Assembly: GCA_964513225.1 (NCBI GenBank)
Contig: CAZEMD010000002.1
Span: 1-37,268, forward strand
Origin: an uncultured Candidatus Bathyarchaeia archaeon
GTDB lineage: Archaea > Thermoproteota > Bathyarchaeia > TCS64
Length of the DNA: 37,268 bases
Direction of reading: 5' to 3'
Shown: positions 1 to 37,268 of the stretch, one piece after another
Numbering within the stretch: position 1 is the first letter of the stretch
Layout: each line of letters begins with the position of its first letter
Notes under the pieces: generated by a model
Databases searched by the model: none
Told to the model about the DNA's origin: nothing
The model's input: the letters and a program-made list of their open reading frames with translations, nothing else
Translations under genes and position numbers: made by a program

Positions 1-358
1 GGTTTGAGGAGCCGAGCGTTGGGCAGCTCAGGGATTTGATTGGGAGGATCGATGGGGCGTTGGGGCCTTTGGGGTGTCTCTACTCTATCACCACCAGGTA
101 GTTTATTCTGTTGGTGGTTTGTGGCGTGGCTGTTCTGGGGTTGCGTGTGCGTTTTTTCCTTATAATTGGTTACCTATTATAAGCGTTTTTTCTGGGGGTG
201 GTTGCGTGTATGTGTTAGGTTTGCCGGTTCTCGTGTCTGTGGTTTATGTGTTGTTTTGTCTTTGTTGTGAAGTTGTGTTTTTCGTTGAAGGGCTTGTTAA
301 CTGTTTTTGGTTATTGTTATTGGTGTCCAGTGGTTGGGCGGCGTCTGGTGGTCGTGTT

Positions 359-1216
359 TTAGGGGTGAGACGGCCGCGTGGGTTGCGGCGGTGACGCGGT
401 GAGCTTCTCCGTTATGCCGTCGTAGGTCTTCATGGCCTTGACGCCTTGGTCGGTGATGTTGTAGATGTACCGGGCGGATGATTTCTTCTGTTTCCGGAGG
501 TAGCCTTTGGTCACGAGGTTGGTCACCATCTCCTTGCCCCGCTTCCACGGCAGAGCCACCCTGTGGACTATCCTGTTGAGCACCGTCTCGCCGTTGTAAA
601 CGGCCACGAGTATGCCGTAGTAGTTGTCCATGGTGGACCGGTTCTTCACGCTGTAGCGTTCCCACGGCTTGGCCGTGGGCGCCTCCACTCGGATCCTGTG
701 CACGGCCTCCGCGATCTCCCTTGTGAAGGCCTCGGCTAGCCTCTTGTCTTCCTCGGTGAAGCGGCCGGGTCGGCGGCACTCAAGGTTGATGGTGCCGAGG
801 ACTTCGTCCTCGTGGATGAGTGGGACGCATAGCTCGGAGAGCATGGTGACGGCGTTGCGGCCGTCGCCCGGGAAGTAGTCGGGGTCGCGTCGGGTGTCGT
901 TGACGAGCTGTGTCTCCTTGGTCTTGGCCGCCCGGGCGTTTATGGTGGGCCATTCCAGGTTCAGGTCCATGACGACCCTTGGACCTATGGTGGTGACGGA
1001 TTTGAGGATGTTGTCCTCGATGAACGCCAGCGCGATCTTGTCTGTTGGCACTACGGAGTGCATCATGGTGGTGGCGAACATGGCCACGTCTTCTAAGATG
1101 TGATACTGGGCCAGCGTGTACCGCATGAAGCTCAGCTTGGCCCCGATACCACCTTTCTCGCGTGATATCATATGGGACGGTGTAGAATGAAGGGCTGGTG
1201 GACATATAAGAGTCAA
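359..1216 (-). CDS. GAF-domain protein with C-terminal winged-helix domain (putative sensor/regulator)
   Basis: 285-aa ORF. The core ...ELCVPLIHEDEVLGTINLECRRPGRFTEED... is GAF-like. The C-terminal ...MVTNLVTKGYLRKQKKSSARYIYNITDQGVKAM resembles a PadR/MarR-type wHTH. Start is uncertain: alternative in-frame ATGs lie at 1171 and 1126. Confidence 0.6.
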   Translation of the reverse strand: MTLICPPALHSTPSHMISREKGGIGAKLSFMRYTLAQYHILEDVAMFATTMMHSVVPTDKIALAFIEDNILKSVTTIGPRVVMDLNLEWPTINARAAKTKETQLVNDTRRDPDYFPGDGRNAVTMLSELCVPLIHEDEVLGTINLECRRPGRFTEEDKRLAEAFTREIAEAVHRIRVEAPTAKPWERYSVKNRSTMDNYYGILVAVYNGETVLNRIVHRVALPWKRGKEMVTNLVTKGYLRKQKKSSARYIYNITDQGVKAMKTYDGITEKLTASPPQPTRPSHP

Positions 1217-1345
1217 TGTGTCGCGTGTCCCTACAAGTCAGGGGTTGGTTGGGGTGGTGAGCGGTGTTCAGCCGTTCTCTCCGCGGCGAACATGTCATGT
1301 TCACCCGAACCATGAAATACGCAGGTGACCGTTTATCTTAGACAG

Positions 1346-2134
1346 ATGGTTATGCCTTTCAAGGACCTGATCGTTAGGAGGGAGGGCAGGAGGCTTCTTG
1401 TCGAGATAAACAGGCCGGAGGTGCTCAACGCGCTCCGGGGGGAGACCTTCCTGGAGCTGGAGCAGGCGCTTGAGATGTTGGAGGGCGCGGACGACGTCTG
1501 GGCGATGATCATCACGGGGGCGGGGGACAGGGCGTTCTCGGCGGGGGGAGACATCAAGGCCCTCGCCGGGATGGGGCCGGGTGACGCGGCCAGCTTCGCC
1601 GCCATGACTCACAGGGTCCTAGACAGGATGGATAGCATCCCCAAGCCCATCGTCGCGGCCGTCAACGGGTACGCCCTGGGGGCGGGATGCGATCTGGCCA
1701 TCGCGTGCGACCTGGTGGTTGCGTCCGAGAGGGCGCGGTTCGGCGAGCCCACCGCGGGCCTGGGGATAACGACGCCGTTCGGCGGCAGCCAGAGGCTTCC
1801 TAGGATCGTGGGCCCCAAGAGAGCCAAGGAGCTGTTCTTCACCGGCGAGACCATAGACGCCGAGGAGGCGCACAGGATCGGCCTGGTGAACAGGGTCGTA
1901 GGACACATGGAGCTGGTGTCGGAGGCGGGGAGGCTGGTGGACAAGATTCTTGAAAGGGCTCCCATAGCCGTGGGCTACTATAAACGGCTCGTGAATCTCA
2001 GCGTCTCCGGTGGCCTAGTTGAAGGCGACGAGCTGGAGCAGGAGCTCTTCGCGAGGTGCTTCGAGACCATGGACAAGGATGAGGGCGTAGCCGCTTTCCT
2101 GGAGAAGAGGAAGCCGGTGTTCAGAGGCAGGTAA
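1346..2134 (+). CDS. enoyl-CoA hydratase/isomerase (crotonase) family protein
   Basis: The frame is open from GTG 1325. ATG 1346 gives MVMPFKDLIVRREGRRLLVEINRPEVLNAL...ITGAGDRAFSAGGDIK...AAVNGYALGAGCDLA, which are classic crotonase-fold motifs. Confidence 0.9.
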   Translation: MVMPFKDLIVRREGRRLLVEINRPEVLNALRGETFLELEQALEMLEGADDVWAMIITGAGDRAFSAGGDIKALAGMGPGDAASFAAMTHRVLDRMDSIPKPIVAAVNGYALGAGCDLAIACDLVVASERARFGEPTAGLGITTPFGGSQRLPRIVGPKRAKELFFTGETIDAEEAHRIGLVNRVVGHMELVSEAGRLVDKILERAPIAVGYYKRLVNLSVSGGLVEGDELEQELFARCFETMDKDEGVAAFLEKRKPVFRGR

Positions 2135-2843
2135 CTGGGTTCATCTTAGGGGTAGCCTCGACGGAGGAACCCCGGCGTGTACATGCGTGACGCTGCCTCT
2201 TGGGTTCAAAGGTAGCCGTGGCGTTGCCCTGATAGTAAACGGTTTCACTGGATACTGGTTTGGAGTATTTTGAGGGTGTTAGGTTCTCCTCTCTCGTGTG
2301 ATTCGTCTGCGCAGCTCGGTGATTACCTCTTCCTCGGTCATGTCGGGGTTTTCCGCCCTTATTCCCTCGGCGCATATCTCCGTCACCGCTTCGGTCATCT
2401 CCATCGTGAGCCTCGTTTTTTCTTCGGGAGACAGCCGGAGGTCGTTCAAAGGGTCTCAAGTTGTTTCTGGTGTTTTTATTGCTTTAAGTGTTGTTGAGCC
2501 TTTCTCGAGGTTAAACTTATGATCCGGAGTGGTTGAAGACCACATCGGTGTCTCCAGGGACAGGAAGGCGGAGACGGGTGGTGGCGGGGGCTAGGCCGGG
2601 GCAAGTGAAGGCATTGAGTCCACCTGAGCCTTGTATCCATAAAACGGTTGATGAGAGCAGGCTCTATCTTCTCCTTCATTCCCCTCATCCGTTCCATCAT
2701 TTTGCTGTATCCTACATCTGTTGAAGAAGTAGAAATATAGACTTAGGTCTTAGACTTGAAACCACCGAGACGCATAATCTACAGTGAAGTGATGATAAAA
2801 TCATCGAACCTGAATGACAAGTATCTGCACGAGCAGAATATGG

Positions 2844-3281
2844 TTAGATCGAGCTTATGTCCATCTTAACTTTGATGCCTTTGACCAGGCTTCTTATTAC
2901 GAAACACATGTTGTCCTCATGTTCCTTGAGTACCTCCTTGAACTCTTCAAGATGCTCCTCTGGGACATCTACTTGCACCTTCACGTCGAGGGACTCGACC
3001 ACTCTGCGGCCCTTCTCATCCTCACCGTTTCTCCATGTAACCGATGATTTGAGGCCATTGTACCGTGCACCGGGTTTCCGGAGGTTCAGCTCATACAACG
3101 TTGATCCTGAGGCGCAGCAGACCGCGGCCGCGGCCAACAGTGTTCTACAGGAGAAGTCAGAGTTCAGCCAGTCGTGGATATGGAGGTTTGTCATGTCTTT
3201 GTTGTTGAAGTTGATCATGAAGTCTCCGTTCTCAAGCTGCGTCAGTTCGACTCTATCGTTTGACATGAACTGGTTAAGCAT
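2844..3281 (-). CDS. OsmC/Ohr family protein
   Basis: 145-aa ORF with ...FSCRTLLAAAAVCCASGSTLYEL... and a later ...NMCFVIRSL segment, matching the two-Cys OsmC layout. It sits in an AT-rich kb. Confidence 0.65.
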   Translation of the reverse strand: MLNQFMSNDRVELTQLENGDFMINFNNKDMTNLHIHDWLNSDFSCRTLLAAAAVCCASGSTLYELNLRKPGARYNGLKSSVTWRNGEDEKGRRVVESLDVKVQVDVPEEHLEEFKEVLKEHEDNMCFVIRSLVKGIKVKMDISSI

Positions 3282-3446
3282 CCAATATCTGATAAAATTA
3301 TGGATACAATTAGCGTATTTCGCCCTTGGTAAACCGTTAAATATCCATTGCAGCCAAATATGCTTGGGTTCTAGGGTTAAAGTTTAACCGTGAACCTAGC
3401 TCCAAAAGTTGAGGAGCAATAGAAAAACAGAGTTGAGACACAAGAA

Positions 3447-3707
3447 ATGATATTGATAACATATTTCGACTGGTTTGGAACCCCGGCAGACTTTAAAAAA
3501 CTCGACGACGCATGGCACAAGGTCTGTAACGAGACCAAGGGCATCAAATCCACTAAACTCTACACTTCTCATCAAGCGCGATACCACTATGCTTGGATAA
3601 CTGAGGCCGATTCCTATGAGGCGCTGATGGAGGCAAACTCGAAGATGCCTCAAAGAGACAGAAACGCGATGACTCACGCGATCATAGAAGTATTCACCGA
3701 GATGTAA
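3447..3707 (+). CDS. hypothetical small protein (86 aa)
   Basis: Clean ORF with non-repetitive composition in an AT-rich segment. No family recognised. Confidence 0.4.
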   Translation: MILITYFDWFGTPADFKKLDDAWHKVCNETKGIKSTKLYTSHQARYHYAWITEADSYEALMEANSKMPQRDRNAMTHAIIEVFTEM

Positions 3708-3902
3708 ACAAGAACTCCACACCGATCCCATTTCTTTTCTTTAAACCACTCATACGCCGAATCTACGAGGAAGTGAGGATAAAATCATCGATATACGGAT
3801 GTATCAAGTGATTTGGTTAAACCGTGAAATTATGGAATATGGTTTTCCGCGCTTACTAGAAGGCGCAAGGGAATTAATACTGGGTCAATAGGGTAAGAAT
3901 AG

Positions 3903-5633
3903 GTGTCTGGTTTGTCTCGTTTCGATCTGCTGATCAAGAACGGCACCATCATCGACGGCTCCGGGTCGACTATGTTTAAGGGCGACGTCGGGGTCTCCGA
4001 TGGCAGGATAGCGGAGACGGGTGACCTCGCGGGTGAGGACGGGGCCACGGTCATCGACGCGACCGGGAGGTACGTTGCGCCGGGGTTCATCGACAACCAC
4101 GCCCACTCGGACTGGACCATCCTCGTCCACCCCACAGGCGACAGCAAGGTGATGCAGGGCGTGACCACCGAGCTTGGCGGGCTATGCGGCTACGCGGCGG
4201 CGCCCATCGACCGCGAAGAGTGGTGGAGGCTGCTGTACGTCAGGATGACGGTGGGGTGGAGCATGCACTACTCGGCTGCCGCCTACAACACGTGGCCCCT
4301 GCCCTACGGCAGACAGGTCGACGTGGACTGGTCGTCCCTCGGCGAGTACCTGGACAGGCTGGAGAAGACGGGGGTGGGGCTAAACTACGGTATGATGTTT
4401 GGCCACGGGTCCGTCAGGTACTACGTCATGGGGCTGGAGGCCAGGAGGGCGGAGAGGCGTGAGCTGGATGAGATGAAGGAGGTGGCCAGGCAGGCCATGG
4501 AGGACGGCGGCTTCGGCATGTCCGCGGGGCTCTCGGGGTGCCCGGGGTGCTGGGCCGACAGCGAGGAGCTTGTGGAGCTGTGCAGGGTGGTGGAGGGCTA
4601 CGACGGCGTCTACATGCCTCACATGAGGAACTCGTATCTCAGGTCGTCGGTCGAGGAGACCATCAAGATCGCGGAGAGGTCCGGCGTGCGCACCTGTATG
4701 TCCCACACCCGCCTCAACGCCGAGACGAGGAGGCTGGTGGACGAGGCTAGGGCCAGGGGCGTCGAGATATCCTTCGACATGTACACGTACCCGGGGTCCA
4801 TAGCGGGGAACATCGTCTACATGCTCCCCCACTGGCTTAGCCGGCGTAGGGAGGAGGGGTTCGGCTGGATAGTGGAGCGGCTCAGGGATCCCGAGGTCCG
4901 CAGAAGGTTCGTGGAGGAGGACTACCCAGAGTGGCGGAGCATCCAGGCCAGCGTCCCGGGGAAGCCGCAGCACCGTTGGGGCGCCGACGAGCTGGAGCCT
5001 TCGTGGTCCAGTATGCAGGTCCAGCAGGTGTGGACCGCCGGCAACAGGCGATACGTCGGGATGACGTTCAGCGAGATCGCGGAGAGCAGGGGGGTGGACC
5101 CGTGGACCGCGTGGTTCGACATGATGGTGGAGGAGGGAGGCTACCTCAGGTGGCTCAACTTCAGGGGCACGTCCTACGAGGACATGTACAGCCCCAGCCT
5201 CGTCGAGCAGCTGAAGGTGCCGTACGTCTCCATAGAGTCCGACGCCCCCATCGAGTCTCCCCGGGGAGTCACGGCCATCTCAGCCGACCCCCGGGCTTAT
5301 GGCACTTTCCCGCTGGCCTTGGGCGAGTACGTGAGGGAGAGGGGGATACTGTCTTGGGAGGACGCCGTCAGGAAGATGACGAGCAACCCGGCCGCGACGA
5401 TGGGCCTCAAGGACCGGGGGCTCCTCAGGAAGGGCTACTGGGCCGATATAGTCGTCTTCGACCCCGAGACCATATCTCACAGGGCCAACTTCAGGAACTG
5501 CCTCGAGCTCTCCCAAGGCATCAACCACGACATCTACCCCGTCGGCTTAGACTACACTATAGTCAACGGCACCATCGTCGTGGAGAAGGGGCTGCTGACA
5601 GGGGCGAGACCGGGACACGTGTTAAGGTACTGA
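3903..5633 (+). CDS. N-acyl-D-amino-acid deacylase (D-aminoacylase) family amidohydrolase
   Basis: GTG start. The N-terminus FDLLIKNGTIIDGSG...GDVGVSDGRIAETGDL...VIDATGRYVAPGFIDNHAHSDW carries the amidohydrolase HxH metal site. The 576-aa length and C-terminal ...ADIVVFDPETI... fit the D-aminoacylase family. Confidence 0.85.
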   Translation: MSGLSRFDLLIKNGTIIDGSGSTMFKGDVGVSDGRIAETGDLAGEDGATVIDATGRYVAPGFIDNHAHSDWTILVHPTGDSKVMQGVTTELGGLCGYAAAPIDREEWWRLLYVRMTVGWSMHYSAAAYNTWPLPYGRQVDVDWSSLGEYLDRLEKTGVGLNYGMMFGHGSVRYYVMGLEARRAERRELDEMKEVARQAMEDGGFGMSAGLSGCPGCWADSEELVELCRVVEGYDGVYMPHMRNSYLRSSVEETIKIAERSGVRTCMSHTRLNAETRRLVDEARARGVEISFDMYTYPGSIAGNIVYMLPHWLSRRREEGFGWIVERLRDPEVRRRFVEEDYPEWRSIQASVPGKPQHRWGADELEPSWSSMQVQQVWTAGNRRYVGMTFSEIAESRGVDPWTAWFDMMVEEGGYLRWLNFRGTSYEDMYSPSLVEQLKVPYVSIESDAPIESPRGVTAISADPRAYGTFPLALGEYVRERGILSWEDAVRKMTSNPAATMGLKDRGLLRKGYWADIVVFDPETISHRANFRNCLELSQGINHDIYPVGLDYTIVNGTIVVEKGLLTGARPGHVLRY

Positions 5634-5809
5634 TCCCCAATTAAGCGGGGACATAATCGGGCGATGCGGAAAGGCGTGGCGGAGAGGTGGATGTACCTGA
5701 ATCAGGAGAGATTGCTGAAGTACATACCTAGATTTAGCCTCTCCGAGGTTGAAGGACTATCGCCATTGATAAAGTTATACAAAATGGTTCGCGCACCCGA
5801 GGTTCGCAT

Positions 5810-7144
5810 TTATGCTAGGGCGCCCATGGGGTCCCATGGGTCTAGCTCGATGGGCTTTGTCTCCAGCACGGGTAGCAGTTCTTCCGGGAGGTGTTCTCGG
5901 TCTACCAGTACCTCGTACAGGTACTCCTTGAACCATGGCGTGGTCATCGTGTAGAAGCCTTTGTCCCCTGGCTCGGTTCCCCAGCTGTTCTCCACCCTCC
6001 ACCGGTTAGGGTTGCCTTCGGGGTCGAGGTTGACGCCGGTGAAGACCATGGCGTGGGTCATCTTGCTGTAGCCGTAGTCCAGCCTCTCGGCCTTGTCCAG
6101 CCTGTGGGTTGTCCCGTATAGTGTGTCATGGTCGTAGATGTCGGTGTCGAAGACGCCTAGGTCGCGGTTTCTGGCTTTCCCCGCGTCGGCTCCGAACCAT
6201 ACTGGGATCCCTTCGGTGACCATTTGTTTGGCTGCGTCTATCATTGTCTCGGAGGGCACGTTTAGGTAGCGGACCGGTTTGCCGCCTACCACGTTGCCGA
6301 GGTACTTGACCGTGTACATTCTGTTGTATGGTTTGTCGTCGGTGGGGGCGTTGATGAGGCAGACGTATCTGTCTAGGTCTAGGCCGACGTGGCTCTGGTA
6401 GAACTCCTGTGGGGTCAGGGGGTCTGTGCGTTGGTATTGGTCTTCTCTGTCTCTCCACTCCATGGTGAAGCGTGTGGGGGGCGTGCCCAGGTGTATTCGG
6501 AGCATCCTGTAGTACTCGTTGAGCATCTCGTGTTTTGCTTCTCGGAGCTTCTCCGGGGGTTGCCCCTTGTGGTGCATGTTTCGGAGGTCTTTCGCGTATT
6601 CCCTGAGCTTTGCCTGTAGGTTGAGGTTCATGGCTCTGCTCGCCATGCTGCTCTTGGTCTCGGGCATTTTTTTCTTCGGGGCTACGCCGTATTTTTTTAC
6701 GAGGTTTGCGAACATGTCCCATTGGCCGGCGTCGGGTATCATGTTGTTCAGCAGCCACATTACTATCCTGCTGTCCAGCTTCATTTCCCGGGTCTCGATG
6801 ATTTTTTCGAGGAGCCAGTTGCCTTTCTCGAGTTTATCGTAGAACATGAGGTAGGGCTGGCTTAGCTCGAAGTCGTCGAGGTTTAGTTTTTTCATGGCGT
6901 ATATGCGGAACATGTTGAGGCCCGCGAAGACCCAGCAGCGGCCTGTGTTTCCCTGGGCGGTCACCTTGCCGGTCTTTATCATGTGGCTGTAGGTGTGGTC
7001 TATCCGGGTTACGGCTTCCCTGGATAGCGCCGCCTCTGCCGCGTCGCCCTTGGTGACGGCGTTGAGGGCCAGGAGGTTCCTGGGGTCTGCCTCGAAGTCC
7101 CTGCCATACTTCTCTATGTCATCTATCTTGATAGATTCGCTCAT
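5810..7144 (-). CDS. pepC: aminopeptidase C / bleomycin hydrolase (peptidase C1B)
   Basis: 444 aa. Catalytic Cys motif QGNTGRCWVFAGLNMFR. The C-terminal tail ...DPWDPMGALA is characteristic of the PepC/bleomycin hydrolase family. Confidence 0.9.
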   Translation of the reverse strand: MSESIKIDDIEKYGRDFEADPRNLLALNAVTKGDAAEAALSREAVTRIDHTYSHMIKTGKVTAQGNTGRCWVFAGLNMFRIYAMKKLNLDDFELSQPYLMFYDKLEKGNWLLEKIIETREMKLDSRIVMWLLNNMIPDAGQWDMFANLVKKYGVAPKKKMPETKSSMASRAMNLNLQAKLREYAKDLRNMHHKGQPPEKLREAKHEMLNEYYRMLRIHLGTPPTRFTMEWRDREDQYQRTDPLTPQEFYQSHVGLDLDRYVCLINAPTDDKPYNRMYTVKYLGNVVGGKPVRYLNVPSETMIDAAKQMVTEGIPVWFGADAGKARNRDLGVFDTDIYDHDTLYGTTHRLDKAERLDYGYSKMTHAMVFTGVNLDPEGNPNRWRVENSWGTEPGDKGFYTMTTPWFKEYLYEVLVDREHLPEELLPVLETKPIELDPWDPMGALA

Positions 7145-7284
7145 TGAAGATCAAAGGGTGAATCCGTTGCTAGGGGTAAAAAAGTATGCATGGCGTCGGG
7201 GTGCGCGCATGTTTCGCCACTTATCTCGCGCGCATATACTTTTCGGGGCGTTAAAGTGGGGAATCGTTGGGGGGGGGGTATGTT

Positions 7285-8727
7285 CTATTTTTTACCCGTG
7301 TAGAACTCTGCGAGTTCTCTGGCTCTCTCCAACGGCGCTTCCACCGTCGGGTCTTTCCGGTATTCCTTGCCCCTCAGTCGTTTCTGGTGTTCTTCCTGGG
7401 CTCGTTTAACCAGTTCCGGGTCTTGGAGTAGGTCTAGCACGGATCCGGCCATGGTTTTTGCCGCGAAGATGAGGCATCTGTGGCCGACGCTGGTTCCGCT
7501 GCATGCGGTTATCTGCCAGCTGTGGCCGGGTGACCCGTTGACGTTGCAGGCGGTTCTGAACTCCATAGTTGGGGTGATCCAGCTGACATCGGCTACGTCG
7601 GTGCTGCCGGGGCTGGTGGTGCCGTCGTCCCACGCGTCATAGATGGTGGTGACGAGGTCCACGTCCACGATCTTCTCCCAGTCGGGCACCTTTTTCTTCC
7701 TCAGTCCGTTTGCCCTGTCTTCCCGTGGGATGGTTTCGGCGATCTTGGCCGCGAAGGCGAGGTCCTCGTCGGAGTATTCCGGTGGGCCCACCTGCCGCAT
7801 GTTCGAGGTGACGGTCTCGCTGAGCACACTGTTGGGTATCTTGTGGTACCCTCCCCAGCTCATCTCGGCTTCGAGGCGCGTCTCGGTCATCATGGCCGCT
7901 CCTTCGGCGATCTTCATTACCCGTTTCTTGATGGGCTCCAGTTGTTCCTGTTCGGGGGCCCTGATGTAGTAGTGGCTGCGTGCGTAGTCGGGGACCACGT
8001 TGGGTTGGCCGCCGCCTGCCTCTATTACGTAGTGGATGCGGGCCTCGGGGATTATGTGTTCCCGGAGGAAGTTGACGCCGATGTTCATGAGCTCCACGGC
8101 GTCCAGGGCGCTGCGGCCCATCTCGGGGTTGCCGGCGGCGTGGCTGCTTCTGCCGTGGAAGTGGAATCTGCAGCCGCTGATTACGTTGCTGCTTGCCAGG
8201 GTGGCGACGTTGAGGGTTCCTGGGTGGTGGCTGAGGGCGGCGTCCACGTCGTCGAATAGGCCGTGGTTCACCATTATCCTTTTTCCGCTGAAGTTCTCCT
8301 CGGCGGGGGTCCCGTAGAACCTTATGGTGCCGGGTATGTCGTGTTTCTCCATTGCAGTGGCGGCGGCGAGGGCGGCTCCCAGGGCGGTGGTGCCGTGGAT
8401 GTTGTGGCCGCACCCGTGGCCCATGCCGCCTTCCACCAGGGGCTCTTTCCGGGGGAGCCTCTTGTTGCTCAGGTTGGGCAGGGCGTCGTACTCGCCCATG
8501 ACGGCGATTATGGGTCTGCCTTCGCCTCGTTCGGCGAGGATGGCAGTGGGCATCCCTGCTACGCCGTGTCGTACCTTGAACCCGTGTTCCCGCAGGGTGT
8601 CGGCGTGTAGCTTGCTCGACTTGTCTTCGCAGAGGCCGTACTCGGCGTACTCCCAGATCTTGTCGCTGACGCCTGTAAGGAGGTCGTGGTTCGTGTCTAT
8701 CCAGCTCCAAGCTGTTTCCTTAAACAT
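7285..8727 (-). CDS. M20-family amidohydrolase (AbgB / aminobenzoyl-glutamate hydrolase subunit B-like)
   Basis: 480 aa. Has ...GGMGHGCGHNIHGTTALGAALA..., GTPAEENFSGK and a dimerisation-domain-length insert typical of M20D amidohydrolases. Confidence 0.85.
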   Translation of the reverse strand: MFKETAWSWIDTNHDLLTGVSDKIWEYAEYGLCEDKSSKLHADTLREHGFKVRHGVAGMPTAILAERGEGRPIIAVMGEYDALPNLSNKRLPRKEPLVEGGMGHGCGHNIHGTTALGAALAAATAMEKHDIPGTIRFYGTPAEENFSGKRIMVNHGLFDDVDAALSHHPGTLNVATLASSNVISGCRFHFHGRSSHAAGNPEMGRSALDAVELMNIGVNFLREHIIPEARIHYVIEAGGGQPNVVPDYARSHYYIRAPEQEQLEPIKKRVMKIAEGAAMMTETRLEAEMSWGGYHKIPNSVLSETVTSNMRQVGPPEYSDEDLAFAAKIAETIPREDRANGLRKKKVPDWEKIVDVDLVTTIYDAWDDGTTSPGSTDVADVSWITPTMEFRTACNVNGSPGHSWQITACSGTSVGHRCLIFAAKTMAGSVLDLLQDPELVKRAQEEHQKRLRGKEYRKDPTVEAPLERARELAEFYTGKK

Positions 8728-9033
8728 AACAACCAGGTATACAAACCCAGTAGAGGTATAAATACTAGAAACAAGCTCAAACTATATTATCTCGGAAGCT
8801 AATGAGCCATTTTCATCTCTCTCATTTATCACTATTTTAGATTTTGAAGCTTGTTTGTATAGTAAGGCGTTCGTCAGTTCGTTCAGGTGGGATTATCGAA
8901 AACTACGATAATCATGGTGGATACAGTGCCTAGGAGAGATATGAAAATGCCATACAGATTAGGCGGAGTTCTGCTGACTCGAATGGAAAGCCAGAGCTTA
9001 ACTGGGTCGGTTGAGACCTGCGGTTGACTAGAT

Positions 9034-10260
9034 TCATATTGGGTTGTTTTGACTGATCTCTCTCATCGCTGATGACACCTGGGCTGCGAGGACCTCCAGG
9101 AGGTAGTGATCGAAGACAGTGAAGGCGTCGAGCGAGAGGCTCTCTATGTTCAGCACGGCCACGGTCTCCCCCTCCACGGTCACGGGGACGGATAGCTCCG
9201 AGAGGGAGTCCTTGGAGCCTTTCACGAAGTCGGGATCTTCCCTAGTGTCCGGCACGTACTGTGTCTTCCCGGATACGGTGGCCCGTACGGTTATGCCTTT
9301 CCCGTCCAGCGGCATCTCTACGGGGATCAGGGGGGTGCCCCTAGTGCCGAGGGGGTGGAGGGTGTCTCCCCTGACAACCTGGAACGAGGCATAGTTGAAG
9401 CCGAGGATCTGCTCCATGATGTCCAGGGTGGTTTCTCCGATCTCCTCGATGGTTTCAGCTGTCTTCAGGAGGGTGGCGTGGTCGTGCAGGGCCTGTAGCA
9501 GGTTCTCTTTCTCGATCCTGTCCGTTATGTCTCTCACGAAGGCGAGTAGCGCTGGCTTTCCTTGGTAGTCGATGAAGCTTATGGATGCCTCGTATCTTCT
9601 GTCGAACCTCTCGCCGAAGCCGTAAAGGTAGTCGTACGTGTAGGGGTGCCGTCCTTCTTGTTTGCTGGCTTCTATTCTCTCGAATATCTTTCGTTCGGCG
9701 GGGTCCAGGTAGTCCACGGCTGAGGCGCCGATGATCTCTTTTCTGTCGTCTACGTCGAATAGGGTTAGGGCGGCGTGGTTGGCGTATTCGATGGTGCCGT
9801 CGACGATGATGAGTATGGCGTCGCGGCTGTTCTCGACGATGTCTCTGTAGAGCCTGCGTTGCCTGCGGATGTCCACGGCGTCGTCGATGGTCTTGGCGAG
9901 GATGTTGAAGTGGTCTATGCTTCTCTCTTTTCTGACCACGGAGTCGACTCCGCTCGTGTATGATCTTTCGGCGAGCTCCTGGTTTCTCAGGGAGGTGTAG
10001 AGGATGAATGGTGTGTCGTGTGTCTTCTTTATCTCCGCGCTTAGTTGTATGCCGTCGGTGTCGGGGAGATTGTACTCTGAGACGACGCAGTCGTAGTCAT
10101 GGGATTCCAGTTTCTCGAGGGCCGTCTTCCCGGATGAGGCGGTTTCGGTTGTAATGGTGGGGTCTATTATGTTTAGGTTTATTTTTATGAATCTCAGTGC
10201 CTCGTGGTCGCTGCCTACCAGTAATGCCTTCGTCGCGTTCTCACCCCGCGAGCTATGTAT
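9034..10260 (-). CDS. receiver(atypical)-PAS-GAF signalling protein
   Basis: The ORF track starts at GTG 9939, but the same frame stays open up to 10299. That upstream part encodes a CheY-like receiver (...KALLVGSDHEALRFIK...YDCVVSEYNLPDTDGIQLSAEIKK..TPFILYTS...). Downstream follow PAS (RDIVENSRDAILIIVDGTIEYANHAA) and GAF (...ELSVPVTVEGETVAVLNIES). The 5' boundary is approximate: there is no in-frame ATG/GTG/TTG between 9939 and the upstream stop at 10300-10302. Confidence 0.7.
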   Translation of the reverse strand: MHSSRGENATKALLVGSDHEALRFIKINLNIIDPTITTETASSGKTALEKLESHDYDCVVSEYNLPDTDGIQLSAEIKKTHDTPFILYTSLRNQELAERSYTSGVDSVVRKERSIDHFNILAKTIDDAVDIRRQRRLYRDIVENSRDAILIIVDGTIEYANHAALTLFDVDDRKEIIGASAVDYLDPAERKIFERIEASKQEGRHPYTYDYLYGFGERFDRRYEASISFIDYQGKPALLAFVRDITDRIEKENLLQALHDHATLLKTAETIEEIGETTLDIMEQILGFNYASFQVVRGDTLHPLGTRGTPLIPVEMPLDGKGITVRATVSGKTQYVPDTREDPDFVKGSKDSLSELSVPVTVEGETVAVLNIESLSLDAFTVFDHYLLEVLAAQVSSAMREISQNNPI

Positions 10261-10455
10261 GGTAGTTGTTTGTTCTTGTGTAATAATGTTTTTAATGAGT
10301 TATTTTCAATTGAAGAAAATATGATAAATATGGATATTCTTAGTTGATGCTGGGTTTTACTGGCTCTTTTATGGGCGCTCAAAGGCTAGCTAGATGCGAC
10401 TATGTCTGGAGTGCTTTCCTTGTTTTTAGGCAGAGATATTACATCTGGGCTTTTC

Positions 10456-10980
10456 TCATAGCCTGTCTAGTGCTTCATAGAAGATGTGGATGATTTTTGG
10501 TGAGAGCCAAAAGCCTCCCTCAAGCATCTGACTTAGGGATTCCTTTGCCTGTTTATTGCTTAGATGTCGCTCTTTTACGGCCTTCAGAAGCACATAGAGG
10601 ACGCCTTTAGGCTCCAGGCCGAGGGATTTCCCTGTTTGATGGGCGTCTTCATCGTTTGTCAGGAAGAGGCTGATCCCCTTCTCTAGAGCGAGTGCAATAG
10701 CTTCACGTTCTCCTCTGCCTAGTTCGATGCCGAGCTTGTTCTCTCTATCCTCCACTTTGTCTATGAACCGTTTCTTGGGTTTGTAGACCCTTATCCACCC
10801 CTCTCCTATGGTTTTTTTGGTTGTTTGAGCGTCCTCGTGGCCCTTTTCGAGCCCACGGGTTACAGCCTCTTCGTAGACTGCCTCAGGGATTACTATCTCG
10901 GAGTGTAGCTTCTTCAATAGGTGAAGGGTGTCGCATTTTCCCAGCCATATGAGTGGGCCGGCATCTGAGGATGCCGCCAA
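10456..10980 (-). CDS. DUF3368/COG2405 PIN-like protein (putative toxin)
   Basis: TTG start directly abutting the upstream stop. Has ...GEREAIALALEKG..LFLTNDEDA... plus a C-terminal DUF3368-like ...GVLYVLLKAVKERHLS..LEGGFWLSPKI. Confidence 0.75.
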   Translation of the reverse strand: MAASSDAGPLIWLGKCDTLHLLKKLHSEIVIPEAVYEEAVTRGLEKGHEDAQTTKKTIGEGWIRVYKPKKRFIDKVEDRENKLGIELGRGEREAIALALEKGISLFLTNDEDAHQTGKSLGLEPKGVLYVLLKAVKERHLSNKQAKESLSQMLEGGFWLSPKIIHIFYEALDRL

Positions 10981-11295
10981 CTAGCCCACCAGCTGCTCGG
11001 CCTCTTCTCTGAACCTCTCTTCCCCGTATCTGAAGACGATGTTTCTTCGTCTGAGTTCCAGGGATAGCTCTCTGTAGCCTAGGCCCGTCAGCTCAGCCAT
11101 TCTTCCAAACGAGATGCTGCCCTTTCTGTATAGCTCTATGGCTAGGCGTAGCTTCATCTCGTCGATGCCTATTTTGAGTGCCTCCCTCATGAGGTCGGAT
11201 TTCTCTCTCTGGAGTTTTTCTGTGAGGTCTTCGAGGTCTTCTATTGTCTCTTCAGGAAGCCTGACTGTTGTGACCTTGAACGTCAAGGGGTTCAC
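10981..11295 (-). CDS. UPF0175 (COG2886) family antitoxin-like protein
   Basis: GTG start. ...AIELYRKGSISFGRMAELTGLGYRELSLELRRRNI is the UPF0175 signature. Sits adjacent to its DUF3368 partner. Confidence 0.75.
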   Translation of the reverse strand: MNPLTFKVTTVRLPEETIEDLEDLTEKLQREKSDLMREALKIGIDEMKLRLAIELYRKGSISFGRMAELTGLGYRELSLELRRRNIVFRYGEERFREEAEQLVG

Positions 11296-11315
11296 TGTAT
11301 TCTTTTAGAATACAG
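11295..11315. promoter_or_regulatory. perfect 9-bp inverted repeat (CTGTATTCT-TTT-AGAATACAG) overlapping the UPF0175 start codon
   Basis: Read directly from the sequence. The position fits a TA autoregulatory operator or a 5' hairpin. Confidence 0.35.
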
Positions 11316-11377
11316 TTCTTATTAAGTATATACCCCTCCCGGTAAGGGGGGGCTTGGATCGGGCGATCTGCCTTTTA

Positions 11378-11458
11378 CTCAATAATGTTGAGCGTTTATA
11401 TGTGTGGTTGAACGGTCGTCTGCTCAACAGTATTGAGCGTTTATATTATCTCATTGAG
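11378..11458. promoter_or_regulatory. three CTCA(A)-N-(T)TGAG palindromes plus a duplicated TTGAGCGTTTATAT box in the divergent TA intergenic region
   Basis: CTCAATAATGTTGAG at 11378-11392, CTCAACAGTATTGAG at 11423-11437 and CTCATTGAG at 11450-11458. TTGAGCGTTTATAT occurs at 11388-11401 and 11433-11446. Confidence 0.35.
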
Positions 11459-11535
11459 CAAGACATTGGTTTAGAGGCTTAATATTATCAGGTCCAACTC
11501 TCATTGACTATGATCCTCCTCCGTAACACTTATTT

Positions 11536-11553
11536 CTACATATGTATATGTAG
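11536..11553. promoter_or_regulatory. AT-rich palindrome CTACATAT-GT-ATATGTAG upstream of vapB (TATA/operator candidate)
   Basis: 8-bp perfect arms ending 14 nt upstream of the TTG start at 11567, followed by ATGTAG repeats. Confidence 0.35.
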
Positions 11554-11566
11554 ATGTAGATAGGTC

Positions 11567-11809
11567 TTGACGTCTAAAACGGTATCAGTGTCTGAGGACG
11601 CCTACGAGCTCCTCAAGAAGATGAAGCTCAAGGGAGAGAGCTTCACGGAGACCATCAGGAGGCTCGCCAGACGCCGCAGGCTCGCGGACTGCGCCGGGCT
11701 TTGGTCCGACGTCTCCGAGGAGGAGATGGAGGACTACTGGGGCAGCATAGCCGACTTGAGGAGGAGGGCCGCGGAGTCCATGGAGATGCGCCGCGTTGAA
11801 GGTCGTTGA
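11567..11809 (+). CDS. vapB: VapB-type antitoxin
   Basis: TTG start. The N-terminus TVSVSEDAYELLKKMKLKGESFTETIRRL is typical of small archaeal VapB antitoxins. Overlaps the downstream PIN gene by 14 nt. Confidence 0.75.
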   Translation: MTSKTVSVSEDAYELLKKMKLKGESFTETIRRLARRRRLADCAGLWSDVSEEEMEDYWGSIADLRRRAAESMEMRRVEGR

Positions 11810-12194
11810 CACGACCTTCCTGATATGCCTTCTCCGGAACGATCCTCTGACTCTCAGCAAGGCTGAGGAGCTGGACGGGGAGGGCGGCGCCGCGACCACC
11901 GTCGTCAACGTCTATGAGGCCTCGTATGGGGTGTACAGGGCGATGTCGGACCCGTCGAGGAGGATGGAGGCCTTCAAGCGTCTAGTCACGAATCTAGAGA
12001 TCTTGGACCTCGACTACGAGGCTGCGATGAGGGCCGCCGAGGTATCGGGGACGCTGGACAGGGAGGGGAGAGGGATCGATCCCTTCGACTCGCTCATCGC
12101 GGGGATCACGCTCACCAGCGGCGCGGAGGCGCTGGTCACCAGAAACGTTTCTCACTTCGAGAGGGTGCCGGGTTTGAAGGTCGAGGAGCATTAA
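11796..12194 (+). CDS. vapC: VapC PIN-domain toxin
   Basis: TTG start. Has VVDTTFL (Asp1), ...YEASYG..., ...IDPFDSLIAGI... and ...LVTRNVSHF, which is the PIN acidic-residue layout. Confidence 0.8.
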   Translation: MKVVDTTFLICLLRNDPLTLSKAEELDGEGGAATTVVNVYEASYGVYRAMSDPSRRMEAFKRLVTNLEILDLDYEAAMRAAEVSGTLDREGRGIDPFDSLIAGITLTSGAEALVTRNVSHFERVPGLKVEEH

Positions 12195-12336
12195 ACGAAG
12201 GACGCTCATCCATAGCTGGGGCTCCGCCCAGACATAGTACCCGCTTCACCTAGTTTTTTAGAAGATTGTAAGGTGAAAGACTCATAGACTTCATTCATCC
12301 TTCAAAGAATTCTTCAGCTTTATTATCCGAGATTTC

Positions 12337-12636
12337 ATGGATCTTATTATGGAGGATCTCCGCGGGAAGGCCCTCAAGGCCTATGAGGCGCTCTTCAGCG
12401 GCCGGGAAGCCGTTGAGATCGAAGGCAAGGTCTACCGCCTGAAGCATACTTCGATCCAGGGGCTGCGTAGGTTCAGTATAGAGGGTTATAGCTTCATTGA
12501 GCAGAACCCGGATAAGGGCAACGGGTGGGCTGAGATGGCGAGGGAAGGTCATCGGATATTGTGGGTGATGAAGGGTGGTAGTTATCTCGCCTAGGTACGC
12601 GACGGGAAGTTCTACGATTTCAGAGAACGGAGTTAG
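12337..12636 (+). pseudogene. conserved hypothetical gene with premature in-frame TAG (12592-12594)
   Basis: ...FIEQNPDKGNGWAEMAREGHRILWVMKGGSYLA*VRDGKFYDFRERS*. The partial paralog at 31603-31818 reads CAG (Q) at the TAG position. Confidence 0.6.
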
Positions 12637-12706
12637 CGTCTTCCTCCATGTTCTCGTGTTTCTGCCTTAGTTTAACATGTTCTAAGACGGGTTTAGATGC
12701 CTATAG

Positions 12707-13069
12707 TCAAGTTTTGATTGTTTTCCTTGTTTCCTCCGGAAATTCTCCGAGTAGCTTCCCGATTCTAAGGCTCGCGATGTGTTGTTTGAACTCTTGCTCG
12801 GTGTACTTTATGCGGTATACTCTTTGGTGGCCTCCCTTTCCGGTGGTCTCAGTGTAGGTTAGTAGTTCTTCGTCTACCATGTGGTTGAGGTAGTTGATTA
12901 TGCTGGCTCTGCTTATGGTGTCCTTGAGTCGGTCGTTGACGTTCTCTCAGACGGCTCTGCTGTTGGCGCCCTCTGGCTGTATGGTCCAGAGGTAGCGTAG
13001 CGCCTCTACCTGCCATGTCTTGAAAAACATCTTCAGGTTCTCTTTGCTTGTGTCGAGCGTGAGGGGCAT
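12707..13069 (-). pseudogene. winged-helix (MarR/ArsR-like) gene with in-frame TGA (12947-12949)
   Basis: My translation: MPLTLDTSKENLKMFFKTWQVEALRYLWTIQPEGANSRAV*ENVNDRLKDTISRASIINYLNHMVDEELLTYTETTGKGGHQRVYRIKYTEQEFKQHIASLRIGKLLGEFPEETRKTIKT*. It is missing from the ORF track because of the stop. Confidence 0.55.
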
Positions 13070-13956
13070 ACGGATCGGTTTTCGGGTTCTTTTAATAAGG
13101 ATTTGTGAGTGCCATTTTCCTGTATTTTTATATATAAATAAATATATGGGGTGGGGTTTTGAGTGTTAAAGGATGACCCTTAAAGAGTAGGGATCCACTT
13201 ACTCGACTACATTCTGGATAGCCTCGTGATTTCGCTTTTAGATTCTACTAACCAAGTAACATGGTAAAACCGCTGTTATTGTTGTCTCATGAAATGTTTC
13301 AACCGATGATGGGGGAAGTGATCTCGCTGGTTCTCTACTCTTATTAGTTTTTTCTAGGATCTTGTTTACCCTTGCATCCTTATCGATGATGCTTTCGTTT
13401 ATGGATGCCGAGTCTCCGAGGGTTAACTGGTTTGCCTCTAGAAGAGGGGGAGTGTTGCCGGCCTTGGAGCAAGGGTGACAATCCTTGGGCGCGGGAGCTC
13501 GCCTGGCCGGGCAATGTCAACTCTCCCTGCAACGTTTTCCCCGGTATCCAGGATCCAAAGGCTCCATTAGGCCTTTAGCCCTCCCCGTAAAGGGATGGGG
13601 TGTGTAAAGTATAAAGTTACGAGATATAGATGAAGGTGAATCCTTCGACCTAGGGGGCAGGCATGATGTTTTTATCCAGCAACCTTCATGTCGAGCGCTC
13701 AGCAAGGAATTATGTAGGTTGTTTGTAGATCGTTAATACAATGTACTAGAGCTTGGAGCCTTTCCGTCGGCGAGTACGTCGTAAAGGTCGTGGTGGATGA
13801 GGAGGGCGCTGTGGGTGAAGGGGACGAGGGAGACAACGAGTTGTCGGGGGTCGTTTCGTCTGTGGGGCGGCTAGAGGAGGAGGGGGACCAGACCTTGTTT
13901 TTGGTGGGCTTGGCTGCGGTAGCCGTGGCCGTGATCCTACTTTACGGGGTGTATAG

Positions 13957-14271
13957 TCAGTCGTTCGGAGGCGGGGTTTCCACCACGGCGGCTGGAGCCA
14001 GGTGAGGCAGCTGGATCACGGGGGCGTCTATTGGCGTGGGTTCTACAGCATTCCATCCAAGCGTAAATGCAGTAGCAACAAGGCCCCAGAGGAGGCTGAG
14101 AGATACAAGAACAATCGGAGTAGATGCGAGGCTGTAATGTAGCCATCGGTGGTTTTCCCACCCCATGACGACTGCGTACCAGTGGTCCGCGTCCAGTAGT
14201 ACACCGGGAGCGCTAATAGCAAGCCCAGTGAGAACGAGACGATAAAGTGCTCTACGGCGAACATGCATCAC
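13957..14271 (-). CDS. hypothetical small membrane protein
   Basis: 104-aa ORF with at least two hydrophobic stretches (LVLTGLAISAPGVLL, IVLVSLSLLWGLVATAFTL). Other-frame ORFs overlap it, so this is weak. Confidence 0.3.
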   Translation of the reverse strand: MMHVRRRALYRLVLTGLAISAPGVLLDADHWYAVVMGWENHRWLHYSLASTPIVLVSLSLLWGLVATAFTLGWNAVEPTPIDAPVIQLPHLAPAAVVETPPPND

Positions 14272-14426
14272 ATTGACCGAGTGTCAGGGCGTTAAATCGG
14301 TTTGTGTGTAGTTTATATCAATGAGATGTTTGTCGGGGTTTTAGCTAGATCTTGTAACTAACATGCTAATTTATTTCATAGATCCTATCTGTGCCTAAAA
14401 GAACGTTATTTTATGTTCTTTTTCTG

Positions 14427-14615
14427 TTAACGAGTTTCCTTGGGTTCAACGATTGTTAACGTTTCTTCTAATCGTTCGGTTTCTCTCTCGGATTTTTCTT
14501 GGGTTCCTTTTATCCAGTTCTCGGCCCAGATGTTCTCCTGCTTTATACAGTCGAGACATTTGTATTCCCTGTCGCATTGGATGTTGGGCTCAAACTCGCA
14601 TTTATTAAAACCCAT
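14427..14615 (-). CDS. hypothetical small Cys-containing protein (62 aa)
   Basis: ORF with CEFEPNIQC...CLDC spacing (possible zinc knuckle) in an AT-rich region. Confidence 0.3.
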   Translation of the reverse strand: MGFNKCEFEPNIQCDREYKCLDCIKQENIWAENWIKGTQEKSERETERLEETLTIVEPKETR

Positions 14616-14737
14616 TAATGTACTCCTTTTATATATTATTTAACTAGTAGATATATTTTATGTATCTTAATTTCATCTCATATTGGTGAGACATTATTAT
14701 AGTTAATGTTATATGGATTTATGATCTATATTTTCTC

Positions 14738-15223
14738 ATGTCAGGTGTGGTTCAACATGTCAGTTCAAACGCCAAGATAGGCAAAAACGTCAGGATGTGG
14801 CATTTTACTTACATAGGCAACGACACCGAGATAGGAGACAACACCAAGATAGGGTCCCTTGTTCACATAGATTATAACGTTAAAATCGGGTCAGGCTGCA
14901 AGATAGAGGGCATGGCCTACATCCCACCCCTGACCCGTATAGGAAACAGGGTGTTCATAGGCCCTGGGGTGATATTCACCAACGACCCGTACCCCATGTC
15001 GGATAAGATGGTCGGCGTCAAGGTGGAGGACGACGCCGTCGTCTGCGCTGGAGCCGTGTTGAAGCCGGGAATAACCATCGGAGCTCGTTCCGTGGTCGGC
15101 ATGGGGGCCATAGTAACACGTGACGTCCCCCCTGAGGCGGTGGTCTACGGGAACCCGGCTAGGGCGAGGTATGGGTTAGAGGAGTACCTCGATAGGAAGA
15201 GGGAGTGGGAGTCGACTCCATAG
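14738..15223 (+). CDS. left-handed beta-helix N-acetyltransferase (WbpD/WlbB-like)
   Basis: Hexapeptide repeats: ...IGKNVRMWHFTYIGNDTEIGDNTKIGSLVHIDYNVKIGSGCKIEG...VFIGPGVIFTNDPYP...GAIVTRDVPPEAVVYGNPAR. Confidence 0.85.
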   Translation: MSGVVQHVSSNAKIGKNVRMWHFTYIGNDTEIGDNTKIGSLVHIDYNVKIGSGCKIEGMAYIPPLTRIGNRVFIGPGVIFTNDPYPMSDKMVGVKVEDDAVVCAGAVLKPGITIGARSVVGMGAIVTRDVPPEAVVYGNPARARYGLEEYLDRKREWESTP

Positions 15224-15226
15224 AGG

Positions 15227-16438
15227 CTATTGCTCTTTTCCTCTTCTGATCATTCCAAGGATCTCGCTGAGGGTCTCCCTGATGTTGTCCTCCATCTTCT
15301 TTAGGTCCTCCTCCGCGCTGCCTATCTTATTTGTTGCCCCCGTCAAAGCAGACCTTACAGCTCGCAGAGTTTGCAGCTGACCCTCGACGTCCTTTATCTT
15401 GGCTTTGAGGGTGGAGGTGTCGAAGCTCACGTCCTCCCTCAGAGCGGAGCAGACCAGCTCTGCTCTGGCGACGTTGTAGGCTATCTCGAGGGCGAGGGGG
15501 TCTTCTTCTTGGGAGACGCTGCACACGAGGTTGTTTCCCGGGTATATCCTGAAGCATCCGCAAGAGTCGGGTATCTTGTCTTCGTGGACTGCCCCGATGG
15601 CGTATTGTGCTCCCCGGTTCTGCTTGGCGTCATCGAGTTCCTTGAAGAAGCTGTTCTTCCCGCTCATCGTGGGCTTCCTGTTCTTCACCTCCACGACTAT
15701 GCTACGCTCGATGTTCCCCGTGTCCCGGGGGTTAACCCTTATCAGGACGTCTCCGACCTCCCCCAACGGGCCTTTCTCCCTGCCGACGTGCTCGACGGCG
15801 TCGTTGTGGCTTCGGGCCAGGGCGTCTAGGCACTCGTAGACGTGGGACTCGAGGTCCAGCCCCTTCGCCGTCCCTTTTTCCCGTTCCTCCTCCGCGGCCT
15901 CAGCTGCGCCTAGCTCGACGAGAACCTTTGTGAAGCCTTCGTCCATCAACTTCACAAGCCTGTTGAAGGCCGTGCCCTCTCGGTCGATTTCCAGTTCTTC
16001 CCTCAGACGCTTCCGGAATCTCCCGATGGGGGTGGTTTCGTCGTCGGGGTTCAGGACCCTGTAGATCTCCCCTCCGTCTTTCCCGAAGTGTGCGTCCAGC
16101 TGGTTCTTCAGTTTCCCATCTTCCCCGAGGAACCTGTCCAGGTCTGTTCGGAGGCTTCCCCGGTCCGAGAAGATTTTTTCAAGCTCTTTTTCCATCTCTT
16201 TCTGCATCAGCTCGAACTCTTTTCGCACGAAGTCGACCTGCATCCTGGTCTCGGAGCCCTGGAGTGCGATGGCACCTATCTTCAGGGCTCGGCACACAAA
16301 GTCGGCTCTCTCGTCTTCCTCCATGCTTGACAGGAGGTTGTAGAGTTGGGGGTCCTCGATCCACACATCCAGGGCTATGGACATGCTGTCTGTGTCTAGG
16401 TAGGTTTGGTTGACGGTGATTCCTTCCACTGATGACAC
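15227..16438 (-). CDS. DUF2130-like coiled-coil protein with PD-(D/E)XK nuclease-fold core
   Basis: 403 aa with a GTG start. ...LGEVGDVLIRVNPRDTGNIERSIVVEVKNRKPT...AKQNRGAQYAIGAV gives a D...E-x-K motif. Flanked by charged helical or coiled-coil segments. Confidence 0.55.
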   Translation of the reverse strand: MSSVEGITVNQTYLDTDSMSIALDVWIEDPQLYNLLSSMEEDERADFVCRALKIGAIALQGSETRMQVDFVRKEFELMQKEMEKELEKIFSDRGSLRTDLDRFLGEDGKLKNQLDAHFGKDGGEIYRVLNPDDETTPIGRFRKRLREELEIDREGTAFNRLVKLMDEGFTKVLVELGAAEAAEEEREKGTAKGLDLESHVYECLDALARSHNDAVEHVGREKGPLGEVGDVLIRVNPRDTGNIERSIVVEVKNRKPTMSGKNSFFKELDDAKQNRGAQYAIGAVHEDKIPDSCGCFRIYPGNNLVCSVSQEEDPLALEIAYNVARAELVCSALREDVSFDTSTLKAKIKDVEGQLQTLRAVRSALTGATNKIGSAEEDLKKMEDNIRETLSEILGMIRRGKEQ

Positions 16439-16549
16439 CTTTATCTGTAGATGAGATTAATTCTTTTGACTTGGGTTTTATGGAAGAGTGTTGAGTAAGA
16501 AAAGAGGTGGTTTATTCGTCCCTTAGATATGAGATGGAGATGCATTGAG

Positions 16550-16717
16550 TCATGGATGCTTGTTTGGCGCATCTTTTTTGGAGGTGCGAAGATCCTCTTC
16601 GCTTAAGAGGATCAGCTCCTCATCATAGCAGCGTTTACAGAGTCTGGTGTATTTCCCTGTATAGCCGGAGAAGTTTGTGATCTTGGCGCCGCATTTCTCG
16701 CATGTCAGACCTTTCAC
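16550..16717 (-). CDS. small zinc-ribbon protein (55 aa)
   Basis: GTG at 16717 overlaps the aminotransferase TGA (GTGA). Reads VKGLTCEKCGAKITNF...RLCKRCYDEE, a CxxC...CxxC arrangement. Appears in the ORF track only as the tail of a longer shadow ORF. Confidence 0.45.
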   Translation of the reverse strand: MKGLTCEKCGAKITNFSGYTGKYTRLCKRCYDEELILLSEEDLRTSKKDAPNKHP

Positions 16718-17868
16718 CCTCTGCCGTGGTTGGCGGCTACCTTTTCGACGCCTGCAACGATGTTCTCTAGGTCTTGGTCTGTGAGGGCGGGGTGCATCGG
16801 TAGGCTGAATATCCTCTTGGCCGTCTCCTCTGCAACCGGGGTGGGCTCCGGGTTCAGCGTCTCCCGGATTACTGGCTGCTGGGTCAGGGGGGTGGGGTAG
16901 TGGACGGCGCAGTCGATGTTCTCGTGTTGGAGCGCCTCCATGAACTGGTTCCTGGTGCAGCGGAAGGCTTCGGGGTCGAGTGTGAGGCTGAAGTAGCTGT
17001 AGCTGGGCTCCACCTTGGGGGTCACCCTCTGGGGCGTGAGGCCCTCTATGCGGCCGATCTCTCTGCGGAGGTAGTTCCCGCACTCCCTTCTTCTTTTGAG
17101 GAACCCGTCGAACTGCCTAATTTGGTCTAGGCCGATGACTGCGGCTATCTCGGTGAGGCGGTAGTTGAAGCCCATCTGGACGTGGTGGTACCTGGCTTCG
17201 TCGCCGTGTGCCCTCAGCAGCACTCCCTTTCTGTAGAGTGTCTCGTCGTTGGTGGTTACCATGCCTCCCTCGCCGGTGGTCATGGTCTTGGATGGGTAGA
17301 AGCTGTAGCAGCTTAGGTCGTCGTATCCTCCTATGTCTTTTTCGTTGTATCTTGTGCCGTGGGCTTGGGCCGAGTCGTGGATTAGAGAGAGGTTGTGGTC
17401 CTTGCATATGTCTTGGAGGCTTTGGATGTCGGCTGCGTTTCCGAATAGGTGGACGGGTACGATTGCCCGGGTTTTGGTGGTGATCTTTTCTTTCACGTCC
17501 TCGGGGTCGATGATGAAGGTCTCTTGGTCTATGTCGGCGAACACGGGCCTGGCCCTGCTGTAGTGGACCATGCTGGCAGTGGCTATGAAGGTGAAGCTGG
17601 GGACGATGACCTCGTCGCCGGGGCTAAGTGTTGAGAGGTATGCAGTGTGGAGGGCGGCGGTGCCATTGTTGACGGCGTAGGCGTACCTGGCCCCAACTTT
17701 TTTCGCGAAGAGATTCTCGAATTCTTTTACCTTTTGTCCCTGCCGGAGCTGGCCGGTGTCTATTATCTTCTTTATTTCGTCGAGGACTTGGGGTTTTATG
17801 ATGGGTTTGGCTATGCTGATCTTTTGGGGTGAGATCGGTTTACCTCCATCAATTGCTAGTTTTTCCAT
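16714..17868 (-). CDS. DegT/DnrJ/EryC1/StrS family sugar aminotransferase (WbpE-like)
   Basis: 384 aa. Has ...FAKKVGARYAYAVNNGTAALH...VIVPSFTFIATA...DSAQAHG...SFYPSKTMTTGEGG, which are the PLP-Lys region motifs. Confidence 0.9.
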   Translation of the reverse strand: MEKLAIDGGKPISPQKISIAKPIIKPQVLDEIKKIIDTGQLRQGQKVKEFENLFAKKVGARYAYAVNNGTAALHTAYLSTLSPGDEVIVPSFTFIATASMVHYSRARPVFADIDQETFIIDPEDVKEKITTKTRAIVPVHLFGNAADIQSLQDICKDHNLSLIHDSAQAHGTRYNEKDIGGYDDLSCYSFYPSKTMTTGEGGMVTTNDETLYRKGVLLRAHGDEARYHHVQMGFNYRLTEIAAVIGLDQIRQFDGFLKRRRECGNYLRREIGRIEGLTPQRVTPKVEPSYSYFSLTLDPEAFRCTRNQFMEALQHENIDCAVHYPTPLTQQPVIRETLNPEPTPVAEETAKRIFSLPMHPALTDQDLENIVAGVEKVAANHGRG

Positions 17869-17977
17869 TGTGTACTCACACCCGCTGGTCGTATTTTTTG
17901 TTTACTTGGTTTAATACTTTGTTATGAAAGTTAATTCACATGTACCCAGCTTGATAATCTTTCTGGCTGTTTCTTTG

Positions 17978-19333
17978 CTAGTTTCCTATCCCAACTCCCC
18001 TGAAGGTGAACCCGGCTTCCCGAGCCTGTCTCGGGTTGAACACGTTGCGTCCGTCCACTATTATTGGGGTCTTCATCTTTTCTCGCAGCCATTTGAGGTC
18101 TATGTCATAGTACTCCCGGTGCTTCGTGACGACGGCGATGCAGTCCTTTCCCTCTAGTGCCTGGTTTAGGTCGTTGGTCAGGTTGACGTCTTCCTCGTGT
18201 TTCACATAGGGGTCGTGGACGACCACCTCGCTGCATTTCTTCTCCAGCCTCATGTAGAGGGGACGTGCGGGCGTGTTGCGTGTGTCGTCCGAGTTCTCCA
18301 GGAAGGCGTAGCCGAGTATGCTGATGCTTGCGTCCTCTAGCTTCAGTTTGTTCTCTGCCAGGCTTTCCTCTATGAGGCCGAGCATGTGGGTGGGCATCTT
18401 GTCGTTGATGGCGCGGCTGCTCACTATGATGGTGGGTGTCACTTTTTTCCTGCCGTATGTGTCTAAGCCGTGTTTGAGTAGCCATGGGTCCTTGGGTAGG
18501 CAGTGGCCCCCTACGCCTGCGCCTGGGATCATCATCATCCTGTAGGGGTTCTTGTCCGGGTCGCTGGGGTCGTGGGGTAGGCTGTTGACGTATCGGCGTA
18601 CCTCGTGGACGTCTGCCCCCAAGGACTCGCATATGAGGGCTACCTCGTTGGCGAAGGCTATGTTGACGTCGCGGTAGGCGTTCTCCACTACCTTGGCTAT
18701 CTCCGCTGTGAGGCAGTCGGTCTCGTAGACGGGGGCTTTCACTATTTTCCGGTAGAGTTCTGCGGCTCTGCTGGCGCACTCGGGGGTGATGCCGCCCACG
18801 ATTCGTGGCATGTGGGTGAGGTTGTGGAGGAGTCTTCCCACCATGACGCGTTCGTAGCTGAAGGCGAGGTTGAAGTCTGTGCCCGCCTTCATCCCTGAGG
18901 CTTCCTCTAGGATGGGTTTGACCATGTGTTGGGTTGTGCCGGGGGCTACGGTGGACTCTACGCTGATGAGGGCGCCTTTCCTCATCTTTTCCCCGATTTC
19001 CCTGGAGACCTGTTTCATGGAGTCGTACTGGGGGGTGTGTTGGTCGTCGACGGGTGTCTGCACGTCGATGAGGATGACGTCGGCGTCTCTGTAGACAGAG
19101 GTGTCATCTGTGACCTTGAGTGATCCTTTTTTCACGACTTTCTGTATGAGTTCCTCGAGGCCAGGTTCGTCTCCCTCTATGGGGGATTTCCCCTGGTTGA
19201 GGTAGTCGATCTTCCAGCCTGAGCGTTGGGATCTTCGTTGTACGCCGGTGACGTTTATGCCTTCGGCGTCGGCGAAGAGGGCGGCTGAGGGGATGCCAAC
19301 GTATCCCATGCCCACTACTACGAGGTGCATCAT
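17978..19333 (-). CDS. UDP-N-acetyl-hexosamine 6-dehydrogenase (nucleotide-sugar dehydrogenase family, WbpA/WecC-like)
   Basis: True start is probably MMHLVVVGMGYVGIPSAALFA (Rossmann GxGxxG) at 19333. The 482-aa ORF-track version adds an N-terminal extension that overlaps the upstream gene. Catalytic region ...PGAGVGGHCLPKDPW. Confidence 0.9.
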   Translation of the reverse strand: MMHLVVVGMGYVGIPSAALFADAEGINVTGVQRRSQRSGWKIDYLNQGKSPIEGDEPGLEELIQKVVKKGSLKVTDDTSVYRDADVILIDVQTPVDDQHTPQYDSMKQVSREIGEKMRKGALISVESTVAPGTTQHMVKPILEEASGMKAGTDFNLAFSYERVMVGRLLHNLTHMPRIVGGITPECASRAAELYRKIVKAPVYETDCLTAEIAKVVENAYRDVNIAFANEVALICESLGADVHEVRRYVNSLPHDPSDPDKNPYRMMMIPGAGVGGHCLPKDPWLLKHGLDTYGRKKVTPTIIVSSRAINDKMPTHMLGLIEESLAENKLKLEDASISILGYAFLENSDDTRNTPARPLYMRLEKKCSEVVVHDPYVKHEEDVNLTNDLNQALEGKDCIAVVTKHREYYDIDLKWLREKMKTPIIVDGRNVFNPRQAREAGFTFRGVGIGN

Positions 19334-19344
19334 TTCTTGTCTCC

Positions 19345-20310
19345 TTAGAGGTAGGTGACTTTGCTTGTGTCTAGGTTGTTTAACACTATTTTCCCTACCT
19401 TGGCTGATTCTATGGCTGCCTCGCATACTTTCAAGGCTTTCAGCCCGTCTTCCCCCGTTACCTCGGGGGGTGTGTCGGTGCGTATCGATTTTATGAAGCT
19501 CTCCAGTTCCAGTTTGAGGGGTTCGGCGTTCTGGATCATGGGCTGGGTTATTTGTCTGTCGTTCTCTATGGTGAAGGTTTGGGTGATGTACTCTACGTTT
19601 ACGATGCCTTCGGTGCCGGTTATGGTGAGGGTTCTCACCTTTTTGGGTGTGAGCCAGTTGGTTTCTATGAAGGCGGCTCGTTTACCGGGGAAGGTCATGA
19701 CTATGTTGGCGTAGTCCTCGAAGCCGTGCTGGATGCTTCCGGCGTTGCTGAAGACGGTTGCGGCCTCGTCTTTGAATAGCTTGTTGGCTATGTCTATGTC
19801 GTGGACGGCTAGGTCTTTGATGACGCCTACGTCGCCGATGCGGACGGGCCAGCGGCTGACTCTGCGGGTGTGGGCCAGGATGACTCGGCCTATGGTTCCC
19901 TGGTCGACGGTCTTCATGGCTTCTCTTACTGCGGGGTTGAAGCGTTCGACGAAGCCCACGGTGAGGTGGACGCCGTGCTTCTTGGCGGCTTTGATGAGGG
20001 CCTTTGCCTCGCCCAGGTTGTTGGTCATGGGTTTCTCGACGAGGACGTGTTTGCCTGCCTCGATGGCTCTGAGGGCGAGGGTGGCGTGGGTGACTGTGGG
20101 TGTGCATATGGTCACGGCGTCGATGTCTGGGTCGTCGAAGGTTCTCTGTGGGTCTGTGCTGTTGTGGACGTGGTATTTGTTTGCGAGGGTTGACACGGTT
20201 TTCTTGTCGATGTCCACGACGGATTTGAGTTTGGTGTGGGGTAGCTCGGAGAATACCCGGGCGTGGTTTCTCCCCCAGACGCCGCAGCCTATCACAGAGA
20301 CGGTGACCAT
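19345..20310 (-). CDS. Gfo/Idh/MocA family oxidoreductase (WbpB-like)
   Basis: MVTVSVIGCGVWGRNHARVF...ICTPTVTHATLALRAIEAGKHVLVEKP is the canonical family N-terminus. Confidence 0.85.
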   Translation of the reverse strand: MVTVSVIGCGVWGRNHARVFSELPHTKLKSVVDIDKKTVSTLANKYHVHNSTDPQRTFDDPDIDAVTICTPTVTHATLALRAIEAGKHVLVEKPMTNNLGEAKALIKAAKKHGVHLTVGFVERFNPAVREAMKTVDQGTIGRVILAHTRRVSRWPVRIGDVGVIKDLAVHDIDIANKLFKDEAATVFSNAGSIQHGFEDYANIVMTFPGKRAAFIETNWLTPKKVRTLTITGTEGIVNVEYITQTFTIENDRQITQPMIQNAEPLKLELESFIKSIRTDTPPEVTGEDGLKALKVCEAAIESAKVGKIVLNNLDTSKVTYL

Positions 20311-20505
20311 TTCTAGGTTAGTTGTGTATACTCGTTAATATTAACGATTATGGGGGTAAGTGAGGTACATATGTTGCTGTGGTATATAGGCTTCAGGGAG
20401 ACAGCCTTCAAGGAAGTTTTTCGGTACGGGGCTATACAGCCTGTTAATAATGCTGATGTTTCGGTTCGTGCTAGATTGTCAGGGGTACCGGGGCAGAGGG
20501 AGGGT

Positions 20506-20976
20506 TTAGCTTTGTGGGGCTGGTTCCTGTTTTAGTTTCTCTATCTGTTTTACCAGGTGTTTATGATTGTCTCTGGTTTTGTTTATGAGTGCCGCGCCCA
20601 TCCGGGCCGCCAGCTCGGTGGCCCTCAGCCGGCGCATCGTGGGCTCCGTCTTGTCGTTGGCGATGGTTTGTGCCTCGTTGAGTGGCTTGATGAGGGTGAT
20701 GTAGGCTCTCACCCGGTCTGGGGTTGGGTGGATGGGTATGGGGGCGAGGTTTATGGTGGTGTCCATGTCGTCGGTGCGTCGTCTCAGCTTGGGTGCGAGG
20801 TGTAGCCGCCTAGCCGTTAGGGTGAAGAGGCGGATGTCACTGATGAGGTTTTTCTCGCTGCGTCTCAGGCGTCCCAGGGTGGTGTGGAGGAGGGGGGAGT
20901 CTGTTCGTTTGAGGGTGCCGCTGAGCCAGTTGTGGAGGGCTTCGCGTTCGGCTTCGGTGAAGATGTAGGTCCTCAT
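20506..20976 (-). CDS. hypothetical protein (156 aa)
   Basis: ORF overlaps the upstream gene by 4 nt (ATGA). No family recognised. Confidence 0.45.
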   Translation of the reverse strand: MRTYIFTEAEREALHNWLSGTLKRTDSPLLHTTLGRLRRSEKNLISDIRLFTLTARRLHLAPKLRRRTDDMDTTINLAPIPIHPTPDRVRAYITLIKPLNEAQTIANDKTEPTMRRLRATELAARMGAALINKTRDNHKHLVKQIEKLKQEPAPQS

Positions 20977-21401
20977 CTCTGGTACAGTGGCTGTATCTTG
21001 TTGGTTTCGTTTTCCGGGTTTCCTGGTTTGTGGCGCTTGTTTGATTTATTCTTTGATCTGTTTGGGGGTGGGGTGTCTTCCTCTTCAACGGTGTATCCGA
21101 GGCTTGGTTTCTCTTCCTCCTCCATCATCTTGTTCAGGTTCTCTATTTCTTTCTCTATGGTCTCTACCTCTATGTCGACTATCATGGTGTAGGAGGTGCT
21201 TATGAGGCGTGCTAGGGAGTTGGCTGCCTGTATTCTGATCTTCTCGTGGGTTTTCTCGGAGTTGATGATGGCCTCGAGGGTCTGTATGGCTTTGTCCAGC
21301 CTCTTGATGTACTCGTTTCGTTTCTTCTTGGGTTTTATGACGACTCTTCTGGGGGTTAGGTGGATCTCCAGGCCTTGGCCCTTCTCCTTTACTCTGGTCA
21401 A
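20973..21401 (-). CDS. hypothetical basic/coiled-coil protein (142 aa)
   Basis: ORF has a K/E-rich helical core (...IVDIEVETIEKEIENLNKMMEEEEK...) and a basic tail. No family recognised. Confidence 0.45.
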   Translation of the reverse strand: MTRVKEKGQGLEIHLTPRRVVIKPKKKRNEYIKRLDKAIQTLEAIINSEKTHEKIRIQAANSLARLISTSYTMIVDIEVETIEKEIENLNKMMEEEEKPSLGYTVEEEDTPPPNRSKNKSNKRHKPGNPENETNKIQPLYQR

Positions 21402-21542
21402 GCTTCAGCTTCCCGTGTATCTTGGTTTACCCTTTTTTTCTGGGTGGATAAGTGTATCGGGGGTTGTTGTGGTGGCCGCCATGGGTGATCCGGTGCGAGG
21501 GCTCGGGGTAGGTTCTTTTACTCTGCACCCTGTTGTTTTTCT

Positions 21543-21592
21543 ATGCGTGTGGCTATGGTGGCTGGGACTCGGCCCCAGTTCATCAAGTCTGG
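21543..21592 (+). pseudogene. wecB: decayed fragment of UDP-GlcNAc 2-epimerase 5' end (copy 0)
   Basis: ATGCGTGTGGCTATGGTGGCTGGGACTCGGCCCCAGTTCATCAAGTCTG encodes MRVAMVAGTRPQFIKS. Homology to copies 1-4 ends after about 50 nt. Confidence 0.7.
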
Positions 21593-21615
21593 TTCTGCAA
21601 CTCGAGAGAAGTACC

Positions 21616-22413
21616 CTACTTGATACGCTTTAAAAAGGAATTAACCTGAGAGGTGACTATGGCGCGTCTGAATCTACCCTCAGAGAAACTCTCGACTTGG
21701 AAGGGGCCGACCCGATTCTCGTTTCTAAACTTCTCTCTGACAACTGATAGGGAGTGATCGAGTAGCGATCTCATGTCAGGTGAAAGAGTTCTGCGGGACA
21801 CGGCCGCGTTGAAGTAATCTGTCGCCCTCTCCAGGCTTCCGTTGTAATGCGTCAGCGCGAATATGTCGTATGCATCCTTTTGCTTCATCCTCTCATCCAT
21901 GGCCTGGCCCTTCAGGGCGATGGACCCGACCAGGTCAACTATCTTGAAAGCTGTTTTTGCTTTCCCATCTCCGGGGAGCTGTGCCTCTATCCGTTGGTCG
22001 AAGTTGAACTCGAAGGCGATGTTCAGACCCTCGAACATGAATGCTTGGAGGTCGTCCTGCACCTTCTTTAGGTCGAGGAATCTCTCTCCCTCCTTGTCGC
22101 ACAGGAAGTCCAGGTGTATAGGGTAATCCTTCCCGTCGATGGGGGACGCCACATCCCTGACGAAGCGGAACTGGCTCTCAGGCTCGTACCCGAGTCCTAT
22201 GATGGTCTTCCTGATGGTCTCGTATCTTGGCAGAATCTTCGGTCTGAGAACGAGGTCGATGTCTGTGCTTCCGCAGTGCTCGAAGTAGCCCCTAGTTATG
22301 AAGTATGGCGCCCATCCGCCTGACAAGACCATGTCTTCATGGTATCTCTTGAGGGCGACTCCGAGCTCCAGGAGGGCGGATTTAGATGCTTCAGTTATCT
22401 CGGTGGCGTACAT
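21616..22413 (-). CDS. nucleotidyltransferase, AbiEii-like toxin candidate
   Basis: ...DMVLSGGWAPYFITRGYFEHCGSTDIDLVL... has the G[GS]...DxD minimal NTase motif. Lies immediately downstream of the AbiEi-like gene with a 3-nt gap. Confidence 0.65.
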   Translation of the reverse strand: MYATEITEASKSALLELGVALKRYHEDMVLSGGWAPYFITRGYFEHCGSTDIDLVLRPKILPRYETIRKTIIGLGYEPESQFRFVRDVASPIDGKDYPIHLDFLCDKEGERFLDLKKVQDDLQAFMFEGLNIAFEFNFDQRIEAQLPGDGKAKTAFKIVDLVGSIALKGQAMDERMKQKDAYDIFALTHYNGSLERATDYFNAAVSRRTLSPDMRSLLDHSLSVVREKFRNENRVGPFQVESFSEGRFRRAIVTSQVNSFLKRIK

Positions 22414-22416
22414 GTG

Positions 22417-23076
22417 TCACGCCTCCGATCTCCATCTTTTCTCAATCACTTTCAGTAGCTCCCCCGCCGCCTCCTCTCCTCGACCAGGGTAGTTCAGCAG
22501 ATCGACGTAGAGCTGTACGTCGGATACGACGTTTACGCCGTCAGCCTCCTGTGAGCCGTAGAACACGCCTCCGCTGGATGCGATTACGAATTTGACGTTT
22601 CCGTTCTCCTCCATGGGCATCAAGCCGAGTTGCTTTGCCCACTTGCCTGCATCGTCCTCGCTCATCACGTAGATGTGCACATTCGTAGGCCGTACGAATG
22701 GTGCCACAAGCAGGGCCCCGGCGAGGCCCGTCGCAGCGTATTTCGGTCCGCTAACGCCTCTGAGCTTGGTGAGGAGTGTGGTCACGTCTTCGTAGCCCGT
22801 ATAGTAATCAGTGAAGCGGTTGTCCGCTGTGAAGTTGTTATTATTAGCCCATCCTTTTAGGAGCGCGAGTGGCTCCATGAGCTTGATCTCTTGGCGTTCG
22901 GATTCTCTGATGGCGTACCTCTCCTGAATGAGAGCCATACAGACCTCGTGTGTCCAGCCCAGTGCGGCGCCGGACTCCCTGCTAAGCCCACGGATGGTCC
23001 AGGTCATCGGATGGTTTACAAGTAGGACACGGATTACGTCAGCCGCCTTTCCGCTGAAGAGGTTTAATCTGCCCAC
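22417..23076 (-). CDS. AbiEi-like antitoxin / wHTH regulator
   Basis: GTG start. The N-terminal wHTH-like ...ADVIRVLLVNHPMTWTIRGLSRESGAALGWTHEVCMALIQERYA, with C-terminal ...VVSDVQLYVDLLNYPGRGEEAAGELL, is typical of AbiEi C-terminal domains. Confidence 0.65.
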   Translation of the reverse strand: MGRLNLFSGKAADVIRVLLVNHPMTWTIRGLSRESGAALGWTHEVCMALIQERYAIRESERQEIKLMEPLALLKGWANNNNFTADNRFTDYYTGYEDVTTLLTKLRGVSGPKYAATGLAGALLVAPFVRPTNVHIYVMSEDDAGKWAKQLGLMPMEENGNVKFVIASSGGVFYGSQEADGVNVVSDVQLYVDLLNYPGRGEEAAGELLKVIEKRWRSEA

Positions 23077-23089
23077 CCATGATTCAGGT

Positions 23090-23146
23090 GTTCGGTCATA
23101 TTTATATATGTTCGGTTTTACCGAACGTATATATAGTACACCGAAC
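23090..23146. promoter_or_regulatory. 57-bp symmetric operator-like array: GTTCGGT-N13-GTTCGGT-TTT-ACCGAAC-N13-ACCGAAC
   Basis: Four 7-mers at 23090-96, 23110-16, 23120-26 and 23140-46. Both 13-nt spacers are TATA-like (CATATTTATATAT and GTATATATAGTAC). The array starts 14 nt upstream of the AbiEi-like GTG. Confidence 0.6.
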
Positions 23147-23414
23147 GTTAAAGGGGGCGCTCTTCATCCTATGGGGGTCTTACTTTCTACTGTATTACTT
23201 GACATTAACGCAGGTACATGTAAGTTCTAACGGGATAAATCATTTATGGACATGTAAATCTCTCAGTTCATATGATGACGAGGTTTCACGGGATGGTTTC
23301 TTAAGCATTAAGTTGGTTCCGATCGTTAAGGGGTAGGCTGGTGGGGCTTTGGGTTTAGCTGGTATCACCGGATTCAAGCTGTTTCGTTCAGGATGTGTGC
23401 CTAGCAACTGCCTT

Positions 23415-23810
23415 TCATCGGGTCGAGTTCGCGCGGTTCTTTCCGAGGGTTTCTCGGATGAAGCTGAGTATTGCCCTGGCTGCTTGGGTCGAGTCGTCCG
23501 GAATGTGGCTTTCCTTAACGTGGTCGTCTGATCCCGCGTGATAGTGCTTCGGGTAGGTTTTCACGTGGCTGTGTTTTGGGTGGGGGGCGTTGTCGTGCCT
23601 GTGTATCTCTCCTGTGACGTGTGTGCGCTCCCAGTGGTATGAATACTTGCCTGACGCTGAGAGCCAGACGTCCAAGTAGCTTCCGTCGACGATGTAGACC
23701 CTGAGCTTTGTGGGTGCGCCTGATGAGGTGCGGTGCGTCTGGGCGTCTTCAACTATGTCGGGGTACTCGTCGAGGATTGTGTCGGAGATGCTCTTGTAGA
23801 GGTCCTCCAA
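23415..23810 (-). CDS. DUF6516-like His-rich protein (family annotated in databases as putative TA toxin)
   Basis: TTG start. ...YSYHWERTHVTGEIHRHDNAPHPKHSHVKTYPKHYHAGSDDHVKES... matches my recollection of the ...RYDNAPHH...FPHHKH... core. Confidence 0.5.
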   Translation of the reverse strand: MEDLYKSISDTILDEYPDIVEDAQTHRTSSGAPTKLRVYIVDGSYLDVWLSASGKYSYHWERTHVTGEIHRHDNAPHPKHSHVKTYPKHYHAGSDDHVKESHIPDDSTQAARAILSFIRETLGKNRANSTR

Positions 23811-23823
23811 CGCCGTTTTCCGC

Positions 23824-24117
23824 CTAGGTGGGTATGTTGGCCAGTTCTTTCCGGATCTTCTCGGCGTGTTTTACGAGGTTCTCGTATTGTATGAGGTCCT
23901 CCCATGCGGGGTGCTCGTCTACCGCTCCTTTCTTTATTTGGTCCTCCAGCTCGCGTGGGCTTTTGACGCCGTACTTGGTTTCGAGATCGTGGATTTCTGC
24001 CTTGGCTGCCCTGAGTCTGGCTCTGAGGTACTCTTTGACGCCGCCTGTGACAAGTACCTCCGGTGGTACGCCCAGGGACTTGGAGACTCTGTCGATGAGC
24101 TGGTTGGTCTCGGTCAT
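23824..24117 (-). CDS. small helical partner protein (putative antitoxin)
   Basis: 97-aa ORF 13 nt upstream of the DUF6516-like gene. Charged helical sequence ...KYGVKSPRELEDQIKKGAVDEHPAWEDLIQYENL... Confidence 0.45.
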   Translation of the reverse strand: MTETNQLIDRVSKSLGVPPEVLVTGGVKEYLRARLRAAKAEIHDLETKYGVKSPRELEDQIKKGAVDEHPAWEDLIQYENLVKHAEKIRKELANIPT

Positions 24118-24240
24118 GTGTGTCGTTTATTTGTTCTCTTGGTGGCTTTATAACTTAACGGAGGCCGTGTTTTGTCGTGTTTGGATGCTGGGTTGGGGGC
24201 TGGTGTTAACTCTTTTACTCTACACCTCTAATTGTTCTGT

Positions 24241-24400
24241 ATGCGTGTGGCTCCGGTTGTTGGGACTCGGCCTCAGATAATCAAGTCTGCTCCCCTCATT
24301 AAGGAGGCTGGTAGGCGTGGTTTGGAGCTGGACGTGGTGCATACAGGACAGCACTACGATTATGAGCTGTCTAGGGTGTTCTTCAGTGAGCTTTGGCTGC
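24241..24400 (+). pseudogene. wecB: truncated UDP-GlcNAc 2-epimerase 5' fragment (copy 1)
   Basis: MRVAPVVGTRPQIIKSAPLIKEAGRRGLELDVVHTGQHYDYELSRVFFSEL... The reading frame then runs into unrelated DNA. Confidence 0.85.
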
Positions 24401-24409
24401 CTGAGCGGG

Positions 24410-24610
24410 CTATGGGCGCTGACCATCATCGTGGTCGTCGAGTATCGGCACTGAGCCGGCCTTCCTGACCTTTTCGTGGAGCTTTCTGTCGGCGGTTATG
24501 AGGCTTGAGGACGCGGCCTCGCCGACCTTCACGCAGGATCTCATGGCCTCGCCCTTGAGGCTCTTGTAGGCGTCGTCATCGGCGTCCTTTATGACGATGG
24601 TTGTGCTCAT
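24410..24610 (-). pseudogene. vapB-vapC deletion fusion remnant
   Basis: MSTTIVIKDADDDAYKSLKGEA... (VapB-like N-terminus) runs directly into ...SSSLITADRKLHEKVRKAGSVPIL (PIN C-terminal strand/helix). The whole PIN core is missing. Confidence 0.5.
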
Positions 24611-24690
24611 GTTCTCAAATGAGAAGGTGATTGGTGTGGAGGTAAATATTACGTTCAAAGGTTTTTAATTTTAGTCGCGCACGCTATTGA

Positions 24691-25575
24691 TTAACTCCCC
24701 TCTCTTATATCGGCTAATATTCTAGCTACAAGTTTCTTCTCCTTATGCGTTTTTGAGTCTCTGATAATTTTCGATAGGTCTTTATCCATGTCTCCTAGAA
24801 ACTTGTATCCGTCTATTACCTTTGAGATCACCTCTTCTTTTGAGGGCAAGCTTCCTCTGCGAACAAGGCTTCTGAGATCTTCCCAGTCATAGTCACCTTT
24901 TTCCACTTTATCAAAAAATAATTCTGGATCGAAGGGGTCTCTCGCATTCCAGCATTTTACTACTACTAATGCTTTTATGGTATCTCTATTGTAAGGTCGT
25001 CCAGTGAATAAGTATAGGTCATACAAGTCTCTACTCCTGGCTCTTTGAAAGGCTGCTCTAATTTTTTCAGATAAAACTTCATCCCTTTGCATACATTGCA
25101 CAGGAAATCTTTGGAACTCGCAATACTTGAAGTACATCTCACTTTGGAGAGGAAGTTCCGCTGTAGGAAAGACAGGTTGTTCTCGGAAGCTGACTTGGAG
25201 TTCAAAGACGGTTCCCGGATTCCAAGCGTGGGCGTATCTGACCACTGCTAGATAGGATTCCGGAGTCAGGTTCTCATCATCTATTGTGAAGTCTATGCCA
25301 TACCAGCTTTTCTCGTCTAAAAGGTCTTTGATCTTTGCGCTTAGTTCCTCAGGTCTTATGTCGATACTTGTAAAGTCAAGGTCCATTGAGAACCGCCCTG
25401 TGTTCCCGAAATATATCTTCTTTAGGCAGGTTCCGCCTTTAAAGGCTAGTCTTGGAAGCATTGGTTCGGACATGATGCGTAGGACGTAGGTTAGTACTAT
25501 GTCCCGCTCAGCCCTGTTCTCTGGTACCCTGCTTGAACGGGCGTAGAATGCTACATGTCTTCTTTCCAGCACCAT
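24691..25575 (-). CDS. abiEii: AbiEii/AbiGii family nucleotidyltransferase toxin
   Basis: ...LAFKGGTCLKKIYFGNTGRFSMDLDFTS... is the family signature. 294 aa, 3 nt downstream of its AbiEi partner. Confidence 0.85.
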   Translation of the reverse strand: MVLERRHVAFYARSSRVPENRAERDIVLTYVLRIMSEPMLPRLAFKGGTCLKKIYFGNTGRFSMDLDFTSIDIRPEELSAKIKDLLDEKSWYGIDFTIDDENLTPESYLAVVRYAHAWNPGTVFELQVSFREQPVFPTAELPLQSEMYFKYCEFQRFPVQCMQRDEVLSEKIRAAFQRARSRDLYDLYLFTGRPYNRDTIKALVVVKCWNARDPFDPELFFDKVEKGDYDWEDLRSLVRRGSLPSKEEVISKVIDGYKFLGDMDKDLSKIIRDSKTHKEKKLVARILADIREGS

Positions 25576-25578
25576 TGC

Positions 25579-26832
25579 TCACCTTATCTCGATCTCGCTC
25601 AGCAGCTGAGATCTAGGGACGTTGTTAATTACTCTCCACTTCTTGGTTAGTTTACCTGTCTTCGGCCTCTTGGAGTCTAAGTATATGACTGTCCCTCCCA
25701 CTTTGTCTAGCAACGTATTCTCTAGTTTAAGTGATAGCGGCTTCACGAGGTTTTCCTCAGCCAGAAAAGAGATGATGAAGCCCAATCTCTGGATGAGGGA
25801 GCGGGAGTTCATCTTTACAGCATATTTGACAAGCCTATCCTTATTAACTCGGGAAAGGCCCCTCCACGTAATCCCAGCTAGCTGCTCTACTCCACCGGCA
25901 TATCTCGGTTTATCAAACGAGTCCACTAATGATTTTTCTGGCTCGGCCATGTTCACGTTGGTATCGAAAATGGCTTCTTTCCTGTAACCGAAGAACTTGT
26001 TCTCAGACAGAGTTATGAATTTAAAATTGCTGCCAGACCACTCGAAATCTGGCTTCTTCTTGGTTGTCGCAATGAATAAGGTGTAGGGAATCTGCGTCGT
26101 GAATCCATAATGGCTGTTGGATGTGTAGTAGCTGAAATAGTATGGCTCGATTAGAGAGGCGCCTATGACGTAGGAATTTGTTGGTGGTATCCTGTTTGGA
26201 TAGCCATAGCTTAGGGGGATGAATTGGTATAGACCTTGGGTGACTCTCTCTATCCACTTCTTATCTTCGAGACTGTGAAGCAATAGATATGCATAATCCG
26301 GCGTACAATCCAAGGCCTCTTGAACGTCAGAAGGACGGATTATGGTTTTGTTTTCAGACTCCCATGTGGCAACTAGCCTAGCTTCGTTTGGCGAAAGATG
26401 CAGCGTTTCTCGCTGTCTCTGCAGCTCCGATTCTCTCAATTTTAAGCCATCTTTACTTGTTATCCCGATCTGCTCGAAGGTCAGCAGCTTCACCGGAATC
26501 CTTTCAAGCTCCTCTCTCACGGAGGCCTCTACTTCGGGGCCAATCACTGTCAGCTCGAACTTTTTCAATGTGGGTTCAATGTTGGAGATCGCGGTGAAGA
26601 TGTTGATTATCTGGTCGAGCATGGTGCGCCCTATCTTTTTTCCGGTAACTTCCACGAAAATATCGGTATCGTCGCTCTTCTTGAAGTGGAAGTCGACGGT
26701 GATTCGACCTGGCAGAACCTCGTTTACCGCCGTGAGAGTGTGTTCCCTATATATTCGGGGGATCTCACGAGACGCGTAAGCCTCTAAGGCACCTTCCATG
26801 CCATTCACCGGGATGGGGAAGGCATCACGCAT
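25579..26832 (-). CDS. abiEi: AbiEi-family antitoxin with about 140-aa N-terminal PD-(D/E)XK-like extension
   Basis: Start reassigned to ATG 26832 (MRDAFPIPV...), because 26833-27129 is the repeated wecB upstream region read antisense. The C-terminal about 270 aa (...LSPNEARLVATWESENKTIIRPSDVQEAL...YLLLHSLEDKKWIERVTQGLY...) is an AbiEi-type wHTH plus C-terminal domain. The N-terminus has ...RITVDFHFKKSDDTDIFVEVTGKK... Confidence 0.7.
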   Translation of the reverse strand: MRDAFPIPVNGMEGALEAYASREIPRIYREHTLTAVNEVLPGRITVDFHFKKSDDTDIFVEVTGKKIGRTMLDQIINIFTAISNIEPTLKKFELTVIGPEVEASVREELERIPVKLLTFEQIGITSKDGLKLRESELQRQRETLHLSPNEARLVATWESENKTIIRPSDVQEALDCTPDYAYLLLHSLEDKKWIERVTQGLYQFIPLSYGYPNRIPPTNSYVIGASLIEPYYFSYYTSNSHYGFTTQIPYTLFIATTKKKPDFEWSGSNFKFITLSENKFFGYRKEAIFDTNVNMAEPEKSLVDSFDKPRYAGGVEQLAGITWRGLSRVNKDRLVKYAVKMNSRSLIQRLGFIISFLAEENLVKPLSLKLENTLLDKVGGTVIYLDSKRPKTGKLTKKWRVINNVPRSQLLSEIEIR

Positions 26833-26915
26833 ATTATAAATTTTTCTCTTTTTCTTAGTGTTAGAATTTATTATACTAAGATTCTCGGAAATTTTTATAA
26901 TTAGTTTTGTCATTG

Positions 26916-26929
26916 ACGTCCATGGACGT
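26916..26929. promoter_or_regulatory. perfect 14-bp palindrome ACGTCCATGGACGT
   Basis: Read directly. It lies between the AT-rich AbiEi promoter region and the start of the repeat shared by copies 2 and 4. Confidence 0.3.
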
Positions 26930-26959
26930 TTCCTTTGGGCTAAGTGACGGAGGTTCAGG

Positions 26960-27127
26960 GACGGCTGGATGACTTGGGGGGGGGGCAGGGCTTCATCGGG
27001 GGCCTCTCGACGAGGTGTTGAACCTGGTTCAGCTGGGTGAAGGTGAGTGTGACGCCTGGTGAGGTTCACTTGCCTCTTTTCTGTGTGTGTTGGATACTCT
27101 TTTAGATTGCTAGGAGAATCTTTCAAC
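26960..27127 (+). repeat. about 168-bp wecB upstream repeat (pairs with 36981-37147)
   Basis: Aligns position-by-position with 36981-37147 with fewer than about 10 mismatches. G+T-rich on the + strand. Confidence 0.9.
27097..27108 (+). promoter_or_regulatory. TATA-like box (CTCTTTTAGATT) about 25 nt upstream of the wecB-fragment ATG
   Basis: The same box occurs at 37117-37128. Related CTCTTTTACTCT or CTCTTTAGG boxes sit upstream of copies 0, 1 and 3. The spacing fits a leaderless archaeal promoter. Confidence 0.35.
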
Positions 27128-27304
27128 ATGCGTGTGGCTCTGGTTGTTGGGACTCGGCCTCAGATCATCAAGTCTGCTCCCATCATTAAGGAGGCTGGTA
27201 GGCGTGGTTTGGAGCTGGACGTGGTGCACACGGGGCAGCACTACGATTATGAGATGTCGAGGGTGTTCTTCAACGAGCTTGGTTTTTATATGGTCTATAT
27301 GTGA
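27128..27304 (+). pseudogene. wecB: truncated UDP-GlcNAc 2-epimerase 5' fragment (copy 2)
   Basis: MRVALVVGTRPQIIKSAPIIKEAGRRGLELDVVHTGQHYDYEMSRVFFNELG, then unrelated FYMVYM*. Homology ends near 27287. Confidence 0.85.
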
Positions 27305-27448
27305 CTAGGGAGAGGACCGGGATCACAAGGTAAAGAGACTAGTAAGATGCGGGTGGAGCCGGAGAAGACCGTAGCTATAGACTAGAGCAAACATGTTCTG
27401 TTTTTAACGTACCTTATATTGTGGTTATTTAAGCGAGGTTCAACATTA

Positions 27449-28282
27449 TTATTTTTTGATGTGGATGTTTTCCTTGTAAAATAGGCAATGGTTTTTTATT
27501 GGACATATATCGCATTTTGGGTTCGAGCTACAGATCCCTAGACAGTTTTCTGTTTCTTTTACACAGCAAAAGAGCCATATAGCTAAATCTACTATTCCTG
27601 GGGCTTCAGATAGATCGATGTTCGATATCTTGAATCTCTTCAACTCTTCTCGTGCAAAGTTTGATAGGGTCTCATGGATGCCCTGGTATCCTTTTTCGGT
27701 TGTCATAGTGATGTCCACTTTCCTTGGTGCGTATCTGTGGAGCAGGCCTACTCTAACCATGAATCTTACCTCGTGTCTGTCTATGGGGGCTCTATTGAAG
27801 TATCCCAGGTCTCTGAGCAGGTTGTCCCTACCCTTGAAGCCAATTCCTTTTAAGTTTGTTAAATAAGGGTCTATCGATCCTTGTTCCGCGTATTCGTTTC
27901 TTTCATCGGCCCACTCTTTCAGCGTGTTGCTTTTTTCGAGTTGTTCTTTCAGTGCTTGGAAGGAACCAAGGATCGTGTTCTTGAAGCTTCCATCATTTAG
28001 CTTCGATTTTACTAGCGTTTCTAATGATCCGTCTTTCAACATTTGGAGGGTTACTGTTTCTAGCCCGAGCTTTTTCCAGTATATGGGTCTATAGTAGCTT
28101 CGGGTTACGATTATCTTGGCGATCGCGGTCAAGGCTTCTTCTGGGTAGCTTTCATGTTCTAGGGTTTCACGATTTTCTAAGAAAGTGTTGGTGTCTCTGG
28201 TAACGATCTCCTCTATGCTTTCAGATCCCTCTGATTCATGGTTTAGAAGCTGTTGGAACCAGTGAACGTCGCTTTTAGACAT
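27449..28282 (-). CDS. HhH-GPD superfamily (endonuclease III-like) DNA glycosylase-like protein with Fe-S cluster loop
   Basis: HhH motif ...LTNLKGIGFKGRDNLLRDLGY, then ...APIDRHEVRF (catalytic-Asp position). The C-terminal CSSNPKCDICPIKNHC (C-x5-C-x2-C-x5-C) resembles the EndoIII 4Fe-4S loop. AT-rich gene. Confidence 0.65.
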   Translation of the reverse strand: MSKSDVHWFQQLLNHESEGSESIEEIVTRDTNTFLENRETLEHESYPEEALTAIAKIIVTRSYYRPIYWKKLGLETVTLQMLKDGSLETLVKSKLNDGSFKNTILGSFQALKEQLEKSNTLKEWADERNEYAEQGSIDPYLTNLKGIGFKGRDNLLRDLGYFNRAPIDRHEVRFMVRVGLLHRYAPRKVDITMTTEKGYQGIHETLSNFAREELKRFKISNIDLSEAPGIVDLAIWLFCCVKETENCLGICSSNPKCDICPIKNHCLFYKENIHIKK

Positions 28283-28409
28283 TTAATCACAGGTATAGAT
28301 TAAAGATAGGTTTTAAGAAAGATTGTATGTTGTGGACCTCAACAGTTTCAATCGAATTAATTGAAGTCGTGTCTCCTTTTATCTGGAAGAAGTCTTTTAT
28401 CAACATTTA

Positions 28410-28706
28410 ATGACAAGTTCTATTGCCTTGAAGGCGTTGATCCTTGCTGGGGGTTTAGCTACTAGGTTGAGGCCTCTCAGCTTGACTAGGCCTAAGATTC
28501 TGTTCCCTTTGGCTAATGTGCCTCTCATCGATTACACGTTGAGGTGTCTAAGGGCGTGTGGCGTTGACACCGTCGTCATGGCTGTGAACAACCTCGCTGA
28601 CGTGATCATGGGTTATCTGGGTTGTGAGAGTTTTGGTTTGGAGGTTCTCTACTCTGTTGAGGGGGAGCCTCTTGGCAAGGTTTTGCCTATCACGGGTGGC
28701 GTGTGA
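28410..28706 (+). pseudogene. N-terminal fragment of a sugar-phosphate nucleotidyltransferase
   Basis: ...KALILAGGLATRLRPLSLTRPKILFPLANVPLIDYTL...VLYSVEGEPLG, then the frame ends. A full enzyme would be at least about 230 aa. Confidence 0.75.
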
Positions 28707-28736
28707 TGGGCGGGAATATTTCTTTGCGTGTTTGGG

Positions 28737-29159
28737 TTATGTCATCGCTATTAGCGTGTCTGTGTCGATTGTGTTTGTGCTCGCGGCGTTAGCTGCTTTT
28801 TGGAGTTGCCTATCCTCCGTCACCAGGGTGTATCCTTCCTGTTGCGCTGTTGTTAGATAGGCTGAGTCGTAGTATGTCAGATTGCATTGGAACGCGTTTT
28901 CCATTATGGCTATGTGTGTCTGCCTGTTCTGTGCCACGTATGTTTTCATGAGGGCGGTGAGGTCGTGGACTTGCTCTATGGATTCAAGTGCGGTTTTTCT
29001 GTCTGGTTTCTTTAGCAGTTTATTGATCTTCCATATGGCGTTGCCCAGCTCGTAGATTGTTAGATCTAGTAGGAGTTCGTCTTTGAGGTGCTCCACGGCT
29101 TCCGTGGGGTGGTTCTTGGTTAGCAACATTATGGCTGAGGCGTCGAATATTTTTCTCAT
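28737..29159 (-). CDS. vapC: VapC PIN-domain toxin
   Basis: IFDASAI..., ...YELGNA..., ...TYYDSAYL... and ...LVTEDRQL are the four PIN acidic positions. ATGA overlap with the upstream antitoxin. Confidence 0.85.
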   Translation of the reverse strand: MRKIFDASAIMLLTKNHPTEAVEHLKDELLLDLTIYELGNAIWKINKLLKKPDRKTALESIEQVHDLTALMKTYVAQNRQTHIAIMENAFQCNLTYYDSAYLTTAQQEGYTLVTEDRQLQKAANAASTNTIDTDTLIAMT

Positions 29160-29377
29160 CTCTGTTCCCGTGTCTCCCGGATGGTTTTTATTATCTCCTC
29201 GTCGGGTACCTCTCTGAGTAGTTTGCTTAGTTTTTTTGCTGCTTCTTGGGCTCGTTGTTCTTGGATCTTTTTTACTTCGGCTTCTAGGGCTTTTCGGGTT
29301 ACTTCGCTTATGTTTATCCCTGTCTCTTGGAGTTCTTTTTTTAGCTCGTCGGGTATTCGCACGGTTATGGATGCCAT
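29156..29377 (-). CDS. vapB: ribbon-helix-helix VapB-type antitoxin
   Basis: MASITVRIPDELKKELQETGINISEVTRKALEAEV... has an RHH beta-strand plus helices. Confidence 0.75.
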   Translation of the reverse strand: MASITVRIPDELKKELQETGINISEVTRKALEAEVKKIQEQRAQEAAKKLSKLLREVPDEEIIKTIRETREQR

Positions 29378-29575
29378 ACTATCATGTATTTACGTTTATT
29401 GTCTTACGTAAAAGGTTATGCTTTTTCTGTATTAATTCGTTCATCTTTATACCGGCTTCTGGGTGGCCTCTTAGAAAGGCGATGAGGGTACCTGAGTCTA
29501 GGCAGACCAATCCGGTGCCTCTAGGTTGCGTGTCTCGGTGCGTGCAACACACGAATATTAGAAATAGTATTTACT

Positions 29576-30109
29576 CTATGGAGACATCCCCAGTTCGTCG
29601 AGTATTCTGCGGTATACCGTTGAGCTTATTCTAAGCCCAGCCTTCACGAGATCGTCTATGATCTGGAGTGCTTCCCTTTTTGTGATCGAGTCTTGCCTGA
29701 AGGCTTGAACGATGGTGCCGCAGGTGCCTATGGGCTTGATGTTCAATATTCTTGACACCCTTCTGGCCTCTCTGTCGTCGGCGATGAAGTAGGCGGCGTC
29801 TAGCTGTTTACAGAGCTTGAGGGCCTCCTTCTCCCCGAGCCCCAGTCTGGTGTTGGTGTCTAGGAAGCTGTACTCGGCTTCTACCTCGGGCTCTACCCGC
29901 TCTTTGATGATCCAGGTTCCGACGGCTTTCTCTATGATGGAGGCGTCTGGTATGTTTAGCGCTTTTCCCTGTGTCACGGCTTCGTCGTAGACGGCCTCGG
30001 GGATGTGGATTTCTGGGAAGACTTCCCTGATGATATCTAGTCTGCCGATCTTGGCCAGGTAGATGAGGGGTGTGGAGTCTGAGACAGCCGCCTTGGATGG
30101 ACTAGTCAT
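29576..30109 (-). CDS. DUF3368/COG2405 PIN-like protein
   Basis: ...VSDSTPLIYLAKIGRLDIIREVF...GEKEALKLC...YFIADDREAR...PIGTCGTIVQAFRQDSIT...LVKAGLRIS. Confidence 0.8.
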   Translation of the reverse strand: MTSPSKAAVSDSTPLIYLAKIGRLDIIREVFPEIHIPEAVYDEAVTQGKALNIPDASIIEKAVGTWIIKERVEPEVEAEYSFLDTNTRLGLGEKEALKLCKQLDAAYFIADDREARRVSRILNIKPIGTCGTIVQAFRQDSITKREALQIIDDLVKAGLRISSTVYRRILDELGMSP

Positions 30110-30419
30110 TCCCGAATGCCTTCAAGTCCTCTTCCAGGTCCTCGACGTCGTACTGGGGCTGTATGTTTAGCTTTGCTAGTACGTCGATCATCTCCCAGAC
30201 CGTGAGCCCCGCGGTCTCAGCCGCCCTGGGAAGCGTGGCTCCGCCTTCGGCGTATGATTCTATGGCTTTCTGGAGCTTCCATTCCCGTATGTAGTGTTCC
30301 AGCGCCCTGTCGAGGACCGTTGACTTGTCCACCTTCTCCGCTCTCGCGATCTCCTCTATCTGGCTCACCCTTTCCTGGGGGAGCCGGGCTGACACGACCT
30401 CTTTGGCCAACACCATCAC
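30102..30419 (-). CDS. UPF0175 family antitoxin-like protein
   Basis: GTG-ATG start. ...AIESYAEGGATLPRAAETAGLTVWEMIDVLAKLNI... Overlaps its partner by 8 nt. Confidence 0.75.
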   Translation of the reverse strand: MMVLAKEVVSARLPQERVSQIEEIARAEKVDKSTVLDRALEHYIREWKLQKAIESYAEGGATLPRAAETAGLTVWEMIDVLAKLNIQPQYDVEDLEEDLKAFGND

Positions 30420-30595
30420 CTCGTATACGTTGTAATACGGAGTATACGTATTTAAACGGTTCCCCGTGACAGGCCCAAACTGTGGCGGAGGTCCCTCAGC
30501 TGGGCGCGGAGGGCATGAGGGTGTTGGGGTTTGAGTTCGTCCACTTTGGGTTGTTTAGCTGATGTTGTGAAGAGGGGTATGGAGCTAGAGCCTGT

Positions 30596-31090
30596 TTATT
30601 CGTTCAGGTTTGAGACCCTTTTTATTACATCATCACTTATGTAAAAACCAAGGTTTTTCAGGGTTTGCACCGTCTCGATAAACTCGTTCAATGAGTAGAG
30701 CTTGCGGTCGTACATCGTCCTGAGAACCTTCAACGTGCCACCTATTGGTATACCCATACTGGTTGCTTTCCTCCGGGCAAGACGATCATCTATGATTAAG
30801 GTGTCTGCTTTTTCCTCGATTGCCAACGTAATGGCTTCTGCTTCGCCCTTTCCAAGAGGATCTATTAACGCAGCGACCATTTTACGGTCTTTTGGCTCTT
30901 TAACCGTGACTTCGCCTCGGCTCTTTGCTTTCGCTAGTTCTCTGTCGCCTTTCAGCCCCTTACCTTTAACGCATATCTCTACGTAGACAGCCTTCGGGAT
31001 GATTATTTCCTGAAAAAGGTTCTTCAATAATCTAAGGTGTCCGGTTTTGCTTAATGCTATGATCACTGATGAGTCGAGGACCGCCTTCAA
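30596..31090 (-). CDS. DUF3368/COG2405 PIN-like protein
   Basis: ...VLDSSVIIALSKTGHLRLLKNLF...GEAEAITLAIEEK..LIIDDRLAR...PIGGTLKVLRTMY...LKNLGFYIS. Confidence 0.8.
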   Translation of the reverse strand: MKAVLDSSVIIALSKTGHLRLLKNLFQEIIIPKAVYVEICVKGKGLKGDRELAKAKSRGEVTVKEPKDRKMVAALIDPLGKGEAEAITLAIEEKADTLIIDDRLARRKATSMGIPIGGTLKVLRTMYDRKLYSLNEFIETVQTLKNLGFYISDDVIKRVSNLNE

Positions 31091-31305
31091 ACCTCGAGCT
31101 CCTGCCGGGCTTCCTCATCCGTGTAAATATAGGCTGGGATGTTTCTGTTCTTTAGCTCGATGAGGAACTCCTGGAGGGGCATCTCGGCGATCTCCGCGGC
31201 CCTGTTGAGGCTGATGATTTTCTTTTGGAAGACCTCTACTGCTGTCGCTAGTTTTACGTCGCGCTCGGATATTGATTCAGGTACCCGTATTTCTATGGTC
31301 TTCAA
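31087..31305 (-). CDS. UPF0175 family antitoxin-like protein
   Basis: ...AVEVFQKKIISLNRAAEIAEMPLQEFLIELKNRNIP... ATGA-type 4-nt overlap with its partner. Confidence 0.75.
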   Translation of the reverse strand: MKTIEIRVPESISERDVKLATAVEVFQKKIISLNRAAEIAEMPLQEFLIELKNRNIPAYIYTDEEARQELEV

Positions 31306-31412
31306 CGTTGGCCTAATTACTACGTGTGGCTGGTGTTTATTATAGTTATAGTGGGATTCTTTTTAGTAATAGGTTATATTTTATAGCGGGAATTTTGGGT
31401 GCTTTCCTTGTT

Positions 31413-31602
31413 TTATTCTCTGTTCAGTTTTTTGATTATGAGGGCTGCGACGTGTTGTTTGAACTCTTGCTCGGTGCCTTGTGTGGTATATTCTTGGTGG
31501 TCTCCCTTGCCTGTGGCCTCGGTGTGGGTTAGTGGTTCTTCGTCTATCGTTTGGTTGAGGTGGTTTATTACGCTGGCTCTGCTTATGGTGCCCTTGAGTC
31601 GG
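31413..31602 (-). pseudogene. 3' remnant of the wHTH gene family seen at 12707-13069
   Basis: My translation is RLKGTISRASVINHLNQTIDEEPLTHTEATGKGDHQEYTTQGTEQEFKQHVAALIIKKLNRE*. The 5' half is absent and it joins the next remnant at about 31602. Confidence 0.55.
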
Positions 31603-31818
31603 CTGCGTAGGTTCAGTATAGGAGGCTATGATTTCGTTGAGCAGAACCCAGGTAAGGGCAGCAGGTGGGCCGAGATGGCGAGGGAGGGAAACCGGATATT
31701 GTGGGTGATGAAGGGCGGCAGTTATCTAGCTCAGGTGCGCGACGGGGAGTTCCGTGATTTCAAGGAGAGGGGGTGGAGGCGAGTTTGCGTTTTCCTTTTA
31801 ATTGGTTACTTATTGTAA
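31603..31818 (+). pseudogene. 3' remnant of the gene family seen at 12337-12636
   Basis: ...LRRFSIGGYDFVEQNPGKGSRWAEMAREGNRILWVMKGGSYLAQVRDGEFRDFKERG... DNA homology to 12463-12630. Confidence 0.55.
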
Positions 31819-32085
31819 GCGTTTTTTTCCAGAGGGCCCTCCACGATTTTTTTAGTTAAAATATGCTGGTTTTATCATGATTCCGTTGAATTATACAAAA
31901 TAGCCAAGTGTATAATAAAGAGGAATGTTTCGGGAGATGTCTCCACTGGTGATGGGGATTCGAGTCATCAATAGGCTAGAGAGGAGAAGGTTCAGAAATA
32001 CAATTTTATTTATATGCTTATAAGAGATCATGACTTTTTATTTCATAATATTTTAAATCAAATAGATATAATTTGTTTTAGATCT

Positions 32086-33648
32086 ATGCCAAAATTTTGT
32101 CCGGAATGCGGTTCTCAAATAAAATTTGAAAATGCAAAGTTTTGTACTAATTGTGGATTTAATTTTCAAGATAATATCTCAACTGCATCTGAAAGTGATA
32201 CTAAAGTTAAACAAAATGTTTCGTTCAACATCTTTCAACTTGGAGAAAAAATGGAAGAGGCTATAGAACAAATATTTATCGCTAAAGGCTATAAAACAAA
32301 AAGAAGGCAAAGAATCAAAGGAAAATCGGGTACCATAAATGAAATAGATGTTTTAGCAATAAAAAATAGAAAAAAAATTGCTATTGAATGTAAAAACCAT
32401 TCAACACCAATCGGACAAAATCTAATCAGAGATTTTTATACAAAAATAAAAGAAATTAGAATACCTAATGGGTTTTTTGCTTCCAACTCTGATTTCACCA
32501 GTGGCGCGATCAAGTTCGCACAACAGAACAATATCACACTTTGGTCAAGAGAAGAAATAATAGAAGAATACTGGTTAGTTAATGTTGGGAGAACAAACGT
32601 AGGAAAAGAGCATAATCTAAAAAACGCATTACCTTTAAATATAGATTACGAAAAAGCAATTAAATTAAATTTAGAGAATTATGATAAAATAAAGATAAAT
32701 TCCTCAAATTTATTTTATAAACCATATTACGTAGTTGAATATGTGTTTAAAGATAAATATCATGATCCTACGAGAGAGATCCATACATTTTATGATGAAG
32801 GATTAGTACTTATAGATGGATTAGATGGAAGGATATTGAATAAAACAGATACCATGGGTAGATTAAAACAAATAATTAGTAACTCAGATGAGGAAGTAGA
32901 TACGAAAGTATATGATGAATTATTAAATTATAATAAAGTTGAGAATTATAGAATAAACTCTGATTTTTTTAATGTTAATGTCATGGAACCTCAGGTTCAA
33001 AATAGATTCATAAAAAAATTAGCTACAGATTATATAACAGAGAAAAACACAAAAGAAATAAATTATATACCTAAATCATCAGAAACAATTTTTGATGGAA
33101 AAAGTGTCACCTATAAACCTAAAAGTAAAAATATTATGCTGAAAAAAGTAAATTTTCTGTACGTTCCAAAATGGAAGATCGAGTTCCAATCTATCGATAA
33201 TTATTATACAAGGGAAATTTATGGCCATACAGGAACTAAAATTGAAGATACAATAGAGTACTGTCCTTATCACTTTCAGCTTGGTGGTTTGAGGTTAGTA
33301 ACGAAAGCTACTCACGCCGTGTGTGAAGTTTGTGGTCAGGCTCTGTGTAACGAACATATCACCCAATGTCCCCTTTGTGGAAAATGGTTGTGCATGGAAT
33401 GTGGAGTCAAGTGCAGTAATTGTAATCGAATATATTGCGTGGAACATATAAATAATCTATGTTCAATAAGCCAAAAAGAGATTTGTGATGAATGTACTTC
33501 TATCTGTCCAATTTGTGGCAATATGTACAGCAATAAGTTTGAGGTTGAGTGTTCTGAATGTGGCTCCATAGTATGTAAAAACTGCTCGCAGTCAAAAGGA
33601 ATGATAAGAAGAAAACAATTCTGTATTAATTGTTTATCAGATTTATGA
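32086..33648 (+). CDS. Zn-ribbon / Mrr-type restriction endonuclease domain / unknown middle domain / C-terminal multi-CxxC protein
   Basis: Start set at MPKFCPECGSQIKFENAKFCTNCG (zinc ribbon). The segment ...MEEAIEQIFIAKGYKTKRRQRIKGKSGTINEIDVLAIKNRKKIAIECKNHSTPIGQNLIRDFY...NGFFASNSDFTSGAIKFAQQNNITLW is Mrr_cat-like (D...E-x-K). The last about 115 aa hold at least 8 CxxC pairs. About one-third G+C by eye. Confidence 0.7.
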   Translation: MPKFCPECGSQIKFENAKFCTNCGFNFQDNISTASESDTKVKQNVSFNIFQLGEKMEEAIEQIFIAKGYKTKRRQRIKGKSGTINEIDVLAIKNRKKIAIECKNHSTPIGQNLIRDFYTKIKEIRIPNGFFASNSDFTSGAIKFAQQNNITLWSREEIIEEYWLVNVGRTNVGKEHNLKNALPLNIDYEKAIKLNLENYDKIKINSSNLFYKPYYVVEYVFKDKYHDPTREIHTFYDEGLVLIDGLDGRILNKTDTMGRLKQIISNSDEEVDTKVYDELLNYNKVENYRINSDFFNVNVMEPQVQNRFIKKLATDYITEKNTKEINYIPKSSETIFDGKSVTYKPKSKNIMLKKVNFLYVPKWKIEFQSIDNYYTREIYGHTGTKIEDTIEYCPYHFQLGGLRLVTKATHAVCEVCGQALCNEHITQCPLCGKWLCMECGVKCSNCNRIYCVEHINNLCSISQKEICDECTSICPICGNMYSNKFEVECSECGSIVCKNCSQSKGMIRRKQFCINCLSDL

Positions 33649-33675
33649 TTGTAGTGGTATTATTTTAGTTCTATG

Positions 33676-33706
33676 CTTGCATATGAAGGCACACATGCAA
33701 GTTTTT
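33676..33706 (+). terminator. hairpin (CTTGCATATG...CACATGCAAG) followed by a T5 run
   Basis: 9/10 complementary arms at 33676-33701, then TTTTT at 33702-33706. Lies 28 nt after the stop of the Mrr/Zn gene. Confidence 0.4.
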
Positions 33707-33961
33707 AAATGAAATTATTTATTTTGGAGGGAGTGTGTTCATTTTTTAAGCTGCCCTTGCCAGGAGTTTGCTGGGTGGCGGGTTTTCCTCTGAGTTTCTG
33801 AAAAAGGGCGTGTGGGTGGATTAGCCCCCTTTTGCATTCATTCACTGAGGGCCCCTGTGAAACTTTCTTTTCTATACTTATCCAGTATATCTCCCAGAGG
33901 AGTTAGAAAGAATCGTTTTTCAGTTCATTAGTGAATTGAGATGGATTTTTCATTTTATATT

Positions 33962-34771
33962 TTAGTTTATCCATTCTTTCATTGAAGCAGTTCTTCGTTC
34001 CTGTTCTTTGGTTCTAGAAGCGATCATTTTTCTGCCTTCTTCTGGGTCGTTGAGTATCTCTTTGAGTCGGCCGTAGTCTCTTGCGATTGCGTTTCCTGCC
34101 ACCCATGCTCCGGCGTTGAAGTCTAGTGGTGAGCAATCTGCTTGTCTGCATAACTCTATTATATCGTGTTTTTTGGCTTTGTATTTGTTACCTAATATTA
34201 TCTTGAGTGCTTGTTCCACCCACGTGTCTATTGGCTGGAAGTGGGGGTGATAGTGTCTGTCGGTTTCGAGGTGACGGTAGGCTATGTCTCGTAGGTAGAG
34301 GCAGGTTATTTTGTCTCCTACGCCTCGGATCGAGTTTATGAACTTGTAGGCGGCTGGAACTTGGTTTGATGATAATAGGTCTTGGGCGTATGTGTAGAGG
34401 TTGACTGCTTTTTCCTGTGATAGTCTTCGTAGGACCCCTTTGTCTGATTTCATAGGGTTGTGGGTTTCGTTTAGTTTTGGTTCATGATACTTATCTTTGG
34501 CTATATCTTTGTATGTTTTCCATGCTTTTTCTGCATCTTTTTTGGTTATTCTGGTTATCTCGTCTTTGAACGTTTGGTTTATGGCCAGATTTGCTAGGGT
34601 TCTGTATGATTGGGCTGCTCCTTGTCTTTCATATGCGTAGTTATGTAGAAAGTTTAGCAGGGCTTGTTTCGGTGTTTCGGGTGGGTCTTCTAGCCATCCG
34701 TTCCAGAAGATGGTTGAATAGCTCGCTGTGTTGTTGGCTAGGTCGATTTGACTTTGTTTGAATTTCTTCAT
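33962..34771 (-). CDS. divergent HhH-GPD glycosylase-like protein (no Fe-S loop)
   Basis: ...AAYKFINSIRGVGDKITCLYLRDIAY...HFQPIDTWVEQAL has the HhH hairpin with Lys plus a downstream Asp at EndoIII-like spacing. The N-terminal about 130 aa are unrecognised. Confidence 0.5.
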   Translation of the reverse strand: MKKFKQSQIDLANNTASYSTIFWNGWLEDPPETPKQALLNFLHNYAYERQGAAQSYRTLANLAINQTFKDEITRITKKDAEKAWKTYKDIAKDKYHEPKLNETHNPMKSDKGVLRRLSQEKAVNLYTYAQDLLSSNQVPAAYKFINSIRGVGDKITCLYLRDIAYRHLETDRHYHPHFQPIDTWVEQALKIILGNKYKAKKHDIIELCRQADCSPLDFNAGAWVAGNAIARDYGRLKEILNDPEEGRKMIASRTKEQERRTASMKEWIN

Positions 34772-35122
34772 TTATCTCACCGTTTAGATTATTGTTTTTT
34801 TTCAGGTGGATCTTATAATTCATATGTAGGTTCAATCCATAATAATAGTTAATTAAAATATATTATTCGGGGAGACGAAGAATGTTAGGCTCTTCGTTGA
34901 TGGTGACTATGAGGGCCTTAGTACAGGCACCACCGTCAACGTGAAGCTCCACAGTCTGGCGGGATGGATTACATCAAACTTAATATTATTTTAGCAACTT
35001 TAAAAGGAAAATAAATTAAATTTATTTTAATGTTTAACCTCGTCCTTTCGCCTGTATAGCCGGTGGGTCGTCGGGTGGTGTTTAGGGTTAACTCTTTAGG
35101 TTTATTCCTCCATTTATCTTCC

Positions 35123-35326
35123 ATGCGTGTGGCTCTGGTTGTTGGGACTCGGCCTCAGATCATCAAGTCTGCTCCCATCATTAAGGAGGCTGGTAGGCGT
35201 GGTTTGGAGCTGGACGTGGTGCACACGGGGCAGCACTATGATTACGAGTTATCCCGGGTTTTCTTCAACGAGTTTGAGATGCCCGAGCCGATTATGGATG
35301 CTGACCATTATCGGTGTCGTTTTTAA
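35123..35326 (+). pseudogene. wecB: truncated UDP-GlcNAc 2-epimerase 5' fragment (copy 3)
   Basis: MRVALVVGTRPQIIKSAPIIKEAGRRGLELDVVHTGQHYDYELSRVFFNEFEMPEP..., then stop. The first 116 nt are identical to copy 2. Confidence 0.85.
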
Positions 35327-35735
35327 GGACTAGGTGAAGCAGCTTTCTGGTGGTTATGGTGGGGGTGAGTTGTGCTTTGAGCAGCTCCTTGTCCCCCGTC
35401 ACCAGGTAGTCGGACCCTGAGTCTATGGCTCCGAGGGCGACCGGGATGTCCTTGCGGTCGTTGAGGGTGTGGAGGTTGGAGAGGATCTCCTCGTCGGGTG
35501 GGTCCTCCGTCACCGTCATGCAGGCGTGGAGGTACTTGATCAGGCCCTCGATCTCCTCCGGCGTCAGGTTGAACTCGGGTCTCCTGAGGACGGCTGAAGC
35601 CTCCGAAAGGACGTAGTGGTTGGTCTGGAGCCTGACTGCGCCTACCCGGCCCAGCTCCAGGAGGGTGGCCTCGTTGCCCTCGAAGAGGAGGCCGCTTGCG
35701 ATGGTGTTAGCGTCGAGGAAGGCGCGTAGCGGTTT
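35292..35735 (-). CDS. PIN-domain toxin (TIGR00305-like), start codon unclear
   Basis: The frame reads ...RKPLRAFLDANTIASGLLFEGNEATLLELGRVGAVRLQTNHYVLSEASAVL...DIPVALGAIDSGSDYLVTGDKELL. The ORF track lists only the last 75 aa, because there is no ATG/GTG/TTG between the upstream TAA and ATG 35519. Confidence 0.6.
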   Translation of the reverse strand, partial: KPLRAFLDANTIASGLLFEGNEATLLELGRVGAVRLQTNHYVLSEASAVLRRPEFNLTPEEIEGLIKYLHACMTVTEDPPDEEILSNLHTLNDRKDIPVALGAIDSGSDYLVTGDKELLKAQLTPTITTRKLLHLVLKNDTDNGQHP

Positions 35736-36015
35736 TCTCCCAGGCAGCCTCGGATTCCTCCTCGACGATCTCCTGGAGGCGTCGGCGGGTTATGCCGGTC
35801 TTCTTCACCTTCTCCCTGATGAGGGCGAGGAGGCGCTTCTCGCCCTGGAACTTCTTGATGAGGTAGGTGTCGCCTATCTTCTCTATGACCACGTAGTCGT
35901 CTTGGGTGAGGCCGAGTTCCTCTCTGACCTCTTTGGGTAGGGTTATCTGGCCTACGGAGGTGACCTTGCTTATGTATGTCTCGGCCATGTGGTTCGCCGT
36001 TATCGGCTGGGACAT
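35707..36015 (-). CDS. AbrB/SpoVT-type antitoxin
   Basis: ...VTSVGQITLPKEVREELGLTQDDYVVIEKIGDTYLIKK... is a swapped-hairpin AbrB motif. Alternative start at 35988. Confidence 0.75.
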   Translation of the reverse strand: MSQPITANHMAETYISKVTSVGQITLPKEVREELGLTQDDYVVIEKIGDTYLIKKFQGEKRLLALIREKVKKTGITRRRLQEIVEEESEAAWEKTATRLPRR

Positions 36016-36249
36016 TGGGTTATTTAAGAATTTCTTAGATGGCGTGTTGGCTGGCTTTGTTCACGGTTTGTGGACGTATTGTTTATGGGCCGTGAACAGC
36101 GCTGGGTGGTGGTTGTTTGTGGTTGTGAGTGCGTGTGGGGGGATCCAATGTCGTCATCGAGGTTCAACGTTTCCCGGGGTTGTTTGCTGATCGGAGGTCT
36201 TCCCGGGCTCCTTTGGGCTGCCTGTAGTCTTCGCCGTGGAAGCCCTTTT

Positions 36250-36696
36250 TCACATTGATCTCAGGTCGAATACGGTTAAACCGAGTTCTTCCTGGTTTTG
36301 AATTATGTATTTGTCGCTTGTGATCAATGGCAGGCTGTGTATCTTCGCTGTTGCGACGTGGTACGCATCGAAGTAGTGAAGTTTCCGAGGGCCTCGATGT
36401 CGTTGATAGAGCATCAACGCGTTGTATGTGATGGCGGGAGTCAAGGGCAGGGGCGTGTGTGTTATGGAGGCTATTGAGATGATGACCTGCGCCGCTTCCA
36501 TAATAGATAGTCCTTTGGATCTCAGGGCCGTGGTTATGTCTTCGTAGAGCATGCTCGAGACGTAGGCTTGGGTCCTGCCTTCGAGGATCTGGTTTACTAC
36601 TTTCTCCGAGTGGGCGATGAGGTTGTCGGCTTTGATGTAGGAGATGAAGACGTCGGAGTCGATTAGGCGTCTATTGTCGGTCTCGTTTGAGGACAT
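36250..36696 (-). CDS. vapC: VapC PIN-domain toxin
   Basis: ...LIDSDVFISY..., ...YEDITTAL..., ...HYFDAYHVATA... and ...LITSDKYI give the PIN acidic-residue pattern. Confidence 0.8.
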   Translation of the reverse strand: MSSNETDNRRLIDSDVFISYIKADNLIAHSEKVVNQILEGRTQAYVSSMLYEDITTALRSKGLSIMEAAQVIISIASITHTPLPLTPAITYNALMLYQRHRGPRKLHYFDAYHVATAKIHSLPLITSDKYIIQNQEELGLTVFDLRSM

Positions 36697-36904
36697 AGTC
36701 TTCTCCTGCTTCCTCCAGTTCTTCGATGGTCCATGGGATGTCGATTGATCCTTTTACTTCCTCGGGTTCGGGTATTGGTACCAGCTTGATTATTTTCTCC
36801 TCGTAGTATGCGATGAATCTTCTGGATTGTATCTTTTTCCGTATATCCGAGGGGAGGGTTAATCTGCCTCGGTCGTCGAGGGTTATCTCACTCATTTTAC
36901 CCAT
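36671..36904 (-). CDS. vapB: AbrB/SpoVT-type VapB antitoxin
   Basis: MSEITLDDRGRLTLPSDIRKKI... Overlaps the downstream PIN gene. Confidence 0.75.
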   Translation of the reverse strand: MGKMSEITLDDRGRLTLPSDIRKKIQSRRFIAYYEEKIIKLVPIPEPEEVKGSIDIPWTIEELEEAGEDYVLKRDRQ

Positions 36905-36980
36905 TTACTGGTAGGGATACCCGCGGTTATATGTTTTTTCCCTTCATGTGTGGGCCTTACCCACAAGAATCCATGGTAGA

Positions 36981-37147
36981 GACGGCTGGATGGCTTGGGG
37001 GTGGTCAGGGCTTCATCGTGGGCCCCTCGACGAGGTGTTGAACCTGGTTCAGCTGGGTTAAGGTGAGTGTGACGCCTGGTGGGGTTCACTTGCCTCTTTT
37101 CTGTGTGTGTTGGATAATCTTTTAGATTGCTAGGAGAATCTTTCAAC
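36981..37147 (+). repeat. about 168-bp wecB upstream repeat (pairs with 26960-27127)
   Basis: See 26960-27127. Confidence 0.9.
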
Positions 37148-37268
37148 ATGCGTGTGGCTCTGGTTATTGGGACTCGGCCTCAGATAATCAAGTCTGCTCC
37201 ATCATTAAGGAGGCTGGTAGGCGTGGGTTGGAGCTGGATGTGGTGCATACGGGGCAGCACTATGATTA
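37148..37268 (+). pseudogene. wecB: UDP-GlcNAc 2-epimerase 5' end, copy 4 (runs off the window; 1-nt deletion relative to the other copies)
   Basis: ATGCGTGTGGCTCTGGTTATTGGGACTCGGCCTCAGATAATCAAGTCTGCTCC-ATCATT... The other copies have CCC here, so the frame becomes MRVALVIGTRPQIIKSAPSLRRLVGVG... This may be a true frameshift or a homopolymer error. Confidence 0.6.

Follow-up and report, generated by a model that had tools for sequence, protein, structure and literature searches.

Toxin-antitoxin and defence cassettes bounded by truncated wecB 5' copies in a Bathyarchaeia contig

The wecB copies and their cassettes

The DNA analysed here (the window) is a salt-marsh archaeal contig taken at its whole length of 37,268 nucleotides (37 kb). 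Upstream of a UDP-sugar cluster it carries a tandem array of small co-oriented cassettes (Z, A, B, C and D) separated by five 5' copies of wecB, the UDP-GlcNAc 2-epimerase gene of a Bathyarchaeia genome. The five copies lie on the same strand (+), each consists of a promoter and 49 to about 240 nt of wecB, and direct repeats of this target sequence flank each cassette. A conserved promoter-like box is present on every one of them, and the promoter segment at −38 to −1 is conserved in all wecB copies.

The shortest copy, F1 (21509–21591, ATG at 21543; nhmmer E=6e-12), joins an alpha-type promoter to only ~49–57 nt of wecB and had been missed in the earlier note, which counted one copy fewer. 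F2 (24200–24409, ATG at 24241; E=5e-64) and F4 (35081–35291, ATG at 35123; E=1e-65) form the left boundaries of cassettes B and D, respectively, and both combine an alpha-type promoter (GTTAACTCTTTTACTCTA in F2) with wecB nt 1–169. The remaining two start from a delta promoter. F3 (27086–27367, ATG at 27128) is well preserved over nt 1–155, strongly decayed from nt 156 to ~240, and identical to F4 from −1 to +116. F5 (37107–37268, ATG at 37148), previously taken for an intact gene, runs off the contig end and therefore cannot be called as intact wecB; near 37198 it lacks one base that the other copies have, and its read support is thin. The fragment ends thus differ within the window (57, 169 plus a tail, ~240, and 169 plus a tail).

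The most conserved wecB stretch, GGGACTCGGCC.CAG.T.ATCAAGTC, lies inside the first 49 nt and is present in most copies. Over nt 1–117 the copies of the window share 94–99% identity, with 50–79% on both flanks, and their nt 1–143 group together (91–96%) with respect to relatives. In another sample, a mosaic contig has a B-type upstream block next to a wecB start with F2-like variants. The homogenised nt 1–117, the grouping of the window copies apart from relatives, the pristine proximal and decayed distal parts of F3 and this mosaic copy make up a gene-conversion signature; assembler consensus across the repeats could be the source of some of the homogenisation.

The cargo adjoining each wecB fragment lies on the minus strand in the window. 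Cassette Z (20506–21401), placed between the UDP-sugar cluster and the first wecB copy, holds two unknown genes (156 and 142 aa) with no match in Pfam, NCBIfam or PADLOC, and its DNA is 76% identical to positions 7318–8271 of the related contig L083. In cassette A (21616–24117) Pfam recognises four genes, a weak AbiEii-like nucleotidyltransferase (21616–22413), AbiEi_2 (22417–23076), a TumE toxin (23415–23810) and its DUF7342-like partner (23824–24117). Cassette C (27368–35080; 7.7 kb) is flanked by 117 identical nt and contains, according to Pfam, two HhH-glycosylase-like genes, an NTP_transferase 5' fragment, three PIN toxin-antitoxin pairs, a Mrr_cat nuclease with zinc ribbons, and repeat debris.

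Cassettes B and D carry different cargo, as had been proposed. B begins with a dead toxin-antitoxin (vapBC) remnant (24410–24658), whose translation shows an antitoxin-like N-terminus fused to ~30 aa of a VapC-like PIN C-terminus and which has no Pfam match. It is followed by the AbiEii nucleotidyltransferase toxin (24691–25575; Pfam PF08843, 1e-26; PADLOC AbiEii, 6e-58) and the AbiEi antitoxin/regulator (25579–~26913; Pfam AbiEi_4; PADLOC AbiEi, 1e-60, over residues 173–439 of the 444-aa version). The latter has an N-terminal extension of ~170 aa and an uncertain start codon, and a 516-aa reading frame reaching 27129 merely reads through the intergenic repeat. D holds two pairs of a PIN toxin and an AbrB/MazE-fold antitoxin. 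In the first (D1), PIN1 (35292–35717) is a full-length PIN_3/TIGR00305-type toxin rather than the remnant previously supposed, with no canonical start codon before its FLDAN motif and with orthologues at 84–87% protein identity; its antitoxin AbrB1 (35707–36015; Pfam PF04014, 6.5e-9) has the MazE/AbrB fold. The second (D2, 36250–36904) comprises PIN2 (36250–36696; Pfam PIN, PF01850, 3e-9) and an AbrB/MraZ-like antitoxin 2 (36671–36904); it was not found in relatives, and an exact look-up of PIN2 returned nothing on record. A toxin domain with an adjoining or overlapping antitoxin gene was seen for PIN1/AbrB1 and PIN2/AbrB2 (type II) and for AbiEii/AbiEi (type IV).

The shared ends of cassettes B and D

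At the left ends, 24205–24438 and 35087–35320 are 82.5% identical (193/234) over the promoter, wecB nt 1–169 and a 29-nt tail, with the wecB homology stopping near +169. The tails (24410–24438 and 35292–35320) match at 23 of 29 positions, a score reached by none of 1000 shuffles. Past this point the comparison of 24439–24660 with 35321–35540 is not significant (65 of 1000 shuffles reach its score), and the identity from +199 to +330 is 52%, no better than that of B or D with unrelated PIN genes in the window. The left-end homology beyond wecB claimed in the earlier note is therefore real only for the 29-nt tail, the second pair of motifs that it quoted (GAGCTTTCTG... and CAGCTTTCTGG...) being at chance level.

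The same note was right about the extra stretch: in each of the two cassettes it belongs to a convergent PIN reading frame, at its 3' end. On the minus strand, the tail of B encodes the stop codon and the last nine codons (DDHDDGQRP) of a PIN1-type toxin; in D it forms the last 29 nt of PIN1, and it is also found in L081. The remnant reading frame of B runs in frame into this tail, and past it the DNA is unrelated to PIN1 of D. Since the C-terminus encoded in B (...DDHDDGQRP) matches those of the PIN1 orthologues (...DDHDNGQRP), B once held a PIN1-type cassette whose body was later replaced, and the tail is the relic of a PIN1-AbrB1 cassette that is intact in D. Outside the homogenised centre the two left ends share 64–79% identity and are as diverged as orthologues in other genomes.

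The right ends are near-identical, in agreement with the earlier observation: 26957–27249 and 36978–37268 share 94.2% (276/293), a second alignment (26977–27180 with 36997–37200) gives 96%, and the blocks alone (26957–27127 in B and its near-copy 36978–37147 in D) about 93%. By segment, the identity is 92% from −170 to −39, 97% from −38 to −1 and 93% over wecB nt 1–121; further upstream (−300 to −171) it falls to 49% and the sequences are unrelated. Each block comprises the delta-type wecB promoter (−38 to −1) and 130 nt (−170 to −39) that were found, among the sequences examined, only in B and D; relatives have only about the last 45 nt of the block. The objection raised beforehand, that two unrelated PIN genes and a duplicated wecB promoter would account for the resemblance, thus holds in part: the PIN bodies are no more alike than unrelated ones, and the right-end repeat does include the promoter but also carries the 130 nt private to B and D.

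The ends of B and D are by these identities of very unequal age, the left old (64–79%) and the right recent (92–97%), and they do not have one common history. Their termini are the general repeat of the array, the wecB promoter and 5' coding part that bounds every cassette here and also in relatives. B and D look alike at their ends because these consist of the wecB repeat and the relic of one toxin gene, and not because they are the termini of a self-mobile element.

Related loci and searches for a recombination system

Comparable arrays are present on related Bathyarchaeia contigs, with all wecB fragments on the + strand: five in 7 kb in L097, five in 9.6 kb in L098, and two each in L083 and L095. 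The adjoining cargo is on the minus strand in L097, as in the window, and of mixed orientation in L083 and L098. In L081 the order is AbiE, fragment, D1 and wecB; this last copy, the longest seen, is preceded by a fragment and a short remnant, and at least 314 nt of it can be read before the contig stops. No intact copy follows the fragments in L083, L097 and L100, and several of the contigs break off in a wecB fragment.

The left junction (wecB nt 1–169, tail and PIN1-AbrB1) recurs in L081, L099 and L100 at 84–89% DNA identity, with AbrB1 homologues that are 87–95% identical as proteins and a different neighbour on the other side each time; the right-end block is not common to these D1 copies. 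In L083, L095 and L096 cassette Z comes immediately after a wecB fragment that ends at nt 188, and in the window it lies to the left of F1. The alpha and delta promoter types and the D1 and Z junctions thus recur across genomes in different orders and contexts. Across loci the wecB truncation points are scattered from nt 49 to nt 393; some fragments are without nt 1–27 or more, and some cover only nt 27–85, 63–143 or 110–180. Among 66 short wecB reading frames from metagenomes the ends fall at residues 40–87, with many distinct junction tails. No single fixed crossover core is common to all the wecB copies of the loci and the 66 metagenomic fragments, and this scatter fits illegitimate joints better than one crossover site.

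In a scan of a genome collection the closest wecB N-terminus, from a Ca. Bathyarchaeota, was only 65% identical, and a scan of viral contigs with the wecB core gave no match. A 65%-identical PIN_3/AbrB pair stands in a housekeeping context without wecB, so that PIN1 is tied to wecB only in close relatives. Our literature searches found no earlier case of integration at wecB, nor of arrays of this kind in Bathyarchaeia.

No recombinase domain was detected in the reading frames of the 37-kb contig scanned against Pfam, and no unscanned frame is large enough to encode one. Nor was any integrase seen among ~25 cassettes in ~100 kb, counting the window and the gene tables of related loci, where only IS66 and IS110 transposase fragments appeared (in L099 and the distant L088). 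The window has no inverted repeats of at least 40 nt, and B and D have no inverted terminal repeat. On both strands the boundaries of B and C give folding z-scores of ~0, and F4 forms only small local hairpins. An integron was rejected on the grounds that attC-like hairpins, IntI and attI are missing from the sequence scanned and that the boundaries are wecB-derived and variable in length. A tRNA-gene attachment site was likewise discarded, as ARAGORN found no tRNA and Rfam nothing. Eight salt-marsh runs, searched as short Logan unitigs and contigs, yielded no circular or excised form, excision joint, empty-site allele or presence/absence polymorphism. As a separate observation, some foreign contigs run on into tRNA-like T-arms after position 31950.

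Possible origin of the array

The reading that we favour, tentatively and at slightly less than even confidence, is that the locus is an accretion array, in which toxin-antitoxin and defence cassettes were added successively at the wecB 5' end and reshuffled by wecB-anchored recombination. Each addition would leave behind a truncated, promoter-bearing wecB 5' copy. The incoming DNA would consist of cargo followed by the wecB promoter and gene start, presumably joined by homologous recombination within wecB. One way would be for a circle that had looped out from some other array to insert by a single (Campbell-type) crossover. The other would be one-sided, homology-facilitated illegitimate recombination with a linear molecule, whose non-homologous joint would fall at differing points in the 5' region of the resident wecB. 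Once in place, the direct repeats of 150–400 bp may go on recombining, homogenising the core (nt 1–117), duplicating or reshuffling cassettes and deleting them by loop-out. At the start of both B and D, an old alpha-type repeat would adjoin a PIN1-AbrB1 cassette at its 3' end; in B this cassette was replaced, except for 29 nt, by AbiE and another toxin-antitoxin remnant. Both would end with a recently duplicated or converted delta-type upstream block. Toxin-antitoxin cassettes are known to stabilise chromosomal integron arrays and genomic islands. Because loop-out would delete cassettes, those that kill the cells losing them (PIN/AbrB, VapBC, AbiE) would persist preferentially, and we infer such an addiction role in the persistence of this array.

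Other origins were weighed against successive addition at wecB. The array could have been formed by site-specific accretion. In this case the 5' end of wecB would hold an att site, and a recombinase acting in trans, or with its gene off the contig, would insert integrative elements or cassettes there, leaving integrase-less, CIME-like remnants. Each cassette is indeed flanked by direct repeats of target-gene sequence, the 117 identical nt around cassette C fit an att duplication equally well, the most conserved wecB stretch lies in the first 49 nt, a part that most copies retain, and archaea are known to have arrays built through repeated use of a single att site (PMC6563490). This origin is nevertheless unlikely, given the missing integrase, the scattered truncation points, the fragments that do not contain nt 1–27 and the wecB-derived sequence that extends in every fragment far past any possible core. 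The repeats are moreover 5- to 40-fold longer than the reported archaeal att sites (8–69 bp, at the gene 3' end; PMC6563490) and lie at a 5' end. Purely local evolution, by tandem duplication of the wecB upstream region through unequal crossing-over, decay, and independent insertion or deletion of toxin-antitoxin genes with no movement between genomes, agrees with the clustering of the window copies over nt 1–143, with right-end blocks at 92–97% identity that occur nowhere else among the sequences examined, and with the PIN1 relic in B as an in-place replacement of cargo. We consider it a poor candidate, however, since the unrelated cargo of A, B, C and D and their differing fragment ends cannot be explained by one duplication, and the promoter types and the D1 and Z junctions are common to genomes in which order and context differ.

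The earlier note proposed a single, discrete family of mobile elements to which B and D would both belong, its termini conserved and its cargo exchangeable. This proposal survives insofar as both ends are shared beyond chance and the left junction is a recurrent unit (L081, L099, L100). As a mobile element with termini of its own it is improbable: the ends differ in age, the right end is absent from the D1 copies of those three loci, the termini are the general array repeat, and there are no terminal inverted repeats, recombinase, attC-like fold or fixed crossover point. An assembly artefact, in which single-cassette alleles of co-occurring strains were chained via shared wecB k-mers, is more improbable still. 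Repeats with 117 identical nt are hard for short-read assemblers, the Logan unitigs break inside every wecB copy and the F5 end is thinly supported, but every cassette shows the depth of the chromosomal flank (~7x, in four samples), the independent JGI contig L082 covers B-F3-C and confirms the B-side junctions of cassette C, L081 covers the AbiE-fragment-D1-wecB order, and arrays are found in several unrelated assemblies.

Addition and reshuffling at wecB have counterparts in known systems. ICE/IME/CIME arrays and the archaeal iMGE arrays at tRNA or protein genes likewise show head-to-tail cassettes with target-gene direct repeats around each; each insertion regenerates a usable gene end, and integrase-less members lie between repeats. 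The wecB array differs in its scattered rather than fixed truncation points with no integrase seen, and in repeats of 50–400 bp that include a promoter at the gene 5' end. Chromosomal integrons, including archaeal ones (PMC9668308), resemble it in their numerous small cassettes (one to four genes, for the most part co-oriented), their recurring boundary sequence and their toxin-antitoxin-rich cargo, which plausibly stabilises the array; the wecB boundary is instead a coding-gene fragment of conserved sequence and variable length. Defence islands and hotspots share the AbiE, PIN toxin-antitoxin, Mrr-like nuclease and glycosylase-like genes between core genes at the edge of a glycan cluster, but are usually defined only by conserved flanks, whereas here every boundary holds a copy of the flank. 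Campbell-type and homology-facilitated illegitimate recombination would give products of this kind, namely a truncated upstream anchor copy, the insert, a new promoter-bearing anchor copy and variable joints. L081 fits this order best, with a fragment, D1 and a wecB copy that runs on to the contig end. Most accounts of such events come from the laboratory or from transformation in bacteria, and for this array the route is proposed from its apparent products. To our knowledge, such events have yet to be reported as repeatedly building archaeal multi-cassette arrays.

A somewhat unlikely but possible generalisation is that Bathyarchaeia have a recombinase-independent, integron-like system, with the promoter-bearing 5' fragment of wecB (possibly also of other glycan genes) acting as a homology arm that travels with the cassettes. 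Ordinary homologous recombination would then release cassettes as circles and put them back, in the same genome or in another. Resistance to loop-out would enrich toxin-antitoxin cargo, and transcription from the retained promoters would run antisense into the convergent toxin genes.

Gene-cassette arrays are normally ascribed to dedicated recombinases, of integrons or of element integrases. In this poorly known uncultured archaeal class the sole recurring boundary is a piece of a housekeeping gene, with no recombinase seen. If homology alone builds and reshuffles such arrays, it would offer archaea a simple route to gather and exchange toxin-antitoxin and defence genes beside variable glycan clusters, and would explain the dominance of addictive modules in such islands. 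On a practical level, the wecB repeats break assemblies and yield many spurious 'partial epimerase' gene calls.

Organization of the wecB-bounded array

The 37,268-nt window is one entire contig from a salt-marsh sediment metagenome; the genome sequence nearest to its wecB N-terminus and the names recorded for relatives of its proteins both indicate Bathyarchaeia. At 14.7–20.3 kb its minus strand encodes a UDP-sugar gene cluster (hexapeptide acetyltransferase, DegT aminotransferase, UDP-sugar dehydrogenase and GFO/IDH/MocA oxidoreductase), and the remaining 17 kb of the window beyond it are made up of wecB fragments and cassettes. Five plus-strand copies of the 5′ end of wecB (UDP-GlcNAc 2-epimerase), F1 to F5, start at ATGs 21543, 24241, 27128, 35123 and 37148, each preceded by a conserved promoter-like box of one of two types, alpha (GTTAACTCTTTTACTCTA; F1, F2 and F4) or delta (GGATACTCTTTTAGAT; F3 and F5). 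The gene is cut off at about nt 49–57 in F1, at nt 169 in F2 and F4 and at about nt 240 in F3, whose distal part is decayed, and F5 reaches the contig end.

The cargo between the copies lies nearly all on the minus strand. Cassette Z holds two unknown genes, A an AbiE-like pair and TumE/DUF7342, and C (7.7 kb) glycosylase-like genes, three PIN pairs, an Mrr-like nuclease and a 5′ fragment of an NTP_transferase gene; B and D differ in content, as the earlier note had described, B carrying a dead toxin-antitoxin remnant with AbiEii/AbiEi and D two PIN/AbrB pairs. At its N-terminus the AbiEi of cassette B (25579–26913) is extended by ~170 aa, which include a PD-(D/E)xK-like motif (DIFVEVTGKK); the PADLOC AbiEi profiles lack this extension. 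No recombinase domain was found in the window ORFs scanned against Pfam and no integrase-sized ORF among those left out of that scan; the window gave no tRNA or Rfam matches and no long inverted repeats, and the cassette boundaries no attC-like folds.

Read depth was ~7x over the chromosomal flank and all cassettes in four samples, which counts against alternative alleles chained by the assembler, and independent assemblies show the same junctions and similar arrays. Support is thin at the extreme right end (36.6–37.0 kb and F5; 36560–37025). At 37198, F5 has one C fewer than the other wecB copies, a frameshift if real; given this thin support, the missing base may be a contig-end error.

The two ends shared by cassettes B and D

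The right ends of B and D are near-identical, as proposed earlier (26957–27249 versus 36978–37268, 94.2%). Upstream of the conserved promoter, from −170 to −39, identity is 92%, and farther upstream the homology ends abruptly. At the left, a block of 234 nt (24205–24438 versus 35087–35320, 82.5% identity) comprises 36 nt of alpha promoter, wecB nt 1–169 and 29 nt more. This 29-nt tail matches at 23 of 29 positions, a score that none of 1000 shuffles reached, and in both cassettes it encodes the stop and the last nine codons of a PIN frame, in agreement with the reading of this stretch as the 3′ end of a PIN gene. Past the tail the two sequences are no more alike than expected by chance or from comparisons of unrelated PIN genes. 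The left-end homology claimed beyond wecB is therefore limited to these 29 nt, and only the first of the two motifs quoted in its favour is real.

A closer inspection of the wecB copies revealed unequal identities along their length. Nucleotides 1–117 are near-uniform in the window (segment-wise identity of 94% for F2/F4, 99% for F3/F4 and 95% for F2/F3), whereas the flanks of F2 and F4 agree at only 64% in the promoter, 74% at nt 118–169 and 79% in the tail. These flank values are no higher than those between the left end of D and its orthologue on the related contig L081 (72–84%); by contrast, the right-end blocks of B and D are 92–97% identical. Over nt 1–143 the window copies group together, apart from their relatives, F3 combines a pristine proximal part with a decayed distal one, and a contig from another sample is a mosaic of B-type upstream sequence and F2-like variants. 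Taken together, the uniform core, the old flanks, the clustering, the contrast within F3 and the mosaic contig indicate that the repeats are still undergoing gene conversion, part of the homogenisation possibly being assembler consensus. The identities show separate histories for the two shared ends, with an ancient left junction and a right block duplicated or converted recently. Thus, of the single element family suggested before, relatedness by descent at both junctions stands, but the junctions are a general repeat of the array and a PIN1 relic, of unequal ages.

PIN1, its relic and the related contigs

PIN1, the toxin of the first pair of cassette D, is a full-length PIN_3-type protein accompanied by an AbrB-fold antitoxin (AbrB1). 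Cassette B keeps only its tail, fused in frame to another, broken toxin-antitoxin pair. The peptide encoded by this tail (DDHDDGQRP) is close to the C-termini of PIN1 orthologues on other contigs (DDHDNGQRP), which indicates that B formerly held a PIN1-type cassette. PIN1-AbrB1 with an alpha-type wecB fragment at the PIN1 end was found in L081, L099 and L100 (84–89% DNA identity); the fragment abuts the tail directly in L081 and L100 and is separated from it by a 200-nt insert in L099, and on the AbrB side each has a different neighbour.

At the PIN1 start (35699–35730 in the window, and in L081, L099 and L100) no copy has an ATG, GTG or TTG upstream of the conserved FLDAN/FLDTN motif, which includes the first catalytic Asp, and gene callers begin the gene at a Met inside the frame; PIN1 may be translated by coupling to AbrB1. 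Antitoxin genes are preceded, at one site per locus, by a conserved palindrome of 39 nt, GTTCACGG-N23-CCGTGAAC (window 36059–36097; L097 221–259; L083 459–496; L099 ~6337–6372; L100 ~4100). The PIN1-AbrB1 cassette has its right boundary at this palindrome, which could be an operator or other protein-binding site.

A scan of metagenome contigs with the conserved wecB core yielded L081 and L082. The latter is identical to window 26166–30450 and so independently corroborates the B-F3-C junctions; L081 shows, in order, AbiE, an alpha-type wecB fragment, the tail, PIN1-AbrB1, a small wecB remnant and a wecB copy that reaches the end of the contig after 314 nt. The N-terminal 52 residues of wecB, used as a protein query, returned 66 short ORFs (44–89 aa, 54–96% identity), and the genomic context was fetched for several of these. 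Five fragments occur within 7 kb in L097, five within 9.6 kb in L098 and two each in L083 and L095, all on the same strand, with toxin-antitoxin pairs, ATPase, flippase, helicase and other genes in between; more distant matches are single remnants within glycan clusters. In L083, L095 and L096, cassette Z comes after a fragment truncated at nt 188, whereas in the window it lies to the left of F1. Truncation points are scattered (nt 49–393 in the loci, residues 40–87 among the 66 ORFs), and the junction tails of these ORFs are of many kinds, a few of them recurrent. A wecB upstream block of 220–245 nt is common to three genomes with three different adjoining cargos (L081 3100–3317; L083 6894–7110; L097 1900–2143) and holds a hairpin with a 13-bp stem (GCGCCTCCAGGGAG...CTCCCCTGGAGGCG).

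Proposed growth of the array and possibly comparable structures

The scattered truncations, the promoter at nearly every fragment start, the lack of any recombinase across ~25 cassettes of the window and its relatives, and the conversion signature fit best with cassettes having been added by way of homology to wecB. Looped-out circles would insert at wecB homology in a Campbell-type manner, or linear DNA would be joined by homology-facilitated illegitimate recombination, and homologous exchange among the repeats would then carry on. Site-specific recombination, by an enzyme supplied in trans or by a gene past the contig end, is a less likely origin of the array; the 117 nt found identical on both sides of C would suit it, and fit the homology model equally. 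Purely local duplication of the wecB upstream region, which would account for the recent right-end blocks of B and D, is likewise unlikely, as it leaves unexplained the unrelated cargo and the junctions common to different genomes.

Direct repeats this long should delete the DNA between them, so that the prevalence of toxin-antitoxin modules and AbiE among the cargo plausibly reflects a survival filter. This reading draws on the established finding that toxin-antitoxin modules stabilise integron arrays and genomic islands. More widely, the sequences show a cassette array that lacks an integrase, has 5′ pieces of a housekeeping gene as its boundaries and recurs in a Bathyarchaeia lineage; literature searches found no prior description of such arrays.

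The same architecture is seen with a second gene in cassette C, where an NTP_transferase fragment (28410–28706, plus strand; first 98 aa, Pfam positions 1–88 of 245) is followed after 30 nt by a convergent PIN/CcdA-like pair (28737–29377, minus strand). Fragments of DegT, Hexapep/GMPPB, FAD-binding and GTP-cyclohydrolase genes adjoin toxin-antitoxin pairs in relatives (L095, L083, L099 and L101). At 2755–2807 versus 3739–3791 and 2542–2580 versus 3985–4023, the promoter region of an amidohydrolase gene is directly repeated around two small unknown ORFs, with a piece of the gene's 5′ coding region farther upstream; this may record the same kind of event at another gene. Between the acetyltransferase and DegT genes of the UDP-sugar cluster, a gene for a 403-aa coiled-coil protein (15227–16438, minus strand; weak DUF2130 match, EVK motif) looks like another inserted defence-type gene.

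Two homologous segments (84–86%) from a small winged-helix gene pair occur at 12461–12932 and 31443–31762 in the orders X-Y and Y-X, a circular permutation. Depth is about doubled at 31620–32185. A 38-nt palindromic T-rich hairpin (154–191 and 31790–31827, 92% identical) resembles a terminator or REP-like element common to both sites, and ~30 nt at 31917–31951 are common to contigs from several runs, which then enter tRNA-like T-arm sequence (GGTTCGAATCC).

What the first reader, a model, noticed from the sequence alone, without database searches (positions are those of the whole stretch)
32086..33648. AT-rich Zn-ribbon / Mrr-nuclease / unknown / poly-CxxC protein: candidate single-gene defence effector
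The architecture has four parts. First, an N-terminal zinc ribbon (CPECG...CTNCG). Second, an Mrr_cat-type PD-(D/E)XK domain (EIDVLAI...IAIECKNH...FFASNSDFTSGAIKFA). Third, an unrecognised beta-rich region of about 220 aa (...LFYKPYYVVEYVF...LYVPKWKIEFQS...). Fourth, a about 115-aa tail with at least 8 CxxC pairs (CEVCG..CPLCG..CMECG..CSNC..CDEC..CPICG..CSECG..CKNC..CINC). The gene is far more AT-rich than its surroundings, which suggests recent foreign origin. I cannot place the middle and C-terminal parts in a known family.
Basis: partly seen in the sequence, partly recalled or inferred. Interest (0 to 1): 0.7.

Follow-up and report, generated by a model that had tools for sequence, protein, structure and literature searches.

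The report
Solo archaeal Mrr nuclease, uncharacterised module
This is a real, conserved archaeal gene for a DNA-cutting enzyme of the Mrr restriction type, fused to a domain with no recognisable relatives and a rod of about seven zinc fingers; it always occurs without a partner gene and is probably a stand-alone anti-virus or anti-plasmid nuclease, but nobody has tested it.

Summary
ORF 32014-33648 (+), with a probable start at 32086 (520 aa), encodes four parts. They are a 4-Cys zinc ribbon; an Mrr_cat PD-(D/E)xK nuclease (Pfam E 1.5e-16; D88/E101/K103 invariant in 79 homologues); a ~225-aa alpha+beta domain with no Pfam, NCBIfam, PADLOC or PDB match despite a confident AlphaFold model (pLDDT 92); and a ~125-aa array of CxxC-x4-CxxH units (about 24 conserved ligands, 6-7 Zn). 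GC is 27-30% against 46-56% in the flanks.

Full-length homologues (about 63 clusters) carry only archaeal names (Bathyarchaeia, Methanomicrobiales, Methanomassiliicoccales, Thermoplasmatota). No partner gene recurs in 15 neighbourhoods. About nine of these contain toxin-antitoxin, R-M, integrase or other defence-type genes; six look like housekeeping.

The middle-plus-zinc module is mobile. It also occurs without any enzyme domain (once directly upstream of a Type I R-M operon), fused to HerA/FtsK-like ATPases, and fused to PAS sensors.

Best reading (confidence 0.4): a solitary, restriction-like or abortive defence DNase whose C-terminal module supplies target recognition or activation. A housekeeping repair nuclease is not excluded. 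It is a new variant of a known kind and has not been characterised experimentally.

The parts
32052..32059 (+). TATA-box-like TTTTAAAT, 27-34 nt upstream of ATG 32086. Putative archaeal promoter element; this would imply a leaderless or short-leader mRNA.
   Evidence: Read directly from the sequence. The stretch from here to the ATG is conserved in L013/L014. Inference only; the sigma-70 promoter scan does not apply to archaea.
32086..33648 (+). Coding sequence: 520 aa plus stop (TGA at 33646-33648). The in-frame upstream ATG at 32014 is probably not used.
   Evidence: all homologues start at the MPKFCPxCG position.
32092..32160 (+). N-terminal 4-Cys zinc ribbon (CPECG...CTNCG, aa 3-25).
   Evidence: Pfam Zn_Ribbon_1/DZR hits are sub-threshold. 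C5, C8, C20 and C23 are invariant in A1. The ribbon is absent in some distant relatives (P0075, P0076).
32161..32229 (+). Variable, low-confidence linker (aa 26-48).
   Evidence: pLDDT is below 50 for aa 33-45. Its length varies between homologues, with acidic DDDWS...DPIDWSEEEY inserts in Methanomicrobiales.
32230..32580 (+). Mrr_cat PD-(D/E)xK nuclease domain (aa 49-165). Catalytic E86-I-D88 ... E101-C-K103-N104, plus E57.
   Evidence: Pfam PF04471, E 1.5e-16. G53, E57, E86, D88, E101, C102, K103 and N104 are invariant in 79 sequences. Foldseek matches AF1548 (1y88, 1.6e-6), VC1899, Can2/Cdn1, MspJI, AspBHI and EcoT38I.
32581..33261 (+). Uncharacterised alpha+beta middle domain (aa 166-392). 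It has two long beta-hairpins carrying related motifs (NLFYKPYYVVEYVF and NFLYVPKWKIEFQS) and a helical/small-sheet insert.
   Evidence: AF2 pLDDT 92, pTM 0.82. Best PDB Foldseek E is 0.35, and that hit is on the zinc tail. No Pfam, NCBIfam, PADLOC or PHROGs hit. Invariant in A1: G168, R169, N198, L209, P213, P228, N321, P345, P361, W363, Y374, G383; Y214, Y219, D227 and D237 are conserved in at least 90%. Comparing the two halves by hhalign gives E 0.0025, probability 12%.
33262..33645 (+). Zinc-finger array (aa 393-520): CPYH, then about six 15-aa units of CxxC-x4-CxxH/C, then a terminal CINC. Predicted 6-7 Zn sites.
   Evidence: Invariant Cys/His listed. Weak FYVE/rabphilin-type similarity: PDB profile E 0.0055; Foldseek 2yw8, TMt 0.63 over 52 aa, E 0.35. 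The unit number varies from 1 to more than 20 among relatives.

Best explanation
The gene encodes a stand-alone archaeal DNase that works in genetic conflict (defence against viruses or plasmids).

Shown:
- It has an intact Mrr-type PD-(D/E)xK catalytic domain under strong purifying selection.
- It has no conserved partner gene and no cognate methyltransferase.
- It sits at different chromosomal positions in different archaea, usually as a low-GC insert.

Inferred:
- The Mrr domain cuts DNA in a Mg2+-dependent way.
- Self/non-self discrimination cannot come from a partner methylase. It must therefore come from the protein's own non-catalytic parts: the uncharacterised double-hairpin domain and the zinc-finger rod, possibly helped by the N-terminal zinc ribbon.
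- I think it most likely that this module binds the target directly (foreign DNA carrying a modification or unusual structure, i.e. Type IV-like restriction) and positions or licenses the nuclease.
- The closely related alternative, that the module senses an infection-derived protein or ligand and unleashes non-specific cleavage, is listed as a rival.

The module behaves as a portable targeting or regulatory cassette. The same cassette occurs without any enzyme domain, fused to HerA/FtsK-type DNA-pumping ATPases, and fused to PAS sensor domains.
For: Nuclease:
- Mrr_cat E 1.5e-16.
- E57, E86, D88, E101 and K103 are invariant in 79 homologues down to 22% identity.
- Foldseek matches to PD-ExK nucleases include the modification-dependent MspJI and AspBHI and the CRISPR ancillary nuclease Can2.

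Solitary gene:
- No recurring neighbour in 15 contexts.

Conflict-type contexts:
- The window lies in a TA-dense stretch: two AbiEi/AbiEii-type pairs (one AbiEii hit sub-threshold), two UPF0175/PIN-DUF3368 pairs, and further PIN genes.
- MNT/HepT or HEPN pairs in L001, L006 and L008.
- An integrase next to the gene in L005 and L007; L005 is a 35%-GC island with SMODS and Rep genes in a 60%-GC genome.
- A D12 methylase plus DUF6996/6997 in L006; an N6_N4 methylase in L018; a second Mrr_cat gene in L007; a HARE-HTH gene abutting it in L003.

GC below the host flanks:
- Window 27-30% vs 46-56%; L001 46-50% vs 61-68%; L015 34% vs 48-51%.

Portable module:
- 657 hits to the middle+zinc profile. Architectures include ZnR-module only, HerA-module, HTH-PAS-Mrr_cat-module-TM, and zinc arrays alone.
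- A nuclease-less member lies 69 nt upstream of, and co-oriented with, a complete hsdM-hsdS-hsdR operon.

Patchy distribution:
- Every homologue that carries a source name, and all 17 loci from a scan of 185,579 species genomes, are archaeal.
Against: - No experiment exists, and no known defence family covers the protein. PADLOC hits are nuclease-domain fragments only.
- Six of 15 contexts (five bathyarchaeal loci and L009) are ordinary housekeeping neighbourhoods.
- TA genes are so common in archaeal genomes that finding them nearby is weak evidence, and no enrichment statistic was computed.
- DNA-repair-type genes lie nearby in several loci: FEN1 in L020, AP_endonuc_2 in L001, a RadA-like ATPase in L008, and an Ogg-HhH glycosylase about 4 kb upstream in the window.
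- HerA fusions would also fit DNA-end processing.
- Nothing shows that the middle domain binds DNA. It has no detectable similarity to any known modified-base reader (SRA, EVE, YTH, winged helix).
- No member was found in IMG/VR, the phage collection or the plasmid collection. The only plasmid hit was to a zinc array alone.
Confidence: 0.4

Rival explanations
1. Sensor-activated abortive-infection nuclease. The middle domain and zinc-finger rod bind a viral protein or small ligand rather than DNA. Binding relieves autoinhibition or drives oligomerisation of the Mrr domain, which then degrades DNA indiscriminately. This is the logic of Shedu, of Avs-type sensors carrying nuclease effector domains, and of Can2.
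For: - The portable module is combined with alternative effectors (none, Mrr_cat, HerA) and with PAS sensors. This is typical of sensor/effector shuffling in immune proteins.
- Cross-braced zinc-finger arrays of the FYVE, B-box and RBR types are mostly protein-interaction modules (established knowledge).
- The full-length AF2 model has pTM 0.80, which suggests a fixed inter-domain packing that could occlude the active site. I could not inspect the coordinates.
Against: - No NTPase or oligomerisation domain is present.
- No ligand-binding fold was recognised.
- The variable number of zinc units (1 to more than 20) argues against one specific binding surface.
- No toxicity or activation data exist.
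Confidence: 0.2
2. Housekeeping or stress-related DNA repair/recombination nuclease of certain archaea. The module would recruit it to DNA ends, stalled forks or a partner ATPase.
For: - Housekeeping contexts in Bathyarchaeia.
- FEN1 immediately downstream in L020; AP_endonuc_2 downstream in L001/L002; a RadA-like ATPase near the gene in L008.
- The same module is fused to HerA-type ATPases, and HerA works with NurA in archaeal end resection (established knowledge).
- The weak Hjc Pfam hit (E 0.11) is expected for any PD-ExK domain and carries little weight.
Against: - Distribution is very patchy: about 63 full-length 90% clusters in 5.8 billion proteins, and 17 loci in 185,579 species genomes by a pattern-limited scan.
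- There is no conserved synteny.
- The gene is repeatedly lower in GC than its host and is integrase-linked in two genomes.
- Repair genes are normally vertically inherited and match their host in composition.
Confidence: 0.15
3. Selfish solitary nuclease gene, acting as a homing-like or addiction element. It promotes its own maintenance or spread rather than protecting the host.
For: - A solo low-GC gene inserted between unrelated housekeeping genes at different sites in related genomes.
- Presence on integrase-bearing islands.
Against: - No inteins, introns, flanking repeats or target-site duplications were found. The only flanking direct repeat is a 21-nt pair at 71% identity, which is probably chance.
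- No tRNA is nearby.
- No antitoxin-like partner is present.
- The gene is stable at the same locus in related strains.
Confidence: 0.1
4. The nuclease fold is catalytically dead and serves only as a DNA-binding or scaffold domain, like the NA-iREase1 domains of NACHT proteins.
For: A sub-threshold Pfam hit to NA-iREase1 (E 0.0014, 19 bits against a cut-off of 27).
Against: The full catalytic set E57, D88, E101-x-K103 is invariant in 79 sequences. The Mrr_cat score is far higher, at 61 bits.
Confidence: 0.03

Closest known systems
Mrr-family Type IV restriction endonucleases (E. coli Mrr; Pfam Mrr_cat PF04471)
   Same: Same catalytic domain family with an intact D...ExK motif. Solitary gene with no cognate methyltransferase.
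   Different: In Mrr the nuclease is C-terminal, behind an Mrr_N winged-helix reader. Here it is N-terminal, behind a zinc ribbon, and is followed by an unrelated 225-aa domain and a zinc-finger array. Modification dependence has not been tested.
AF1548 (PDB 1y88), archaeal Mrr-like protein of unknown function
   Same: Best structural match to the nuclease domain (Foldseek E 1.6e-6, 24% identity). Also archaeal.
   Different: AF1548 is only 184 aa long. It lacks the zinc ribbon, the middle domain and the Cys array.
MspJI/AspBHI-type modification-dependent enzymes
   Same: Single polypeptide with a reader domain plus a PD-ExK nuclease. The nuclease domains match structurally.
   Different: Those enzymes use an N-terminal SRA-like reader. 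No SRA, EVE or YTH similarity was detected here.
Shedu (SduA) single-protein immune nucleases
   Same: Same operating logic: one protein, a PD-(D/E)xK core, and diverse appended sensor domains (paper 10.1101/2023.08.10.552793, listed).
   Different: The Shedu core is DUF4263, not Mrr_cat, and there was no PADLOC Shedu hit. Shedu is mainly bacterial. The order of sensor and nuclease is reversed.
CARF/SAVED-PD-ExK effectors (Can2, Card1, Cdn1)
   Same: The Mrr-like nuclease domain matches in structure and by PADLOC CARF_PDDEXK fragments. Both show sensor-plus-nuclease logic.
   Different: There is no CARF or SAVED domain, and no CRISPR or CBASS genes are linked as a rule. SMODS appears once, in L005.
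FYVE / rabphilin / B-box / RBR-type cross-braced zinc fingers
   Same: The Cys tail has the spacing and predicted fold of interleaved Zn-binding pairs.
   Different: Similarity is marginal. The FYVE lipid-binding signature (RRHHCR) is absent from the sequence. Here the units are reiterated as a rod of variable length.

Membership tests
PD-(D/E)xK / Mrr_cat (PF04471) | Profile match above the curated cut-off | tested here: met
   61 bits against a cut-off of 21, E 1.5e-16, aa 54-160.
PD-(D/E)xK / Mrr_cat (PF04471) | Catalytic acidic residue(s) plus (D/E)xK | tested here: met
   E57, E86, D88, E101 and K103 are invariant in 79 sequences.
PD-(D/E)xK / Mrr_cat (PF04471) | Restriction-endonuclease-like alpha/beta core fold | tested here: met
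   AF2 pLDDT above 90 over aa 50-165. Foldseek matches 1y88, 1xmx, Can2, MspJI and EcoT38I.
Mrr-type Type IV restriction enzyme | N-terminal Mrr_N winged-helix DNA reader | tested here: not met
   No Mrr_N or winged-helix hit. The N-terminus is a zinc ribbon.
Mrr-type Type IV restriction enzyme | Cleavage dependent on modified DNA | not testable with these tools
   Needs biochemistry.
Type I/II/III restriction-modification system | Cognate DNA methyltransferase encoded adjacent and conserved | tested here: not met
   A methyltransferase is nearby in only 2 of 15 neighbourhoods (L006, L018) and is absent from the window.
McrBC-like Type IV system | McrB-type GTPase/AAA+ partner gene | tested here: not met
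   No such gene was found in any neighbourhood examined.
Known defence systems in PADLOC-DB v2 | Full-length match to a system component | tested here: not met
   Only nuclease-domain fragments matched: the ZorD C-terminus (4.7e-8), PDC-S02, CARF_PDDEXK, and mREase_IV (0.0057).
FYVE zinc finger | Eight Zn ligands in a cross-brace, plus the basic RRHHCR phosphoinositide-binding motif | tested here: not met
   The ligand spacing is weakly similar (E 0.0055; TMt 0.63), but no RRHHCR motif occurs in aa 393-520 (read).
PepSY-like domain (a lead from memory for the two halves of the middle domain) | Profile or structural match to PepSY | tested here: not met
   No PepSY hit in Pfam at E<=1. Foldseek PDB and PDB profile searches of each half found nothing.
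Defence-island gene | Statistically enriched next to known defence genes | tested here: inconclusive
   About 9 of 15 contexts have TA, R-M, integrase, HEPN or SMODS genes and 6 of 15 do not. No background statistic was possible.

The most novel reading that the evidence does not exclude
The ~225-aa double-hairpin domain together with the reiterated CxxC-x4-CxxH zinc units is a previously undescribed, so far archaea-only, portable recognition cassette. It plugs into different DNA-acting machines: the Mrr nuclease, HerA/FtsK pumps, and possibly Type I R-M and SNF2 operons. The Mrr-fused form would define a new family of single-protein archaeal immune nucleases with its own mode of non-self recognition.
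Probability: 0.3. Interest if true: 0.7.

Novelty: new variant of a known kind. Interest (0 to 1): 0.55.

Why it matters
Archaeal antiviral immunity is far less charted than bacterial immunity, and most known systems were carried over from bacteria. This family appears to be confined to archaea. It has a well-understood effector (an Mrr-type DNase) attached to a confidently folded domain that matches nothing in Pfam or the PDB, and that same domain is reused with HerA ATPases.

If the module proves to be a recognition device, it would add a new sensing principle and a compact one-gene system that is easy to test. It might also yield a new DNA-modification-dependent or structure-dependent nuclease as a tool.

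If instead it is a repair factor, it would point to an unrecognised nuclease/HerA pathway in Bathyarchaeia and methanogens.

Tried and rejected
- Pfam, NCBIfam, PADLOC and PHROGs searches on the whole protein and on variants gave nothing beyond Mrr_cat and weak zinc ribbons.
- Foldseek of the full model against the PDB returned only nuclease hits.
- Foldseek of the C-terminal 355 aa gave nothing below E 0.35 in the PDB. In BFVD it gave only low-TM matches to Cys-rich viral proteins.
- PDB sequence-profile searches of the module and of each half gave only marginal FYVE hits on the Cys tail.
- Internal duplication of the middle domain: hhalign aligns the two hairpin motifs in register, but at only 12% probability. 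I keep this as a hint, not a finding.
- The PepSY-like idea came from memory of the motif and found no support.
- Conserved-partner hypothesis: the unannotated 200-295-aa neighbours of the window and six other loci were aligned and are unrelated, apart from one pair in two related Methanomicrobiales genomes.
- The window's 269-aa neighbour belongs to a small family of 17 hypothetical proteins. It shows only a weak HhH-like motif.
- Insertion scars: no convincing flanking repeats and no tRNA.
- The first genome-contig scan, with exact peptides from the window protein, found nothing. Alignments A1 and A4 were too divergent for the pattern tool.
- The IMG/VR, phage and plasmid collections hold no true family member.
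- Literature searches found no paper describing this architecture. The CoCoNuT paper was checked and is not relevant.
- The Python machine was lost. As a result I could not inspect the model coordinates, Zn-site geometry or electrostatics, and could not compute neighbourhood statistics.
Full report
1. OBSERVATION

The window holds one long ORF at 32014..33648 on the + strand. All full-length homologues begin there, and a TATA-like TTTTAAAT lies at 32052-32059, 27-34 nt upstream. The product is 520 aa.

GC is 27.2% for 32001-33000 and 30.2% for 32501-33500, against 46-56% in the flanks. A 544-codon open frame in DNA this AT-rich cannot be a chance event, and conservation confirms that it is a gene.

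2. ANATOMY

- aa 3-25: a zinc ribbon. The Pfam hits are sub-threshold, but its four Cys are invariant in 27 full-length homologues.
- aa 26-48: a variable, low-confidence linker.
- aa 49-165: Mrr_cat (PF04471, E 1.5e-16, 61 bits against a cut-off of 21). E57, E86, D88, E101 and K103 are invariant across 79 sequences down to about 22% identity, so the nuclease is almost certainly active.
- aa 166-392: an alpha+beta domain. It has two long beta-hairpins, each carrying a related motif (NLFYKPYYVVEYVF and NFLYVPKWKIEFQS), and a helical insert.
- aa 393-520: CPYH, followed by about six 15-residue CxxC-x4-CxxH/C units and a terminal CINC. Twenty Cys and 2 His are invariant, and C436 and H454 are at least 90% conserved. 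That is enough for 6-7 Zn.

In the window's own sub-clade, two consensus ligand positions are substituted (S462 and F485).

3. STRUCTURE AND FAMILY SEARCHES

AlphaFold2 with a 79-sequence alignment gave pLDDT 90 and pTM 0.80 for the whole protein. For aa 166-520 alone it gave pLDDT 92 and pTM 0.82.

Foldseek of the whole model against the PDB returned only PD-ExK nucleases: AF1548/1y88 at 1.6e-6, VC1899, Can2/Cdn1, MspJI, AspBHI, EcoT38I, Bax1 and the R2 RLE domain.

The C-terminal model matched nothing below E 0.35. The only geometrically sensible hits were FYVE/rabphilin zinc fingers over about 52 residues of the tail. A PDB profile search agreed, with FYVE at E 0.0055. BFVD gave only low-TM matches to Cys-rich viral proteins.

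Pfam, NCBIfam, PADLOC and PHROGs have no model for aa 166-520. PADLOC hits are confined to the nuclease domain (ZorD C-terminus, PDC-S02, CARF_PDDEXK, mREase_IV).

A profile-profile comparison of the two halves of the middle domain aligns the hairpin motifs in register, but weakly (E 0.0025, probability 12%). The resemblance to PepSY domains that I recalled was not supported by any search.

4. FAMILY AND DISTRIBUTION

The word-indexed search found 80 relatives. About 63 cover 90% or more of the query (most 97-100%), down to 33% identity. Every hit that carries a source name is archaeal: Methanofollis sp. W23, Methanoculleus taiwanensis, Methanoregula, Methanomicrobiales, Bathyarchaeia, Methanomassiliicoccales. 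They are annotated only as 'restriction endonuclease' or 'hypothetical protein'.

A scan of one genome per GTDB species found 17 loci, all archaeal. Nine are Bathyarchaeia/Bathyarchaeota; the best, L016, is 65% identical. The rest are Thermoplasmatota, Methanoculleus, Methanoregulaceae, Methanocellales and others. The scan is pattern-limited, so this count is a lower bound.

No true member was found in IMG/VR, the GenBank phage collection or PLSDB plasmids.

5. THE C-TERMINAL MODULE IS PORTABLE

An exhaustive HMMER search with a profile of aa 166-520 gave 657 hits at E<=1e-3 and 91 at E<=1e-30. Besides the present architecture, the hits include the following:
- (a) ZnR-middle-one zinc unit with no enzyme domain, 308-368 aa (P0115, P0118, P0125, P0143, P0177, P0195, P0211).
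- (b) ZnR-Mrr_cat-middle with only one or two zinc units (P0064-P0080).
- (c) HerA/FtsK-like ATPase (DUF87, HerA_C) followed by the full middle domain and zinc units (P0191, P0224).
- (d) HerA-coiled coil-last hairpin-long zinc arrays (P0134, P0148, P0222). P0160 shares the coiled coil-hairpin-zinc array layout but has no Pfam domain hit, HerA included.
- (e) HTH_IclR-PAS x3-Mrr_cat-middle-zinc-TM (P0205), and a member truncated at its N-terminus that retains the end of Mrr_cat, then middle, zinc units and TM segments (P0157).
- (f) Proteins made largely of zinc units, with up to 12 matched stretches (P0170).

None of these has a Pfam model for the middle domain.

One nuclease-less member lies 69 nt upstream of, and co-oriented with, a complete hsdM-hsdS-hsdR Type I R-M operon (L036). 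HerA-fusion contexts showed no nuclease partner.

6. NEIGHBOURHOODS OF THE MRR-FUSED FORM

In the window, the gene sits at the end of a TA-dense stretch:
- AbiEi_2 with a sub-threshold AbiEii-like ORF at 21.6-23.1 kb.
- AbiEii with a sub-threshold AbiEi_4 ORF at 24.7-27.1 kb.
- An Ogg-HhH/FeS glycosylase at 27.5-28.3 kb.
- A PIN gene at 28.7-29.2 kb.
- Two UPF0175/PIN-DUF3368 pairs at 29.6-31.3 kb.
- A further PIN gene at 36.3-36.7 kb.

In other genomes:
- MNT/HepT upstream and AP_endonuc_2 downstream (Methanofollis, L001/L002).
- A HARE-HTH gene abutting the stop codon, plus a large TPR protein (Methanoculleus, L003/L004).
- An integrase upstream and Mob_CxxC, SMODS and Rep genes downstream, in a 35%-GC island within a 60%-GC genome (Methanomassiliicoccales, L005).
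- A D12 methylase, DUF6996/6997/DUF7226 and an MNT/HEPN pair (L006).
- An integrase and a second Mrr_cat gene (L007).
- MNT/HepT (L008).
- An AAA_15/AAA_21 ATPase and genes of unknown function (L015).
- HEPN_Swt1 (L016) and an N6_N4 methylase (L018).
- Purely housekeeping surroundings in L009, L019, L020 (TBP | gene | FEN1), L021 (L15e, RNase P) and L029 (ELP3 | gene | GatD/GatE).

No family recurs next to the gene. The unannotated 200-295-aa neighbours from the window and six other loci are unrelated, apart from the pair from two related Methanomicrobiales genomes, L001 and L008.

The gene is also lower in GC than its host in L001 (46-50% vs 61-68%), L005 and L015 (34% vs 48-51%).

Two metagenome contigs with 95%-identical proteins share the window's upstream junction from about 31718. 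Downstream they differ by an indel that includes an 85-aa ORF. The gene is therefore stably resident in this lineage. I found no flanking repeats or tRNA that would mark an insertion.

7. INTERPRETATION

Shown:
- An intact Mrr-type nuclease.
- A confidently folded but unclassifiable domain, and a variable zinc-finger array that together form a cassette reused with other DNA-acting enzymes.
- A solitary, patchily distributed, compositionally deviant gene known only from archaea.

Inferred:
- With no methylase or other partner, discrimination must be intrinsic. I consider a restriction-like (Type IV-like) or abortive defence nuclease the most likely function (0.4 for direct target recognition, plus 0.2 for the sensor-activated variant).
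- A repair or recombination role (0.15) is kept alive by the housekeeping contexts, the nearby repair genes and the HerA fusions.
- A purely selfish element (0.1) and an inactive scaffold (0.03) are less likely.

8. COMPARISON AND NOVELTY

The protein is a member of the Mrr_cat/PD-(D/E)xK family. It is not a canonical Mrr (no Mrr_N). It is not part of a Type I-III or McrBC system, and it is not Shedu, Zorya, or any PADLOC-listed system.

It works most like single-polypeptide reader-nuclease enzymes (Mrr, MspJI) or sensor-nuclease immune proteins (Shedu, Can2).

I found no paper describing the architecture or the module. The sequences already sit in databases under generic names. I rate it a new variant of a known kind, with interest 0.55.

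9. LIMITS

- There is no experimental evidence.
- AlphaFold DB was not searchable.
- The scripting machine was lost. I could not inspect the model's coordinates, Zn geometry or surface charge, or compute neighbourhood enrichment.

Noticed in passing
window 21616-31305 and 35707-36696: A dense run of toxin-antitoxin genes: AbiEi_2 with a sub-threshold AbiEii-like ORF (21616-23076); AbiEii with a sub-threshold AbiEi_4 ORF (24691-27129); a PIN gene (28737-29159); two UPF0175 + PIN-DUF3368 pairs (29576-31305); and a further PIN gene (36250-36696) beside a small unannotated ORF at 35707-36015. The left part of the window (3.9-20 kb) is ordinary metabolism: peptidases and sugar-nucleotide enzymes.
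   Followed up: partly
window 33962-34771 (-): The 269-aa neighbour has lowish GC (41-42%) and no Pfam or PDB hit. It belongs to a tiny family of 17 hypothetical proteins. It carries a weak helix-hairpin-helix-like motif (FINSIRGVGDKITCLYLRDIAY ... PIDTW) that aligns with the HhH motif of the Ogg-type glycosylase at 27449-28282 (E 0.04). It is present near the gene in related strain L014 but not next to other family members.
   Followed up: partly
window 27449-28282 (-): An Ogg-HhH / EndoIII FeS-type DNA glycosylase is embedded in the TA-rich stretch. This is an unusual place for a repair glycosylase. A base-excision restriction role is conceivable but was not tested.
   Followed up: no
P0191, P0224, P0134, P0148, P0222 (loci L010-L012): HerA/FtsK-like ATPases carry the same middle domain and/or zinc array at their C-terminus, some through a long coiled coil. 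They are solitary genes with no nuclease partner in the three contexts seen.
   Followed up: partly
L036 58-6909: A nuclease-less ZnR-middle-one-zinc-unit protein (313 aa) lies directly upstream of, and co-oriented with, a complete Type I R-M operon (hsdM, hsdS, hsdR). This is a single example.
   Followed up: partly
L037 (Haloferax lucentense plasmid pSVX82-3, NZ_CP104744.1) 1972-8401: A 1245-aa ORF (locus 3714-7451) is absent from the PLSDB gene table. It consists of a coiled-coil N-terminal part and dozens of CxxC/CxxH units. It sits between an SNF2-related gene and a gene annotated 'restriction endonuclease', whose ExK position looks degenerate (VGIRT). The overlapping start and stop codons suggest an operon.
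   Followed up: partly
window 33460-33545 (aa 459-487): In the window protein and its closest relatives (P0003, P0005, P0007, P0036), the consensus ligand Cys at position 462 is replaced (Ser in the window). The consensus His at 485 is also replaced in the window and in P0003 and P0007 (Phe in the window), but is retained in P0005 and P0036. One or two zinc sites may therefore be degenerate in this sub-clade.
   Followed up: no
L013 ~340-375 vs window ~31990: One related contig (L013) has a 34-nt tandem duplication (…GGTTCGAGTAATCAATACTAGAGAG…) in the upstream intergenic region. L013 and L014 both have an extra ~0.9-kb segment with an 85-aa ORF downstream of the gene that the window lacks.
   Followed up: no
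P0022, P0029, P0032, P0042 (Methanomicrobiales homologues), linker region: The linker between the zinc ribbon and the nuclease carries a conserved acidic/aromatic insert (DDDWS…DPIDWSEEEY) that is absent from the window protein. It could be a docking or autoinhibitory peptide.
   Followed up: no
P0160 (1274 aa): A large protein with the last hairpin and a long zinc array also shows a very weak EVE-like (modified-base reader) match at aa 272-346 (E 0.043, well below the cut-off).
   Followed up: no
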